A stretch of DNA of 64,000 nt from Acholeplasma sp. (GCA_036677365.1 JAVBWN010000031.1:12975-76974), one strand, 5' to 3'; positions 1-64,000 are shown, numbered from the stretch's first letter. Made by a program: numbers and translations. Notes: generated from the letters alone by a model not told the origin.

Positions 1-364
1 AGTCTTTAAATAGGTTGTTTATTGTCTGAATCAATGGTTCGTACTCAATATTAACCAAAGCCGATTCTAAGTACTTTAGTGAAAGTGACTTAGATCCTAA
101 TTTCAGATCATAGTCAAAATCAAACCTCGACTGTATTTCATAGTACTTCCATCTTTTGGTGTCCAAAGGTTTATCGTCAATTTTTATTCCACAAACCAGA
201 CCATTCTCTATCGCATATTCTGTTGAATCAATTCCGAAAAAATGTCTTCTTAATGTTCTAATAACTTCATATTTTAGTTCTATGTTGCTCCCTGTGATAA
301 ACTTTAAGGGACCAAAACTAAAATTGATTTTTTGATTGTTTATTGTAATATCAATTTTGTGCAT
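1..364 (-). CDS. csn2: CRISPR-associated Csn2, long (St CRISPR1-like) type; runs off the left edge
   Basis: Translated by hand from ATG 364 (SD GGAGG at 369-373): MHKIDITINNQKINFSFGPLKFITGSNIELKYEVIRTLRRHFFG..., which resembles the N-terminus of long-type Csn2; lies directly after cas2. Confidence 0.75.
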   Translation of the reverse strand, partial: MHKIDITINNQKINFSFGPLKFITGSNIELKYEVIRTLRRHFFGIDSTEYAIENGLVCGIKIDDKPLDTKRWKYYEIQSRFDFDYDLKLGSKSLSLKYLESALVNIEYEPLIQTINNLFKD

Positions 365-372
365 TATGCCTC

Positions 373-696
373 CTATAAAAGAATCAGTGGATCAATTGTT
401 AAAATACGCTCTTGGCGACTAATCCCTCCAATAATAATTTCCATTTTTGAATATTGCTTTTCAGTTAACATTAAGAGTCTAATTTGTCCCTTTTTAGGAC
501 ATTCTTTCTTTAAGATAGATATATGATTCGTAGCTGCATCTCGATTAGGTAAGATTTTCGAATATACTGAGTATTGCAACATTAAGTAACCTTTTGATAT
601 GAGATATTTTCTGAATAAAGCATAAGTTCGTCGATCTTTTTTGGATTTAACTGGTAAATCAAACATTACAATGAGTCTCATAATTTCATAATCCAT
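373..696 (-). CDS. cas2: CRISPR-associated endoribonuclease Cas2
   Basis: MRLIVMFDLPV...FRKYLISKGYLMLQYSVYSK motif of type II Cas2; start placed at MDYEIM, overlapping the end of cas1. Confidence 0.95.
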   Translation of the reverse strand: MDYEIMRLIVMFDLPVKSKKDRRTYALFRKYLISKGYLMLQYSVYSKILPNRDAATNHISILKKECPKKGQIRLLMLTEKQYSKMEIIIGGISRQERILTIDPLILL

Positions 697-1582
697 TAAA
701 TAATAACCTTGGATGATGAATTTGTTTTTCTTCATTTGATTCCAGAATGGATATAATGTGATCGATATACTCTCTTATTGTATTAGTTACTGTCTGTTTT
801 GCATCCTTAAACTCAATATTATATGTAGTTAATTTAATCAACTCTAAACGATGATCTTTGGTAAAGATTTTTTCGTTAATTAAATGGTTATGAACCCATA
901 AATCAATATGAGGACGAAATGGTTCTATAATGTCATCCGCCAAATTGAATAAATTAGTCGGGCCTTTGTGAAATATCCCCAATGAAGGGTGATATCCCTT
1001 AGCTAAGATATATTTGGCAATTTGCGATCTTATTATGGCATAACCATAATTCATAGCTGCATTGATAATGTCTTCCTCAAATCTTTTAAAATCCGAACCA
1101 AATAGTGCACGGAAATACATTTTTGCTGCTAAACCTTCACGATTGCTATTATCTCCTAATTCAACTTGATTGTGAAAAGTTTCGAGATGATTAATTACCT
1201 CTTCAGACTTATTCAGATGTTTTAACACAGATAATTGATTGAAAATTTTAGATTTAATGATTTGTTGATGTACATATTTTTTTTGTAAAGAATCCCATTC
1301 AATCTGCCTTCTCAAATTAATTGATACCTGAGAAGCCCCACCATATGGAATGACCAACGATGAGGGTAAATGCTCAATATTACAAAGTACAACATTGATA
1401 TTATTTTCACATAAAGCATTTAATAAATGTACGGATAATGTTGTTTTATAGTTGTCAATGATGATGGTGTTAATATCAGCCAATGGAATTAAGATGTCAT
1501 CTTCATTTTTGACTATCTTCATATTGTCTAAATAAAGTGACAGATAGTCAGATTCTTCGATATAAATAATTCTCCAACTCAT
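686..1582 (-). CDS. cas1: Type II CRISPR-associated endonuclease Cas1
   Basis: MSWRIIYI start; NREGLAAKMYF, NAAMNYGYAIIRS, LGIFH and FNLADDIIEPFRP motifs. Confidence 0.96.
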   Translation of the reverse strand: MSWRIIYIEESDYLSLYLDNMKIVKNEDDILIPLADINTIIIDNYKTTLSVHLLNALCENNINVVLCNIEHLPSSLVIPYGGASQVSINLRRQIEWDSLQKKYVHQQIIKSKIFNQLSVLKHLNKSEEVINHLETFHNQVELGDNSNREGLAAKMYFRALFGSDFKRFEEDIINAAMNYGYAIIRSQIAKYILAKGYHPSLGIFHKGPTNLFNLADDIIEPFRPHIDLWVHNHLINEKIFTKDHRLELIKLTTYNIEFKDAKQTVTNTIREYIDHIISILESNEEKQIHHPRLLFNGL

Positions 1583-1587
1583 AATAT

Positions 1588-1693
1588 AAAAAAGAGAACC
1601 CACTCGAAAGTGGGTTCGATTTCGGGAATATCTCCCTTGTCTTGCTAGGTCCTCTAAACCTTTGCTACCTAAGTATCCCTGCTACGAGGATAC
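1588..1693 (-). ncRNA. tracrRNA
   Basis: Between cas9 and cas1: anti-repeat (1639-1672) ending CTAGCAAGAC, nexus AAGG-GAGATATTCCC-GAAATC like St1 tracrRNA, terminal hairpin GAACCCACT-TTCG-AGTGGGTTC plus U-tract, own promoter. Confidence 0.85.
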
Positions 1694-1699
1694 ATTAGT

Positions 1700-1728
1700 A
1701 TTATAACAAATTATATTTCCAGTTTCAA
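1700..1728 (-). promoter_or_regulatory. sigmaA promoter of tracrRNA (overlaps the cas9 3' end)
   Basis: TTGAAA-N17-TATAAT with extended TG; predicted +1 at G1693. Confidence 0.75.
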
Positions 1729-4700
1729 GACCTCTTTATTAGCAACGAACAACTTTCCAATTGTATTTACATGATACTTTTGAATGGACTTAATTTTTTT
1801 ACCGATAGATACTGTAATCTGTTTATCATCTTTTTTTGTTATTGATTTTACTTCAATTCGATTCATCGAGTCATTAGAGGTACCAATGAACCTATAAGTT
1901 GAAGATTTTCCATCAAATGTCACTATTTCAACAATTTCATTTCGATATAACGAATATTGAAAATGATAAGCGCTATCAATGGATTTTTCTTCAAGTTTCT
2001 CTCTATATAAACTCCTGGAAACAATATATCTATTGTCTTGTTTTTTGAAATTACTATATCTAAGTGTAATAAACTTGTACTCTCCATCGTCTGATTTATA
2101 TAAATCAATTCGATAAGGGGATACTTGAAGCAATACAACTTTCTTTTTATCAGATCGAGATTTAGTAATATCGATACTGTTGCCTAACTGATCTTCTTTG
2201 TATTTTAAATCAGTAATAACTGGTCCATCAATTTTACCATGTTTTCTCAACTTCCCGTGGTTTTGCTGATATGCAAGAAATGGTTTTGGTTCATGTCTAT
2301 ACTGCAGGTATGCTTTTTCAACATGGTCATAAGATACTTTATCGTGCATGTACATGAGTAAATTTTGTTTCTTTTTATCGTCTTCGAATATTTTTGCAAG
2401 ATCGTCTTTCTTCATTTCATAAATGTTCTTATATTTTTTTATGACGTAATGGGTACCACCAAAACTACGAGTAGAATAGATTGTTTGATCGGATATGCTA
2501 CGGTTTGGTTTAGTATCTTTTTTCCAAGAAAATCGAATGTCATTATCGCTCAAATTGCTTATCGATTTACAAAACATAATGAACTTACTATCTTTCTTCG
2601 GATCTGCTTCAAATAGCTCACCAGTTTTTGGATTGTGTACAATACCCGACTCATTCTTAGTTACATTGAATAAGTAACTAAAAAGCTTTTGGTTGCTTAA
2701 TCCAGCGATAATCAAAGCATCTATTGCATGATGTGAATATATATTTCGATCCTTATTAAATGGGTTATTATCATTTGAATCCGGATTATCTCTATACCAT
2801 TGAGTTTTTGCAATATTTCTAAATAAATCCGTTTGTTTTCCTTTTATAGTAGTTACAGTTGTCTCAATGTTATGATTCTCAAAATATTGTTTTAATGTCA
2901 TCATGAATGCCTTAATGGCATAAGATGTATCCACGAGATTTCGATTAATAAATTCTTTCATGACATCGTACTTTGTTATATCTCTTTCATCCAATAAATT
3001 TGCTTTTTTATAGCGAGAAATATTTGGGTTATTTAGCACAATTTCTTTAAATGTCTCATAATTTTGAATCAAAAAGCGACTATCTACTTTGCCAGACTTA
3101 AAATAACTAAATGGTGTTAAGTTCCCTTTGATTTGATTTGCTAATGGTGTAATTAATACCTTGTTATGATACGAATCATCCAATGAAATCGAAAATGGAA
3201 TGATGTGATCTACTTCATATGCTTTAGGATCAGTAATCAGTTTATGTAGGTTTATTTGTGTTCCCGAGTAGGCACATTTACCATTTTGTTCTTTATAAAG
3301 TCTGAGTTTTTGAATCATGATTGGTTTTACATCTATATTCGTATCTCCAATCAATTCTTTAAGTTCATTCTCAGCTTCTAGTTTAGATTTTTCTTGTTTC
3401 TTTTGTCGATCTCTAATAGTAGCAGCCTGTTCTTTAGAATTTTTATCTCGTGTTGTTTCTATAACTATTCGATCAAATTGTCCATAGGTTTTCATTAGAG
3501 CATCCACAACTTTAAATGCTTCCTGTTGGGCTCTCCTTGCCACAGGTGATAAAATAACACTATCGCTTAATGAAAGGGTATTGTTGATGTTCAACTTATC
3601 GGTTAGTTTGATGATTTGTTGGGCATTATAATCATCGTTCAATAATTCATTATCTAATATCCTTAATGCCTTTAGTGAGAATGAATGGTAACCATTTATA
3701 CCACTTAACTCTGCTAAAACTTTAACTGATTTTGGAGTTAATCCCAAAGTTTCAAGCAATTTAACTCTTTCATCAATGACTAATGTAGATGTCAAAATTT
3801 CGGCTATTGTATCATATAAATCGTTATTAAATGAATCCAAATTTGTCTCATCGTTTAGTGCTTTTCTAATCTTAAAGTAACCTTCAAGTTCTGAAATTAA
3901 TGGTTCATTCTTATTGTTCACTCTAAACCCTTTAATATCTGATAAATCAAAACCTAGTTGTTTTAATAAACCTTTTACACCTTTAGGTTTAAAATATCCA
4001 TTATGAATTAAGAACTGAAGGGCTTTTTCTTTTTCATCTCTCGATAGTTTACGATTATCTTGAGAAATTATAGTCAGGTTATTTAAGTCATTCAATAAAT
4101 TATAAATTTCAGCTGACAGTGCATTTTTAGGTGCTCTTAATTCCTCCGGATAAATTGAACATTTACCCCGCATGATTTCGATTAAATTTAGGGGTTGTTT
4201 GTTAATAATATCACCAGATGATAGTACAAGGTAATCAATACCCTCACGATGAATTGTAAACTTAGCTTTTTTATATTGGTTTCGCTCAATCTCAGTAAAA
4301 CTAGAGATAAGATCATGTTTAATTTTTTGCTCAACACTTCTATATCTGCCGTATGGGGTTGGCGAATTCAAACTACCTGGTCCATCTGAAAAGTGACGTC
4401 TTCTTCTAATGATGGATAAAACACTTGATGTGAACTTATCTGACATTTCCTGTACAAAGAGCATTTGTTTTATTTCATTTTCATACTGAATGGTTCTATA
4501 TACATTTTCATGACCACGAATGCTTCCAAACTGGTTTAAAGCATCTATTTGAAGATGAACTATGTGTTTTTCTTTATGTAACATGTTATCATGCTTTTGA
4601 AGAATGAACTTCGGACTTTCTTCATTTTTCGTTTCTTCTACTGTCTCTAAATTCGAACCCCGACGCTTTGAATATTGAATTAATGCGGAAGCCAATTCAT

Positions 4701-5004
4701 CAGCGGTTAATTTGCATGTTAAACCTTTTAATCGAGAATGATATGGATCTGCTTTAGGTTTGTAGTCAATTACTGGGATGATTTTATTATCAAAAAGTAG
4801 TTGACGCATATCTAAAATTCGTAATTTCCTACGATTTTTTAAACGTCTTTGACTTCTAAAACTGCGTCGTTTTGTATTGTCTTCAGAATCTGCCTCTTCA
4901 AAAAGCCGAACGCCTGCTTTAACTATTTTATTGCTATCATCTATGATTCCCCAACCAACTGAAGTAATACCAATATCTAAACCAAGTATTAGTTTTTTAT
5001 CCAT
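1711..5004 (-). CDS. cas9: Type II-A Cas9 (compact, 1097 aa)
   Basis: RuvC-I GLDIGITSVGW, Arg-rich bridge helix, RuvC-II IVIE, HNH YEVDHIIP...NKVL...NQIKGN, RuvC-III HHAIDA; catalytic residues present. Confidence 0.98.
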   Translation of the reverse strand: MDKKLILGLDIGITSVGWGIIDDSNKIVKAGVRLFEEADSEDNTKRRSFRSQRRLKNRRKLRILDMRQLLFDNKIIPVIDYKPKADPYHSRLKGLTCKLTADELASALIQYSKRRGSNLETVEETKNEESPKFILQKHDNMLHKEKHIVHLQIDALNQFGSIRGHENVYRTIQYENEIKQMLFVQEMSDKFTSSVLSIIRRRRHFSDGPGSLNSPTPYGRYRSVEQKIKHDLISSFTEIERNQYKKAKFTIHREGIDYLVLSSGDIINKQPLNLIEIMRGKCSIYPEELRAPKNALSAEIYNLLNDLNNLTIISQDNRKLSRDEKEKALQFLIHNGYFKPKGVKGLLKQLGFDLSDIKGFRVNNKNEPLISELEGYFKIRKALNDETNLDSFNNDLYDTIAEILTSTLVIDERVKLLETLGLTPKSVKVLAELSGINGYHSFSLKALRILDNELLNDDYNAQQIIKLTDKLNINNTLSLSDSVILSPVARRAQQEAFKVVDALMKTYGQFDRIVIETTRDKNSKEQAATIRDRQKKQEKSKLEAENELKELIGDTNIDVKPIMIQKLRLYKEQNGKCAYSGTQINLHKLITDPKAYEVDHIIPFSISLDDSYHNKVLITPLANQIKGNLTPFSYFKSGKVDSRFLIQNYETFKEIVLNNPNISRYKKANLLDERDITKYDVMKEFINRNLVDTSYAIKAFMMTLKQYFENHNIETTVTTIKGKQTDLFRNIAKTQWYRDNPDSNDNNPFNKDRNIYSHHAIDALIIAGLSNQKLFSYLFNVTKNESGIVHNPKTGELFEADPKKDSKFIMFCKSISNLSDNDIRFSWKKDTKPNRSISDQTIYSTRSFGGTHYVIKKYKNIYEMKKDDLAKIFEDDKKKQNLLMYMHDKVSYDHVEKAYLQYRHEPKPFLAYQQNHGKLRKHGKIDGPVITDLKYKEDQLGNSIDITKSRSDKKKVVLLQVSPYRIDLYKSDDGEYKFITLRYSNFKKQDNRYIVSRSLYREKLEEKSIDSAYHFQYSLYRNEIVEIVTFDGKSSTYRFIGTSNDSMNRIEVKSITKKDDKQITVSIGKKIKSIQKYHVNTIGKLFVANKEVLKLEI

Positions 5005-5046
5005 TTTATCTATCCTTTCAATAATTAGAATCTTCTCATTAACTTT

Positions 5047-5075
5047 ATTATATCAGTTAACTGTAACGGTTACAA
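5047..5075 (-). promoter_or_regulatory. cas9 promoter with overlapping palindromes
   Basis: TTGTAA-N17-TATAAT with extended TG; palindromes CAGTTAACTG (5054-5063) and TGTAAC-N-GTTACA (5062-5074). Confidence 0.65.
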
Positions 5076-5397
5076 TAAACAGAAACAAATAACCTAATAA
5101 TAAATATATGTTACATTCATAAGCCAATAATACCCAAGCCAAAAGGGTTAAACTGTAAAATAATTCATTTGCCTTAAATAATATATGTCCTCATTTTTAA
5201 AAATAGAGCCCCAAAATCCAGTTAAACAATAAAACCATGCCTTTACCGCACGGTTTAATTGCTATTATTGCAGATTATTTAATTACGCATCAGAAGACAA
5301 ACTCAAGTAACGCACAATATGTTCAATTTTAATCATCGAAAGACAGTAAATTATGAAACAAAATTGATTCTACTTATTGTGAAATAATTTGAACTAA

Positions 5398-7491
5398 TCA
5401 TCTATTGTTTGTTGGAAGGTATTTCGATACGATTTTAATTATTTCTTCACCGTACTTACTTACTTGCGTTATGCTTAATTTACACTCGGATACCAATTGT
5501 TGTGTTGTCTTCGGCAACGAGACCGATATTTTATCGATTTGCTTGTTTGTTAATATATAGTATGCTGGAACCGTTTTGTTAAGTTCACTATACTTTCTTT
5601 TTCTAAAATCCATTAAGGCATCTGACAACTGTGGTTTGTCTATGTCTTCAATCTCTTCAGCTGATAACAATCTAGCAAAATTTTCTTGTGATTTTGGTGA
5701 TAAGTATCTATTTAATACCTCATAACCGAATTTGGAATCCGTTCTGAATTTAAATGCTACATAGGTTAATACATGACGATAATAACTATTATCATTTTTT
5801 GTAAAATTTGAATAGGCATAGGCAGGATTTTGTTCCTTAAACCTTAAATATGTTGGTATTGCTATTTCTTTGAATATGAAATCAAACAAGTCATAGCTTC
5901 TAGATCTTTTAGTAAATTCATCGAAATCTTCTATTAATATTATTTGACCAATATCATTTTGCGATACATAAGGCATAAATTCATTTGTTTTTGTAGGAAA
6001 CAATGAATCATGTTTGCTTAGTAAGTACCTTAATTCATCGTTGTAGTACATTTTGGTTAGGAATCCCAATACACCTAACATCCAAAAGAACCCATTTTTT
6101 GCCATACCAATCAATTCTGGTGAACTTTGAGCATCTCTAGATATGTAATTTTTCCATTTATGATATTCGATTTTTAAAAATTGAAATGACATCAATAAAT
6201 TTGAACTGTATGTATTTTTATATATTTTTCTGTAATATGGTTCATGTGATAACATTTTATTTTTACTATTTCTAGCAAGACCAGGATGCTGATAGATAAA
6301 TGAAAATATCATTTGACCCATTTCATCATTAGTAGCATTTTGCCATGGTTCCTTATAAATCGTTTTATTGATTTTTTCACCGCGTTTAACCTGAAGAAAT
6401 ATACCAATATCGTTCATTTGTTTTTTAAGTCTATGTTGTTCAATTCTATTTGCAATAAGATCCTTAGTTTTAATTGGTTTTTGTGTATTACTTGTTTCTG
6501 CGATTTTTGTTAAAAATAGTAGATTTTCCTCATAGTTGTCATATTTAGGTTTAATGATTTTACATAATATTGGAAAATCTTCTTCAAACTCTGTATTACC
6601 AATCAAATTTGTTGTTTGACCGCCATTGACAATTGAAAAGTTTGATAAATGTATTATGTCATCTTCTATCCAGTAATCTTCACAAGTAATGATAATGCCA
6701 TTATTAAAATACCAAAATTTTTCTGGTTCAAATTGAATTGTGTGCTTTATGTTTTCATCAATTTTGGCTGATTTTACATAGTATCTGAGATTACTTGCAA
6801 ATAATCCATTATTAGCAGATTTAATAAACACTTCCTTTAGTGATTTAGCTGATATACTTGTCACAATAGATTTTTCATTCCCATGATACATTAGTGAGTT
6901 TTTGTCCAGTAAATTGAGTTGTCCTTGCTTTACGAATAATGTCGGTGAGTCAATGTCAAATAGCGTCTCCTGAATATCATCTCCAAAAATGATGTTAAAA
7001 CTAATAGTACTTAACTGTCCTTTATAGTTTGATATTACATTTTTAAGTTCACTTTTAAGGGTGAAATCCAAAAAAGCATCTGATAAAAGCATGACATTTA
7101 ATTCGGAATGGTTTATCGCATTTAGTTTTAACAACTGCTCCCTAATGGATCTTGTTTCGTTATTACTAATCCCATTAATTGCATTAACAATCAATTGGTC
7201 AATTTTGTCCAATCTTGAAATGATTTTTGCTGGGTCAAGTTCTTCTTTTCTAACAGTTCCATAGATGTCAAAACTTTGTTCATCAACTAGACTTGGCATT
7301 ATAGCTTGAATATAACTATTTTTGATAATGTTATCTTCCAACTCATCGATAGCGACTGGATCTGCATTATAAACTTGATAATGCAAAAATAGTCTTGGTA
7401 GCAATTCCTCTATATCTGAGTTCTTGCTGATTATTGTATGATCATTCTCAAAATAAAGTTCAACCAATTCTCCATAATATTTATCAAACAT
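5398..7491 (-). CDS. AIPR (abortive infection phage resistance) family protein with C-terminal HRDC domain
   Basis: AIPR motifs LFASNLRYY, FWYFNNGIII, SIVNGGQTT, SNTQKPIK..DL; C-terminal LMDFRK...VPAYYILTNKQI...PKT...KYGEEII matches the HRDC pattern. Confidence 0.85.
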   Translation of the reverse strand: MFDKYYGELVELYFENDHTIISKNSDIEELLPRLFLHYQVYNADPVAIDELEDNIIKNSYIQAIMPSLVDEQSFDIYGTVRKEELDPAKIISRLDKIDQLIVNAINGISNNETRSIREQLLKLNAINHSELNVMLLSDAFLDFTLKSELKNVISNYKGQLSTISFNIIFGDDIQETLFDIDSPTLFVKQGQLNLLDKNSLMYHGNEKSIVTSISAKSLKEVFIKSANNGLFASNLRYYVKSAKIDENIKHTIQFEPEKFWYFNNGIIITCEDYWIEDDIIHLSNFSIVNGGQTTNLIGNTEFEEDFPILCKIIKPKYDNYEENLLFLTKIAETSNTQKPIKTKDLIANRIEQHRLKKQMNDIGIFLQVKRGEKINKTIYKEPWQNATNDEMGQMIFSFIYQHPGLARNSKNKMLSHEPYYRKIYKNTYSSNLLMSFQFLKIEYHKWKNYISRDAQSSPELIGMAKNGFFWMLGVLGFLTKMYYNDELRYLLSKHDSLFPTKTNEFMPYVSQNDIGQIILIEDFDEFTKRSRSYDLFDFIFKEIAIPTYLRFKEQNPAYAYSNFTKNDNSYYRHVLTYVAFKFRTDSKFGYEVLNRYLSPKSQENFARLLSAEEIEDIDKPQLSDALMDFRKRKYSELNKTVPAYYILTNKQIDKISVSLPKTTQQLVSECKLSITQVSKYGEEIIKIVSKYLPTNNR

Positions 7492-7764
7492 TTAGTTTCC
7501 TCTTTCCATAAATATAGTCATTTCAAACATGTGTAATAAGCCCAAATATTAAAATTGATATTAACACATGAACGAATGGACTTAATTTAATTAGATCATG
7601 ATTTAATGTATATGTCAAGATCATGGATTAATAAAAAAATCAAGCATTCGCATGATTTTTTTTAATGTAATGGCTTTTTATTTTTTATAGGCTTATGATG
7701 GTAATTATAAACTTAAATCGAAATCAGTTTGTTTAGAAGAAAACTTAGATTATATTACTTCATA

Positions 7765-8724
7765 TCAGGATATTAGAGATTGATAGAACTTAGTAATATA
7801 ATGGTGTTCTAATGATAATAAGAGTTCTTCTTTTTGATTTGAATCATGAATTAGTTCTAATAGTTTTTGATTGCGTTCTTCTAACTTCTGAATATAACTA
7901 TCTTTAGGTGGTTTATTTGATTTGGAGCTATTATTCGATTTTGAAGTGATAACCAAATTCCATAAGTCATCTGAATACATATAAGACCAAGGAATAAAAT
8001 GATCGACTGAAATTTCTTCAATTGAAATAACTTCATCGGTATAGAAATCTCTGATTTCATCCTTATATAGTAACAGTAATATGTCTTTATATTTAGAAAG
8101 GTTATTACGCTTTACCTTATTATCTGACGAGCCCTTGACCTTGGAAACAATGCGTGGCTGTGTATTGTATTTTTCTAAAAGTTGTGCCCACTTATAATTA
8201 AATAGTTGAATCAATACTTCACTGTATGCTTTCAATGAACTCGATTGTTCTAATGTCATTTCGATGTATTTTTGTTTTTTATTTAGTTGATAAATGGCTA
8301 ATGATTCTTTGTCTAAAATCATGAATCGCCAAGAAACATCTACTTTTAATACACTAGATATCTTTTGGACGGTTTTCTCGATAATTGCAGCATCGATATC
8401 AGTGATGGCTTTATCAAACCATACGGGAATATTGGATACTTGTGTTTTGTAAATTTCAATCAATTCACTGGTCAACTGAACAACAATCGGTGGATGCTCA
8501 TAACTAGCACTTTGTTTTAAATTGAAAAAGAAGGTTTGATTCCAGTAATACTTAAGCATGTTCTTAGCGATTGAATCAAATGAAATTCTATAATTGAATT
8601 CGATTTCGAATCCTTCATTGCATGAGACACATTCGATGATGGCTCTGCCCCATGCTAATTTATAGGTGTTATCGTTAGACATCCCATTTAAGATATCAAA
8701 CCATTGTTTAATATAGGTATCCAT
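7765..8724 (-). CDS. HNH endonuclease domain protein (putative restriction/defence nuclease)
   Basis: VDHFIPWSY...DDLWNLV...NSSKSN HNH motif; N-terminal NTYKLAW segment. Confidence 0.8.
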   Translation of the reverse strand: MDTYIKQWFDILNGMSNDNTYKLAWGRAIIECVSCNEGFEIEFNYRISFDSIAKNMLKYYWNQTFFFNLKQSASYEHPPIVVQLTSELIEIYKTQVSNIPVWFDKAITDIDAAIIEKTVQKISSVLKVDVSWRFMILDKESLAIYQLNKKQKYIEMTLEQSSSLKAYSEVLIQLFNYKWAQLLEKYNTQPRIVSKVKGSSDNKVKRNNLSKYKDILLLLYKDEIRDFYTDEVISIEEISVDHFIPWSYMYSDDLWNLVITSKSNNSSKSNKPPKDSYIQKLEERNQKLLELIHDSNQKEELLLSLEHHYITKFYQSLIS

Positions 8725-9089
8725 CAGTAACTCATCTTTCCAGGAATGACGCCTCTAATACCACCACGTGGTTGGGGGGTATCCCCATGATAACGTGGAA
8801 TCAAATGTAGATGTAGATGCATAATCGTTTGACCAGCCGCCTCACCGTTATTGATTCCGATATTGTAACCATCTGGATGAAATTCCTTATCCAATTTTGA
8901 TTTCACATACATCAAAGCTCCATCGATTGATTGTTTTTCCTCTATTGTTAAATCAAAGTAGTTTGACACATGCCTTTTAGTGATGATGAGTGTATGACCG
9001 GGATTCACTGGAAATCCATCATATATGGCATAAACAAAAGTATTTTGATAGATGATTTTAAGATCATTTTGATTACAAAATAGACACAT
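8724..9089 (-). CDS. HIT family hydrolase
   Basis: MCLFC, FPVNPGHTLII, GEAAGQTIMHLHLHLIPR histidine triad; SD GGAGG at 9099-9103. Confidence 0.92.
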   Translation of the reverse strand: MCLFCNQNDLKIIYQNTFVYAIYDGFPVNPGHTLIITKRHVSNYFDLTIEEKQSIDGALMYVKSKLDKEFHPDGYNIGINNGEAAGQTIMHLHLHLIPRYHGDTPQPRGGIRGVIPGKMSY

Positions 9090-9190
9090 AAAGAATAGCC
9101 TCCTAGAATTCACTTCTACTTAAATTATACCTTTTTTGATAACAAAAACTATATTTATTTAGATGATTCATTATATGCGTCGAATTCTGT

Positions 9191-9230
9191 AAAAAATAAA
9201 CTCAGCATCTACATGTAAAAGGTGCTGAGT
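9191..9230 (-). terminator. Intrinsic terminator
   Basis: Inverted repeat ACTCAGCATCT/AGGTGCTGAGT (plus strand) followed by a U-tract on the minus strand. Confidence 0.7.
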
Positions 9231-9241
9231 ATTTGTATGTT

Positions 9242-11332
9242 TTAATACTTTTTAAATGTCTCCTGAACGATAAAGTAGGATTGCTTTAAACGTTCGTGGT
9301 AAGTAGGGTATTCCCAATTATCCCATGTGAAAGGGTTCAATGTCATACTTGAACCATTTGACCCAACCCCGATATAAATACTTTCAAAGGCTTCACCAGT
9401 GAAGACATTGTCACCTTTAAAGTTTGACATTCTAGTCTTGGTTGAAGGGTCCATGATATTGAGTAATAAATAAGGAATACGAATTTCAATATACTGATCG
9501 TTTCGATAATAGTCCGCTAAGGAATTATAGTCTTCATGATTTGGATCTGATATACCTTCAATCAAGAAACCCGCTTCATATTTAGAAAACGGAATCACTT
9601 CATTGGTCCCTGGTATGTGTAATTGCTTAGATAATGCATGATACATCCCTGTGAATAAACCACTATTGATGGTATACATACCTTCTGGTTTATCTACCAT
9701 ATCTAAAACATCCCCATACAAATGACTGAATGCGTCATAATAAGGGTCCACTTGGATACGTGATTCATTGCTGATGGATATTAAGAAATCAGCATCTCTG
9801 TTAAAGGATAAGTTCGCTGCTGTGTAAGAAAGATTGCCTTGATTTGGGATGGTATCGATACCGATATAAATGGTATCTTCTGAAATCGATTCTAATTCTA
9901 CCAATAAATAGATATACCTTTCATCTTGGGTTGCTTTGAGTTTTAAATCCGTGGTAGAGAGGTAGGGTATCTCTACCCAATCGTTCACCTTACCATCGAG
10001 TTTTATCTTTAAAGTTTCATCCGGTTCAAAGGTCAATAAACCAAACATTTGTTCATTGGTTTCAACATTGCTCCAAAAAGGTCTTTGCCACTCCAGGTCA
10101 AAATCCATCGTATTCCACGTGCGTTTAAACCATTCATCTTGCCACGCAAAGATGAGTGCACCCACACTCCCTGAGGCGTGGATATCATGCACCATAGAAG
10201 CAATCATTTTACCTTGTTCTTTTTCGGTGTGTCTGCCTTGATTAAATCCAGAATACCGCGCATCGTGGGCTTTCCCACGAGAAGACGGCACACCAAATTC
10301 TGCGACCAAAACAGGCATGCTATGGAAATCATTTAAATCATCTAAATACGCACGGTACGTGTTAATGGGGTCATATTTATCGATATATGCTTCTGAAAAA
10401 TTCATGAATTCTGGGTAATATGGATACACATGGTAAGACGCGTATTGTCCAGCAAAAGCTTTTTTTGTGGTTTTGATGTGTTCAACATTGACCACTGCCA
10501 TATCTTCTTTCGGGTCTGGTTCATTGGGGTGTGTCAACGGGTCTGTGGTTAACCAATTGGTGAAAGATACCGGTCGGGTAGTACTGTATTTTTCTGCTTC
10601 ATAAGACAAAATCGTATCGCCTACTTGAGCCAAAAAGGCTTCAAATGGCGATGCATTTTCCGTATATAAGAAATTGCCTTCATAGTGGTTTAGGGTTGGG
10701 TGTAATTGGTTGGTATTCATCACGAAGGATGGGTCCCATTCAACACCTAAAATCCAACCAATGATGTACTTAGAAACGTCATATGAATAATGACCACTGG
10801 CGAACCCGGGTCTTGGGTTTAAGGTTTTGTTACCATGGAAGATATCGACTAAATCTTTGCCATCAGAGATGAATTCATCTAAAAGATGGTTATCTTCAGC
10901 ATATGGGTCATGAATCGATTTAATCTTATCTTCATTGAGCCATAAACCATGCATCACATAAAGCTTTTTACTGCTTCTTTCATTGAATTCATACAAGGCT
11001 TCATAAAAAGCTGGTGTCATGGTGGTGTATACGCGAATCGTATTCGCGTTCATTTCAGAGATTTGAACAAACCATCTCAAATATTCGATTTTTGTGATGG
11101 CGAGTTCACCGGGAAAGTATCCTGGTTTGGTCGCGCCAACATTCACGCCTTTAATAAAAGACTTTTGAAGTTTTTTGCCCGTATAGATATAAAAATCCCC
11201 ATCGTGGATGAGTGCCGATGTGGAAAGTCCTTGTTGTTGGTGGCTAAGTTTTGGTTTTAATAAAGTCACGATTGAGATTACGATACTTGTAACCATCACA
11301 ATCAAAATCAATCCAATCCAAATTTTCTTCAT
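9242..11332 (-). CDS. Membrane-anchored glycoside hydrolase-like (clan GH-A TIM barrel) protein
   Basis: N-terminal TM helix; ANTIRVYT, ILGVEWD and PVLVAEFGVPSSRG motifs (putative acid/base and nucleophile Glu). Confidence 0.65.
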   Translation of the reverse strand: MKKIWIGLILIVMVTSIVISIVTLLKPKLSHQQQGLSTSALIHDGDFYIYTGKKLQKSFIKGVNVGATKPGYFPGELAITKIEYLRWFVQISEMNANTIRVYTTMTPAFYEALYEFNERSSKKLYVMHGLWLNEDKIKSIHDPYAEDNHLLDEFISDGKDLVDIFHGNKTLNPRPGFASGHYSYDVSKYIIGWILGVEWDPSFVMNTNQLHPTLNHYEGNFLYTENASPFEAFLAQVGDTILSYEAEKYSTTRPVSFTNWLTTDPLTHPNEPDPKEDMAVVNVEHIKTTKKAFAGQYASYHVYPYYPEFMNFSEAYIDKYDPINTYRAYLDDLNDFHSMPVLVAEFGVPSSRGKAHDARYSGFNQGRHTEKEQGKMIASMVHDIHASGSVGALIFAWQDEWFKRTWNTMDFDLEWQRPFWSNVETNEQMFGLLTFEPDETLKIKLDGKVNDWVEIPYLSTTDLKLKATQDERYIYLLVELESISEDTIYIGIDTIPNQGNLSYTAANLSFNRDADFLISISNESRIQVDPYYDAFSHLYGDVLDMVDKPEGMYTINSGLFTGMYHALSKQLHIPGTNEVIPFSKYEAGFLIEGISDPNHEDYNSLADYYRNDQYIEIRIPYLLLNIMDPSTKTRMSNFKGDNVFTGEAFESIYIGVGSNGSSMTLNPFTWDNWEYPTYHERLKQSYFIVQETFKKY

Positions 11333-11447
11333 ACAGAGTCCTCATGTTACATTATACAAGAAATATGGTTTTAAGTCTTTGGATATGTTAGTAATTCATC
11401 ATCGATAATCACTAAAAATAACAAAAAAGAGATTTCGATGTGAAATC

Positions 11448-11774
11448 TCATTTTTTTAAGAATGTTTCTAAGATTTGGGTGATTTCTAAAAACTGTGCTT
11501 TTTTCTCATTGAGATAAGCCTTACCCGTATTTGTAATAGAATAATATTTACGCTTGACAGGTGCATTCGTTTCCACCCAATAAGAAACGATATGATTGGC
11601 CTGTTCTAGTCGCTTAAAAGCGGTGTACAGGGTAGCTTCTGTCAACACGAATTTATCTTGTGTACGCTTTGATATGATCTGATTGATTTGATAACCATAC
11701 GAATCTGATTCTTCAAGGATCGATAAAATGATGGCGTCCGTATGACCGCGCAATGTATCACCAAATAAGTCCAT
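11448..11774 (-). CDS. PadR family transcriptional regulator
   Basis: ILSIL...YGYQI...EATLYTAFKRLE...KRKYYSIT. Confidence 0.9.
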   Translation of the reverse strand: MDLFGDTLRGHTDAIILSILEESDSYGYQINQIISKRTQDKFVLTEATLYTAFKRLEQANHIVSYWVETNAPVKRKYYSITNTGKAYLNEKKAQFLEITQILETFLKK

Positions 11775-11806
11775 AATGCTCCCCCCTTTACCAATTACAG
11801 GTACTT

Positions 11807-13003
11807 TTAATTTTTTGACCGGTTATATATATATTGTACACCTACAACCAAATAATATAATGCACTGAGTAAGGCAGGAATCAAAATGAACACTGATGCC
11901 ATACCTGAGTATGAAGTGATTATGGATCTCTGATTCATCATTATGTCAAAGATCCATGCAATGAAGAATAATACGATATAAGATTGGAAAATAAGGTGTT
12001 TTGACTTTTTGTATTTGAGTACCAAAACATAAGTTATCGCAACCCAAAGGTATCCAATGATCATGATCATGGCTGGTATGAATTCATAACTTAATAGTCT
12101 AAATGTCATAAACAACTGCCTACCCTCAATCATATCAGGTACATTATTGACAACACGTTCGTAGGAGACGTAAGTCAATAAATAGATACCGACAGACCCT
12201 AATCCGAAAACATAGGATAAAAACAATCGTAAATCTCGTCTTTGAGGAATTTCCATATTTTGAATGAACTCGTAAGATGATTTGATTTTTCCCTTCAGTT
12301 CCTTTTCACCCGTCAATAAGTAGTATTTTACCTTTAAACGATGATAGAGGTGTTCACTGAGAATCATCAATACGACGAATGAAACAGCAAATGCGATGAT
12401 AGAGATGGCGACAAACATTTGAATCGTTGCTTGAATACGATTTAAATCCGGGTTGATACTTAATTTCATCATCAAAACGATCCAATTAGAAATCATTTGA
12501 ATCAGTAACGATATCAAATAAGCAATATTTATACTCCAAAAGAAAAACGATGTTTTCATATAAGTGAAAATGCGCTTCAAATAGTGATTGTGCAACTCGA
12601 TGTCTAATTCTTTAGATTTAACCACCATGGCTTTTGAGTATAAATAATACCCACCAACGGCATACAAGGCGATGGAGATGGCTGTGAGTACACCTCCGAC
12701 CACACCATTGAGTAAAATCAGTATGAATGCGAATATCGCGAGAATCGCTGATACTGGCAATAAATACTCTGGTAACCCAGGTAATACGGATGTTTCATCG
12801 TCTGAATCCATCGATGGCGCGTTAAAATCACCCATCGATTTTACTGCACTCAAATAAGCTTCTTGTTCACTTAAACCCGAGTCGATTGCAGCATCATATC
12901 GGTCACAAAGGTTCCCAATAATCTCTTCTTTTAAAGACTCAAGTCCATCTCTTTTGTCAAATCTAAAATAATGATTAACGTACTGCTCTATTTTACCTTT
13001 CAT
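11807..13003 (-). CDS. Membrane protein with N-terminal permease-prefix-like domain
   Basis: LKEEIIGNL.DRYD...GLSEQEAY..AVKSMGD N-terminus, then multiple TM helices; SD GGAGG before ATG 13003; paired with PadR. Confidence 0.7.
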   Translation of the reverse strand: MKGKIEQYVNHYFRFDKRDGLESLKEEIIGNLCDRYDAAIDSGLSEQEAYLSAVKSMGDFNAPSMDSDDETSVLPGLPEYLLPVSAILAIFAFILILLNGVVGGVLTAISIALYAVGGYYLYSKAMVVKSKELDIELHNHYLKRIFTYMKTSFFFWSINIAYLISLLIQMISNWIVLMMKLSINPDLNRIQATIQMFVAISIIAFAVSFVVLMILSEHLYHRLKVKYYLLTGEKELKGKIKSSYEFIQNMEIPQRRDLRLFLSYVFGLGSVGIYLLTYVSYERVVNNVPDMIEGRQLFMTFRLLSYEFIPAMIMIIGYLWVAITYVLVLKYKKSKHLIFQSYIVLFFIAWIFDIMMNQRSIITSYSGMASVFILIPALLSALYYLVVGVQYIYNRSKN

Positions 13004-13012
13004 GTTTCCTCC

Positions 13013-13073
13013 ATACCTAATCTGTTTATGTATAAAGGATAACATCAATATACCTAATCTGTCAAGGTATATT
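13013..13073 (-). promoter_or_regulatory. Promoter with two operator-like sites, probably for PadR
   Basis: TTGACA (13060-13065) inside the palindrome ATATACCT-N9-AGGTATAT; second copy of ATACCTAATCTGT at 13013. Confidence 0.5.
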
Positions 13074-13112
13074 TTGCTCAAAAAAAAACACACACCCCTT
13101 GGTGTATGTTTT

Positions 13113-14648
13113 TTATCGAATAAATTGTTCTTTCTTTTTCACGTAATCAATGATGGCTTGCGTATACTTCGCACTCGTTTCTGACTTCATTGTGTACATG
13201 TCTGCGTCTGCAATTTTGATTAATTCATAGATTAAAGTACTACCCGTTTCATCATAGGCTGTACCAATCGAAACACTGATGCTTTCTAATAAATCTTTGT
13301 GTTCACATAACTCAATGATTTGAGCCTTCAATGCATTTAATATTTTTGGATTCGTATTTGGGATTAAAATCAAAAACTCATCTCCACCAATTCTGGCGAT
13401 TTCTTTTTTATCTACGGTAGACATGGCTAGCTTCATTTTATTCGATACTGCCTTTAATAAGTAATCGCCACGCTCATGGCCTAAATAGTCATTATTGACT
13501 TTTAAACCATTGAGGTCTAAAGATATGATGCCTAGCTTCGGTTGATTATTATAAGTCTTTAATTTGTTTTCAATATAATTACGGTTGTTTAACCCCGTCA
13601 TCGCGTCAAAATTCGAGAGTTGATTGAGTTCTCTTAAGAGTTTGAATACTTGGGTTTCATCGTATAAAAGAATCATAAACCCATAGTGGTTTTTTTGAAT
13701 ATAGAATTTGCGTTCTCTAACGTGGTAATGGTCTTTATTTTGTGTGACATCGACATCGATTTCATAGTTACGATAAAATACGATTTGGTCTTTTAAACCC
13801 TCATATAAAGCATCGAGTTTTTTACCGACATACTCGGCTGGTTTGACCCCGTATTTGGTTGAAAGTAATTCACTGAACTCAACGATTCTTTTATCGGCAT
13901 CGGTTAAGATATAGAGTTCTCTCATATTCGATAGGATTTTACCACGACCACTGGTGAGTAGGTTAAAGATCATATCGTTGGTATATATGACTCGATATAG
14001 AATGAACGTTCCAAATGCTAAGGATATATACGTCAAATCAATGTCGGTATCGATGTATAAAAACTCCAACAAATTTAGGATCAGTACAACGATGACCGCG
14101 ACGGTAATCGTTTTGGTCACGGCTTCGTAACTTCGTATGGTGTCTTTCTTTTTAATCACGTAATAGAATAGAGCGATGATGGCAAATAACATCACTGAAT
14201 ACGAAAATATCAGATGATAAATGTATAATGGCCCTTTACTTGAAAAATATAGGTCAGAAAATGAGGTCATTTCAGATAAACTGAGTTGAACAAACCAACC
14301 TGTTGATGGATTGGTAAAAGCCAAAACCACTTCTGTAAGCCCCAATAACATCAATATCGCCAAAACTATTTTTGGTAATTTTTCTTCCACATAATCATAA
14401 ATGGTACATAGAGAAAATACCATCACCATGAACTTCATGGGGTAACCGAGTAGATGGGCATGGTAAACAATGAATGGGACGGAGGAAATGCGTTCAACGA
14501 AGATGAGTACAGTCCAAATGAAGGTCGTGAGCATCAATAACTTTAAACAACGGTATTTTTCTTCACGACTGCTTTTGAATAAATTCACCACAGGGATGAA
14601 TGACATAAATCCAACCATAACCATTATAATTAATAAAAATTCATGCAT
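13113..14648 (-). CDS. Diguanylate cyclase with N-terminal 7TM sensor domain
   Basis: Seven TM segments, then DAMTGLNNR, DLNGLKVNNDYLGHERGD, ARIGGDEF, ADADMY. Confidence 0.9.
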   Translation of the reverse strand: MHEFLLIIMVMVGFMSFIPVVNLFKSSREEKYRCLKLLMLTTFIWTVLIFVERISSVPFIVYHAHLLGYPMKFMVMVFSLCTIYDYVEEKLPKIVLAILMLLGLTEVVLAFTNPSTGWFVQLSLSEMTSFSDLYFSSKGPLYIYHLIFSYSVMLFAIIALFYYVIKKKDTIRSYEAVTKTITVAVIVVLILNLLEFLYIDTDIDLTYISLAFGTFILYRVIYTNDMIFNLLTSGRGKILSNMRELYILTDADKRIVEFSELLSTKYGVKPAEYVGKKLDALYEGLKDQIVFYRNYEIDVDVTQNKDHYHVRERKFYIQKNHYGFMILLYDETQVFKLLRELNQLSNFDAMTGLNNRNYIENKLKTYNNQPKLGIISLDLNGLKVNNDYLGHERGDYLLKAVSNKMKLAMSTVDKKEIARIGGDEFLILIPNTNPKILNALKAQIIELCEHKDLLESISVSIGTAYDETGSTLIYELIKIADADMYTMKSETSAKYTQAIIDYVKKKEQFIR

Positions 14649-14905
14649 AATCATCACCCACTTATATAAACATTATACCAAAAATTTGAGATTCAAACTT
14701 TAAGGACAATTATATATACGTTTTTCATGTTATGTACCATAATACCCGACATTTTTGGAAATATTACAAACAAAATACATACTTTTCCTTATCATTACCT
14801 AAAGAATGCGTATCATTTTGTGTAAACACTTTATCACGGTATACTGTGGTTGAAAAGGTAATCTACTGATTATTACCTTAAATAGAAATATTATAGGAGG
14901 GCATT

Positions 14906-15988
14906 ATGTTATTCGATGTATATGATCCACTCAAGAAAAAAATGTTTCAAATATTGGATCAAGAAGGGGTTGTCGTCAATTCAAAAGACGAACCTGAGAT
15001 TCCTAAAGATGTATTACTCAAAATGTATCAAACCATGACTTTAGGCCGTATCGCTGACTTAAAAGCGGTCCAATTCCAAAGACAAGGTCGTTTGCTTACA
15101 TACGCACCCAACGTCGGTCAAGAAGCGGCCCAAATCGGTCCGATGGCCGCGTCTACTGACCGTGACTGGTTGGTGCTCGCATTCCGTGAATTCAACGCGA
15201 TGCTTTATAAGGGTGTTACCTTGGAACAATACTTCTTGTATTGGTTTGGTAATGAACAAGGCTCCCATTTTAACGAAGGTGTGAAAGTCTTACCGGTCAA
15301 CATCCCGATTGGTTCACAAATCTCACACGCGGCTGGTTTAGCGTACGCTGCGAAAATCCAAAAGAAAGATGAAGTTGCTTTTGTTTATATTGGTGATGGG
15401 GGTACTTCTCATGGAGAGTTCCACGAAGGTTTAAACTTTGGCGCGGTTTATAGCGCACCAATGATTGTCATCATCCAAAATAACCAATGGGCCATTTCTA
15501 CCCCACGTTCTAAAGCGACCAAAGCCGAAACCCTCGCTCAAAAAGCGATTGCGTATGGTATCCCTGGCATTCAAGTCGATGGTAACGACGTTTTAGCGAT
15601 GTACGTGGCTGCTCAAGAAGCCATCAAACTCGCGAAATCTGGTAAAGGCCCAGTGCTCATTGAAGCGGTCACTTACCGTATCGGTGCGCATACCACCTCA
15701 GACAATCCGAAGATTTATCGTTCGGATGAAGAGGTCGAAGCGTGGGCACAAAAAGACCCACTCAAGCGTTTTAGAAATTACTTGCTCAACAAAGGTATCA
15801 TCACAGAAGATTCGGATGCGAAACTCAATGAAACATACAATCAATTGGTATTGGATACCTTTAAAAAAGTGGAAGACAGTGGTTTCGAGACTTTAGAAGA
15901 GGTCTTCGAGCATACCTATGAAAAACTCACCCCACAACTCAAAGAACAATACGAACTACTCAAAAAACAAGCGGAGGTTCTAGAATAA
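14906..15988 (+). CDS. pdhA: Pyruvate dehydrogenase E1 alpha
   Basis: GDGGTS...NNQWAIST TPP motif; YRIGAHTTSD. Confidence 0.95.
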   Translation: MLFDVYDPLKKKMFQILDQEGVVVNSKDEPEIPKDVLLKMYQTMTLGRIADLKAVQFQRQGRLLTYAPNVGQEAAQIGPMAASTDRDWLVLAFREFNAMLYKGVTLEQYFLYWFGNEQGSHFNEGVKVLPVNIPIGSQISHAAGLAYAAKIQKKDEVAFVYIGDGGTSHGEFHEGLNFGAVYSAPMIVIIQNNQWAISTPRSKATKAETLAQKAIAYGIPGIQVDGNDVLAMYVAAQEAIKLAKSGKGPVLIEAVTYRIGAHTTSDNPKIYRSDEEVEAWAQKDPLKRFRNYLLNKGIITEDSDAKLNETYNQLVLDTFKKVEDSGFETLEEVFEHTYEKLTPQLKEQYELLKKQAEVLE

Positions 15989-15989
15989 T

Positions 15990-16973
15990 ATGGCCATCAT
16001 CAATCTATTAGAAGCCGTGAATAAGGCTTTAGAAACTGAAATGCAAAAAGACCCCACCGTCGTTGTTTACGGTGAAGATGCCGGTTTTGAAGGTGGCGTC
16101 TTCAGAGCAACCGCTGGTTTACAAGCCCAATTTGGTGTTGATCGTGTCTTTGATACACCCATCGCGGAAGGGGCCATCGTTGGTTCTGCTGTCGGGATGG
16201 CCATCAATGGCTTAAAACCGGTGGTTGAATTACAATTCTCAGGCTTCATGTTCCCTGGGTTCAACCAAATCACAACCCATGTTGCGCGTTATCGCAACCG
16301 TTCTCGAAGTAAATACAACCTACCCATGGTCATCCGGATGCCCTATGGGGGTGGCGTTAAAGCCTTAGAACACCACTCAGAAAGCTTAGATACCTTATTC
16401 GCTCATATCCCAGGGTTAAAATTAGTCATTCCTTCGACCCCATATGACGCTTTAGGTTTGTTAAGAAGTGCGTTAAGAGACCCAGACCCTGTCATTTTCA
16501 TGGAACCAAAACGCATTTACCGAGCGTTTAAACAAGAGGTCCCAGATACCGATTATGTTGTACCGCTTGGTAAAGCTAAAATTGTCAAAGAAGGTACCGA
16601 TGTTACTGTGGTTGCTTGGGGTGCCATGGTGCGTGAAGTCGAAGCTGGCTTAGCACTCTTGAAAGATGACAACATCTCTGTTGAACTGATTGACTTAAGA
16701 ACCATCGCGCCATTTGACGTGGAAACCATCGTGAACTCGGTGAAAAAGACCGGTCGTTTACTCGTGGTTCATGAAGCGGTGAAGTCCTTTGGACCTGGGG
16801 CGGAAATCATTTCTGTGGTCAATGAAAAGGCATTTTATCACTTAGAAGCCGCACCGAGACGTTTAACAGCGCCAGACATCACCGTACCACTACCGCGCGG
16901 CGAACACCACTTTATGATTCATCCAAAACAAATCGCAGCTGAAATCAAATCGCTTTTTTCAGTGAAAGCGTAG
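15990..16973 (+). CDS. pdhB: Pyruvate dehydrogenase E1 beta
   Basis: GEDAG..GGVFRAT, DTPIAE, ALEHHSES. Confidence 0.95.
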   Translation: MAIINLLEAVNKALETEMQKDPTVVVYGEDAGFEGGVFRATAGLQAQFGVDRVFDTPIAEGAIVGSAVGMAINGLKPVVELQFSGFMFPGFNQITTHVARYRNRSRSKYNLPMVIRMPYGGGVKALEHHSESLDTLFAHIPGLKLVIPSTPYDALGLLRSALRDPDPVIFMEPKRIYRAFKQEVPDTDYVVPLGKAKIVKEGTDVTVVAWGAMVREVEAGLALLKDDNISVELIDLRTIAPFDVETIVNSVKKTGRLLVVHEAVKSFGPGAEIISVVNEKAFYHLEAAPRRLTAPDITVPLPRGEHHFMIHPKQIAAEIKSLFSVKA

Positions 16974-16982
16974 GAGGTCACT

Positions 16983-18245
16983 ATGTATAATTTTAAATTT
17001 CCAGACATTGGTGAAGGCATCCATGAGGGTAAGCTTTTAAAATGGTTTTTCAAAAAAGGCGATACCGTCAAAGAAGGCGAAACGTTATGTTTGGTCGAAA
17101 CCGATAAAGTCAACGCCGAACTCCCAAGCCCTGTTTCTGGGGTGATTGATACCTTAGGGGTGGCTGTGGGTGAAATCATCCACGTTGGTGAAACCCTAGT
17201 ACTCATTCAAGATGGGTCAGTCTCACCAAAAGCTGAATCTAAGAAAGAAACCACCTCGGTCGATGAAGGTGAAAATGCCGGTGTCGTTGGACAATTAGAA
17301 GTGTCTTCAGAAGTCATCGCTTCTGCTGTTGAAGAAAAAACGGATAATAAAACAAATACCAAAGTTTTAGCATCCCCACTGGCGAGACAACTCGCGAAAG
17401 ACAACCAAATCGACATCAAATCCTTAAAAGGGTCTGGTGAGTTTGGTCGAATCCTCAAAACCGATGTTGAAAACGCCATCGCGTCTAAACAAGTTAAACC
17501 TGTTCAACCAAGCATCCCAGTCCCACCGATGACTACTTCCAAAGAAGGCATCCGACGTGTGCCAATCACATCGATCCGTAAAGCGATTGTGACCGCGATG
17601 ACCTTATCGAAACAAATCATCCCACATACCGTTTTAATGGATGAACTCGATGTCACCGAACTCGTGAACTTAAGAAACGAACAAAAAGGTTTCGCAAGTG
17701 AAGCTGGTATCCATTTAACTTACATGCCTTTCATCATCAAAGCCTTGACCAAAACCATTCAAGAATTCCCAATTTTCAACGCGTCATTCGACCATGAAAA
17801 AGGCGAAATTCTGTATAAAGATTTTATCCACATCGGTTTCGCTACCGATACACCTGAGGGGTTGATCGTACCAAACATCAAACATGCCGATCAATTATCG
17901 ATTTTTGAACTGGCTCAACAGCTCAAAGACCTACAACAAAAAGCCATCAACAAAACCATTCAACTTAAAGACATTCAAAATGGTACGTTTACCGTGACCA
18001 ATTATGGTGCGTTTGATTCCACTTTTGGGGCACCCATCATCAAGTACCCTGAAGTTGCCATCATGGGCATAGGTAAAATTCAATCGAAACCAATCGTTAA
18101 AAACAATGAAATCGTCATCGCACCTGTTTTACCGATTTCATTCGCTGTGGACCACCGAATCATTGACGGGGCGGATGCCGGCCGCTTCGTAATGAAGTTC
18201 AAATCGTATTTGAAGAACCCTGTGTTCATGTTGTTGTCCAAATGA
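16983..18245 (+). CDS. pdhC: Dihydrolipoamide acetyltransferase E2
   Basis: Lipoyl motif ETDKV, E3-binding ASPLAR, catalytic DHRIIDG. Confidence 0.95.
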   Translation: MYNFKFPDIGEGIHEGKLLKWFFKKGDTVKEGETLCLVETDKVNAELPSPVSGVIDTLGVAVGEIIHVGETLVLIQDGSVSPKAESKKETTSVDEGENAGVVGQLEVSSEVIASAVEEKTDNKTNTKVLASPLARQLAKDNQIDIKSLKGSGEFGRILKTDVENAIASKQVKPVQPSIPVPPMTTSKEGIRRVPITSIRKAIVTAMTLSKQIIPHTVLMDELDVTELVNLRNEQKGFASEAGIHLTYMPFIIKALTKTIQEFPIFNASFDHEKGEILYKDFIHIGFATDTPEGLIVPNIKHADQLSIFELAQQLKDLQQKAINKTIQLKDIQNGTFTVTNYGAFDSTFGAPIIKYPEVAIMGIGKIQSKPIVKNNEIVIAPVLPISFAVDHRIIDGADAGRFVMKFKSYLKNPVFMLLSK

Positions 18246-19612
18246 CCTACGATATTTTGATTTTAGGTGGCGGACCCGGCGGTTATGTCGCTGCCATCAA
18301 AGCCGCACAGCTCGGCTATAAAGTAGGACTTGTTGAAAAAAACGCCTTGGGTGGCGTTTGTTTAAATGAGGGTTGTATCCCAACCAAAACATTATTGAAG
18401 AATGCGAAAGTATACCGATTGATGAAACACGCCTCTCATTACGGTGTTCACATCGATGAAAGTGCCGTATCCTTCAATTGGACCGAAATGCTTACGCGTA
18501 AAAATAAAGTCATCAAAACTTTAACCGATGGTGTGAAAGGTTTACTCAAAAAAAATGGGGTTACCGTTCATAACGGTTATGGTGAAGTAATCAATAAAAC
18601 CACCGTAAAAGTGGGCGAAGAAACCCTTGAAACGAAGTATTTGATTCTCGCAACCGGTGCTTCACCCGTCATTCCGAATATCCCTGGTTTAAAGGCAGGG
18701 TTTGAAAGACAATTCGTTTATACCTATGCGAGTTTACTCAATTATCCTAACATCCCGAAAGCCTTAACCATCATAGGCGGTGGGGTCATCGGGTTGGAAT
18801 TCGCGACCCTTTTCTCCAGTTTTGGTACGAAAGTGACTGTCATAGAACGTTTAGACCAAATCTTGTCGTCAGTCGATGATGACATTAGACAAGCGTATTT
18901 AAGACTCCTAAAAAAAGATAAAATCGATGTCATTACAGCTGCGACTGTGACTGAAATCAAAGACGATACTGTCATCTATGAACATCAAGGGACATCTAAA
19001 TCGATTCAAAGCGACATCGTCTTGTTATCGGTTGGGATGAAACCCAATTTAGAAGCCTTTAAAGCATTAAACATCGAGACCACCAAACAAGGGGTGGTTG
19101 TGAACGAACACCTCCAAACGTCTATCCCAACCGTTTACGCGATTGGTGATATCACCGGGAAAATGATGCTCGCCCACGCCGCTTCCGCGGAAGGCGTTAC
19201 CGCGGTTGAACACATCCATGGTAAAGATGTTTCCTTCTCCTTCGACCATGTCCCAAGCGCGATTTATGGTTTCCCAGAAATCGCTTGGATTGGGTTATCT
19301 GAGACCGCTGCCAAAGAGAACAACATCCCTTATAAAACATCGAAGTTCCCTCTCATGGCCAATGGTCGTTCCTTGGCTGAGGGCGATACTGATGGGTTTG
19401 TTAAAGTCGTGGTGAACCCAGATACCGGTGAAATCATCGGTGCCCACATTCTCGCATCCAACGCTTCCGATTTACTCGCTGAAGTGGTGCTCGCCATCAA
19501 GTCAGAGGCGACCATCGCGGATGTTGCCAATGCGATCCACTTACACCCGACCGTATCCGAAACCGTGATGGAATCGGCGTTAGGTGCCATTCATAAACAC
19601 ATCCATATCTAA
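18242..19612 (+). CDS. pdhD: Dihydrolipoamide dehydrogenase E3
   Basis: GGGPGGY, GGVCLNEGCIPTK, HPTVSE. Confidence 0.96.
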   Translation: MTYDILILGGGPGGYVAAIKAAQLGYKVGLVEKNALGGVCLNEGCIPTKTLLKNAKVYRLMKHASHYGVHIDESAVSFNWTEMLTRKNKVIKTLTDGVKGLLKKNGVTVHNGYGEVINKTTVKVGEETLETKYLILATGASPVIPNIPGLKAGFERQFVYTYASLLNYPNIPKALTIIGGGVIGLEFATLFSSFGTKVTVIERLDQILSSVDDDIRQAYLRLLKKDKIDVITAATVTEIKDDTVIYEHQGTSKSIQSDIVLLSVGMKPNLEAFKALNIETTKQGVVVNEHLQTSIPTVYAIGDITGKMMLAHAASAEGVTAVEHIHGKDVSFSFDHVPSAIYGFPEIAWIGLSETAAKENNIPYKTSKFPLMANGRSLAEGDTDGFVKVVVNPDTGEIIGAHILASNASDLLAEVVLAIKSEATIADVANAIHLHPTVSETVMESALGAIHKHIHI

Positions 19613-19616
19613 CAAT

Positions 19617-19644
19617 AAAGGCATGCCGCCCGGCATGCCTTTTC
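19617..19644. terminator. Bidirectional intrinsic terminator
   Basis: AAAGGCATGCCG-CC-CGGCATGCCTTT between the convergent pdhD and lplA. Confidence 0.85.
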
Positions 19645-19645
19645 T

Positions 19646-20602
19646 TTATTCAAATAACAGATTTGTAAATGGGGTCAATGAAATCCTTAAGCTTTCATCG
19701 ATGGTTTCTAGGACTTGTACATAAATCTTTTTATCGAACTGAACCCCCATAAACTGATTGAAGTGCAGGTTTATCGATTTAGTTGTTAGCATCAAAGTAT
19801 CGATCAATCCCTCTTTCACGCTGACAACGATTTGTTTGTCTTCAAACGCTTTTTTAATTTCAAAGTTTGGGGATTCCCCATACGTCCAAGCCCAAGTATG
19901 ATACTTATTTTGTTTCAAGTCTTCAATGGCTTTTAAATCTGCTTTTGTGAGCACGATCACATGGGGTAGGGTATCATCGGTATTCAACCAAAAATTCAAT
20001 AATTTTGATTTAAATGCCTCGATGGTTAATTGTGGATTTAAGTGGGTCACGATATTGGTCACCCTACTACGATTCGAATCCACACCAATACTGTCAATGT
20101 CCTCTGATTTTGGTTTTAAGACTTTAGTTAAAGTGTCTAATTTTGTATTGAACAAAATGGTCCCGTGGTGTAACAACTTTTTTTGATGATACATTTGAGC
20201 ATTCCCACTGAATTTTTCTTTGCCGACGACCAAATCGCTTTTTCCACTGAATTTCGCATCCACACCAAGACTTTGTAAGAAATCGATGACGGGTTGTGTG
20301 AATACTTGATAATTTTTTAAGACACCTTGATAATGCTTTGAAATGATGGAAAAGTTCAAATTGCCCAAATCATGATAGACTGTTCCACCGCCGGATATTC
20401 GCCTTAGGACGGGGATACCGTGTGTTTCACAATAACCCACATTGACCTCACCATAAACCACTTGGTTTCTGCCCACAATGACCGATGGTCCATTGACCCA
20501 CAGTAAAAGGATGTCCTCATCACAGTCGATGTTTTTGAGTACATATTCTTCTAATGCGAGATTAAAATAGGGGTCAACACAGGCATTTAGGATGGTCTTC
20601 AT
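19646..20602 (-). CDS. lplA: Lipoate-protein ligase A
   Basis: DPYFNLALEE, RRISGGGTVYHDLGN, KFSGNAQ, HHGT. Confidence 0.93.
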   Translation of the reverse strand: MKTILNACVDPYFNLALEEYVLKNIDCDEDILLLWVNGPSVIVGRNQVVYGEVNVGYCETHGIPVLRRISGGGTVYHDLGNLNFSIISKHYQGVLKNYQVFTQPVIDFLQSLGVDAKFSGKSDLVVGKEKFSGNAQMYHQKKLLHHGTILFNTKLDTLTKVLKPKSEDIDSIGVDSNRSRVTNIVTHLNPQLTIEAFKSKLLNFWLNTDDTLPHVIVLTKADLKAIEDLKQNKYHTWAWTYGESPNFEIKKAFEDKQIVVSVKEGLIDTLMLTTKSINLHFNQFMGVQFDKKIYVQVLETIDESLRISLTPFTNLLFE

Positions 20603-20620
20603 GGGTTACCTAATTTATAC

Positions 20621-22414
20621 TTATTTTTTAGAATGAATGATATCTTCAATGATACCAGAGATTTCTTCAATGACTTCGGTTAATACTTGATCAGTGGTTA
20701 AATCCACACCCACCATCTTTGCGAGGTCGAGTGGGGTCTTCGTACCGCCCGCTTTTAAGACTTCAATCCACGCTTGTGGCGCGATTTGTTTGTCTTGAAT
20801 CATGCGAGATACTTTCGTGCCCAATGTGAGTCCTGCAGAGTAGGTATATGGGTATAAGCCCATGAAATAATGGGGTTGTCTCATCCATGTAAGTCCAGCC
20901 CAATCGGGAATTTCTACCGCGTCTCCCCAAAACTGTCTTAAAACACCGAGTTTGATGTTGTTTAAGATATTGGCGGATAGTGGTTGTTTTTGATCGACCC
21001 TCGTATAGACTTCTCTTTGGAAGGCCGCTTCTAATAAATGGGTTACGAAATTATGATAATACGTTCTTGAGATCATGACGGATTTAATCCAAGTCTTTTC
21101 TCGTTCTGTTTTTGCTTGTTGAATCAAATGATTCGCCATCAACAACTCATTGGTGGTGGATGGGGCTTCAATGAAATACATCGAAGGACGGGTATTTAAA
21201 ATCTTTTGGTTACTATTGGCGTATTGGAAATGACCGGCATGGCCAAGTTCATGGGCTAAGACCATGACTTCATCCATTTGACCGTTCCAGTTAATCAGGA
21301 TATACGAAGAAGCGCCATAAGGGGAGGAACAGAAACCACCCGTAGATTTACCTTGGTTTTGTGGGAAGTCAATCCAACGTTCTTCAAATGCACGTTTGAC
21401 AATCTCATTGTATTCTGGTCCTAAAATCGATAACCCTTCAATACACAACTGTTTGGAAGCTTCAATCGATACTTTTGGTTCAAAGGTTGGGTCAACGGCG
21501 ATTTTTAAATCCGCATAAGTCATTTTGTCTAACCCATGGATATCTTTTAATAATAACGCGTACTTACGCATCGCAGGTGCGAGTTTGGTCATGATGCCAT
21601 CGATTTGACGATCCATAAAATCTTTAGACACCTTTTGGCCATCGAGTAAATAATCAAAGACACTTGGATAACCTCTGAGTTCGGATAGAATCTTCTCTTT
21701 TTGAACATGGGCTTGGTAGTTATTTGAGAACCCATGTTGGTATTCAGCCAACTTTTGATAGAAGGTTTCATAGGCTTTTCGACGAACTTCAGTCTTTTCT
21801 TCATATTCATACTCATTTTCAAATAACGTAAATGAGTTTGGATAAGTCACGCCATCGACATCAAAGTCATTGAATTTCATATCGGCGAGTTTAAAGCGGT
21901 TATAGTTCATATACGCTGCATTGAGTACTGGCGATAAAGCCACCAACGTCTTTTCAACTTCAGGGATCAATGTATGTTTCTTATCTTCGATGATTTCTTC
22001 TAAGAAATAACGGTTATCTTCACTGAGTTTAGATGCTTCTAATAACAGTTCATCGGAACATTGTTTTAATTCATTGGTGAAAAAAGCCATCTTTTTTGAG
22101 ATGCTTTGGAAACGCATCATGGCTTTCCCTTGACGCATTTGGTTTTCCTCAGAAATCGAATCGGTAGAAGATTGTAAGGACCCATATGCCCCTATACGAG
22201 ACAATCGACCTTGAATGTCTTGGAAGTCATTCAATGACGCGTTGATTTGTGCCTGATCCTTCAGTTTTTGTTCGTAGTTCTTACAAAATTGGTCGACGTC
22301 TTGTTCGACTTGATCAAATGCTTCTAAATACAGTGTTTCTGTTTTGAATAAATTCGCCATGTCCCAAGTATGTTCAATGTTCAGTTCATGACGTTTAGGT
22401 AATTGCTTTTTCAT
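20621..22414 (-). CDS. pepF: Oligoendopeptidase F (M3B)
   Basis: LAHELGHAGH zinc motif, AEAPST-like FIEAPST, WMRQPHY. Confidence 0.9.
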   Translation of the reverse strand: MKKQLPKRHELNIEHTWDMANLFKTETLYLEAFDQVEQDVDQFCKNYEQKLKDQAQINASLNDFQDIQGRLSRIGAYGSLQSSTDSISEENQMRQGKAMMRFQSISKKMAFFTNELKQCSDELLLEASKLSEDNRYFLEEIIEDKKHTLIPEVEKTLVALSPVLNAAYMNYNRFKLADMKFNDFDVDGVTYPNSFTLFENEYEYEEKTEVRRKAYETFYQKLAEYQHGFSNNYQAHVQKEKILSELRGYPSVFDYLLDGQKVSKDFMDRQIDGIMTKLAPAMRKYALLLKDIHGLDKMTYADLKIAVDPTFEPKVSIEASKQLCIEGLSILGPEYNEIVKRAFEERWIDFPQNQGKSTGGFCSSPYGASSYILINWNGQMDEVMVLAHELGHAGHFQYANSNQKILNTRPSMYFIEAPSTTNELLMANHLIQQAKTEREKTWIKSVMISRTYYHNFVTHLLEAAFQREVYTRVDQKQPLSANILNNIKLGVLRQFWGDAVEIPDWAGLTWMRQPHYFMGLYPYTYSAGLTLGTKVSRMIQDKQIAPQAWIEVLKAGGTKTPLDLAKMVGVDLTTDQVLTEVIEEISGIIEDIIHSKK

Positions 22415-22543
22415 ATGATCGCCCCTTTTGAAAAGATTATAACATAGCTCGGTAATTGAATTATAAGAATCCTCATTTATAAGACAAAAAACATCCCAAA
22501 AGATGAACCATTGTCTCTCATGGGATGATTTCAGTATTTGCAA

Positions 22544-22984
22544 TTATTTTTTTAATGACTCTAACAATTCGTTCAATCGTTTTTGTAAAGTCTCAGGTTT
22601 TTTCGCATCTAAAACCTTACGAACCATTTCTTTTCGATTGGAATAAGCGGTTTGATTGAATGATTCTATCAGTTGGTGTTCATTGAGAAATGTCATCAAA
22701 AACTCAGGGATTTCAACCTCTCTGCGCCCTTCAATGAGTGTCAAGATGACAGTGATGGTATCTCCCCCATGAATACCCGTTTTTTCACGGTGTTCTTTCG
22801 ATAGTGGGATTAAGTATTTGCCATTCATAACAGCGATGGTTGATGGGTATTCGTAGGTACCAATCGTCACCAGTACTGGGGGTTTTTTGGATGATCCTAA
22901 TGCTTCAAGATGTGCTACAGGTACCTCAATGTCTGTGTTGTTTCCAAAAGAAAAAACAGTGGTTTCAAATTGAGTTTTCGTCAT
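22544..22984 (-). CDS. DUF1905 / YdeI-OmpD-associated family protein
   Basis: PPVLVTI...STIAVMNG...IPLSKEHRE; C-terminal AKKPETLQKR. Confidence 0.75.
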   Translation of the reverse strand: MTKTQFETTVFSFGNNTDIEVPVAHLEALGSSKKPPVLVTIGTYEYPSTIAVMNGKYLIPLSKEHREKTGIHGGDTITVILTLIEGRREVEIPEFLMTFLNEHQLIESFNQTAYSNRKEMVRKVLDAKKPETLQKRLNELLESLKK

Positions 22985-22999
22985 AGTTTTTCCTTTCAA

Positions 23000-23350
23000 T
23001 CAAAATAGTTGTCTGAGTTCAATTTGGCCTTCGCCATCGCCTTGTGGGTCTGGTGCCTTTTTCGCCCAGTATATCGCTTCTTCTTTGGATTTAACATCGA
23101 TTAAGAAAAAACCAGCCACAAGTGTGTTGGGGTTGTCAAAAGGTCCTTCAGTAATCACTGGTGGTTCACCAGGGTTAATAAATGAAAAACGCATCCCATT
23201 CGAACTCGGTTGTAGCCCTTTAGCCATCACACGAACACCAGCAGCTTCGAGTTCATCGTTGTATTGGTCCATCGCAATCCTGAGTGCTTTATTGGGTAGG
23301 TTCGCACCTTCTGAATTTCTTGAAGCTTTGATGATCATCATAAATAGCAT
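23000..23350 (-). CDS. YciI/YCII-related protein
   Basis: GLQPSS...TEGPF...VAGFFLIDVKSKEEAI.WA...IELRQL. Confidence 0.85.
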   Translation of the reverse strand: MLFMMIIKASRNSEGANLPNKALRIAMDQYNDELEAAGVRVMAKGLQPSSNGMRFSFINPGEPPVITEGPFDNPNTLVAGFFLIDVKSKEEAIYWAKKAPDPQGDGEGQIELRQLF

Positions 23351-23630
23351 TTTTTTGTACCTCTTTTTAAAAAATTGTAACACAACTGAAACTGTATAAT
23401 CATCCCTTACGCTTCACTTTATACCGATCCAATATATAAAACACAAAGATAGTTGGGATTAATATCGCTGTTGTAATTTGATATATGCGACCATGATAAT
23501 AGTTTGAAATCCATTCTTGGCGAGTTACTAGGATAATTGTGCCTAAACTATTAATATCATTATGGATTGGTTATTTCATATTACATGATGTCATTGATTG
23601 AAAAATCTTATACTTTTTATTCGTAGATAT

Positions 23631-23663
23631 AAAAGGTGTTGTCTGGGGAGGACAACACCTTTT
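23631..23663. terminator. Intrinsic terminator
   Basis: AAAAGGTGTTGTC...GACAACACCTTTT. Confidence 0.75.
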
Positions 23664-23713
23664 TAGATGACTCTAAAAATCTTTTCATGCATGCATAGAG
23701 AAAGATTCAAATA

Positions 23714-26700
23714 TTAATTAGTTTTTTTCGAAACCATTGCCAATAAACTATGACGATACTTATAAGTCACAAGTCCAATGGGTAGTAATAATACTAAGAA
23801 CCACCATGCCCAACTAGCATTGGATGATTTTTCATATACCAAAACAAAGTTAGAAAATTGATTTGTTTCGAAAGTAATGGTCTGAAGTTTTTCATCATAT
23901 GTACAATCCAGCATTTCTACTTGTCCATCGTGTATACGAATTATTTGATAATTTTTATGACCTTGTTCTAATTCTCCCAATTGTAAGGTAATTTGGACAT
24001 TTTGTGTTAAATCAGTAATCAAAATATCACTTTGTCCTTCGACCTTGATGATAACACTGATGTCCATAACGGCGTATTGTTGATGCTTTGTGAGTTGTGA
24101 CTGAATGAGTTCTATGAGGTCTAAATTAACTTCTGTGGTGTGTTTACGAACGAATTGAATCATAATTTCACCATTCATGTTTTCAACCATGGTTAAATCG
24201 ATTGCTTCAAGTAATCCTGTCATCTCAAGATCAGTATTCCCCATATCTATGGTTGAAACTTTAATCCAGCAGGCTTCTATGGTCATATCACCTGCTGGCA
24301 TCATGGATGGTACATTTTGATTCCATCCATTAAACAGATGGCCAGTTTTAGTTGGGTTTGTAGGTAATACAATGGCTGATCCATATGTTTGTATCAGTGG
24401 TTCTACCATATTTCCACCTTTGGTGTCAAAAGTGATTGTATAAGTATTGATTGACCATTTGGCGTAAAGTGTGATGTCTTCCGCAGGCATCGTATCAAAT
24501 GTATATGCACTGCTCAACGCTTCATCACTATACCATCCACCAAAGGTGTATCCCAGTTTGGTAGGGTTGGCTGGTTGACTTATATTTGAGCCATAAGCTT
24601 GTGAAATAGTGGATATTGCACTGCCTAAATTACTGTTGAACGCGATGTTGTAAGTATTGATCGACCACTTCGCGTATAGGGTGATGTCTTCAGCTGGCAT
24701 CGTATCAAATGTATACGCACTGCTCAACGCTTCATCACTATACCATCCAACAAAGGTATATCCCAGTTTGGTAGGGTTGGCTGGTTGATTCACGCTAGAA
24801 CCATAAGCTTGTGAGATGCTTGAAACAGCACTACCAGCGTTACTGTTAAATGTGATGTTGTAAGTATTGATCGTCCATTTGGCGTAAAGTGTGATGTCTT
24901 CCGCAGGCATCGTATCAAAAGTGTATGCACTGCTCAACGCTTCATCGCTATACCATCCACCAAAGGTGTATCCTGGTTTGGTAGGGTTGGCTGGTTGATT
25001 CACGCTAGAACCATAAGCTTGTGAAATAGTGGATATCACACTGCCTAAATTACTATTAAATGTGATGTTATACGTATTGATCGACCACTTCGCGTATAGG
25101 GTGATGTCTTCAGCTGGCATCGTATCAAAAGTGTATGCAATGCTCAACGCTTCATCACTATACCATCCAACAAAGGTGTATCCCAGTTTGGTAGGGTTGG
25201 CTGGTTGATTCACGCTAGAACCATAAGCTTGTGAAATAGTAGATACGGCACTACCAGTGTTACTATTGAAGGTGATGGAAACGAATTCTACTGTCCATTT
25301 TGCCCAGTACGTTTTCGCACCAACATCGTTCAATGAAATCCACTGGACGGTTTGACCTGTTAGTTCTTCATTATCATACCAACCTTCAAATACATACCCC
25401 ACTCTTACGATTTTTTGATTGTTCGGTAAGGTTAAACCTACCCCTTCGGTATACGTTTGTGGTAAGTCATAACCAAGAATGGTATTCCCACCGTTTAAGT
25501 TAAACGTAATAACTGAATTGACAGCTGTCAAAATCATGAATTCTGCATAAACAGATTGAGTACTGGTTATATTAGTCAATGTAACGGTTGATACTGCACC
25601 GATACTTACACCATTGACTTTGACATCTTTAATTTGATACCCCAGATTTGGCGTTATTGTATAGGTCAAGCTGCTCCCGTTTGAAACCACGGTGTAGCCT
25701 TTTGGACTGATGGTCCCTTGTACATCACTATTGGCATAAACAGCGATGTCAGATGGTAATATTTTTTCGAACGTGACATCGATTTGTGTATCACTGGTGA
25801 TCCCTGAAACACTGTAATTGTGATTGACGATGTCCATTTTTTTATCTTCGCCATTGACGGTAAATGTCGCAACTTTATAACCATTCATCGGGATAATTTG
25901 ATAATTTTGAACTGTCCCGTCATAAATGATACTGCCCAAAGGGTAAATCGTACCATTGTCACCCGACGTGGATAAAATCGTGTGTTGTGTGACACCACCC
26001 CATTTGGCATAAAAGACTTGATTATCGAAAGTTGTCGCATCGATTTCAGTGATTTCATCACCAGAAAGCATCGCATTATCATACCAACCTTCAAATGTCT
26101 TTTCTGCCCATACAGGTATCGGTAGTGTGACCGTATCCCCATATGTATAAGCCGTTTGAACTGAAGTGTTGAATGACCCACCATTCGTCCAATAATCTAT
26201 TTTATACGTAGATTTGGTCCAAATAGCATAAATTGTTTGATTTGAACTTAGCGTTAAGATGTCTTTTGGTAAATACGTTGTCCCTAAACCATCTGGACTT
26301 GTATTCCAATGAGAAAAGGTATGTCCCGTTTTTGTAAACATAGGCTCACTCACACTGATTTTATCTACCACTGAAATGTTTGAAGTTTCATTGGTACCAT
26401 GGTTAGCGTCGTAAGTGAGTGTTTTTAAATCCGCTGTGACATACTTCAACTCACCATTGCTGGTATTGTACGCAACAGCTTGGGTGATGTTATCAGCGAA
26501 AAATATTTTGTTGACATCCTCATGGGTATTCCCACTGGTGGTGTAATTGGATGTGAGTTGTTCACCAGCACCACCCCATAAGCCAATCGATGCGTAATTT
26601 CTAACCCCAGCTACTTCTGTATACAACTCACCCAATATTTTGATTGAATTTACAGATTCAGTGGAATAGCTTAAGTTCGTCGATATATATTGATTTGTAT

Positions 26701-27754
26701 AATAGTCATAATAGTGATTATTGACAATTCTAGGGGCACCAGATAAAGAAACAATAGATGCGCCATTGCCCACATTATCGGTTGCGACCCCTGCACCACC
26801 AACGAACATCGAACTGGTATTTGAATAGTTATACGCTGTATCAAATGCATAGTTGTCTTCGATGATACCGCCATAAATATTGACACGAGCAGGCATGTAA
26901 CTTGAACCAAATAAATAAATCCCAGCGCCGCCATATCGGCTACTATTCCCAACAATTTGACCTTGATGAAGGTTAAAAGTCCCCCCGTCCATTACCCCTA
27001 CTGTGCCACTACGTTGTCTTTTGCCACCCCATTGTGATAAAGCAGTTGATGTATTGCCACTGAGTGTTCCACCGTATAAGTTCACTGTACCACCGGTGTT
27101 TCCAACCAAAATAGCAGACCCACCTCCGGTATAGTTAAAGTTGGATTTTAAGTCTGTCTTAGTTGCATACTTATGACCACCGGTGATGATACCTCCAACG
27201 ATTACACCGTCACCAATGTCATTAAAATCGTAATACCTTTGGAATAGTTTCTGATCATAATCGATGCTATTGTAATAGATATCTTGTGTGGCGGTTGCCT
27301 CAACCTCTTTGATTTTATAGTTGTGTACTTTATTGCTCGTATCACAGTCATAAATGTTCAATGTCCCACCAGTAACTGTGAAAATGCTTTGATCTGAATT
27401 TAATGCCCCCCAAAGGATATTACCATTCAAATCAATATTCACCACACCACTGGAAATAGCAATGTTGGTGTTGAGGGTTACATTACCATCCAAGTAATAA
27501 TTCCCACTCGAAATCACCCCACCGCTGCTTGGCAGTGGTATCCAATCATTGATATCACCACATGTGCTCGAATAACTCAACGGTGAAGCGACTATCGTTT
27601 CATTCGCTTGTGGTTCATTGAACGCGTTTTCTATGCTTTGTAATGGATTCAAATTGAAATCCACCATACCGAGTTGAATAACCCATAAAAAAACGAATAA
27701 AGCAATCATCCAAAATATGTTTTTGTTCGTATGTCTTGTGTTGTTATAATTCAT
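23714..27754 (-). CDS. Large surface protein with InlB B/Listeria-Bacteroides (Flg_new) repeats and a C-terminal membrane anchor
   Basis: N-terminal TM, beta-helix-like Gly/Asn-rich region, many PTKxGYTFxGW...LYAKW repeats, C-terminal WAWWFLVLLL TM; SD GGGAG before ATG 27754. Confidence 0.85.
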   Translation of the reverse strand: MNYNNTRHTNKNIFWMIALFVFLWVIQLGMVDFNLNPLQSIENAFNEPQANETIVASPLSYSSTCGDINDWIPLPSSGGVISSGNYYLDGNVTLNTNIAISSGVVNIDLNGNILWGALNSDQSIFTVTGGTLNIYDCDTSNKVHNYKIKEVEATATQDIYYNSIDYDQKLFQRYYDFNDIGDGVIVGGIITGGHKYATKTDLKSNFNYTGGGSAILVGNTGGTVNLYGGTLSGNTSTALSQWGGKRQRSGTVGVMDGGTFNLHQGQIVGNSSRYGGAGIYLFGSSYMPARVNIYGGIIEDNYAFDTAYNYSNTSSMFVGGAGVATDNVGNGASIVSLSGAPRIVNNHYYDYYTNQYISTNLSYSTESVNSIKILGELYTEVAGVRNYASIGLWGGAGEQLTSNYTTSGNTHEDVNKIFFADNITQAVAYNTSNGELKYVTADLKTLTYDANHGTNETSNISVVDKISVSEPMFTKTGHTFSHWNTSPDGLGTTYLPKDILTLSSNQTIYAIWTKSTYKIDYWTNGGSFNTSVQTAYTYGDTVTLPIPVWAEKTFEGWYDNAMLSGDEITEIDATTFDNQVFYAKWGGVTQHTILSTSGDNGTIYPLGSIIYDGTVQNYQIIPMNGYKVATFTVNGEDKKMDIVNHNYSVSGITSDTQIDVTFEKILPSDIAVYANSDVQGTISPKGYTVVSNGSSLTYTITPNLGYQIKDVKVNGVSIGAVSTVTLTNITSTQSVYAEFMILTAVNSVITFNLNGGNTILGYDLPQTYTEGVGLTLPNNQKIVRVGYVFEGWYDNEELTGQTVQWISLNDVGAKTYWAKWTVEFVSITFNSNTGSAVSTISQAYGSSVNQPANPTKLGYTFVGWYSDEALSIAYTFDTMPAEDITLYAKWSINTYNITFNSNLGSVISTISQAYGSSVNQPANPTKPGYTFGGWYSDEALSSAYTFDTMPAEDITLYAKWTINTYNITFNSNAGSAVSSISQAYGSSVNQPANPTKLGYTFVGWYSDEALSSAYTFDTMPAEDITLYAKWSINTYNIAFNSNLGSAISTISQAYGSNISQPANPTKLGYTFGGWYSDEALSSAYTFDTMPAEDITLYAKWSINTYTITFDTKGGNMVEPLIQTYGSAIVLPTNPTKTGHLFNGWNQNVPSMMPAGDMTIEACWIKVSTIDMGNTDLEMTGLLEAIDLTMVENMNGEIMIQFVRKHTTEVNLDLIELIQSQLTKHQQYAVMDISVIIKVEGQSDILITDLTQNVQITLQLGELEQGHKNYQIIRIHDGQVEMLDCTYDEKLQTITFETNQFSNFVLVYEKSSNASWAWWFLVLLLPIGLVTYKYRHSLLAMVSKKTN
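24440..25275. repeat. Four 210-bp tandem coding repeats (A-B-A-B)
   Basis: Equivalent positions at 24461, 24671, 24881 and 25091. Confidence 0.9.
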
Positions 27755-27959
27755 TTGATTTTCTCCCTTTGCTATTAAAATGATAATGACATATGCCAGT
27801 GTGTTGATTCTTCTCAAAATCACTAAATTTGCAGAAAGCACATAACTTTACTGCCACTAAACTACCTTCTTTGGGTGCATAAAATGCACAACTATCCAAT
27901 ACTTTAACGATGATGGTTTCAATGTTTTTCTCGACTGCGTTGGTATGATCTACTTCCAC
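27744..27959 (-). CDS. Small Cys-rich protein (71 aa)
   Basis: Strong SD AAGGAGGT before GTG; pattern C-AFY...CAFC...GICHYH; overlaps the start of the surface-protein gene. Confidence 0.7.
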   Translation of the reverse strand: MEVDHTNAVEKNIETIIVKVLDSCAFYAPKEGSLVAVKLCAFCKFSDFEKNQHTGICHYHFNSKGRKSNEL

Positions 27960-28034
27960 ACGTTACCTCCTTATGAATTGTTTGTTTTGGTGGTTCAATT
28001 ATATACAATCATCGAATCATCAAAGATTGAGTTG

Positions 28035-28067
28035 GTATCAAATGTCGGTATTTTTGCATCAAACGAC
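28035..28067 (-). promoter_or_regulatory. LytTR-type direct-repeat binding site
   Basis: GTCGTTTGATGC and GACATTTGATAC (minus strand) with a 21-bp period, upstream of TATAAT at 27998-28003. Confidence 0.6.
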
Positions 28068-28111
28068 AAAAAAATCCCTAGATGCCATCTAGAGATTGAT
28101 TATAAAATTAC

Positions 28112-29398
28112 TTAATTTTGTTTCGGGAATATGATGCGCGTGCTAAATTCACTTTTATTCTGTTTGAATTCAACCATCCCACCATACTTTTGAACAATGT
28201 GTTTAACGCTGATTGCCCCTGTGCCACCACCGGTTTTTGTGGTGATTGGTAACCCATCGGTAAACTCAACGAAACCTTCCATGCTATTGACAATTTCTAT
28301 GAGGATACTCTCGTTTTCAAGGCAAGATTTATACGTGATGTAGCGGTCATCGAACATGCAGTTTTTGGCAGCGATGAATGCATTTTCCAATAGATTGGAT
28401 AATACAACACCGAGATCAGGGAGTTGATTATTCAATAAATGGTCTGCTTCAGATTGAACCTTGAATACGATGTGATATTCTTTGGACCGTCTGTCATATA
28501 TCCTGAATACCGCATTCGCAATCGGGTTTTTGGAGTAATCTTTGATGCTGTGTTCTTTGATATTATCATCATATAACTTCAGATAGTGCAGTGCACTTTC
28601 GACCTCACCACGATTTAAATACTCAAGCAAAATCGAATTGTGATGTCTGATGTCGTGTCGGGTTTGTTTGGCCGCATTCAATGTTGATTCATACGATTCA
28701 ATCTCACTTCTTAGAAGCAATTCATTGGCCTGGCGTTTGATGTTTTCTTCTCTAAACTGATATTTTGTTCTTAAACTCTTCAAAGAAAAAATGATTGCAC
28801 TATACTCGAGTAATGTAATCAAACATAGCAAATAAAAATAGATCATATTGGCTTGCATTGAACTTTGAATTTCACCGAGTGACAACAAAATGTAGAGATA
28901 ACTGATTAAAATGCCGGTGATTGGGAGTAAAAATGCCCCCCAGTTCTCAGAGACATCTAAATACAAGGGTCGAATGATTTTCTTAACTATCACGATGGTA
29001 ATGGAGAAAAACAAGATTCTAATGATGGTATTTACATAAGCTGGGTATGGAAAAACCCTAGAAATAAAATAACTCGAAATAACGACCATCGCGTAAATGA
29101 TGAGTACAGTAACACTATTAAAAAGCCATTGATAGAGCCGATCCTTGAGTATAAACTGATAACCAAAGATAATCATTAAATACGAGAATAATGAATAATA
29201 CAGTACAAATGTATAGTTTTTTGTGTAATAAAAAGGGATACAAATCATTAAATCAACGACAACCACAGACAATACAATCCACGCATGTGTCTTTGGACTG
29301 ATTTTTGTTTTTGACAAGATTGGTAATAAAAGTAAGATACTGATGGCTGTGATGCTACCCCGCAAGAGGTCTGGAAAAATCTCTAGAAATATCGTCAT
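28112..29398 (-). CDS. AgrC-like membrane GHKL histidine kinase
   Basis: Multiple TMs, RHDIRHH H-box, SNLLENAF, TTK.GGGTG. Confidence 0.9.
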   Translation of the reverse strand: MTIFLEIFPDLLRGSITAISILLLLPILSKTKISPKTHAWIVLSVVVVDLMICIPFYYTKNYTFVLYYSLFSYLMIIFGYQFILKDRLYQWLFNSVTVLIIYAMVVISSYFISRVFPYPAYVNTIIRILFFSITIVIVKKIIRPLYLDVSENWGAFLLPITGILISYLYILLSLGEIQSSMQANMIYFYLLCLITLLEYSAIIFSLKSLRTKYQFREENIKRQANELLLRSEIESYESTLNAAKQTRHDIRHHNSILLEYLNRGEVESALHYLKLYDDNIKEHSIKDYSKNPIANAVFRIYDRRSKEYHIVFKVQSEADHLLNNQLPDLGVVLSNLLENAFIAAKNCMFDDRYITYKSCLENESILIEIVNSMEGFVEFTDGLPITTKTGGGTGAISVKHIVQKYGGMVEFKQNKSEFSTRIIFPKQN

Positions 29399-30123
29399 TG
29401 TCGCCCCTTAAACATATAATCAAAATAGGTTTGTTTTATAGAATTGAACGTTCTTCGTGGAATGGGTATATGGATACCACGCTTCAGCACGATACAGTCA
29501 TTTTGGATTGAAGCGATGGCATGTTGATTTACGATAAAGCCTTTATAGGGTCGGATGAATTGCTCCGGTGACACTTGATTGAGTCGATTAAAAAGTTCAG
29601 TTAACGTTTGGACAGTTTCGATAGGCGCACCATCAAAGCGAAAAACAAATTGATGGTGTGCATTGGACTCGATATGACTGATACTATCCAAGTCAATGGT
29701 TTGAACGACCCCTTTTGTACCTTTGAATTGAATCACCTTTTTCTGACTTCGATCCATATTTGAAAGAGCGCGGTTCATGGCTTCGATAAAGACATCTTGC
29801 TTAAATGGTTTCAAGAGATAGTGCGTCGCTTTGACTTCAAATGCATCGACTGCGAATTCATTGGATGTGGTTAGGAAAATAATTTCTGTTTTATCTTGTT
29901 TCATTCGAATTTCTCTCGCGATGTCCGTGCCCAATACGCCAGGCATAACGATATCTAGGAGAACCATATCGTACTTTTTTTTATCATAGGCATCGAGAAA
30001 ATCGAATGCATGATGAAATGTCTCAATGTCAACCATTAAGTTTTTTGATTGAAAATATTCAATTGTCGCTTTCTTGATGATTTCAACTTCTTGAGTTAAA
30101 TCATCGCATATGGCTATTCTCAT
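29395..30123 (-). CDS. LytTR family response regulator
   Basis: IAICDD, LDIVMP, HYLLKP receiver motifs; FIRPYKGFIVN LytTR motif. Confidence 0.93.
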   Translation of the reverse strand: MRIAICDDLTQEVEIIKKATIEYFQSKNLMVDIETFHHAFDFLDAYDKKKYDMVLLDIVMPGVLGTDIAREIRMKQDKTEIIFLTTSNEFAVDAFEVKATHYLLKPFKQDVFIEAMNRALSNMDRSQKKVIQFKGTKGVVQTIDLDSISHIESNAHHQFVFRFDGAPIETVQTLTELFNRLNQVSPEQFIRPYKGFIVNQHAIASIQNDCIVLKRGIHIPIPRRTFNSIKQTYFDYMFKGRQ

Positions 30124-30581
30124 TCAATACCATCTTTCTAAAAATGATCACTTCAATTATACTATGTAATGGTTGTTTTATTTCACAATTTCATCATTGA
30201 ATCCTAATATTATACGGATTTGATGATGATTATTTCATGAATGTCTATCGAATGTATTCAACCAAAATCATGGTGCTTACAAACAGTCTTTTTTCGCCTT
30301 CAAATGCCTTTTCCCATTTTAAAAAGGTCCGATACGCATTGTATCAGACCTGAGAATTATGGGTGATTTTAGTGAAGACGAAACCATCTATACTAGATAC
30401 CCATACTGCTTTTGAAGTATGTTTGATGATTTTGACAACCATTCACCGAAATGATATCGATCAAAAAAGACTGATTTGGTCATTCATCCATTCGATCCGA
30501 TCCGTTAAAAATACTACTAAGAATTGAACTTGTTTTCGAAAATATTCTATGTAGAGTAACTGAAACACTTCATGCACCAAA

Positions 30582-31049
30582 CTAAACTTGGATGTCGCGG
30601 ATATCATCTACGATAATCCAATCATCCATATTCTTTTCTCTTCTATAGTGAAAAGGTTCGATGGGTTCTAATTGATGAATTTCGATGAGACATAGATATT
30701 TCTTGCCTGCCCATCTGATCAACTGATGAGGGGCAAGCTTCAATTCATTTTGATATTTTTCAACAAAAGCAATCGACTCGGTTTCTGTCATTGAATTGGT
30801 TTCGATGACTTGCTTTACAAGAGCTCGATGGGTGATGAGTAAATCACTACCTGTTTCAACAAAATATAGGATATCATCTTGTTTAACACGTCCACCAAGC
30901 GGGACTTTTTTCCCGGCTGCACCTCGGATAATCATCGTTTTTTGATGATCTATCATTTTTTGAAGTTCTTTCGCTTTTTTGTCGAGATAAACGACATGAT
31001 CTGCATGATTGTCTCGTTTTTGATACCAAGTTGATTGTGACATAGGCAA
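30582..31049 (-). CDS. ASCH/PUA-like hypothetical protein (start uncertain)
   Basis: KTMIIRGAAG...DILYF pattern typical of ASCH-like folds. Confidence 0.55.
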   Translation of the reverse strand: MPMSQSTWYQKRDNHADHVVYLDKKAKELQKMIDHQKTMIIRGAAGKKVPLGGRVKQDDILYFVETGSDLLITHRALVKQVIETNSMTETESIAFVEKYQNELKLAPHQLIRWAGKKYLCLIEIHQLEPIEPFHYRREKNMDDWIIVDDIRDIQV

Positions 31050-31312
31050 CTCCTTTACATTATTCTTATTCCGATGAGGTAAATAATTGTTTGATTAGAG
31101 TCAATCTTCTATTTATACTACAACGTTTGTTTGAATATTTTATACTTATGAAAACTAGCAAACCAACAAAATATCTACACTTTTGTTGATACATTATAGT
31201 GTATCGTATGAAGATTTCATTTTTAATTGATAGGTAGATTTTGCTAGATGTGATGGAAAATGTTGAGCCCTATTGATCAGGATCAGTTATCCTACTGGAT
31301 AAAACAAACGGA

Positions 31313-31663
31313 CTAATTAGAAGATTTTTTTTTATTCTTTTTCTTCTTCTCAGTATTCTTTCTCATTGGAAAGGTTGTGTAAATAAATCCCCCATCGAAG
31401 AACTTGTAATGCGTTAGCCCATGTTTATCTTCATATTGTCCTATCTTATGTGAAATGAATACTAAAAGCATAATCCCAGGACCGACAATAAAGGCAATCC
31501 AAACATATTCTAATGAATGAGTTTCAATAAAGATCACTGCACTTATCGCAAAAATCAGTACAATTGTTGTTAGCCAAAAGAACACTCTAATTCTTTTTTT
31601 AATGAACCAATAAAGATTAAATACAATTTGAATAAACGATTTTGGTTTATTATTTTTATTCAT
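31313..31663 (-). CDS. Hypothetical two-TM membrane protein
   Basis: SD AAGGA, two hydrophobic helices, Lys-rich tail. Confidence 0.6.
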   Translation of the reverse strand: MNKNNKPKSFIQIVFNLYWFIKKRIRVFFWLTTIVLIFAISAVIFIETHSLEYVWIAFIVGPGIMLLVFISHKIGQYEDKHGLTHYKFFDGGFIYTTFPMRKNTEKKKKNKKKSSN

Positions 31664-31685
31664 ATGTTAGTTTCCTTTTCCATAT

Positions 31686-32093
31686 TTATTTTCTGTGAAA
31701 TTTATTTATTTCATCTATCACTTTAGAAATGATATCACTAGAAGACATTCCATCGGTCGATATCGTATCGTTAATACTATCAAGCATCATGATATTTTCA
31801 CCGTCTTGCGTACCAACAGTCGTGTACATCCCTTTTTTCCCACCATTGATTGTTTGAATCATCACTTCATAATACTGATCTTTCTCCACATAATCAAAAT
31901 CAATATAGAGATGATACCTATGCATCAATTCAACCATTTCAATGTCCAATTCATTGAACAAAATGTACATCGCCTCAAACGTCGCGTTTTTGTCTTTGTT
32001 CAATTCCAATTTTTCCCGAAAATATGTTCTATGTGCTTCTTTTGTTTTAGCGATTGTTGCTTCATTGTTCTTCTTTTTGAAAATATTAAACAA
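31686..32093 (-). CDS. Hypothetical protein
   Basis: 135-aa ORF with SD GGAAGGTG, co-oriented with its neighbours. Confidence 0.6.
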   Translation of the reverse strand: MFNIFKKKNNEATIAKTKEAHRTYFREKLELNKDKNATFEAMYILFNELDIEMVELMHRYHLYIDFDYVEKDQYYEVMIQTINGGKKGMYTTVGTQDGENIMMLDSINDTISTDGMSSSDIISKVIDEINKFHRK

Positions 32094-32123
32094 TTCTAAT
32101 ACACCTTCCTTTTAGCGGAGAAT

Positions 32124-32462
32124 TTACCACGCTCTATATTCTTCAGTAATATCGTAATCAAATGAAAAACCCAATCTTGTAGAGACTGATTCAATATAAG
32201 TATATATGTCTTCTCTCTCCATGGTTTCGATTAATCCATAATTGGCTTTTTCATTTATCTTATTAATGGAAATGACGAGGTCTTTTACCAAACTGAGATA
32301 CTCTGCTTCGGACTTCACCTTGGATGCGTTTGAATCAAATGCATACAATTCATCGGTCAACTGTTTAATGACCTTTTTGGTTTTCTTATCTAACTGATTA
32401 GCCAATTTTTGATAATCAACAATACTTGCAATAATTTGATCTATTTCTACAATGCTCTTCAT
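32124..32462 (-). CDS. Hypothetical helical protein (IETxEREDI motif)
   Basis: 112-aa ORF with SD GGAAGG; INKINEK..GLIETMEREDI...EEYRAW. Confidence 0.65.
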   Translation of the reverse strand: MKSIVEIDQIIASIVDYQKLANQLDKKTKKVIKQLTDELYAFDSNASKVKSEAEYLSLVKDLVISINKINEKANYGLIETMEREDIYTYIESVSTRLGFSFDYDITEEYRAW

Positions 32463-32979
32463 AAAAAAACCTTCCTTCTTTAAAAAGTGTATACTTCATT
32501 ATAACTCAATATACGCTAACAATAAATAGTTAGTGAATGATTTATCTCTCAATTAAAGTTTTACTACTGTTTATTAGCCAATAGACTATTTTATATATAT
32601 GCAAAATATAAAATCAAATACTTAAGGTTTTGTTATAACGCCGATGTATTTCATATAGATTCAGTTCTAAAATAACGCTCCACGCTAGTCCAGAATTAAC
32701 TGTAACTGTAGGCGCTAGTAAACGTGAGATGAAACGTAGTACACTCTACCAGATTTATAACATCAGTTTGAAAAGCGCTTTAGGATAGAGTAGAGAAGCT
32801 GTATATATAGGATACAGTTTAAAAAGTGAAAGATAATTTTCGATAACAAAGATACGAATGAGTTACACTGGTAGATTTGTTAACAAAGACTGGTTTGATG
32901 TGGATGTTATTAGAATGAACGATAAAAAGATATAAAAAAACCTCCTTATCATCAAAAAAGAGGTTTCTATGGGTATTTA

Positions 32980-33375
32980 TCAATCTTTTCGTTTCATGTA
33001 GAATACTTCAAATTGGTGTAGATCTAGGTCTTTAAATGAACGATAATAAACCCATTCATCATCCGATGCTTTTTCGGTCTCTATCCCACCATTTTTTAAA
33101 ACTTTGTTCATGAATTTATCAACATGCTCAATACTTTTCATTTCAATACTGATGAATGAATTATGAACATCCTTTTGAGCAAGCTTTAACTTGGGATGAA
33201 ACGATTGAAAATGTGATTTTTCTAAGACCATTAAGTAAGTGTTCCTATTAAACTCTACACAAAATCCTTGTTCGTTTGAGTACGCATCTTTAATTTTTAA
33301 ACCAATTTTAGTAAAAAAGTTTCTTGAAGCAGGCACATTATCGGTATATAAATGTGTATATGTTTTTACTTTCAT
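32980..33375 (-). CDS. VOC/glyoxalase family protein
   Basis: ASRNFFTKIG, VDKFM.K..KNGG, YYRSFKDLDLHQFE. Confidence 0.8.
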   Translation of the reverse strand: MKVKTYTHLYTDNVPASRNFFTKIGLKIKDAYSNEQGFCVEFNRNTYLMVLEKSHFQSFHPKLKLAQKDVHNSFISIEMKSIEHVDKFMNKVLKNGGIETEKASDDEWVYYRSFKDLDLHQFEVFYMKRKD

Positions 33376-33562
33376 CCTATCACATCCTTTTTACTAATTA
33401 TATCATATTGGAAAAAAATGATGCCAATGTGCATCAGCTATAAACTGTTGAACTTTACTGGATTTAAATTCCAATAATTATCCATGAATCCAAAATTACT
33501 CAGTTGGAGTTTTATATATACTATCGTAACTAGGATTCTTAATCGTGATACCTACGATTATT

Positions 33563-34876
33563 TGAATTGATACCATTTTCTTGTACTTTATGTTCTTTGT
33601 AGTTATTATATCATTTGTTGATTCATTAACCTATATTGTATTGGTGAATAACCACCTAGAGTTAATTTTATACTATCGTGATTATACCAATAGATATACT
33701 CATCAATTGTTCTTATGAAATCAGATAATGATTTAACCTTTTGTAAATATATGGTCTCGCATTTAAGTGTCCCGAAGAAACTTTCAACCACTGACATTTA
33801 TATGCATTACCTTTAGCACTCATGGATTGCACAAATGATGATTTCTTAAGGTAATTACGATATTTAGGTGATTGGTATAGAATACCTTGATCAGAGTGTA
33901 TGAGAAGCTTTGATAAGTCTTCATTTGGGTTGATGGCTTTCTTAAGAGTTTTTAGAATCAAGTCTTGATTTTGACTCCTAGAGATTTGGTATGCTTTGAC
34001 TTCATCATTGTAAAGATCTTGTACCACAGATAAATATAAACGCTTACGATTGAATCTAAACTCTGATACATCTGTGACCCATGCGATATTAGGTTCATCT
34101 TTTTTAAAGTCTCTTTTAAGTAGATTGGGTGTAATTTTGTTTGATATTTGAGAGATATAGCGATATCTCTTTTTTCTTACCTTACAAACGATATGTAACC
34201 CTTTCATGAGCCTTACGACAGTCTTATAGGCTATTTTAATCTGATAGAAGTTTTGAAGGGCGAGTTTGATACGTCTATAGCCATATTTTTTGTTACTAGA
34301 CTCAAAGATTTCTGAAATAAGTATCTTAATATCATGATATATATCAGTCTCATTATGCTGTTCATAATAATAGTAAACAGACTTTGGAAGTCTTGATATG
34401 AGAAGTAGATCTTTTAATACATATTTTCGCCTTAGTTCCTTGACTACTTGGTATTTTTGTTTGTTTGTTCCTGTTTTTGAACTAAGACTATAAGTTTTTT
34501 TGTATTCAAGCTCCATTTCTAGGTGTTTAACTTTGAGTTCTAAATCCTGTTCTACCTCTTTGGATGGCTTATGGAATTGTCTCGATGGATTCTTTCGATA
34601 GTCTTTAGGTGTTTGAAAGAAACGCTCTTTCCCATAGAGTCTATACTGATAAACCCATCTTGCAGGCAATGTATCATTTAGACTCCCAGATGATAAAATA
34701 CATATCATATTTGCGTGCTGCTTGACTGTAAGATAGTTCATTATCAATAATATCTAAAACCACTTTTAATTTGAACTCTAAACTCTATAATCTATTATTT
34801 TTCTTTTTATCTTTCATGCGATACCCCTTGCATATACTTGTATAATATCAAAGTACAACTTTTTGGTATCAGTTCA
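33563..34876 (-). mobile_element. IS3 family element (1314 bp), decayed
   Basis: Terminal IRs TGAATTGATACCATTTTCTTGTACTTT and TGAACTGATACCAAAAAGTTGTACTTT; rve motifs WVTD, IHSDQG, ESFFGTLK. Confidence 0.88.
33606..34817 (-). pseudogene. IS3 transposase orfAB pseudogene
   Basis: In-frame TAG early in orfA, plus a frameshift between GNAY and VVESFF that splits the DDE domain. Confidence 0.85.
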
Positions 34877-35174
34877 GTTACAAGACCTATTTTTATATAA
34901 TTAGGTACCTTTGATAAAATTTTACGCACGCTTGCATAAATTTACTCACCCTCTATTTTATGGCTTAACAATGATTCAACTGCTAAAAATAACTGTTAAA
35001 AATATACTATACAGTCTGACACTCGGGAGTGCATGAAACAACTAAAGAGAGTTCCAATACTTTAAATCATTTCATTAACACAAAATTCTTGACACTACCA
35101 AGGTGAGAAATGATTAAAAATATAGGGTATCTACACATCGATACCCTAAATCATTCATTTAATTACAATTTATT

Positions 35175-36800
<1,626 letters not shown>

Positions 36801-36810
36801 TTAAGATAAT

Positions 36811-37071
36811 TTATTTTTCTAAAATAGCAAGAATGTTTTTTGATTGAACAAGTAGATATTCTGTTTGTTCAATCTTGACTTTAGTACCAGCATAAGATTG
36901 ATAAATAACTTCGTCCTCTGCCTTGATATTCTCAACTTTAGGACCTACTGAAATCACTTTACCAATCGCTGGTCTGTCTTTGTCTTCAGTGGCAAGAATG
37001 ATACCACTCGCTGTGGTTTTCTCTTCTTTTTTCACTGAAAGAACGACATAGTCTTCTAATGGTCTAATCAC
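36811..37071 (-). CDS. groES: Co-chaperonin GroES
   Basis: IRPLEDYV...TTASGIIL...YAGT. Confidence 0.96.
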   Translation of the reverse strand: MIRPLEDYVVLSVKKEEKTTASGIILATEDKDRPAIGKVISVGPKVENIKAEDEVIYQSYAGTKVKIEQTEYLLVQSKNILAILEK

Positions 37072-37087
37072 AATAATCCCTCCATTT

Positions 37088-37114
37088 CTGGCACTCGTTT
37101 ATGTGTTGTGCCAA
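37088..37114 (-). promoter_or_regulatory. CIRCE (HrcA operator), imperfect
   Basis: TTGGCACAA-N9-GAGTGCCAG versus consensus TTAGCACTC-N9-GAGTGCTAA, between the promoter and groES. Confidence 0.8.
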
Positions 37115-37124
37115 TCCGATTTTT

Positions 37125-37152
37125 ATTATACTCAAATGAAAAAAGTTGTCAA
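37125..37152 (-). promoter_or_regulatory. sigmaA promoter of groESL
   Basis: TTGACA-N16-TATAAT. Confidence 0.8.
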
Positions 37153-37427
37153 GTGTTGAATGTTAAAAAATGATGATTTTATTTGGCTATTCATTATTTT
37201 ATAATACTCTTTTTATAATATGATAAAATAAGAGTTTTTGTCTTTCTGCTGTATAAAGCGGCAGCAATATTTGGAGCTTCTTTTTCTTAGCTTCACTAAT
37301 TGATGATCATGATTGTCACTCATAGAAAAAACGACTCAAATCAATTAAGAGTTGGGTCGCTTGAATCGATTGATTTTACTGCCAATACTATCATTTAAAA
37401 ATCGCAACTCGTGACCAAGATATGATC

Positions 37428-37538
37428 TTATGCCACTAAAATACTCTCGTGTACATTATTTATGACTTTAATCATAACGTCTATTTTATCAGTGAAAAGT
37501 CCAACGACATCAAAATCACTAAATGGTGACTTATCAAA
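37428..37538 (-). pseudogene. Startless 3' gene remnant, possibly a type I restriction HsdR C-terminus
   Basis: Hand translation FDKSPFSDFDVVGLFTDKIDVMIKVINNVHESILVA*, followed by a terminator (~37325-37360); truncated at the repeat array. Confidence 0.3.
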
Positions 37539-37611
37539 TCGTGTAGATTTTTTAGCACCCCCTCTTCATATCGTGTAGAAATCTTAGCAGCCCTCACTTA
37601 AATCGTGTAAA
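37536..37611. repeat. Degenerate 32-bp tandem repeat array 1 (ATCGTGTA...TTAGCACCC)
   Basis: CGTGTA at 37540, 37572, 37604; TAGCA(C/G)CC at 37553, 37585. Confidence 0.85.
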
Positions 37612-37924
37612 CCTGGTGTTGTTGCTGCAAGTTGCTTGTTAGTTTCAGCTTCCCTAAATTGACACGACTGTGCTACGAAACGTGAAAATCGACTAATAAT
37701 TGGCATTTTTTTGATGTTTAGGCTAAATTTAGGCACAAAAAATGGCCTGATTAATTATGGCTATCTAAAGGGTGGGTTGAGTGACCTATTTTAATACAAT
37801 TGGTATAGGTCAAATATCTACACCATAAATGTATATTAAAAGCGCTACAGTCCAAATTTACTGGATGTAGCGCTTGTTTTATAACGAGAGTTGAATCCCC
37901 ATCACGGCGGAAAATGGCGGATTA

Positions 37925-39475
37925 TTATGAGTTCTTGAATCTTTTTATGATGTCCGGATGATAAGGTAATAGTGTTTCAATTGGAGAAGATTGAATGTTG
38001 TCTAGTACATATTCTAAGTACGGACTCACGTTAATGTCATTGATGCGAGCGGTTCTGATGATTGAAAATATCTCTGTAGTATATCTAGCACCTGTATACG
38101 AACCAGAGGTCATAAAGACTTTACGATTTAATACGAAAGGTTTTACTGCCCGTTCAGCGATGTTATTCGATATCTCGACATAACCAGAATCCATATAAGT
38201 GAATAGTTCCGACCATACTTTCTTAGTATAGTTAATCGCCCCTTCAATCGCTGAATTTGGTTTAAAGTGCGTATTAAAAACCAAAGCTTCTAGCTCTTTA
38301 TGAATGGCTGGATGGGTCTGTTTACGTGCCTTTTCTATCTCGCTAGGCAGTAGCTTTTTCCTTTTGTATTCCGCCTCAAGATGAAATAATCTACCAATAA
38401 CCTCGATGATTTTCGCAGCGTAAGAGTCCTTCATATCAGATTCAGGTACACTTTTAATAATATCCATAAATCTTCTGCGGACATGCGCGAAACACCTTTG
38501 AAGATTAATGTTAGGATTATCTTTTTTCAGTTTTGTGTAACCAGCGTAATCATCACAGACAATTGTTCCCCGATAATCTTTTAACCAAGCTGCTGTTCGA
38601 TCAATCGCGCGTGATTCATGAAAATCATATATCGAGATTTGTTCATCGTAGTAACTTGAGGTATAGACATAAACGTAACTTTTCTTTCGTTGTTTGTCTT
38701 CATCTGGCCTTTTACTAATCGATAGTGTGGTTTCATCCGCGTGGATCACACCGGCTTGATTAGATAATAAATCAGATTTCATATGGCTATAAAGTGGCGT
38801 AAGCACAGTCGCCATTTTAGCCATATAATTCGCTAAGTTTTGTTTGGATATCTCGATATCAAGGGTATCTTTGATATGTCTAGAAAGATGTTCAAAAGGA
38901 ATCCCTAGTTCGTACTTATGATAGCCTACATAGGATAAAAAGGAGTGACTTACAATACTCCCAGGAAAAAGTGCGTTTGAAACAGGATAATAGAGTTTAT
39001 TATCTGTTTTATTACAGTGTGCACATTTACAGCTCTTCTTAATAATCTTAACTACTTTCAAAGTCGCTGGAATAGATTCAATCACGTATCTTACCTTTTG
39101 AGACGCTAGTACTAAATCATCTCCACAGGTAGGACAAGCAGACTCATTCGGTTCTTCATATCTGGTTTCTACGACATGACGTTCAAAATCAAATTTAGAG
39201 AAGTGATCGCTTTTAGGTTTACGGATTTTAGTTTCTTTCAAGATAGATTCGGTTTCGTTAATGATTACCGGGTTACTTACTTCAGTTTTAGGTACGAAAC
39301 GTCTCAATCTTTCGATGGTATATTTTTCTTTAACGGTTTCCTTTTGTTTTAAAACTTCGTTCAATTGCGAATTCAACTCAAAAATAAGGCGATGATTTCG
39401 CTCTTGTTCTTCGAGTAATGCTTGATTTTGTTTCGTCAATCTTTCGATTTCAGCGAGGGCTTTTTTTAGGTTCAT
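37925..39475 (-). CDS. tnpC: IS66 transposase TnpC
   Basis: Coiled coil, CPTCG zinc finger, HADET, CDDYAGY, QRCFAHVRR, SNNIAERAVK. Confidence 0.93.
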   Translation of the reverse strand: MNLKKALAEIERLTKQNQALLEEQERNHRLIFELNSQLNEVLKQKETVKEKYTIERLRRFVPKTEVSNPVIINETESILKETKIRKPKSDHFSKFDFERHVVETRYEEPNESACPTCGDDLVLASQKVRYVIESIPATLKVVKIIKKSCKCAHCNKTDNKLYYPVSNALFPGSIVSHSFLSYVGYHKYELGIPFEHLSRHIKDTLDIEISKQNLANYMAKMATVLTPLYSHMKSDLLSNQAGVIHADETTLSISKRPDEDKQRKKSYVYVYTSSYYDEQISIYDFHESRAIDRTAAWLKDYRGTIVCDDYAGYTKLKKDNPNINLQRCFAHVRRRFMDIIKSVPESDMKDSYAAKIIEVIGRLFHLEAEYKRKKLLPSEIEKARKQTHPAIHKELEALVFNTHFKPNSAIEGAINYTKKVWSELFTYMDSGYVEISNNIAERAVKPFVLNRKVFMTSGSYTGARYTTEIFSIIRTARINDINVSPYLEYVLDNIQSSPIETLLPYHPDIIKRFKNS

Positions 39476-39528
39476 ACAATGATTATACCATAAGTAAATA
39501 TTTTTACTATATATATAGTAAACACATT

Positions 39529-39864
39529 CTAAAACGCGATTTCTCGTTTACGATCTTCAATCACCCTTAATCCTTTTAATATCGCCTCTAAATCTTTCGC
39601 TTGATATCCGCCACTTTCGATTCTTTCTGGCCATTTAAACTTCGTGAAATTAATCTTATTGATGAGTAGCCAACTGCCGTACTCATCTTCATAGTATATT
39701 TTCAATGTCTTTCGATCTCTTGAACAAAACACAAATAATGTGTTGAGTATTTCTATCGGTGAGAAGTTACAGGATAGGAGTATCTGGAATCTGTTCATAC
39801 CTGCTCTCATATCTATCTCTTTTGTGTAGAAGTAAATCTGTTTGACTCTCCTATAATCGATCAT
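39529..39864 (-). CDS. tnpB: IS66 accessory protein TnpB
   Basis: IDMRAG...LFVFCSRDR..LKIYY. Confidence 0.88.
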   Translation of the reverse strand: MIDYRRVKQIYFYTKEIDMRAGMNRFQILLSCNFSPIEILNTLFVFCSRDRKTLKIYYEDEYGSWLLINKINFTKFKWPERIESGGYQAKDLEAILKGLRVIEDRKREIAF

Positions 39865-40222
39865 AAATTCTATCCAATATCGCTAGTGTCTGTTCTAGGG
39901 AAGTTGTCAGCTTTAATCCTTTTAACTCAATCACCACGATTGAATGATCAAACCGGGTGAAATGGGCTGATTTACGCTTTATCTCTTCACTCTTTAACAT
40001 ATTAACTCTAACATTGTTTTCCTCGTATACTTTCCCAGGCTCATCATCTAATTCTGGAAGTCTTACAAAGTCACCTTGAAGGTGATTGTACGCCCTTACC
40101 CAATCTCTAAATGTACCTCGTTTTAAATCATTAACTTTACAAAATTCTGTCGTGTTTAATCCTGACATCCGATATTTTTTTACCAGGTCTAGCCTTTCTC
40201 GATCGGTTAGTGTTTTTCTCAT
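39851..40222 (-). CDS. tnpA: IS66 accessory protein TnpA
   Basis: SGLNTTEFC...TFRDW HTH. Confidence 0.85.
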   Translation of the reverse strand: MRKTLTDRERLDLVKKYRMSGLNTTEFCKVNDLKRGTFRDWVRAYNHLQGDFVRLPELDDEPGKVYEENNVRVNMLKSEEIKRKSAHFTRFDHSIVVIELKGLKLTTSLEQTLAILDRIYDRL

Positions 40223-40407
40223 ATTCGTTCTCCTTTTCCTTAAGGATACAAAATAACACTCTGTTTTATTAGAGTGTTATTATTTGACGTCTACTACAAT
40301 TGCGCTCAAAAACAACTCTTGAAAGTGTGAAAAAGCCCATATTAAAGCAAAAAAAGGCCTGATTATTGAATCAGACCTATTCTAGTCAGATGTCTGTGGT
40401 TATGAGG

Positions 40408-40524
40408 TTTAATACAATTTTAGCACCCCGACCTTCAAATCGTGTAAAAATTTTAGCACCCTAGTGTCATATCGTGTAATTTTTTAGCACCCTTGCGTTA
40501 AAATGTGTAGATTTTTAGCACCCC
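40408..40524. repeat. Degenerate 31-33-bp tandem repeat array 2, with adjacent 12-bp core TTTAATACAATT (candidate att end)
   Basis: TAGCACCC at 40421, 40454, 40485, 40516; (C/T)GTGTA at 40441, 40473, 40504; TTTAATACAATT at 40408 is also present at 37790. Confidence 0.85.
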
Positions 40525-40610
40525 AATAAAATGGCTTAACAGAAGGGTTCTTTATAATGACTTTTGAATTTACCCTACACAGTCCAAAACAAAAAACCGC
40601 TTGGCCACCA

Positions 40611-41456
40611 TTAAACTTTTTTTAGCCAGGCTACTCCTACAGAATTTGGACCGGTATGTACGCTTATTACAGGCGATAACTCACAAATCTCTATATCATG
40701 ATTAGGATATATTTTTTTCAACATGTCTCTAATTTTAACTGCGTTTTGATGTGAATTTGCATGTGCAACCATTATCAAAGACGAACAGTTTAACTGTTCT
40801 GCTTTGGCGATTTCAATTACATCCTGATAAGCTTTTGAGAGTGAACGAACTTTTTTGTGTAGATTAATGTATCCATCTTCGAATTTCAAAATTGGCTTTA
40901 TCTTGAGAAGAGTACCAATTATTGCACTTACATTGTTTACTCTTCCCGTTCTTGCTAAATGCTTTAAATCGTCTACAATCAAATATATCGCTGCTTTTTC
41001 TCTTAGTATTTCGAGGATTGAGACAATTTCATGTATCGTTTTCCCTTTTGAAGCTAAACGAACCGCCTCTTTAACAAACATTAATTGGATGGCAGAAGTA
41101 TGTAGTGAATCAAACACCTCGATTTCTATACCTTCAATTTGATTCATTGCAAGTTTACCTGTACTATAAGTCCCACTAATTTTCGAACTGATCGTGATGT
41201 ACAAGATTTGATCGTATTTGGATTTCAACATTTCAAATAACTCCAAAATTTCGCCGACGCTAGGTTGTGAAGTTGTCGGTATAATGGATGATTGATCCAT
41301 CATTTGAAAAAACATTTCTTGTGTCAAATCAACTCCATCCGCATAGTCGTGATCTTTTATCATTAAATGAAGTGGAACAATGTATACATTTGGGTTTGAT
41401 TTGACAAACTCTTTGTCCACTACAGCAGTACTATCTGTTACGATTGCTGTTTTCAT
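40611..41456 (-). CDS. DegV family fatty-acid-binding protein
   Basis: IVTDST, TTSQPS, ISSKISGTY, LKIKPIL, SVHTGP. Confidence 0.93.
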   Translation of the reverse strand: MKTAIVTDSTAVVDKEFVKSNPNVYIVPLHLMIKDHDYADGVDLTQEMFFQMMDQSSIIPTTSQPSVGEILELFEMLKSKYDQILYITISSKISGTYSTGKLAMNQIEGIEIEVFDSLHTSAIQLMFVKEAVRLASKGKTIHEIVSILEILREKAAIYLIVDDLKHLARTGRVNNVSAIIGTLLKIKPILKFEDGYINLHKKVRSLSKAYQDVIEIAKAEQLNCSSLIMVAHANSHQNAVKIRDMLKKIYPNHDIEICELSPVISVHTGPNSVGVAWLKKV

Positions 41457-41666
41457 CTTTTATTGTTTCCTTTCTGTTGTGTCTTTAGCGAAAAATGATA
41501 AGGCATATACTTATAAAAATTATTAATGAAAAGCAAACTTCTTTAATTTATCATAAAATTTTGCAATCGATTAACTATAATAACCTGAGCTGTTCAATAT
41601 AAACTTGGGAGTTATAGTATCTAGTGTACCACTTGTTTGAGGGTACTAATCTTGGATTTAAAAGAA

Positions 41667-42302
41667 TTACAGATTATTTTCTAATAGAGTGACCAAGTCC
41701 GAAGGAGAATTGAGATCAAAGGTGTTAACATTTTTTATCTTTTCTTCGACTGTGTTTAATCCCCATCTCGCATATAAAAATGGAACACCTGCCTTCTGTG
41801 ACGATTCATAATCCCTCACTTCATCACCGATAAATAGTGTTTCGGACTTTAATAATCGATGGCTAGAAAGAATTTTTTTTATTGTTTTATGCTTTTTATT
41901 TAACGTGATGCCCGCGTGAATCTCAGTGAAATAATTCAATTGATGCTTTTGAATAAAGTTAGAGATGTCATCGTAATTATTCGCAGAAATAATGCTCAAT
42001 TTTATGCCTTTATCCACCAGTTTTGCAAGCGATTCTTTGAGTTCTTTATACGGAACTGCCTGCGCTATTAATGAGGAAACTATTAATGAGGAATCCGCTT
42101 TAATTTTATGATAATTCCAAGGACGAATTCCAAGTTTCCAAGCATAATAGATCGGTGAACGAGACTTTAATATCATTATCTGCTCCGGCGATATAAAATT
42201 AAGTTTATACTTTTTTTGTAATTTATTATATACTTCTACCGTTGCATTTTCTGTATTTGCAATAGTCCCGTTGAAATCAAAAAAGACCATTTTTAAACTC
42301 AT
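41667..42302 (-). CDS. HAD-superfamily hydrolase
   Basis: FFDFNGT motif I (second Asp replaced by Asn), IGDEVRD motif IV. Confidence 0.8.
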   Translation of the reverse strand: MSLKMVFFDFNGTIANTENATVEVYNKLQKKYKLNFISPEQIMILKSRSPIYYAWKLGIRPWNYHKIKADSSLIVSSLIAQAVPYKELKESLAKLVDKGIKLSIISANNYDDISNFIQKHQLNYFTEIHAGITLNKKHKTIKKILSSHRLLKSETLFIGDEVRDYESSQKAGVPFLYARWGLNTVEEKIKNVNTFDLNSPSDLVTLLENNL

Positions 42303-43195
42303 AAAGGCAAATCCTTTTTATCAAAGACGATTACACTGGTTACGAATGCTATTATTGCCACTGCAAGCATAATCGCAAATTTCCAAATGTATTCGTATGA
42401 AAGCGCACTGATGGAAGCTGTGTCAAATAGTGAAATGATGGTCATGTAGTTGAAAATCCGCATTTCTTCGACTCCAAATCCCATATTGACAAAATTGTCA
42501 CTCCCAAATAAACCCATTATCTTGGTCAAAAAGAAAAAAACGGCTAGACCACCACCAAGAGCTAGTGAGTGTCTTGACAAGTTAAAAAGTGAGGATGCAA
42601 AAAAGGCAATTCCTGCTATGGAAAGAATCGTGATAAATCCACCCAAATTCATCAATAGTACTTCGCCTACGTTTACTTCTCCGTAACCGATAAATTGTGA
42701 AACTACATCCATAGCAAACAACAACGTGTACATCGAAAAAAGCGAACCTATTAGGAAAGTAATCTGTGTAAAGATGACTTTTTTTCGTTTTATAGGTGAT
42801 GAAAGGATATATGCCATGGATCCGCGATCCACTTGAGCAGCCACGAGTTTATTGCCAGTGACCACGACATACAAAATGGGTAATAACAAACCGGCCATGG
42901 TATAAAACATATCGTGTATAGCTAAATTTAAATCCATCGTTCCTATTTGTTCTAAACGAGATGGATCAATTCCAAATGCTTGAAATAAACCGGCAACGGT
43001 TAACCCTGACCCTGACATATCCAGTGCAGCGTAATACTGTGCCAGCGTTAATTGATCAATTTCAGAACTACCGATTCCTGATTTTCCTACAATTACATTG
43101 ATAACCACAAGCATCGCACCGACACCTATCGTTGACACTAACCACAAGACCCAGTTTGCCTTGATTGACTGCTTTAATAAAGAACGACTAATCAT
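42299..43195 (-). CDS. ABC-2 type transporter permease
   Basis: Multiple TMs; VDRGSMAYILSSPIKR; C-terminal FDKKDLPL. Confidence 0.88.
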   Translation of the reverse strand: MISRSLLKQSIKANWVLWLVSTIGVGAMLVVINVIVGKSGIGSSEIDQLTLAQYYAALDMSGSGLTVAGLFQAFGIDPSRLEQIGTMDLNLAIHDMFYTMAGLLLPILYVVVTGNKLVAAQVDRGSMAYILSSPIKRKKVIFTQITFLIGSLFSMYTLLFAMDVVSQFIGYGEVNVGEVLLMNLGGFITILSIAGIAFFASSLFNLSRHSLALGGGLAVFFFLTKIMGLFGSDNFVNMGFGVEEMRIFNYMTIISLFDTASISALSYEYIWKFAIMLAVAIIAFVTSVIVFDKKDLPL

Positions 43196-44087
43196 GTTTT
43201 ATTCCTCCTAATTTCGATTCAATATGCTTCCTTAAATCATATTTGATCTCTGAGATGTACTTGACTTTATGCTGATGAACAAAATCAAATAACTCATTCA
43301 CTTCATTATCGAAAAGTTCTACGATTATTTGATTGTACTGTGGTCGCTTTGTACGGACGAAAGGACATTGAGCAGCTGCCCATTCATAACCATCTTTTGT
43401 CATAAATCCTATCTTAAATGACTTGCGTTCATGATGTTTGATTTCACTTAATGTTGCTGAATCAACAATGTGCCCTTTATCAAGTAAAATATATCGATCA
43501 CACACTTGCTCAATCTCTTCATAGATGTGAGTGGCCATCAGTATGGTCTTTCCTTTTTTCTTCTCTTCTATGACCAAATCTAGAAAAGCCCTTCTCATCA
43601 ACGGATCAAGTCCAGTCGTGGGTTCATCAAACAATAAAATCGGTGAATCATGCATCAAAGCAGCGACAATTGCTGTCTTTTGTTTCATTCCTTTACTCAT
43701 TCTTTTTAGGTTAGCCGAAGTATCCAACTTTAACTTTTGACTCACATGATTAGCCATCTCATAATTCTTTGATTGCATTAATTCTGCCTGTGCTTTGATA
43801 AACTCGCGGCCTGTCGAGTAATCGGGAAATGCAATCTCACCTGGAATATAACCAATGATTTTTTTGAGTTCTGAACTGTCTCGCCAAGCATCTAATCCAT
43901 TGATGATAATTTGTCCCCGAGTGGGTTGAATAAAGCCCATTAAAAGTCGTATGGTTGTTGTTTTCCCGCTTCCATTCGCTCCGGTAATTCCAATTACTTC
44001 ACCTTGTTTAATTTCAAAATCGAGATCAAAAACACCTTTTCCATTTCCAAAGTCTTTTGTTAAACCTGTCGATTTAATTATTGTCAT
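43188..44087 (-). CDS. ABC transporter ATP-binding protein
   Basis: GANGSGKTT, MSKGMKQK, FDEPTTGLD. Confidence 0.92.
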   Translation of the reverse strand: MTIIKSTGLTKDFGNGKGVFDLDFEIKQGEVIGITGANGSGKTTTIRLLMGFIQPTRGQIIINGLDAWRDSSELKKIIGYIPGEIAFPDYSTGREFIKAQAELMQSKNYEMANHVSQKLKLDTSANLKRMSKGMKQKTAIVAALMHDSPILLFDEPTTGLDPLMRRAFLDLVIEEKKKGKTILMATHIYEEIEQVCDRYILLDKGHIVDSATLSEIKHHERKSFKIGFMTKDGYEWAAAQCPFVRTKRPQYNQIIVELFDNEVNELFDFVHQHKVKYISEIKYDLRKHIESKLGGIKHD

Positions 44088-44998
44088 TTGATTTCTCCAA
44101 ATTCTCGTTCTGAAGTATAATACTGCATAAAATAGTCCTCCAATGTAAACTTATTCTCTTTAAAATATTTCATTTTATGGTGCTTGATAAGTTGGATAAA
44201 GTCGTTGATTTCAGAATCCTTAACGGCAATTTTGACTTGATATTTAGCATCATCAAATTGTTGAATTGAAAATGGTCCACTTTTTACAATTTGATAATCA
44301 TCTTTCGAAGTAAATTCCATTTGATAGATTTTTTGAGTACTATGTTGGATTTCTGATGTCTCAATCATTGAGACAATTTTACCTTCTTTAATGATGGCGA
44401 CACGATCACAGACTTCATCCACCTCACTGAAGATATGAGAAGAAAGAAAGATGGTTTTTCCTCTCTTCTTCTCCGCTTTGATAAAGTCGAGAAATCTCCT
44501 TTGCATTAAAATATCGAGTCCGCTTGTTGGTTCATCCAATACGAGTATCTTCGGATCATGCATGAAGGCAATCACAATGGCAAGTTTTCGCTTTGTGCCC
44601 AACGCCATTTGTTTAATCATGGGGGAAGGATCTAGTTGAAAAATTGATAGCAATTCATCCAACCTAGAAACTGCTCCATCACGGTGTAGGCCTTGAATCA
44701 TTTGGATAAGTTCTCGCCCCGTCAAAGCTTCTGGAAACGCAATTTCACCGGGAATGTAACCGACGTCATTCATGATTTCTTGATAATGAATCCAAGTGTC
44801 TAAACCTTTTACTTTAATCTCACCTTGACCTGGTTTAGAGAACCCTAATAAGTGTCTGATGGTCGTAGTTTTTCCAGCACCATTCGGTCCTAAAAAGCCA
44901 AACGATTCACCTTCAAACACATCAAATGTGATGTCAAAAACACCACGGCTATAACCGTAATTCTTGGTGAAGTGACTTACTTCAATGATTTTTTTCAT
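44084..44998 (-). CDS. ABC transporter ATP-binding protein
   Basis: GPNGAGKTT, LDEPTSGLD; degenerate signature MALGTKRK. Confidence 0.92.
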   Translation of the reverse strand: MKKIIEVSHFTKNYGYSRGVFDITFDVFEGESFGFLGPNGAGKTTTIRHLLGFSKPGQGEIKVKGLDTWIHYQEIMNDVGYIPGEIAFPEALTGRELIQMIQGLHRDGAVSRLDELLSIFQLDPSPMIKQMALGTKRKLAIVIAFMHDPKILVLDEPTSGLDILMQRRFLDFIKAEKKRGKTIFLSSHIFSEVDEVCDRVAIIKEGKIVSMIETSEIQHSTQKIYQMEFTSKDDYQIVKSGPFSIQQFDDAKYQVKIAVKDSEINDFIQLIKHHKMKYFKENKFTLEDYFMQYYTSEREFGEIK

Positions 44999-45005
44999 AG
45001 ATTAT

Positions 45006-45332
45006 TCAAAACTCCTTCCCAAGCAATTCAAAAGTGGTAAACATCTGTTTAAATTCTGATATGCAATTATCCAGTAGAACGCGTCCTTTTTGAGTCATTT
45101 CGTAGTATCTCCTTCTTTTGCCATGAACTACCTTATCGATGCCCAAAAGTATTCCATCATGAGTCATTTTTTTGAGGAACGGATAAATATATGATGGACC
45201 GGTTCGATAACCCAATCGATTCATTTTATCTATTATCGCAACACCAAAAGTTGGTGATTGGGCAATTAACTTTAATATAACTAATTCATGAAATCCTAAT
45301 TGTATTTTGTTTTTCAGACTTTCGATTAACAT
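45006..45332 (-). CDS. PadR family transcriptional regulator
   Basis: VILKLI...GPSYIYPFLKKM...RRRYYEMTQKG. Confidence 0.88.
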   Translation of the reverse strand: MLIESLKNKIQLGFHELVILKLIAQSPTFGVAIIDKMNRLGYRTGPSYIYPFLKKMTHDGILLGIDKVVHGKRRRYYEMTQKGRVLLDNCISEFKQMFTTFELLGKEF

Positions 45333-45425
45333 CGTTTCACCTTCTTGTCTTTTTATGATATCATTTTTTTATATTATACATTTAAAGTTCAATCTTTACA
45401 AGAAAGAAATTTAAAACTGGTTGTA

Positions 45426-45458
45426 TAAAAAAAGTCTGACACAAATTATGTCAAACCT
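45426..45458 (-). terminator. Terminator of the RNase III cassette
   Basis: GGTTTGACATAATTTGTGTCAGACTTTTTT on the minus strand. Confidence 0.65.
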
Positions 45459-45471
45459 AAGCTTCTTCTGG

Positions 45472-46272
45472 CTATATGCCAAAATAATCACATAAGACGA
45501 GATAAGCAGCGTATCTTTTAGCACCCTTCTTCGATTTGGAGAGTGCTGTTTTGGTTATTGACCAGCTTCTAACATAACAAGTGCATTCCCACCAGAGCAC
45601 ACCATCATCGAGCACTTGTTCTTCAGGTATATCGTATTCAGGTATAGAGCATCTACCGCTTTCAGCTAATTCTTTAAGCGTACTGACTGCATTATCCTGT
45701 GTTAGATTTTCCTTTAATTCGTCGATACCATCTTCTACATCTTGCAGTTGATCTTCAATTTGAAGCATGAATTCCACTGAGTTTTGAAGCTCATCCGGAT
45801 CCCAATCGCTGTCAATTGCGATCGCACCAAGAATTGCTTCAAACAAATCTGCTTTAACTTTTTCTTGATTCCAAACCTTGTTGTCAACATCACTTTGTCC
45901 CAAGTACATCATTGTCTTAAAACCTAGTTCTTCAATTCTTCTAGCAAGATTCGCATTGCTTACGATTTCTTTTTTAAGCTCAGTAAAGTCTTGTTCGTTT
46001 CGATGAGCCTTGATGCAGTATTCATCGTTGTCTTCTTCCTCATTGTAATAATCTGTTTGAGACTTGAAGAATCCGTATCTTTCCGCGATGACTTTGGTCA
46101 CATAAAAATCTAAAACTCTATCGCCTAAGAATTCCAATACCTCATTGTTTTCTCCACCAAATTCAGCTGAATATGACTTTCTGGTGAAAGCTTGAAGCAA
46201 TAAATCCGTGTTCTTAAAATAGTAACTACATTTTCTTTGTACATCATCGATGTGTTCTTTTAAATCATTCAT
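45472..46272 (-). CDS. Divergent ribonuclease III (RIIID + dsRBD), accessory copy
   Basis: NEVLEFLGD signature, ADLFEAILGAIAID, C-terminal dsRBD (STLKELA...PEY...SKKGAKRYAA); SD GGAGG at 46280-46284. Confidence 0.9.
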   Translation of the reverse strand: MNDLKEHIDDVQRKCSYYFKNTDLLLQAFTRKSYSAEFGGENNEVLEFLGDRVLDFYVTKVIAERYGFFKSQTDYYNEEEDNDEYCIKAHRNEQDFTELKKEIVSNANLARRIEELGFKTMMYLGQSDVDNKVWNQEKVKADLFEAILGAIAIDSDWDPDELQNSVEFMLQIEDQLQDVEDGIDELKENLTQDNAVSTLKELAESGRCSIPEYDIPEEQVLDDGVLWWECTCYVRSWSITKTALSKSKKGAKRYAAYLVLCDYFGI

Positions 46273-46292
46273 TTGATTTCCTCCTATGATTT

Positions 46293-46492
46293 GTCCGAGA
46301 AAATAAAAAAGACCTCCCGATGAAATAGGTGTACTCCTGCATAAATACACTTATCCCTTGAATAGGTCTTATTAAATCAAAATAGTACTTGTAAGACTTT
46401 AAGCATATTAACTCCCGCTTCCCGAAAGAATTAATATACAAATCGCGTTACTCAATTACTTTGAGGAAATAATTCCCTTACCTTATCGGACT
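46293..46492 (-). ncRNA. Putative structured leader/ncRNA upstream of RNase III
   Basis: Six nested stems found by eye, including a closing GTCCGA/TCGGAC pair and a ~25-bp hairpin followed by a U-tract; begins at the predicted TSS. Confidence 0.6.
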
Positions 46493-46498
46493 AACTTT

Positions 46499-46527
46499 AA
46501 TATACAATAAAAATGTTATTTTGTCTA
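46499..46527 (-). promoter_or_regulatory. sigmaA promoter of the RNase III cassette
   Basis: TAGACA-N17-TATATT. Confidence 0.65.
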
Positions 46528-46540
46528 TAGCCTCATATTG

Positions 46541-46563
46541 AAAAAAGCCTCTTCATTGAGGCT
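46541..46563 (-). terminator. Terminator of the recombinase operon
   Basis: AGCCTC-AATGAA-GAGGCT-TTTTT. Confidence 0.7.
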
Positions 46564-46571
46564 GATTTTCA

Positions 46572-48140
46572 TTAAATCGTAATTTCTTGTCCATTCTTAA
46601 ATTTGAAACTTACAGTGCTATTCTTGTTCACAACCGCTTCATTCAACATTGTATTCCATAGAACTGAATCGAATACTTCTATGAAATCTTGCTTGTCTTC
46701 AATCTCTTTAACAAAGGATTTCATTGCTTCAGCTTTTTGATTTTTCAACTCACGTTCAATAAGTGTTTCATCCAATTGCTCTTTGAGCGTTTGAAATTTT
46801 TCCAAGTGTGCATTATAGCGTTTCATGTATTCATCTTGGTTTTGTGTTCTTAATGAATTGTCTTTAATCATCCCTTCAATAAGAAGCTTAAGATCGGATA
46901 TCTCGTCATTCAAGCTCTCTATTTTGCTATCAATTTCGGAGGTATCTGTGAGCACTGTGATGAGCTCATTTGTATCTTCAATCAGTTCTTTCTTGTTCAC
47001 CATCACTTGATTGTATGCTTGTACGAACCTCTCATTGATTGATTCTTTGGATAGGCTTGGCGTATCACACTTGTTGATGAATTTCTTATTGCATTGCATC
47101 ATGACTTTACGATGTGGTGTGTTGGAATGCCAAACTTTAGCACCATAAAAGTGTCCACAACAACCACAGATCAACCTTGATGAATAAGGATTAATCGTTG
47201 AATATGCATATTTAAATCTATCTCTACTTGAGAGTTCTTCTTTCACAAGATTCCATTCTTCTTTGTCAATAATGCTTGGATGACTATTCTCAACATAATA
47301 TTGAGTCAGAACACCATTGTTCTTCTTGACGGTGTGGTCGAGGTAATTCTCAACATACCCCTTTTGAAGGAGTGCATCGCCTTTATATTTTTCGTTGGTC
47401 AGTATTGAGGTAATATTCAATGTAGTCCATGCCGTTTTCTTAGATGGTTTGGAATAGTTGTTTCTATTGAGAAACTCTGCAATCGCTGACCTTGACCACC
47501 CATCTCTAAGAAATAACCTGTAAATAAGTTTGACAATCTCGGCTTCATTCTTATTGATGACGATTTTACCATCTACCTTGTCATAGCCTAAGAAATTCTT
47601 ATAAGGCATCTTGACCTTGCCTTCTTTGTAACCCCAACGGATACCCATCTTCACATTCTCACTGATACTTCTACTTTCTTCTTGAGCAATCGCAGCGAGC
47701 ATCGACAGCACCATCTCACTTTTAGAGTCAAAGGTCCATAAGTTTTCTTTTTCAAAGTAGACCTCAACACCTGCAGTTTTCAACTTTCTTATGTGAGTGA
47801 TGGTATCAAGCGTATTTCTTGCGAAGCGTGAGATGGACTTGGTAATAATGAGGTTAATCTTTCCTTCAAGGGCATCTTTAATCATTAGATTGAAACTTGC
47901 TCTGCGTTTGGTACTAGTTCCTGATATGCCCTCATCCGCATAGACGTTCACATAATCCCAGTCAACTCTATCTTGAATGAAATCTTTGTAGTACTTAACC
48001 TGTGCTTCATAAGAACTATACTGCTCATCGGAGTCCGTTGAAACACGAGCATAAGCTGCAACCTTTCTTCTTTCAGACGAATGGATACTTTGCTGTGTTA
48101 GTGGATTGATGGTTGATGGTATGACTCTAACTTTTCCCAT
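46572..48140 (-). CDS. Large serine recombinase
   Basis: AAYARVSTD, YADEGISGT, TKSISRFARN, recombinase domain, CGCCG zinc ribbon, coiled coil. Confidence 0.95.
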   Translation of the reverse strand: MGKVRVIPSTINPLTQQSIHSSERRKVAAYARVSTDSDEQYSSYEAQVKYYKDFIQDRVDWDYVNVYADEGISGTSTKRRASFNLMIKDALEGKINLIITKSISRFARNTLDTITHIRKLKTAGVEVYFEKENLWTFDSKSEMVLSMLAAIAQEESRSISENVKMGIRWGYKEGKVKMPYKNFLGYDKVDGKIVINKNEAEIVKLIYRLFLRDGWSRSAIAEFLNRNNYSKPSKKTAWTTLNITSILTNEKYKGDALLQKGYVENYLDHTVKKNNGVLTQYYVENSHPSIIDKEEWNLVKEELSSRDRFKYAYSTINPYSSRLICGCCGHFYGAKVWHSNTPHRKVMMQCNKKFINKCDTPSLSKESINERFVQAYNQVMVNKKELIEDTNELITVLTDTSEIDSKIESLNDEISDLKLLIEGMIKDNSLRTQNQDEYMKRYNAHLEKFQTLKEQLDETLIERELKNQKAEAMKSFVKEIEDKQDFIEVFDSVLWNTMLNEAVVNKNSTVSFKFKNGQEITI

Positions 48141-49456
48141 GTTAATACTCTCCTATTTTCATTTGCCTTCTTTGTGTTTTGTCTTGCTTTCTCTTTTATT
48201 TCAGGTGTCCATGAGTCTTTTCTTGATATCTCTTTCCATGTGATTTCATCAACAGTACCATTCATTAAATGAAGTTCTATCTTGTTATCTTTCTGGGCGA
48301 CCATGTAATTAACCTTCTTGTTAAACTTTCTTTCATCAAATGATGTTGTACCTAAATACTGATTCAGTGTTTCATATAGACTTTTTTCTGGGATTCGTCT
48401 TGATTCACTACAGAATGCTTTACCTTGAGTGTTATACGTCGTACAAATCCAGAAATCATGCTTCGGTGTAGTCTTGTGTTGATAGCCACCCCCACAACAT
48501 CCACATTTAATCTTGTTCGTGAATGGATAGGCGTTTGTAGTTCTTTTCACATTCGTTTTGAATCGATTTGCTCTTTGATTTCGAATAGTCTGAGTTTCTT
48601 TGAATGTTTCTTTACTGATGATGGACTCATGATTGTCCTCCACATGATACTGATGAAACTCACCATTGTTCTTAACCTTTTTCTTTGTTAAGTGATTCTC
48701 AAGGTATGTTTTTTGAAGAATCAAATCGCCTGTATAACTATTGTTCTTTAGGATTTGAAGGATGGAACCATAACTCCATAATTTAGAGTGCATTGGTTTG
48801 ATACCATCTTGATTGAGTTGTTTCGTAATGGCAAGTATTCCTAAACCGCCTATATAGAGGTTGAATATTCTTTGAATCACTTCCGCTTGTTCAGGAACCA
48901 CAATGAAGTTCTTATTTACCACTTTGTATCCGTAGAAGTCTCTAGCACCCCATGAAATACCCTTTTCGAAATCCTTCTTGATTCTCCACTTCATGTTTTC
49001 ACTCACCGATCTCGCTTCTTCTTGGTAGAAACTCGCAAGCAGCGTCAGCATAAACTCACCATCCGTCGATAAAGTATGCAAATTCTGTGACTCGAAATAG
49101 ACATCAACACCTAATGCATTCATTTCCCTAATCGTTCGAATCACTGTTTCTGTATTTCTACCGAACCTGCTGATTGACTTCGTAATGATTAAATCGATTT
49201 TCCCAGCCTTTGCATCTTCCACCATGCGTTTGAATTCGGGTCGGTCTTCCTTCGTCCCACTGATGCCTTCATCTGCATACACACCTATAAACTGCCATTT
49301 AGGATTTGAGCTTATCATCTTGTTGTAATGACTAACCTGGCTAGAAAGCGACTGAAGCATGGCTTCTTTTTCTGATGAGACCCTGGCATACGCACAGACT
49401 CTTTGCAACTTAAGTATCTGTTCATCAGCATCGATTTTATTGATTCTTGTTCTCAC
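48098..49456 (-). CDS. Large serine recombinase (short, without coiled coil)
   Basis: CAYARVSSE, YADEGISGT, TKSISRFGRN, CGCCG. Confidence 0.95.
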   Translation of the reverse strand: MRTRINKIDADEQILKLQRVCAYARVSSEKEAMLQSLSSQVSHYNKMISSNPKWQFIGVYADEGISGTKEDRPEFKRMVEDAKAGKIDLIITKSISRFGRNTETVIRTIREMNALGVDVYFESQNLHTLSTDGEFMLTLLASFYQEEARSVSENMKWRIKKDFEKGISWGARDFYGYKVVNKNFIVVPEQAEVIQRIFNLYIGGLGILAITKQLNQDGIKPMHSKLWSYGSILQILKNNSYTGDLILQKTYLENHLTKKKVKNNGEFHQYHVEDNHESIISKETFKETQTIRNQRANRFKTNVKRTTNAYPFTNKIKCGCCGGGYQHKTTPKHDFWICTTYNTQGKAFCSESRRIPEKSLYETLNQYLGTTSFDERKFNKKVNYMVAQKDNKIELHLMNGTVDEITWKEISRKDSWTPEIKEKARQNTKKANENRRVLTWEKLESYHQPSIH

Positions 49457-49460
49457 TGTA

Positions 49461-49670
49461 TCACTCCTTTTTTGTATTACTATATATCACTCTTTTGGCT
49501 TCAATTATCAAGTCATTAAGCTTAAAAATGCTATTAGGTTTGATACAATGTTTTTTGGCTAAATGCATCTCCGCTTTGATGAAATCTTCTTCATCGATGA
49601 TGTTCCTAATAAACATCGTTTCCATAACTTTGATGCCATTCACATATCTATTCAAATTGTCCATGTTCAT
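49461..49670 (-). CDS. Small SHOCT-like protein of the recombinase module
   Basis: 69 aa; MFIRNIIDEEDF..AE..LAKK pattern; coupled to its neighbours. Confidence 0.65.
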   Translation of the reverse strand: MNMDNLNRYVNGIKVMETMFIRNIIDEEDFIKAEMHLAKKHCIKPNSIFKLNDLIIEAKRVIYSNTKKE

Positions 49671-49920
49671 TTGGTTTTCCCCCTTTCTTTTGAGAATTCC
49701 AATAATCGTATCTGCATGAATCATTGCAATACACTTTTCTTTTCTTACCTTCTACAAAGATTAACTTTTTACCACAAAACTTGCAGGTTGCACCTTCATC
49801 CTTTTCCCTGAGTGCATTTCGCACTGAACCGATGGATATGTTTAGCTCACTTGCAATCTTTTTGTACCCGATACCTTGTTCATTCATTTGTGTGATTTGA
49901 TTTTTGATTTCTGCTCTCAT
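49648..49920 (-). CDS. HTH + zinc-finger DNA-binding protein
   Basis: GIGYKKIASELNISIGSVR HTH; CKFCG...YCNDSCRYDYWN; SD AGGAGG. Confidence 0.8.
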   Translation of the reverse strand: MRAEIKNQITQMNEQGIGYKKIASELNISIGSVRNALREKDEGATCKFCGKKLIFVEGKKRKVYCNDSCRYDYWNSQKKGGKPNEHGQFE

Positions 49921-50030
49921 GTATATTACCTCCTAAATCTTAGTCCGCAGAAATCGTGTAAAAGTTCGGGTTATTATAGTATTTTTTATAATATTTTCTT
50001 TATTGCAACAAAGATCTCAAATTTCGCAAC

Positions 50031-50065
50031 AAAAAAGACCTCCAGGAGATGATTCCCAGAGGTCA
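50031..50065 (-). terminator. Terminator of the phage late operon
   Basis: GACCTCTGGGAATCATCTCCTGGAGGTCTTTTTT directly after the last lysis-region gene. Confidence 0.75.
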
Positions 50066-50069
50066 CTAG

Positions 50070-50555
50070 CTATTTCTTTAATTGTTCTTGAATGAGTTTT
50101 TCTGCTTCCGATAGAGTCGCTCTTCCTTGCATTTTGTTGCTGAAGGAAATGTAGTCATTGATGATTGCTTCAATCTTTGACTGGTTGGTCTCTACAAACT
50201 CAACAGCTTTTTCTGTTGAACCTGTAATATTGCTTACCCACTCACTCAGTCTCGATACGACTGCGAGCTTCTTATCGTCACCGGAAAGGAACGCTTCACC
50301 TTTATCTTTTGCGAGCCGATTCTTTTCTTCGACAATCAATATAAACTCTTTGATTGCTTTTTGAACACTAGCATCAAAGATGATATCCTTTGCTTTGATA
50401 ACTAAGTCGGTGACGTTATCAGCTGTGTTTTTTAAATCTTTCTTTACTTCTTTGATCACCTCAGAAAGTGGTTGATCTTTACCCATTTTTGATGTTACAT
50501 AGAGTGCCAATAATAATAGGGAAGTGATGAGTAAAATAATTTCAAGTGTTGTCAT
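50070..50555 (-). CDS. Holin-like membrane protein (LL-H-like)
   Basis: Single N-terminal TM; SGDDKKLAV...IEAII pattern; lysis position. Confidence 0.55.
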   Translation of the reverse strand: MTTLEIILLITSLLLLALYVTSKMGKDQPLSEVIKEVKKDLKNTADNVTDLVIKAKDIIFDASVQKAIKEFILIVEEKNRLAKDKGEAFLSGDDKKLAVVSRLSEWVSNITGSTEKAVEFVETNQSKIEAIINDYISFSNKMQGRATLSEAEKLIQEQLKK

Positions 50556-50868
50556 TCTCTTTGCCTCCTAAGCGATTATAGATATTGACTTGTGAATCTT
50601 CCAATCGAGATACTCGATGTTCTAGGACGTTGACATCCTTCTTTAGTGACTTGATATCTTGCGAGTGCATTTCAAGGAGATTAAGCATTTTTATGTTTTG
50701 CTTTTCTATTGTCTGTAAATTCGTCAAGATTTCATCGTTATTCGTTTTGTTCTTCTGTTCTTGGCGGTTGAATTGCTTGATGGTGGTCAAGATGACTACA
50801 ACCATTGTTACAATCCAATACACCAAATTTTCCATTCTAAATAGACTGAGTATGTTTTCCCAGTTCAT
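50542..50868 (-). CDS. Holin/XhlA-like TM plus coiled-coil protein
   Basis: One TM, then a heptad region ending RVSRLE; lysis position. Confidence 0.5.
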   Translation of the reverse strand: MNWENILSLFRMENLVYWIVTMVVVILTTIKQFNRQEQKNKTNNDEILTNLQTIEKQNIKMLNLLEMHSQDIKSLKKDVNVLEHRVSRLEDSQVNIYNRLGGKENDNT

Positions 50869-51523
50869 CCTTCATCACCTTATCCTTGTAATTTTCTATG
50901 TAAGCTAGTGCCTCTCTTAACAATGGCATGTATTCTAAGCCCTTGCTATTGTTCCAGTTCTTTTTGTATTCAATCATGTGTGTATACCAGGGTTCATGAA
51001 CCACATGGCGATATCTTCCAGTTTCATCAACATGATCCAAGATTCCACGCACCCTGAAAATGTGATAATGTGACTTTTGCGGTTCTGGATACTCAATACG
51101 CATGTTGTAATGCTCCACAAAACTTTCCAAGAACAACCCAAGCTTACTGGTTAAATCAACGTTCTTGTATGCTTTATATTCATCTCGATAGCTCTCATTT
51201 AAGTAAATTAGGTTATCCTTTTCTGATAGAACTTCATCGATATAGGCACGATCGTATAGAGGCACTGTTTGATCTAAGTTTTGTTTCTTTAAATAAACAT
51301 CTCTTCCGTAGGCAAAAATATCAAGTTCACCTAGACTCAAATGAACATTACCTTTGAAACCATCAAGCACCACAGTAACATCATCATCGCTATTTTCATC
51401 GTTTAATCCAAAGGCTAACGAGCCACAGTAGTAGACAAACATCACAGTCGTATTTGGAAAGATGCCTTGAATGATTTCTAGAATACTTTCCTTATTCAGT
51501 GGTTTCGGTTTCACTTGGAGCAT
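50837..51523 (-). CDS. Pol-beta superfamily nucleotidyltransferase (RlaP/NrdC.11-like)
   Basis: GSLAFGL...SDDD, third Asp in LDIFAY, C-terminal KSHYHIFR; SD GGAAGG before ATG 51523. Confidence 0.75.
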   Translation of the reverse strand: MLQVKPKPLNKESILEIIQGIFPNTTVMFVYYCGSLAFGLNDENSDDDVTVVLDGFKGNVHLSLGELDIFAYGRDVYLKKQNLDQTVPLYDRAYIDEVLSEKDNLIYLNESYRDEYKAYKNVDLTSKLGLFLESFVEHYNMRIEYPEPQKSHYHIFRVRGILDHVDETGRYRHVVHEPWYTHMIEYKKNWNNSKGLEYMPLLREALAYIENYKDKVMKDELGKHTQSI

Positions 51524-51827
51524 GAGCTGTACCTTCCACAACTTCAAAATCATCGATTGAGTCATCAAAACCAACCACATTATCTTTTAGCCATTGATAG
51601 CCTTGTATGATTGGACTCGCTTCACTGAATAGATAAAAATCTGACTCAGGAACCTCTATATCGATTTCTTCTAGTGGTGAACTGTGATTTGCACGAGCTT
51701 CTTTACTGTGATAGGACGCAACACAAATAACTGCCTTCTTCGCTACATAGTTGATGTTGAATGCAATAATCCGGTGATAGGATAAAGACACTCCAAACTT
51801 GGAGTTCATTTCTTTAATAATAGCCAT
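51492..51827 (-). CDS. Hypothetical phage protein (tail-fibre associated)
   Basis: 111-aa ORF coupled to the fibre genes; YHRI...ASY.S.EAR...YQWLK. Confidence 0.65.
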   Translation of the reverse strand: MAIIKEMNSKFGVSLSYHRIIAFNINYVAKKAVICVASYHSKEARANHSSPLEEIDIEVPESDFYLFSEASPIIQGYQWLKDNVVGFDDSIDDFEVVEGTAHAPSETETTE

Positions 51828-51833
51828 AATGAC

Positions 51834-52514
51834 CTACTTTCTCGCAGTGCGATAAATGGACACAGAAATAAGATCAGGTGATCCTAAGTCGAGTCCAGGA
51901 TTGATTAAAAGATTCTGTGGAGTTCCACCAATCGAGTGTGCAAAATCTGCCATTGTGATTGAAGTGTTCGTTTGTGCCGTCGCTGTTGTTACGCTTCTAC
52001 CTGTTGATAACCACTGCCTAACATCGCTAAATCCAGTTGAAAAGAGAGGTGTTAACTCGAAAGTAATGGTTTTAGATATCCCGCTTGTTAGAGCAATTCC
52101 GTTCGTAAAACTATCAGGTATTGATAAGGATGAGGAACTACCGATAAACATTCTACTCACACCACCACCGACATCATTAGCGTAAATTGCTAGTGCAGAT
52201 CCACTTATATTGGATAACCCAGATGTTCGGTAATTGATAATGGTAGACGATGTATCTGCAGTGCTACCATAAGTACTCGCTAAAACAACAATTTTGTAAT
52301 TGTAAGCTATGTTGAATGCATAGGAAACACTGATGGAACTCGCTGCAGATTCGGTTTGGTATACAAGTTCTAACTCTCCACCAACCTTAACAACTTCCGT
52401 TGAATTTCGGGCGTAGAGAGCATTGTTTGTATAATCAAAGGCTAACTCACCTACATAGGAAAGATTCGCTGTAGAAGGCTTTGTAGTGCCACGTTTAACC
52501 CGAAGAATAGCCAT
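51834..52514 (-). CDS. Tail fibre/receptor-binding protein
   Basis: N-terminal RVKRGT...GELAFD motif (Mtd/hyaluronidase-type fibre N-terminus). Confidence 0.7.
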   Translation of the reverse strand: MAILRVKRGTTKPSTANLSYVGELAFDYTNNALYARNSTEVVKVGGELELVYQTESAASSISVSYAFNIAYNYKIVVLASTYGSTADTSSTIINYRTSGLSNISGSALAIYANDVGGGVSRMFIGSSSSLSIPDSFTNGIALTSGISKTITFELTPLFSTGFSDVRQWLSTGRSVTTATAQTNTSITMADFAHSIGGTPQNLLINPGLDLGSPDLISVSIYRTARK

Positions 52515-53365
52515 TAGTATGTTCCACCATCAATAATTGATGAAGGTTGCAATACCTTAGTAGTATCGATTCCAAGAGCATATTTAACAACACTTGGCGT
52601 GTAGTTTGAGTCGATGTATTGATAAAGCTTTAACCCACCAGAAAGTACTGCAGCATCAAACGCTGCTTGTGAAACTGAGGCATCAGTACCGACTCCGGTT
52701 AAGATTCGAGTGTTGAGAACATTGGCTAAAACACTCTTTTGAGTTGTGGTCAAGTGGACATCAGCTGCAACGTGAGTATTAAAGGTAGTAGTTGATACAC
52801 CACCAAGTCCTGCAAGTGTGATGGTGACTGCCCCTGTTGAACCGTTGACGCTTGTTACAGAATCGGTTGGAGTGAGCAGTTCTTGCCAGTTTGCTAAAGT
52901 TGCATAACCTGCAGTTTTAAGAATAAAGGATTTGTTGATGTCCGTTCTAACTGCAACATCTCCTTCTTGAGCGTTTGATAGAGCTAACATCGCAGCTTGG
53001 CTTGCTACGACCCATGTGTTGGTGATAGCGACTTTTGGAATGACAGAATCAGCAAGTTTTCCATCAGCATCAAGAATTGGAATGTTGCCATTGCCTGTCC
53101 CTGTGTTTTTGGTTGCGGCTGTTCCTAACCCTAAAGCAGTAATCTTAGTATCAATTTGAGTATCAACTTTTGCTACTCCAGGTATTTTTAAATAATCTGC
53201 TTCTGCTAAAGGTACACTCACACTTGCTGTTTTATCAGCCTTTGCAATGTATAAATGTTCACCACTAAAATCGACTAGTGGTTCACCAGCTTTAATTGTT
53301 CCTGTTGTTCCAACGAGTGGGCCGGTACCTGCTGTGGTTCTTCGTTTAATTTGAATTGTTGCCAT
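52514..53365 (-). CDS. Tail fibre protein
   Basis: IQIKRR...GEP, SQAAMLAL..AQEGDVAVRTD, VTSVNG.TGAV, C-terminal IDGGTY. Confidence 0.75.
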   Translation of the reverse strand: MATIQIKRRTTAGTGPLVGTTGTIKAGEPLVDFSGEHLYIAKADKTASVSVPLAEADYLKIPGVAKVDTQIDTKITALGLGTAATKNTGTGNGNIPILDADGKLADSVIPKVAITNTWVVASQAAMLALSNAQEGDVAVRTDINKSFILKTAGYATLANWQELLTPTDSVTSVNGSTGAVTITLAGLGGVSTTTFNTHVAADVHLTTTQKSVLANVLNTRILTGVGTDASVSQAAFDAAVLSGGLKLYQYIDSNYTPSVVKYALGIDTTKVLQPSSIIDGGTY

Positions 53366-53377
53366 AGTATTTCCTCC

Positions 53378-54154
53378 TTATTTTTTGAGATACGCTTGTG
53401 TCACTCGATGAGATGTATTTCCCAAATATAATGTGACAAGTCCATTTGCATAAGATATGCTTAGCGAATAATCTGCTCCACCATACCGATAGCTGAGTGA
53501 TGAGTTTGAACCCACAACGATAAACAGCTGATTGGTTGGTAAACTTACAATCGTTGTATTCTCAATCACGACATATAGAATGCTTTCCATTAAGATAACC
53601 GAGTTAACATTGCCAAATCTGTAGACGCCATTACTAATCTTGGTTAGTCCCAGTTGCTGTGGATAATAGAAATCTTTTAGTTTTGATTCGAGTTCCTCAA
53701 CTCTAATCCGATCTGATGTAATCATTTGTCGTTCAAAATCATTGATGAGATTGACTGATGTGGTTGTTTTTGAATAAGCTGCAAGTGCAAACTCATAAAG
53801 TCCATCGACGTTCTGTAAATTGTTTTGGGTCAATACAGGATAGGTTCCCATCGCTTCTTTAATATAGATAGTGACAGTATTTGCTTGAGTGTCTACTGCA
53901 AGCACTACATAGCCAAACTTACTTGAATCAGGTGTAATGGATATTGTTGTTTGATTTTCGATATAGATGATTCGTCCGTAAACTGCAACATAGCCATCTA
54001 AAAATGTAATCGTGTTATTGGCTAACGTAAAGCTGCATTGCGATTTCACGTACTTCAAGATGCCTACATCACTTGAAAATAAAAAATGATACAAATCCGC
54101 ATCAATTTTCGATGTGACATTTGCACCATCAAAGGTTACTTTTTGAACACCCAT
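53378..54154 (-). CDS. Baseplate/minor tail protein
   Basis: Position; GYVAVYGR and LTQNNL...GLYEFALA motifs. Confidence 0.65.
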   Translation of the reverse strand: MGVQKVTFDGANVTSKIDADLYHFLFSSDVGILKYVKSQCSFTLANNTITFLDGYVAVYGRIIYIENQTTISITPDSSKFGYVVLAVDTQANTVTIYIKEAMGTYPVLTQNNLQNVDGLYEFALAAYSKTTTSVNLINDFERQMITSDRIRVEELESKLKDFYYPQQLGLTKISNGVYRFGNVNSVILMESILYVVIENTTIVSLPTNQLFIVVGSNSSLSYRYGGADYSLSISYANGLVTLYLGNTSHRVTQAYLKK

Positions 54155-55278
54155 TAAAATTCTCCTCCATCGAGATCAGTGATCCCAGTTGATTGTATTG
54201 ATATGTGACTAACTGCAGAGTTCACACTTTTGTTTAGAAGTTGTATCTTCTCGGTAAGTTTAATACGGTACTCACCAAGTGTTACCATTGCCTTATGAAA
54301 CCCCTGACTAAACTTGATACTTGTTACTACTGAATCATAGGTTTGTTCATTGTTTATAAACTCAACGAAATCTCCGAGTTCAATATTTTTCATCGGTTGA
54401 AATACATCGTTGTCGGATTTTATCGTGAAAGTGATATTATGATCCAATTTCGAGGCGATCATCTCGGATCTTGCTTTTGTGAGCAATGATGGATAGTCAT
54501 TATCTGTATAATAAAACGCCTTCGGTTTGACACTTTTGTACCTGTTAGGATGATACATGTCATGAGTCAATTCCCCAGTTGATAATAGATAGTAAACGAT
54601 GGTTTGCTTGAATTGAACATTCTCGACTTTTGGATAGTATGTGAGTTTATTGACCATCTGACTTGAACTGTCATTGACGACCAAATCCTGAATGGCTTGA
54701 TAGTTGTTTTTGAGTTTAATACCTCTTTGAACCTCACCGATTCGAAAGATAATGCCTGTCACTCTTCCTCTTAAATACACCGCTTCTGTTGAAAGTTTCA
54801 GTCCATAGGATTTGGTGATGAGTTCCATCAAAGAAGCAAAAGACATGATTTTATCAGGTTCAAAGGATAATTCCCCAGAAATACTTGAGCCTCTTTCGAT
54901 AGTAAGATAACTGAGATTTTGAAGCGAATCGCTGCTTTGTTTAAAGTTAGCTACAAGTAAGTTTTCAAGGTATAAACTTAAATCCCCAGTATAACTTTCA
55001 ACAGGTATGTCGATTGAGAACATTTCTTTAAAATCTAGTACATGAACGGTTGTTCGATGCTTGTCAGCAACTTCTAACCTTTCAACAATGCCAATGTAAT
55101 GTATCGGTGCATCTTTTAATATCACGATGTCACCAACAGAAACATTTAACTTGGCTTTGTTGATTGTGAATACTGACTTTTGAATGATGACTAAGTCTAG
55201 AGCTATCTCAAAATCCTTATCTACATAGCCGTAGTCTTTATAAGCTAAATTGAGTCTATCGAGGAATACAAGTTGCAT
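54154..55278 (-). CDS. Tail tip/Tal-like hub protein
   Basis: Follows Dit; IELGDFVEF...VTLGE C-terminal motif; ends LDGGEF. Confidence 0.7.
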   Translation of the reverse strand: MQLVFLDRLNLAYKDYGYVDKDFEIALDLVIIQKSVFTINKAKLNVSVGDIVILKDAPIHYIGIVERLEVADKHRTTVHVLDFKEMFSIDIPVESYTGDLSLYLENLLVANFKQSSDSLQNLSYLTIERGSSISGELSFEPDKIMSFASLMELITKSYGLKLSTEAVYLRGRVTGIIFRIGEVQRGIKLKNNYQAIQDLVVNDSSSQMVNKLTYYPKVENVQFKQTIVYYLLSTGELTHDMYHPNRYKSVKPKAFYYTDNDYPSLLTKARSEMIASKLDHNITFTIKSDNDVFQPMKNIELGDFVEFINNEQTYDSVVTSIKFSQGFHKAMVTLGEYRIKLTEKIQLLNKSVNSAVSHISIQSTGITDLDGGEF

Positions 55279-55280
55279 AC

Positions 55281-56108
55281 TTATACCCCCAGATATCCTT
55301 CATAAATCGTGATTCTACATGAGGTAAGACTAGCTACACCTGGTCGGAATTCTACTTCGTATTCACCTGGTTCAACAAATAGAAAGTTGTCACAGGTAAA
55401 ATCCTGAAGTCCATAAATGGAAACTATCTCACCATTGTCAATCTTACGAATAAATTGTTTGTTTGGAACAGCTGACACATGAATCTCACCACTGCTTTGA
55501 GAATGAAACAGTCTTAACATCGTGATAATTCCGGTGCCTTTTCTGATAATGACTTCTGGCTCATCTACCGCACCAATCATTTCAATCAACAGCGGTGCTT
55601 TGAAAATACCACGATTGACGATTTGAATTTTGCCTTCATAAAATGCAGAATAGGTAAAGGGGTAGGTGTATGGATATACTTTGCCTATGGTGGACTCGTT
55701 AACCTCGATGGTGTAAGTCTGTGTTTTGAGCCATAACGACAATTTTTGAAACACAATCTGACATTGAAGCGTCCCTGCTACTAGTTCTTGTTTGGATACT
55801 GCTTTGATATCGACAAAACAAAAAGCGGAATCATCCGCTTCGTAGAAAAGTTTAAGTTCTTTCTCTCCAAGTTTCAGATAATTCATTAGTTCTGTATAAC
55901 CTGGATACCCTTTTAGAAAGGTAAGCATTGCTTGTATTTCAGTCAATCCTTGTGTCTGATCGACACGATCATGAAGATAATCATACTTAAGATATGTGAG
56001 TTCTTGAGTAAAGCCTAGCCCAGAAATACTATGAATCAGACAACTACTTCTATAATCAAAATGAAACCTATTGCCAGAAGGATTTTCTAGATAGATTTTT
56101 CGAATCAT
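55281..56108 (-). CDS. Distal tail protein (Dit)
   Basis: Follows TMP; YPYTYPFTY...NRG...APL and FVEPGEYEV motifs. Confidence 0.8.
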   Translation of the reverse strand: MIRKIYLENPSGNRFHFDYRSSCLIHSISGLGFTQELTYLKYDYLHDRVDQTQGLTEIQAMLTFLKGYPGYTELMNYLKLGEKELKLFYEADDSAFCFVDIKAVSKQELVAGTLQCQIVFQKLSLWLKTQTYTIEVNESTIGKVYPYTYPFTYSAFYEGKIQIVNRGIFKAPLLIEMIGAVDEPEVIIRKGTGIITMLRLFHSQSSGEIHVSAVPNKQFIRKIDNGEIVSIYGLQDFTCDNFLFVEPGEYEVEFRPGVASLTSCRITIYEGYLGV

Positions 56109-58117
56109 ATCACGCTACCTCCTAGTGCTCTATTGATTGAATCAATGTCAAACGTTGGTGAGGTTGTATTGATGGTGATGTTGTTCGTATTGCTGTTTGA
56201 ACGATTGATGTTGTTTGTTGAACTTACGCTTTGATTCTGCTTTAGATTAAACTTATCGCCAAACCATCCACCAATCTTACCGAAGAAACCTCCAACTTTA
56301 TCAGCAGCATCGCCAACAAAGTTCCCCACTCCTTTAGCAACATTGGATGCAAATTCACCAATATTACCAGTGATGCTTCCCACCATGTCACCAAAATTAC
56401 CAGCGATATCGCCCATTTTGGAACCCAAGTCACCAATCCACTCGAATATTTGAGTAAGAAAATCGACAATCTTTTGAACAACAGCCATGACAGGTTCTAA
56501 TACTTTTTGAAGAACTTTTATTGCAGGAACTAAAATGGCTTGTAGGACTTTCCCTATAATTTCAATGAGTGGTGCAACCAGTTCTAATAATTCTGCAATA
56601 AACTCGATTTGCGTCATCAGTGGAACCAATAACACGTCAATGATAGGTACCAACATATCGACTAACATGATGATAAGGTCAATTAACACATCCAAAATAG
56701 GAGTAAGTGCTGCCATGAGACTATCGACAATCGTCATGATTGGTGGTAACAAAAGCATCAAGGTTTCACCAAGTCTAGCTAGTAAAGCTCGAAACTCTTC
56801 GCTTTGAAACAGTGCCATTGCAACAATCGCTATGAGTGCACCAATGCCAAGTGTAGCTAAATTGAGTCCAGCTCCTGCAAAAAGACCCGAAGTGCCTACT
56901 GCTTTGAGTGCGGTTGAAACAATATTTAAAATAGGTCCAACTTTTCCGATGATGGAAAGCACTGGACCTATGGCAGTTATGACTGCACCAAGTGTAAGGA
57001 TAATTTGCTTAGTGCCTGAATCTAAGTTGTTCCATTTTTCAATCCAACTTTTCATAGTTGGAATGATTTCATCTCTAACCTTTTGAAGCATGGTTTGCAT
57101 AATAGGCAGTACCTGAACAGAAATGTCCATCGCAAGACTACCCAAAGCTTGTTTTGTAGAATCAATAGCATCGGTAAATTCACCTGCAATTGCGGCTTGC
57201 TCATTGGTAATGATACCAAGTTCTCTTGCTTCATTTCTCAAACCATTAATTGCACTTTTTTCTTGTGAAAGCATCGGTAGGATTTCAGTACCTATCTTAT
57301 CACCAAAGAACTCATTCGCTATACCTACTCTTAGGGCTTCATCTTCTACACCAGCTAATGCGTCACGTATTAAATTAAATGCTTGATCCGCATTAAGCCC
57401 TTTTAGATCATCAACCGTGAGTCCAATTTGAGCAAGACTTTCAGCTACCTTATCACCATTACCAGTTGCAATATCGCCAAGAATACCATTAACCTTGATA
57501 AAGGCCTTATTCAGGCTTTCTGTCGAACTTCCGGATATCTTGGCAACGTAATTCCACTCTTGTAAACTCTCGGCACTTAGGCCAAGTTTGGCAGCTGTAT
57601 CCCCTATTTCATCGGCAGCAACTGCGGTCTTAACTGCTAGTGCACTGAGTGCTGATATAGCACCAAGAACAGGAACTGTAACAGACTTTGTTAAGGTTGA
57701 ACCCAATTTACCTATCTTTTCAAAGTTTGCATTCGATAGTTCTGAAATTTTGCCTTTGGTGTTTTGTAACTCCTTGTTAAGTCTGGAGACTTCAGCTTCA
57801 GTATAGGCAACATTTCGAGCGAGTTTATTGAACTCCGTTTCACTCATCTGACCAAGTTTTACTGCTTGTTTTGCTTTCTCAAGCTCTTGATTTTGTGTTT
57901 CTAGCTTCTTTTTAGTCGTTTGAAGGATTTCATTGAGTTTCGATTGTTTTTGTTTCCATAGTTCGACATTTGAGCTATCATACTTGAGATTTGTATTAAT
58001 GGCTTTGAGATCCTTTTGTTGTTCTTTGAGATCAGACTGAATTTCTTTAAGCTCATTCTCTAAATCTCTACCATCAAGGCTTAACTTAATGTTTAACCCT
58101 TTTACTGTTTCAGCCAT
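56105..58117 (-). CDS. Tape measure protein (670 aa)
   Basis: KGLNIKL N-terminal coiled coil, LTKSVTVP, hydrophobic Pro-spaced repeats. Confidence 0.9.
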   Translation of the reverse strand: MAETVKGLNIKLSLDGRDLENELKEIQSDLKEQQKDLKAINTNLKYDSSNVELWKQKQSKLNEILQTTKKKLETQNQELEKAKQAVKLGQMSETEFNKLARNVAYTEAEVSRLNKELQNTKGKISELSNANFEKIGKLGSTLTKSVTVPVLGAISALSALAVKTAVAADEIGDTAAKLGLSAESLQEWNYVAKISGSSTESLNKAFIKVNGILGDIATGNGDKVAESLAQIGLTVDDLKGLNADQAFNLIRDALAGVEDEALRVGIANEFFGDKIGTEILPMLSQEKSAINGLRNEARELGIITNEQAAIAGEFTDAIDSTKQALGSLAMDISVQVLPIMQTMLQKVRDEIIPTMKSWIEKWNNLDSGTKQIILTLGAVITAIGPVLSIIGKVGPILNIVSTALKAVGTSGLFAGAGLNLATLGIGALIAIVAMALFQSEEFRALLARLGETLMLLLPPIMTIVDSLMAALTPILDVLIDLIIMLVDMLVPIIDVLLVPLMTQIEFIAELLELVAPLIEIIGKVLQAILVPAIKVLQKVLEPVMAVVQKIVDFLTQIFEWIGDLGSKMGDIAGNFGDMVGSITGNIGEFASNVAKGVGNFVGDAADKVGGFFGKIGGWFGDKFNLKQNQSVSSTNNINRSNSNTNNITINTTSPTFDIDSINRALGGSVI

Positions 58118-58142
58118 CTTTACTCACCTCATTTTTACTGCA

Positions 58143-58172
58143 AATAAAAAGCACTTCGATTTCTCGAAATGC
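58143..58172 (-). terminator. Intrinsic terminator after the moron, immediately before TMP
   Basis: GCATTTCGA-GAAA-TCGAAGTGC-TTTTTATTT. Confidence 0.75.
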
Positions 58173-58179
58173 TGTCACT

Positions 58180-59367
58180 TTATTTTGTCTTTTTATTAAT
58201 AAATGTCTTCAAATTCTCTCTAGTATAACTTGCTGGATTGTAATCATCCAGTCCAGTACTTACTAGATAATCGACAAAAGTTAAACCTAAACCTAATCCA
58301 GAACTTGCAGCTCCAATAGCAACTAATCCAATTGTACGCACTGCACTTCCAGCCTTACTGTTATATGCAGTTTTGAATTTATTATTCGTCATGCATGCTT
58401 CATGATAAAGGCTAGTATATTCATCAAGATCAATATCTTCTGCTTGAGATTTATTTAAGGTATCAATCCATTTTCTAAATTTTTTAGCTGATGATGACTC
58501 TCGTATTTGCAATATATCATCAACAGTTAAAACGCCACTTTTGATAAGACTAGGTATATCAGGAATTCTTTCTAACTTTGTGATTTTCTCGAATATTGCA
58601 CCTAATTTATCTTTTTTGCTAGTATTTAAATGAGAATAATAATCATAAACCCCTTCGAGTTCAACTGGCACATAAAGATAGTCGCACTTTAATAAAGATG
58701 CAATCCTTCTATGATAGTGATAATGTAGAAGTCTATTAGCTTTATATTGCTGCTCGCTAACATTAATTGAAGTCACAGCTGGTGACATCTCTAGTACTTT
58801 CTTAACATCGGGCTTATGCATATCCTGAATAGTTTGAAGTTCAGTTTCTTTAAAGAGGGTATTTAAGTCATTGATAAAGTATGCTTTTTTGAAAAGCTGG
58901 ATTAATGGTGTTTTCCATTCGGGAAGAAATTCAAATTTATTTTTAATGGGTTCATATATTTTGTCAATTCGAATACTAATAGATGCTTCTGTTTCTGGTG
59001 ATTTCTCATTAAACATCATCCACTCATTTAGTGGACCATAAACCAGTCCAATTCGGTTAGATAAAGAGTCGAATAATTGAATACCAGGTGATTGAACTAG
59101 TTTCATCGTTAATTCATAACCTAGTGTTCCAATTAGATAAATTACATCTTCTACAGGAATGTTACAAACGTCATAGAGGAGCATTTGATCAAGTAAATGT
59201 ATATAGGCATTTTCGAACTCATCTTTAAATAATTCTCTTATACCAGTACTAAAAATGGTCGAGAACACTTGTGGCTCAGGTTTTTGAGGTGTTCTATATT
59301 GAAACCTTAGATAATACTTATGTGCTATGCTTCCATGATAAATATATGGGAAAAATATCTTGCTCAA
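58180..59367 (-). CDS. Moron-like hypothetical protein inserted in the tail module
   Basis: 395 aa, AT-rich codons, own SD, TG-TATTAT element and terminator; DILQIRE...KKFRKWI and a C-terminal Gly-rich hydrophobic helix. Confidence 0.75.
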   Translation of the reverse strand: MSKIFFPYIYHGSIAHKYYLRFQYRTPQKPEPQVFSTIFSTGIRELFKDEFENAYIHLLDQMLLYDVCNIPVEDVIYLIGTLGYELTMKLVQSPGIQLFDSLSNRIGLVYGPLNEWMMFNEKSPETEASISIRIDKIYEPIKNKFEFLPEWKTPLIQLFKKAYFINDLNTLFKETELQTIQDMHKPDVKKVLEMSPAVTSINVSEQQYKANRLLHYHYHRRIASLLKCDYLYVPVELEGVYDYYSHLNTSKKDKLGAIFEKITKLERIPDIPSLIKSGVLTVDDILQIRESSSAKKFRKWIDTLNKSQAEDIDLDEYTSLYHEACMTNNKFKTAYNSKAGSAVRTIGLVAIGAASSGLGLGLTFVDYLVSTGLDDYNPASYTRENLKTFINKKTK

Positions 59368-59439
59368 ATTATCACCACCAACGTTATTGTTACTTTAATA
59401 ATACCAAACATTGAGTGTTTTTATTAAATTATTTGAGTC

Positions 59440-59673
59440 CTAGATAAAAAAAGCATCTATATCAGCTTGTGAAGCTTGTCTTTCAGATTTGTTTCCAGAT
59501 ATGACTTTCATTTCAAGTTGAACTAACTCAAAATAAGTCGTTAGATCAAAATACTTCGAATCTTCAATCGATATGCCTAGATGAGCCAAGTTGAAGATTA
59601 TATTAGAGGTTGCACCAAACTCTGGCTCATCATTTGGACTGTGGGGATGGTTTGGTGCCTTTTTGGAGAGTGC
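59440..59673 (-). CDS. Tail assembly chaperone C-terminal (gpT-like) frameshift segment
   Basis: Startless open frame ...LAHLGISIED...RQASQADIDAFFI*, overlapping the end of the chaperone in the +1 frame. Confidence 0.7.
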   Translation of the reverse strand, partial: ALSKKAPNHPHSPNDEPEFGATSNIIFNLAHLGISIEDSKYFDLTTYFELVQLEMKVISGNKSERQASQADIDAFFI

Positions 59674-59980
59674 CTAGCATTTCACCGATAGTTTGCGATA
59701 GAATGCCTAATTCTTCAGTATCGCTTAAAATACCAAAATCAAGTGTCATCAAGAAGTCATTGTATGATGCCTTGCTGAAAGGACGATGCAACACATAAAT
59801 GATTCTAAAAATCGTATCGATTACGAGTGAGAAGTCTTCTTCTTTGATATCCTTACCCTTTTCAAGTTTCTTGATATCGCTGAATAGTTCAGACCCGAAA
59901 ACGTTACGATAATCGATGATTGTAAATAGTGACGAATGGAGTTTGTACTCCTTGTCACCTAGTTTGATTACTTTTTCCAT
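59630..59980 (-). CDS. Tail assembly chaperone (gpG-like)
   Basis: Between major tail and TMP; MEKVIKLGDKE...YRNVFG. Confidence 0.8.
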   Translation of the reverse strand: MEKVIKLGDKEYKLHSSLFTIIDYRNVFGSELFSDIKKLEKGKDIKEEDFSLVIDTIFRIIYVLHRPFSKASYNDFLMTLDFGILSDTEELGILSQTIGEMLGTLQKGTKPSPQSK

Positions 59981-59993
59981 GTTCAGTTACTCC

Positions 59994-60560
59994 CTAGATG
60001 AATGTTGGTAAGACTGGTGATGTCGATAGGAAGTTCGTGTAGTTCGTATCTCCAACACTTGCGATAACACGAAGGATCAGATTATTACCTGACTCGATCG
60101 GGCGAGCTGTGATGTTAAGTGAGATTGAATTGGCTTCAATGGAGTCCGCTTTGGATTTGCTTGCATCCCCTGAAGGTGTCGCTGTACATAGGTAATACCA
60201 AATGCGACGTGCTTTGACATCGCCTTGAATTTCGTATCCCAATGCGAAGGTCTTGGTTTCATTGTTGACAACTTCGACAAAATTGCCATTGGTGTCTGTC
60301 TTGAAACCAAAGATATCCTTTTTAAATTCATCATCAATCTCTGTAAACTTGAGAGTGACGGTTGAGCCTGAATTGGATACTAGGGTTGCGATAACCTTAT
60401 CGTCTGCATAGACTTGTGAACTACCACCGATGATTTCAGTAGTGATTTCTTGAGCACCTACCAGACGTTTAGGCGTTCCAAAAGTCCAGGAACCATCGGT
60501 TCCAATCGTAGCGAGTGCATAGTGGACATTGGTAAGTCCGAAAGTAACTTTATTACTCAT
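59994..60560 (-). CDS. Major tail protein (phi13-like)
   Basis: VTFGLTNVHYA, YADD, FALGYEIQGD..ARR. Confidence 0.9.
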   Translation of the reverse strand: MSNKVTFGLTNVHYALATIGTDGSWTFGTPKRLVGAQEITTEIIGGSSQVYADDKVIATLVSNSGSTVTLKFTEIDDEFKKDIFGFKTDTNGNFVEVVNNETKTFALGYEIQGDVKARRIWYYLCTATPSGDASKSKADSIEANSISLNITARPIESGNNLILRVIASVGDTNYTNFLSTSPVLPTFI

Positions 60561-60903
60561 ATTTTATTTCCTCCTGTTTGATTTCATATACTCGATTGAC
60601 CGAGTTATCGTCATTGACGTATTCTGTAATCATTTGATAATTGAACCCCGATTGATATAAAGCTGATTCTAGTTGCTCTTCGAAGATTGGGTTCTTTGAT
60701 TCTGTGACAAGTGTGATTTGATAGGTGATAATACGAACTGCTGCTATGTTATCTGCATAGTTTTGAACTCTATCGCTGATTTCTTGATAGACAATAAATG
60801 GGTATACATGGAGTTCGTTTGCATCGATTATGTTTGTTCCATAAGATACTCGATTTGGTAAAACACCATCAAGTATCTGGAATAGTTGTTCTATAAAACT
60901 CAT
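60553..60903 (-). CDS. Tail terminator/completion protein
   Basis: PFIVY...YADN...YQITL; position. Confidence 0.7.
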   Translation of the reverse strand: MSFIEQLFQILDGVLPNRVSYGTNIIDANELHVYPFIVYQEISDRVQNYADNIAAVRIITYQITLVTESKNPIFEEQLESALYQSGFNYQMITEYVNDDNSVNRVYEIKQEEIKYE

Positions 60904-61286
60904 GCGGATCCACCTCTTTCAATAATCGATTTGATTTTCTCAACCATATCCGGTGCGAATGCATCAAATGCCGGTCGCATGAATGGACGTGGTCCCACAA
61001 ACTTACCACCACGATGTGTAAATCCAAACTCAAGTAAATGAGTTAGCCTTCCTTTAGTGCTTGAATAGATGGCGATACGCTTATTAATCCCCTCACCTTC
61101 AGGAATAGCAACAAACGATTCTGCAAAACCATATGCCTGACCACTCTTCGGTGCTTTTGATTGAATGTAAGCCAATACTTTATCTGCGGTTTCGTCTAGT
61201 ACTTTTTCCATTTCTTTGATGATATCTTCTGCATAAGATTCGACAAGTTCACTAATTCCAAGTGCTAATTCATCCAATGAGACCAT
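60900..61286 (-). CDS. HK97 gp10-like tail completion protein
   Basis: LTHLLEFG...RPFMRPA. Confidence 0.85.
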   Translation of the reverse strand: MVSLDELALGISELVESYAEDIIKEMEKVLDETADKVLAYIQSKAPKSGQAYGFAESFVAIPEGEGINKRIAIYSSTKGRLTHLLEFGFTHRGGKFVGPRPFMRPAFDAFAPDMVEKIKSIIERGGSA

Positions 61287-61608
61287 CAATATCACCTTTT
61301 TTAATCTTTGTTTCAACAAAATAAAGCTCAATAAACTGACCGCTGATGTAGGTTCGTTCGATTTTATAAACCTTTGAATCAATCAATGCATGTCTCGATC
61401 CATCATATAAGAAGCTTTGAATCTTGACTGCAACATCAATTCTGATGTCTGTTTTCTTGCTTTCATAATATTCTTTTGAAGTCACTGAAAGATTAATCCC
61501 AATAACCTCTTTAGAGCTTGTAAGTAATAGTGTTCGATTGCCGATAGAATCTGGTGTGTTGGCTAGTTTTAGAAGCGTTACTTTTATGTTAGGAGAGCTT
61601 GGAAACAT
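61270..61608 (-). CDS. Head-closure (stopper) protein
   Basis: SVTSKEYY...YKIERTY...IELY; position. Confidence 0.75.
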   Translation of the reverse strand: MFPSSPNIKVTLLKLANTPDSIGNRTLLLTSSKEVIGINLSVTSKEYYESKKTDIRIDVAVKIQSFLYDGSRHALIDSKVYKIERTYISGQFIELYFVETKIKKGDIDGLIG

Positions 61609-61895
61609 TAGGAAGTACTTCCTTTCGTGAATGATAGCTGTTTGATGAGCATTTCAAAACTCTTCGGAAGTTCTTTCACAGACCCATCGTTCTTAAAACC
61701 AAAGAACGTCTTACAGTAAATAAGGATGAGGGAATCCACGATTGGGACTCCCTCACCATTTACCACATCATCGGCCACACCGACAGAACGAATGAGTTCT
61801 TTACAAGCCTCAATATGAGACAACAACTCCTCATCAGCATATGTTTCTGTTAGAGGAATCAAGAGTGCTTTCTTCACTGTATCGAGTATGGCCAT
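61608..61895 (-). CDS. Head-tail connector (gp6-like)
   Basis: LDTVKKAL...DEEL...IEAC...LIYCKTFFG. Confidence 0.75.
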   Translation of the reverse strand: MAILDTVKKALLIPLTETYADEELLSHIEACKELIRSVGVADDVVNGEGVPIVDSLILIYCKTFFGFKNDGSVKELPKSFEMLIKQLSFTKGSTS

Positions 61896-61911
61896 GATTT
61901 AGTCCCTCCGA

Positions 61912-63042
61912 TTAGGCAGCGGCTTTCTTCTTGATACGAAGGAAACCTTTATAACCTACCACATTACCACCAGTGAATACGGATGCTTTGTAGCAGATAA
62001 TGCCGTCTTTAAATTTGTAATCTGTCGATTTGCCAATTTCAACTGGTGAGAAGATAGGCACTTCATAGTTCTTGAGTGAACCATAAGCCATCGCATATTC
62101 ACCTGCAGTGGTTGCACTGTCAGCGATCGCTTTGCAATGTGAGTTGATCACATATGGAATGCCATCGATGGTTTGATTGATGTAATCAACGGTATGAACC
62201 TTACGACCTTCGGAAGTACGAAGACCAGCAAATGCACGCAAGTCATTCTTATTCAGGATAAGAACTGCACCACCCTCAACTTCTTCATCCCCACCATAAG
62301 CAAAAATGATGTCATCCAAAGTCGTATCAGTGATTGCGGAAATTTCAAGCGGAGTCGTATCCGATAATGCAACTGCTTGATCGCTGAAGATACCAGTGAA
62401 AGTGTTCGATGTTCCAGCACCTCGTAGGATTTGTTCAGAGATTTTCTTTTTCAAGGATACATTGATGTTTCTAAGTACCTCTGCTTGATAAGGAATGCTT
62501 GGAAGCTTTTCAAGTTCTTCTGTGATTTCGGTGTAGGCAGTAATCTTAACCTTCGTAATGGTGACATAGCCAAATGTAGGTTCAGTCTCATTGTAAGTTT
62601 GACCTTCAAGGGTAGTTCCAGCAATGCCATTCGATTTCACAAATGATTTCTTGTAGGTTTCACCACCGTTAAGGTTGATGATATTGACCTTGTCCACCAA
62701 AGTAGATACTTGGGCATACGGAACTGGTGCTAAACCATTTGACACCGTTTCAGGAACCAAAACTTCCGAACTTGATACTTGGATAACTCGATTTTCACGG
62801 AGCTGTTTACCGCGTAGTTCTAGGGTTTCCTTATTGTCGGTTCGTGCATCAATGACAATCGGTTTGATTTCGACTTTGGAAGCAATCATCATCTTTTTAT
62901 CGATGACAGAGCGTTCCTCTTGTAGGGTATTGCATTCAGTATCGAATGCTTCAAGTTTTGCTACATCTGATTCCGATTCAACAAGTGAGCGAATCTCAGT
63001 TAAGCGTGCTTCAATTTCTTTACGTCTTTTTTCTAAATTCAT
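61912..63042 (-). CDS. Major capsid protein, HK97 fold
   Basis: N-terminal coiled-coil delta domain, ITEEL, ILRGAG, IDGIPY. Confidence 0.92.
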   Translation of the reverse strand: MNLEKRRKEIEARLTEIRSLVESESDVAKLEAFDTECNTLQEERSVIDKKMMIASKVEIKPIVIDARTDNKETLELRGKQLRENRVIQVSSSEVLVPETVSNGLAPVPYAQVSTLVDKVNIINLNGGETYKKSFVKSNGIAGTTLEGQTYNETEPTFGYVTITKVKITAYTEITEELEKLPSIPYQAEVLRNINVSLKKKISEQILRGAGTSNTFTGIFSDQAVALSDTTPLEISAITDTTLDDIIFAYGGDEEVEGGAVLILNKNDLRAFAGLRTSEGRKVHTVDYINQTIDGIPYVINSHCKAIADSATTAGEYAMAYGSLKNYEVPIFSPVEIGKSTDYKFKDGIICYKASVFTGGNVVGYKGFLRIKKKAAA

Positions 63043-63061
63043 GATTTTTTCTCCTTTTGAT

Positions 63062-63652
63062 TTAGTAATTTGTTTTGATACGGATTTTCTTTTTCATCAC
63101 TTCAACATGCTGTTTCTGCTCTTCTAACTCCATAGCCTTTAGTTCTACATCCATAGACTCCAAAGATCGAGCATATATACTAGTTGAATCGTAGGCTGGA
63201 GTATCTACCACTGAGACATCATAGAGCCTTCCGATTTTAGTGATGATACGTTTAGGGATTTTGCCTTCTTTATTCCATAACTGTTCTTCAACAGTGAAAG
63301 CAAAGCTCATCTTATCAAGTAGGCCACTGCGGACCATCTTGTAGATGTCTTGATTGGATTGTGTGTCGACTAATTCAGCTTGTACTTTCAAGCCAATGTT
63401 ATCGACCGATAATGTCAGTGATTTATTCTTAGTTCGAGCGATGATAAGGTATGAGTCCATATGGTTATACTTCATAGGTACATCTTTCATCTGAGTGTTT
63501 TGTAACGCTCGATGGTCGATTGACTCAACGAAACCGTACTCTTCATTTCCGATGAGTGTTTCCTGGTTGAACACAATCGCATAACCTTCTAGGGTCATCT
63601 TACCTTCAGCTTCTTCAAACTTAACATCCGCAAGTCTTGTCTCTTTAATCAT
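63062..63652 (-). CDS. HK97 family prohead protease
   Basis: GYAIVFN, YNH, KMSFAF, LYDVSVVDTPAY. Confidence 0.93.
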   Translation of the reverse strand: MIKETRLADVKFEEAEGKMTLEGYAIVFNQETLIGNEEYGFVESIDHRALQNTQMKDVPMKYNHMDSYLIIARTKNKSLTLSVDNIGLKVQAELVDTQSNQDIYKMVRSGLLDKMSFAFTVEEQLWNKEGKIPKRIITKIGRLYDVSVVDTPAYDSTSIYARSLESMDVELKAMELEEQKQHVEVMKKKIRIKTNY

Positions 63653-63845
63653 TGGTTCTCACCTCTATTTTTGGTTTGATAGGTTTTCCTTCTACAATGT
63701 ATTCAAGTTCTGAATCCTTGTAGTGAAAACTAGTTATTTTATTCTCTTTGCAAAACTCATCAATGATTTGTGATTTTGCTTTCTGCGTTTCTAGAATCAC
63801 TTTGAGTGCTTCTTTTGATATCGTTCCATTAACTGTGACTTTCAT
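63645..63845 (-). CDS. Small hypothetical phage protein (66 aa)
   Basis: SD GAGGAG before ATG 63845; overlaps both portal and protease. Confidence 0.6.
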   Translation of the reverse strand: MKVTVNGTISKEALKVILETQKAKSQIIDEFCKENKITSFHYKDSELEYIVEGKPIKPKIEVRTND

Positions 63846-64000
63846 CTTTGTTCTCCTCACCAACTTGATATTTGTTTGCCTTATCCGCATCCACAAAGTT
63901 GAGCGATTGCAGTCGCTTGTTTCCACCCTCAATAGGTTCTAGTCCAAGCAAAGCTCTGGATTCATTTAAGGTCATGATCCCTAGGCTCATCAGTTTTTCG
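63829..64000 (-). CDS. Portal protein, C-terminal part (runs off the right edge)
   Basis: Hand translation EKLMSLGIMTLNESRALLGLEPIEGGNKRLQSLNFV..., the HK97 portal C-terminal motif. Confidence 0.85.
   Translation of the reverse strand, partial: EKLMSLGIMTLNESRALLGLEPIEGGNKRLQSLNFVDADKANKYQVGEENKDESHS

Follow-up and report, generated by a model that had tools for sequence, protein, structure and literature searches.

A Conserved Four-Way-Junction Leader RNA Accompanies a Mobile, Accessory RNase III Gene in Acholeplasma and Related Bacteria: A Candidate Autoregulatory Module

Introduction

The control of an RNase gene through its own structured leader is already known. In Escherichia coli, RNase III cleaves a hairpin in the leader of its own gene, rnc (rncO, Rfam family RF00552), and thereby a negative feedback is exerted. 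Type III toxin–antitoxin systems (ToxIN, AbiQ/antiQ, CptIN, and TenpIN) consist of a single protein and an RNA, encoded in the order promoter, non-coding RNA made of tandem direct repeats, terminator, and endoribonuclease gene, and are found in mobile elements and defence islands. In pre-rRNA processing stalks, sequences located 5′ and 3′ of an enclosed structured RNA form a long helix that is cut by RNase III. Finally, protein-responsive attenuation leaders (ribosomal-protein leaders, T-box) feature a structured 5′ domain and an intrinsic terminator in front of the coding sequence, with alternative pairing being possible.

The locus studied here resides in a stretch of 64,000 nucleotides from Acholeplasma sp. 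(GCA_036677365.1, JAVBWN010000031.1:12975-76974), referred to as the window. Like rncO, it places an RNase III gene after a structured 5′ UTR with helices of a length suited to the enzyme, and negative feedback through the leader is proposed. In contrast to rncO, to which no sequence or structure match was obtained even at E ≤ 10, the leader is a four-way junction of approximately 205 nt with a terminator-like arm and a long helix closing its 5′ and 3′ ends (P1), and the gene is an accessory mobile paralog rather than the housekeeping rnc, its autoregulation being proposed from sequence. With type III toxin–antitoxin systems, the locus shares the gene order (its terminator being predicted), the mobile and defence-related surroundings, and the restriction to one protein and one RNA. 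However, the RNA is one structured domain instead of a repeat array, the protein possesses the RNase III fold (only RNase III domains in Pfam) and is no ToxN, AbiQ, CptN, or TenpN toxin, and the conserved fold needs read-through RNA. P1 encloses a structured RNA as a pre-rRNA stalk does, but the enclosed RNA is a leader directly preceding the ribosome-binding site of the enzyme's own gene. The general design of attenuation leaders is likewise recognizable, whereas no match to any such Rfam family was found.

No description of the RNA or the gene family was found in literature searches or in the main text of PMC5737381, PMC10690425, PMC13276650, and PMC3710099. Within Rfam and the texts searched, the RNA architecture, the combination of terminator and closing helix, and the mobile RNase III family thus appear to be undescribed.

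Results and Discussion

Layout of the Unit

The unit (45425-46527, minus strand) is self-contained and comprises a promoter, a 220-nt leader, a gene for an RNase III of 266 amino acids, and a terminator (Table 1). All of these parts had been proposed in a first-pass annotation of the DNA and were recovered where it had placed them. The predicted transcription start (~46492-46491) coincides with the first bases of P1, and homologous loci feature TTGACA/TATAAT-like hexamers with the same spacing to GTCCGA, as judged by eye. A nine-codon open reading frame in the window's leader was considered as a leader peptide and rejected, its ATG being missing from homologs upon inspection by eye.

Table 1. 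Features of the RNase III unit and its upstream flank; positions are counted from the first nucleotide of the window.
Feature	Position	Strand	Evidence or remark
Sigma-70-type promoter TAGACA-N17-TATATT	46499-46527	-	10/12 consensus positions match
Untranslated leader, ~220 nt	~46492-46273	-	
Conserved structured leader RNA, four-way junction (P1, P2, P3-P4, P5)	46281-46496	-	Covariance model R1, 187.3 bits; covariation
P1 core, GUCCGA with UCGGAC	46491-46486 with 46298-46293	-	6/6 core pairs change on both sides
P1 extended, 5′ strand (GUCCGA + AAGGUAA)	46478-46491	-	
P1 extended, 3′ strand (U-tract tail + UCGGAC)	46293-46307	-	
P2 hairpin, GGAA/UUCC	46476-46473 with 46468-46465	-	Comparative data
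P3 long-range helix, encloses P4	46464-46445 with 46397-46377	-	
P4 hairpin	46439-46426 with 46416-46403	-	
P5 lower stem	46370-46364 with 46315-46309	-	
P5 upper stem	46357-46343 with 46336-46322	-	
P5 whole, long imperfect hairpin then UUUUUUAUUUU	46299-46370	-	Terminator-like
Shine-Dalgarno sequence GGAGG	46281-46285	-	8 nt before ATG; read from sequence
RNase III coding sequence, 266 aa + stop codon (ATG at 46272)	45472-46272	-	Pfam RNase III domains
Intrinsic terminator closing the unit (hairpin 45458-45432)	45425-45458	-	Predicted
Large serine recombinase gene, 3′ end facing the unit	46572-48140	-	Upstream neighbour
Terminator behind the recombinase gene	46563-46546	-	Predicted

In agreement with the earlier placement of the unit directly beyond prophage recombinases, two large serine recombinase genes are located directly upstream, followed by prophage capsid and tail genes (Dit). 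Downstream, a PadR regulator, ABC transporter genes, HAD, DegV, an IS66 element, and GroEL are encoded. An empty-site comparison of the PadR-ABC region with five genomes of the same genus returned weak ABC-type matches, with which the prophage boundary was not placeable. Elsewhere in the window, a protein of 1375 amino acids with eight Listeria-Bacteroides repeat (Flg_new) domains is encoded (23717-27841), adjoined by a LytTR/GHKL two-component pair (28115-30123).

An Accessory RNase III

The window protein was recognized by the Pfam models PF14622 (65 bits) and PF00636 (56.6 bits). In an alignment of 16 homologs, the catalytic residues E44, E47, D51, D142, and E145, which we take to be the equivalents of E38, E41, D45, D114, and E117 of E. 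coli RNase III, are invariant. A profile of this alignment matched solved RNase III chains, among them 1o0w from T. maritima (E = 8e-16), with the alignment extending through the double-stranded RNA-binding domain (dsRBD). Furthermore, the AlphaFold (AF2) model (mean pLDDT 83.7) features the catalytic domain and an alpha-beta-beta-beta-alpha dsRBD at residues 192-264, while an acidic insertion (residues 69-92) is predicted to be disordered. Judged by profile and model, the protein is a class-1 (bacterial-type) RNase III with a C-terminal dsRBD. The first-pass annotation had described a divergent RNase III with catalytic residues, dsRBD, and acidic insertion, and each of these elements was found again, the dsRBD in the model.

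On the NCBIfam equivalog model for housekeeping rnc (TIGR02191), the protein reached 101.7 bits, which is below the cut-off of 166.25. Five loci with RNase III domains are present in the same genome (1.97 Mb, 99.9% complete). The separate housekeeping rnc on which the earlier interpretation depended is among them, being located directly after plsX, encoding 221 amino acids, and scoring 236.5 bits on the same model. The others besides the window's gene are a Mini-III-like gene (127 amino acids) after cysS, an RNase III-like open reading frame (157 amino acids), and a second copy of the window's gene beside a tRNA-Thr gene (genome G000, contig C5; L004, 1388-2187). This copy is leaderless and truncated at its 5′ end, possesses no in-frame start codon, and is interrupted by a TGA stop and a frameshift. 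By these sequence criteria, the window's RNase III is an accessory gene and not the housekeeping enzyme.

Further features of the coding region (45475-46272) became apparent from the comparison with homologs. Cysteines 208, 232, and 261, located in and around the dsRBD, are invariant among the 16 homologs, and C230 is conserved in at least 90% of them; these four residues might form a metal site or a disulfide bond, an uncommon feature in a dsRBD. In the close homologs L041 (3310-3450), L013, L015, L024, L036, and L004, a conserved block of approximately 100 nt follows the stop codon (GGTACTTGGATTACC ... CCGCATACAAGT, then a palindrome). This block is missing from the window, where the protein ends six residues early due to a GAG-to-TAG difference and is followed by a different terminator.

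Structure of the Leader RNA

The leader of the window folds with -63.4 kcal/mol, compared to a mean of -45.1 kcal/mol for 200 shuffled sequences, none of which folded as well (z = -4.9). This fold was mapped on a MAFFT alignment of 39 non-redundant leaders that was fitted to no structure. Here, 82.1% of the cells pair (42.5-52.2% with slid partners), 37 out of 62 pairs change on both sides (22-26 when slid), and the score was reached by 0 of 500 shuffles. In a model-fitted alignment of 47 sequences, which leans toward structure by construction, 83.9% pair (as opposed to 40.6-51.8%) and 54 out of 61 pairs change on both sides. The leader is a conserved structured RNA with a four-way junction.

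Comparative data supported the pairing GTCCGA/TCGGAC (P1), the short hairpin at 46465-46476 (P2), the 14-bp stem (46403-46439; P4), and the long hairpin followed by a U-run (46309-46370; P5), all of which had been noted by eye in the window before. P5 and its U-run, a predicted terminator, are kept in 47 out of 47 aligned members. P1 extends beyond the pairing noted earlier to approximately 12-17 bp, with the 5′ end pairing with the tail of the U-run and the bases following it, and entirely different sequences form it in the different subtypes; on average, its duplex energy amounts to -12.5 kcal/mol versus -4.4 kcal/mol for shuffled sequences and -8.05 kcal/mol for non-cognate partners. P1 abuts P5 without a linker. 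Since P1 pairs the 5′ end with sequence beyond the terminator, the conserved fold belongs to RNA that has been read through P5.

Two elements of the fold drawn by eye were not retained. The helix GTAAG/CTTAC is complementary in the window, but it pairs in 63.3% of the cells versus 59.9% after shuffling, and its covariation score was reached by 283 of 500 shuffles. A local hairpin at 46451-46465 is without covariation (124 of 500 shuffles reached its score), and a long-range helix competing with it, CAAAGU:AUUUUG, holds in all subtypes.

The most conserved unpaired element is the apical loop of P4, with the family consensus AUGCrAGYGG (GGGAAGCGGGA in the window). GTG[GA] occurs in this loop in 33 of the 47 sequences, and most others, including the clade of the window, feature GCG[GA], the latter as judged by eye. 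A string related to the loop motif recurs near the apex of P5 in many members (by eye). Searches for known RNA families gave no assignment: Rfam returned 0 matches at gathering score over the whole window and, over 46200-46600, only chance-level matches (E = 0.79-7.7), none of them being rncO. Within 45300-46700, TRF found 0 tandem arrays and a repeat search 0 families of direct repeats.

Highly conserved unpaired nucleotides in a junction of several helices, the conserved loop of P4, and a terminator placed ahead of the ribosome-binding site would also be expected of a riboswitch-like attenuator. Such a device would respond to something other than its own protein, e.g., a small molecule, a tRNA, or another RNA or protein, and would activate RNase III expression when the terminator is read through. 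It could make use of an alternative pairing between the 5′ strand and the 3′ side of P5: 76.2% of its cells pair versus 20.0-58.2% with slid partners, and 35 cells show double changes versus 7-18. However, this pairing is supported mainly in subtype A and weak outside it, with a mean of -8.0 kcal/mol versus -6.6 kcal/mol for non-cognate partners. Moreover, T-box and the known riboswitches are among the Rfam families that gave no match, and in the genomes scanned the RNA precedes a single gene family and no other gene. We therefore regard an attenuator of this type as quite unlikely.

Association of Leader and Gene

When the leader DNA was used as the sole query, related genomes were found in which the gene always lies behind the leader. 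In total, 150 loci were collected from genomes, metagenomes, and viral contigs, 127 of them being distinct after reduction. Homologous loci were compared where the protein identity is at least 50%, the 5′ end is intact, and 260 nt or more of upstream sequence is available. Of 64 such loci, 58 possess the full leader directly upstream, ending 15-52 nt before the start codon. The earlier proposal had looked to homologous leaders for a shared, covarying structure, and this is what these leaders contain.

Two of the six exceptions keep only the 3′ half of the leader, and the other four gave no nhmmer match. All or half of the leader is missing from L023, L008, L074, L051, L077, and L035, although the coding sequence is intact there as far as it is visible, so that the leader is not an absolute requirement. 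L074 retains the last ~60 nt of the leader, L077 features a plain promoter in its place, and L035 is a fragment. In L023 (2409-2560, minus strand), a foreign sequence (GGGTGCGTAATTGTATTAAAATAGGTCAT...) is present instead of the 5′ half of the leader, and in L051 (680-760), it takes the place of the whole leader; the leader of L008 is broken at the same point as that of L023 (TTGATTTAAT). The foreign sequence may represent the end of an inserted element or mark a preferred insertion site within the leader. The notion that the leader is the att site of a prophage was discarded, as it also accompanies the gene in loci without a recombinase.

Eight more copies, represented by 5′-truncated matches and in several cases located beside tRNA-Thr, possess no leader and either lack an in-frame start codon or contain stops. 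Such a leaderless, truncated copy lies approximately 200-300 nt downstream of tRNA-Thr(CGT) in L004, and also in L016/L025, L044, L047, L017, and L020.

Covariance model R1 yielded 35 matches outside the window in distant or leaderless loci, which are weak (E ≤ 1); all 35 share the orientation of a homolog with 35-49% identity and precede it by no more than ~100 nt. In five gene-carrying genomes, seven out of seven model matches lie directly before a homolog, and orphan copies were not found. The model matched the genome of the window and none of 149 other genomes of the class, which were searched with stricter filters and 15 candidates scored per genome. RNA and gene thus co-occur almost one to one across deep divergence.

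This persistence bears on the possibility that the leader is passive. It would then stabilize the 5′ end or form a stalk that is processed by RNases of the host (housekeeping RNase III, RNase J, or RNase Y), without being coupled specifically to the downstream enzyme. The base-paired 5′ end in P1 and the presence of a housekeeping rnc are consistent with such a role. However, RNA and gene remain together from 100% down to ~35% protein identity and in host families with different flanks, which is hard to explain otherwise than by a specific functional coupling; the passive role is accordingly considered very improbable.

Concerning the distribution of the protein, a search retrieved at least 965 clusters at E ≤ 0.001 among 1864 candidates. 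The best 120 of the 965 clusters feature identities of 64-92% and are mostly 270-293 amino acids long. Titled records refer to Mycoplasmatota, Acholeplasmataceae, Izimaplasma, Mariniplasma, a Christensenella MAG, and an uncultured Bacilli bacterium. The gene is patchily distributed, being present in 14 of 399 genomes sampled across the class and in 12 of 218 genera. Longer relatives (344-379 amino acids, 35-50% identity) possess the same catalytic domain, with a canonical Pfam dsrm domain at the C-terminus.

Genomic Context and Defence Neighbours

Among the 42 loci examined (the window and 41 others), no conserved neighbour or partner gene was found. Large serine recombinase genes or fragments adjoin the unit in 12 of them, and holin, lysin, or tail genes are nearby in five; the unit of L124 is flanked by a holin on one side and two recombinases on the other, i.e., it is located inside a prophage. 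Other loci feature ParA/ParB, TnpV, Fic, ParE, SymE-like, or Panacea-domain neighbours. A neighbour matched a PADLOC model (E ≤ 1e-8) at 14 out of 39 loci, two of the 14 being doubtful (L093, a PcrA-like helicase, and L113, a weak match). These neighbours include BrxA/B, BrxL with AbiTii, HEC-05/GmrSD, UzuA (twice), PDC-S01 (twice), PDC-S04, PDC-S56, PD-Lambda-2_B, an OLD/GajA-like ATPase, and a reverse transcriptase with a helicase. As a raw count, this is only suggestive of an enrichment. Since its neighbours are prophage ends, recombinases, and defence genes, none of them conserved, the unit is an accessory cassette of mobile elements and variable islands.

Two particular neighbourhoods are noted separately. 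A homolog of UzuA (Uzume defence) lies beside the unit in two unrelated loci (L081, 3785-4618; L028, 111-833), and the gene directly downstream in L059 encodes an aminoglycoside-2''-adenylyltransferase domain.

Relatives are encoded on 31 IMG/VR viral contigs, often near the contig end. In contrast, tblastn against 50,697 phage and 72,556 plasmid records gave no match, which is weak evidence because these collections hold few records from such hosts. PADLOC-DB 2.0 returned no system for the window protein beyond a chance-level MTase match.

RNA evidence consists of assembled contigs, which cannot show transcript ends. In metatranscriptome X7, one contig of 199 nt lies wholly on the leader (46280-46478), the absence of contigs over the coding sequence being uninformative. 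A related strain is represented in run X2, taken to be RNA by guess, by a contig of 376 nt (46215-46587) that runs from the recombinase end across promoter and leader into the beginning of the coding sequence. In run X1, which is probably DNA, a contig of 551 nt joins the leader and the first third of the gene, whereas run X10 contributed no contig.

These observations bear on a module akin to type III toxin–antitoxin or abortive-infection systems, in which the abundant leader RNA, terminated or excised, would bind RNase III and hold it inactive until the phage-induced loss of this labile RNA frees the nuclease to destroy RNA of the cell or the phage. The order of promoter, structured RNA, terminator, and endoribonuclease gene, the missing conserved protein partner, the recombinases, holins, and lysins, the defence neighbours, the decayed leaderless copies beside tRNA-Thr, and the single X7 contig confined to the leader would all be in line with it. 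However, there are no tandem RNA repeats, and the nuclease is outside the ToxN/AbiQ family and without a PADLOC model match. P1 covaries and requires sequence past the terminator, which makes the conserved fold that of read-through RNA, whereas L023, L008, L074, and L077 carry intact genes with half a leader or none. The phage and plasmid records, few as they are for such hosts, and the doubtful PADLOC contexts of L093 and L113 also count against it. Taken together, an antitoxin role of this kind appears unlikely.

The window also contains a defence cluster (2-9113) with a putative type II-A system of Cas9 (1097 amino acids), Cas1, Cas2, and a fourth open reading frame without a Pfam match; an AIPR/HRDC protein (5401-7491) and an HNH protein (7768-8724) are encoded beside the cas genes. 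The suggestion that the RNase III might affect tracrRNA:crRNA processing was not supported: the Cas9-Cas1-Cas2 genes are ~40 kb away, none of the 41 related loci examined has cas neighbours, and the housekeeping RNase III is present. Rfam detected no tracrRNA or CRISPR repeat family in the whole window.

Proposed Autoregulation

The reading we prefer, with a probability of roughly 0.5, is that of a cognate autoregulatory leader, bound or cleaved by the RNase III encoded behind it. Two considerations argue for recognition of the RNA by its own enzyme, namely, the close and old association of a single RNA with a single nuclease family, and the architecture, in which two long arms with conserved apical sequence (P3-P4 and P5) are combined with a long closing helix stacked on the terminator hairpin.

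In the simplest model, which would extend the known control of E. coli rnc by analogy, the leader RNA would be a specific binding and cleavage substrate of the RNase III behind it and would set the enzyme level. Most transcripts would end at P5, limiting expression, while read-through RNA would form P1, stacked on P5 to give a helix long enough for RNase III. Plentiful enzyme would bind or cut the leader and thereby stabilize the terminator and/or sever the base-paired 5′ end, so that the mRNA would be terminated or would decay. A shortage of the enzyme, or its titration by other double-stranded RNA, would raise expression.

Some considerations weigh against autoregulation. Six of the 64 loci do without all or half of the leader. 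The junction and the strongly conserved unpaired stretches exceed the needs of a plain RNase III site and would fit a sensor of another ligand, the enzyme acting on the leader could be the host's housekeeping RNase III, and the defence-island context points beyond simple homeostasis. On contextual grounds, a wider role may be proposed for the RNA–RNase III pair as a stand-alone module of immunity or inter-element conflict in prophages and defence islands, with a Dicer-like nuclease directed against double-stranded RNA. The leader would guard the enzyme as a decoy or antitoxin and sense load, and phage double-stranded RNA or a shut-off of transcription would draw the enzyme off or deplete the leader, unleashing and up-regulating the nuclease. 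This role is compatible with autoregulation and is put forward tentatively, being rather unlikely.

Regarding the original proposal of a coupled ncRNA–RNase III module, the coupling itself stands, because covarying leaders were found and the gene is not the only rnc of its genome; its extension to CRISPR RNA processing was dropped.

Conclusions

The unit is a member of a widespread but patchy accessory RNase III family in Mycoplasmatota and Bacillota that travels with mobile elements, each member with its cognate leader RNA of ~205 nt. The analysis defines a class of structured RNA with strong covariation outside the Rfam families, which is coupled one to one with mobile RNase III paralogs of an uncharacterised family. 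Most likely, the RNA–enzyme pair lets the enzyme control its own production, and it may act in conflicts with phages. The family would offer a natural, co-evolving pair of RNase III and substrate for studying how RNase III enzymes gain specificity, and it suggests, as a testable idea, that an additional RNase III may serve certain bacteria and their prophages in defence or in the conflict of mobile elements with one another.
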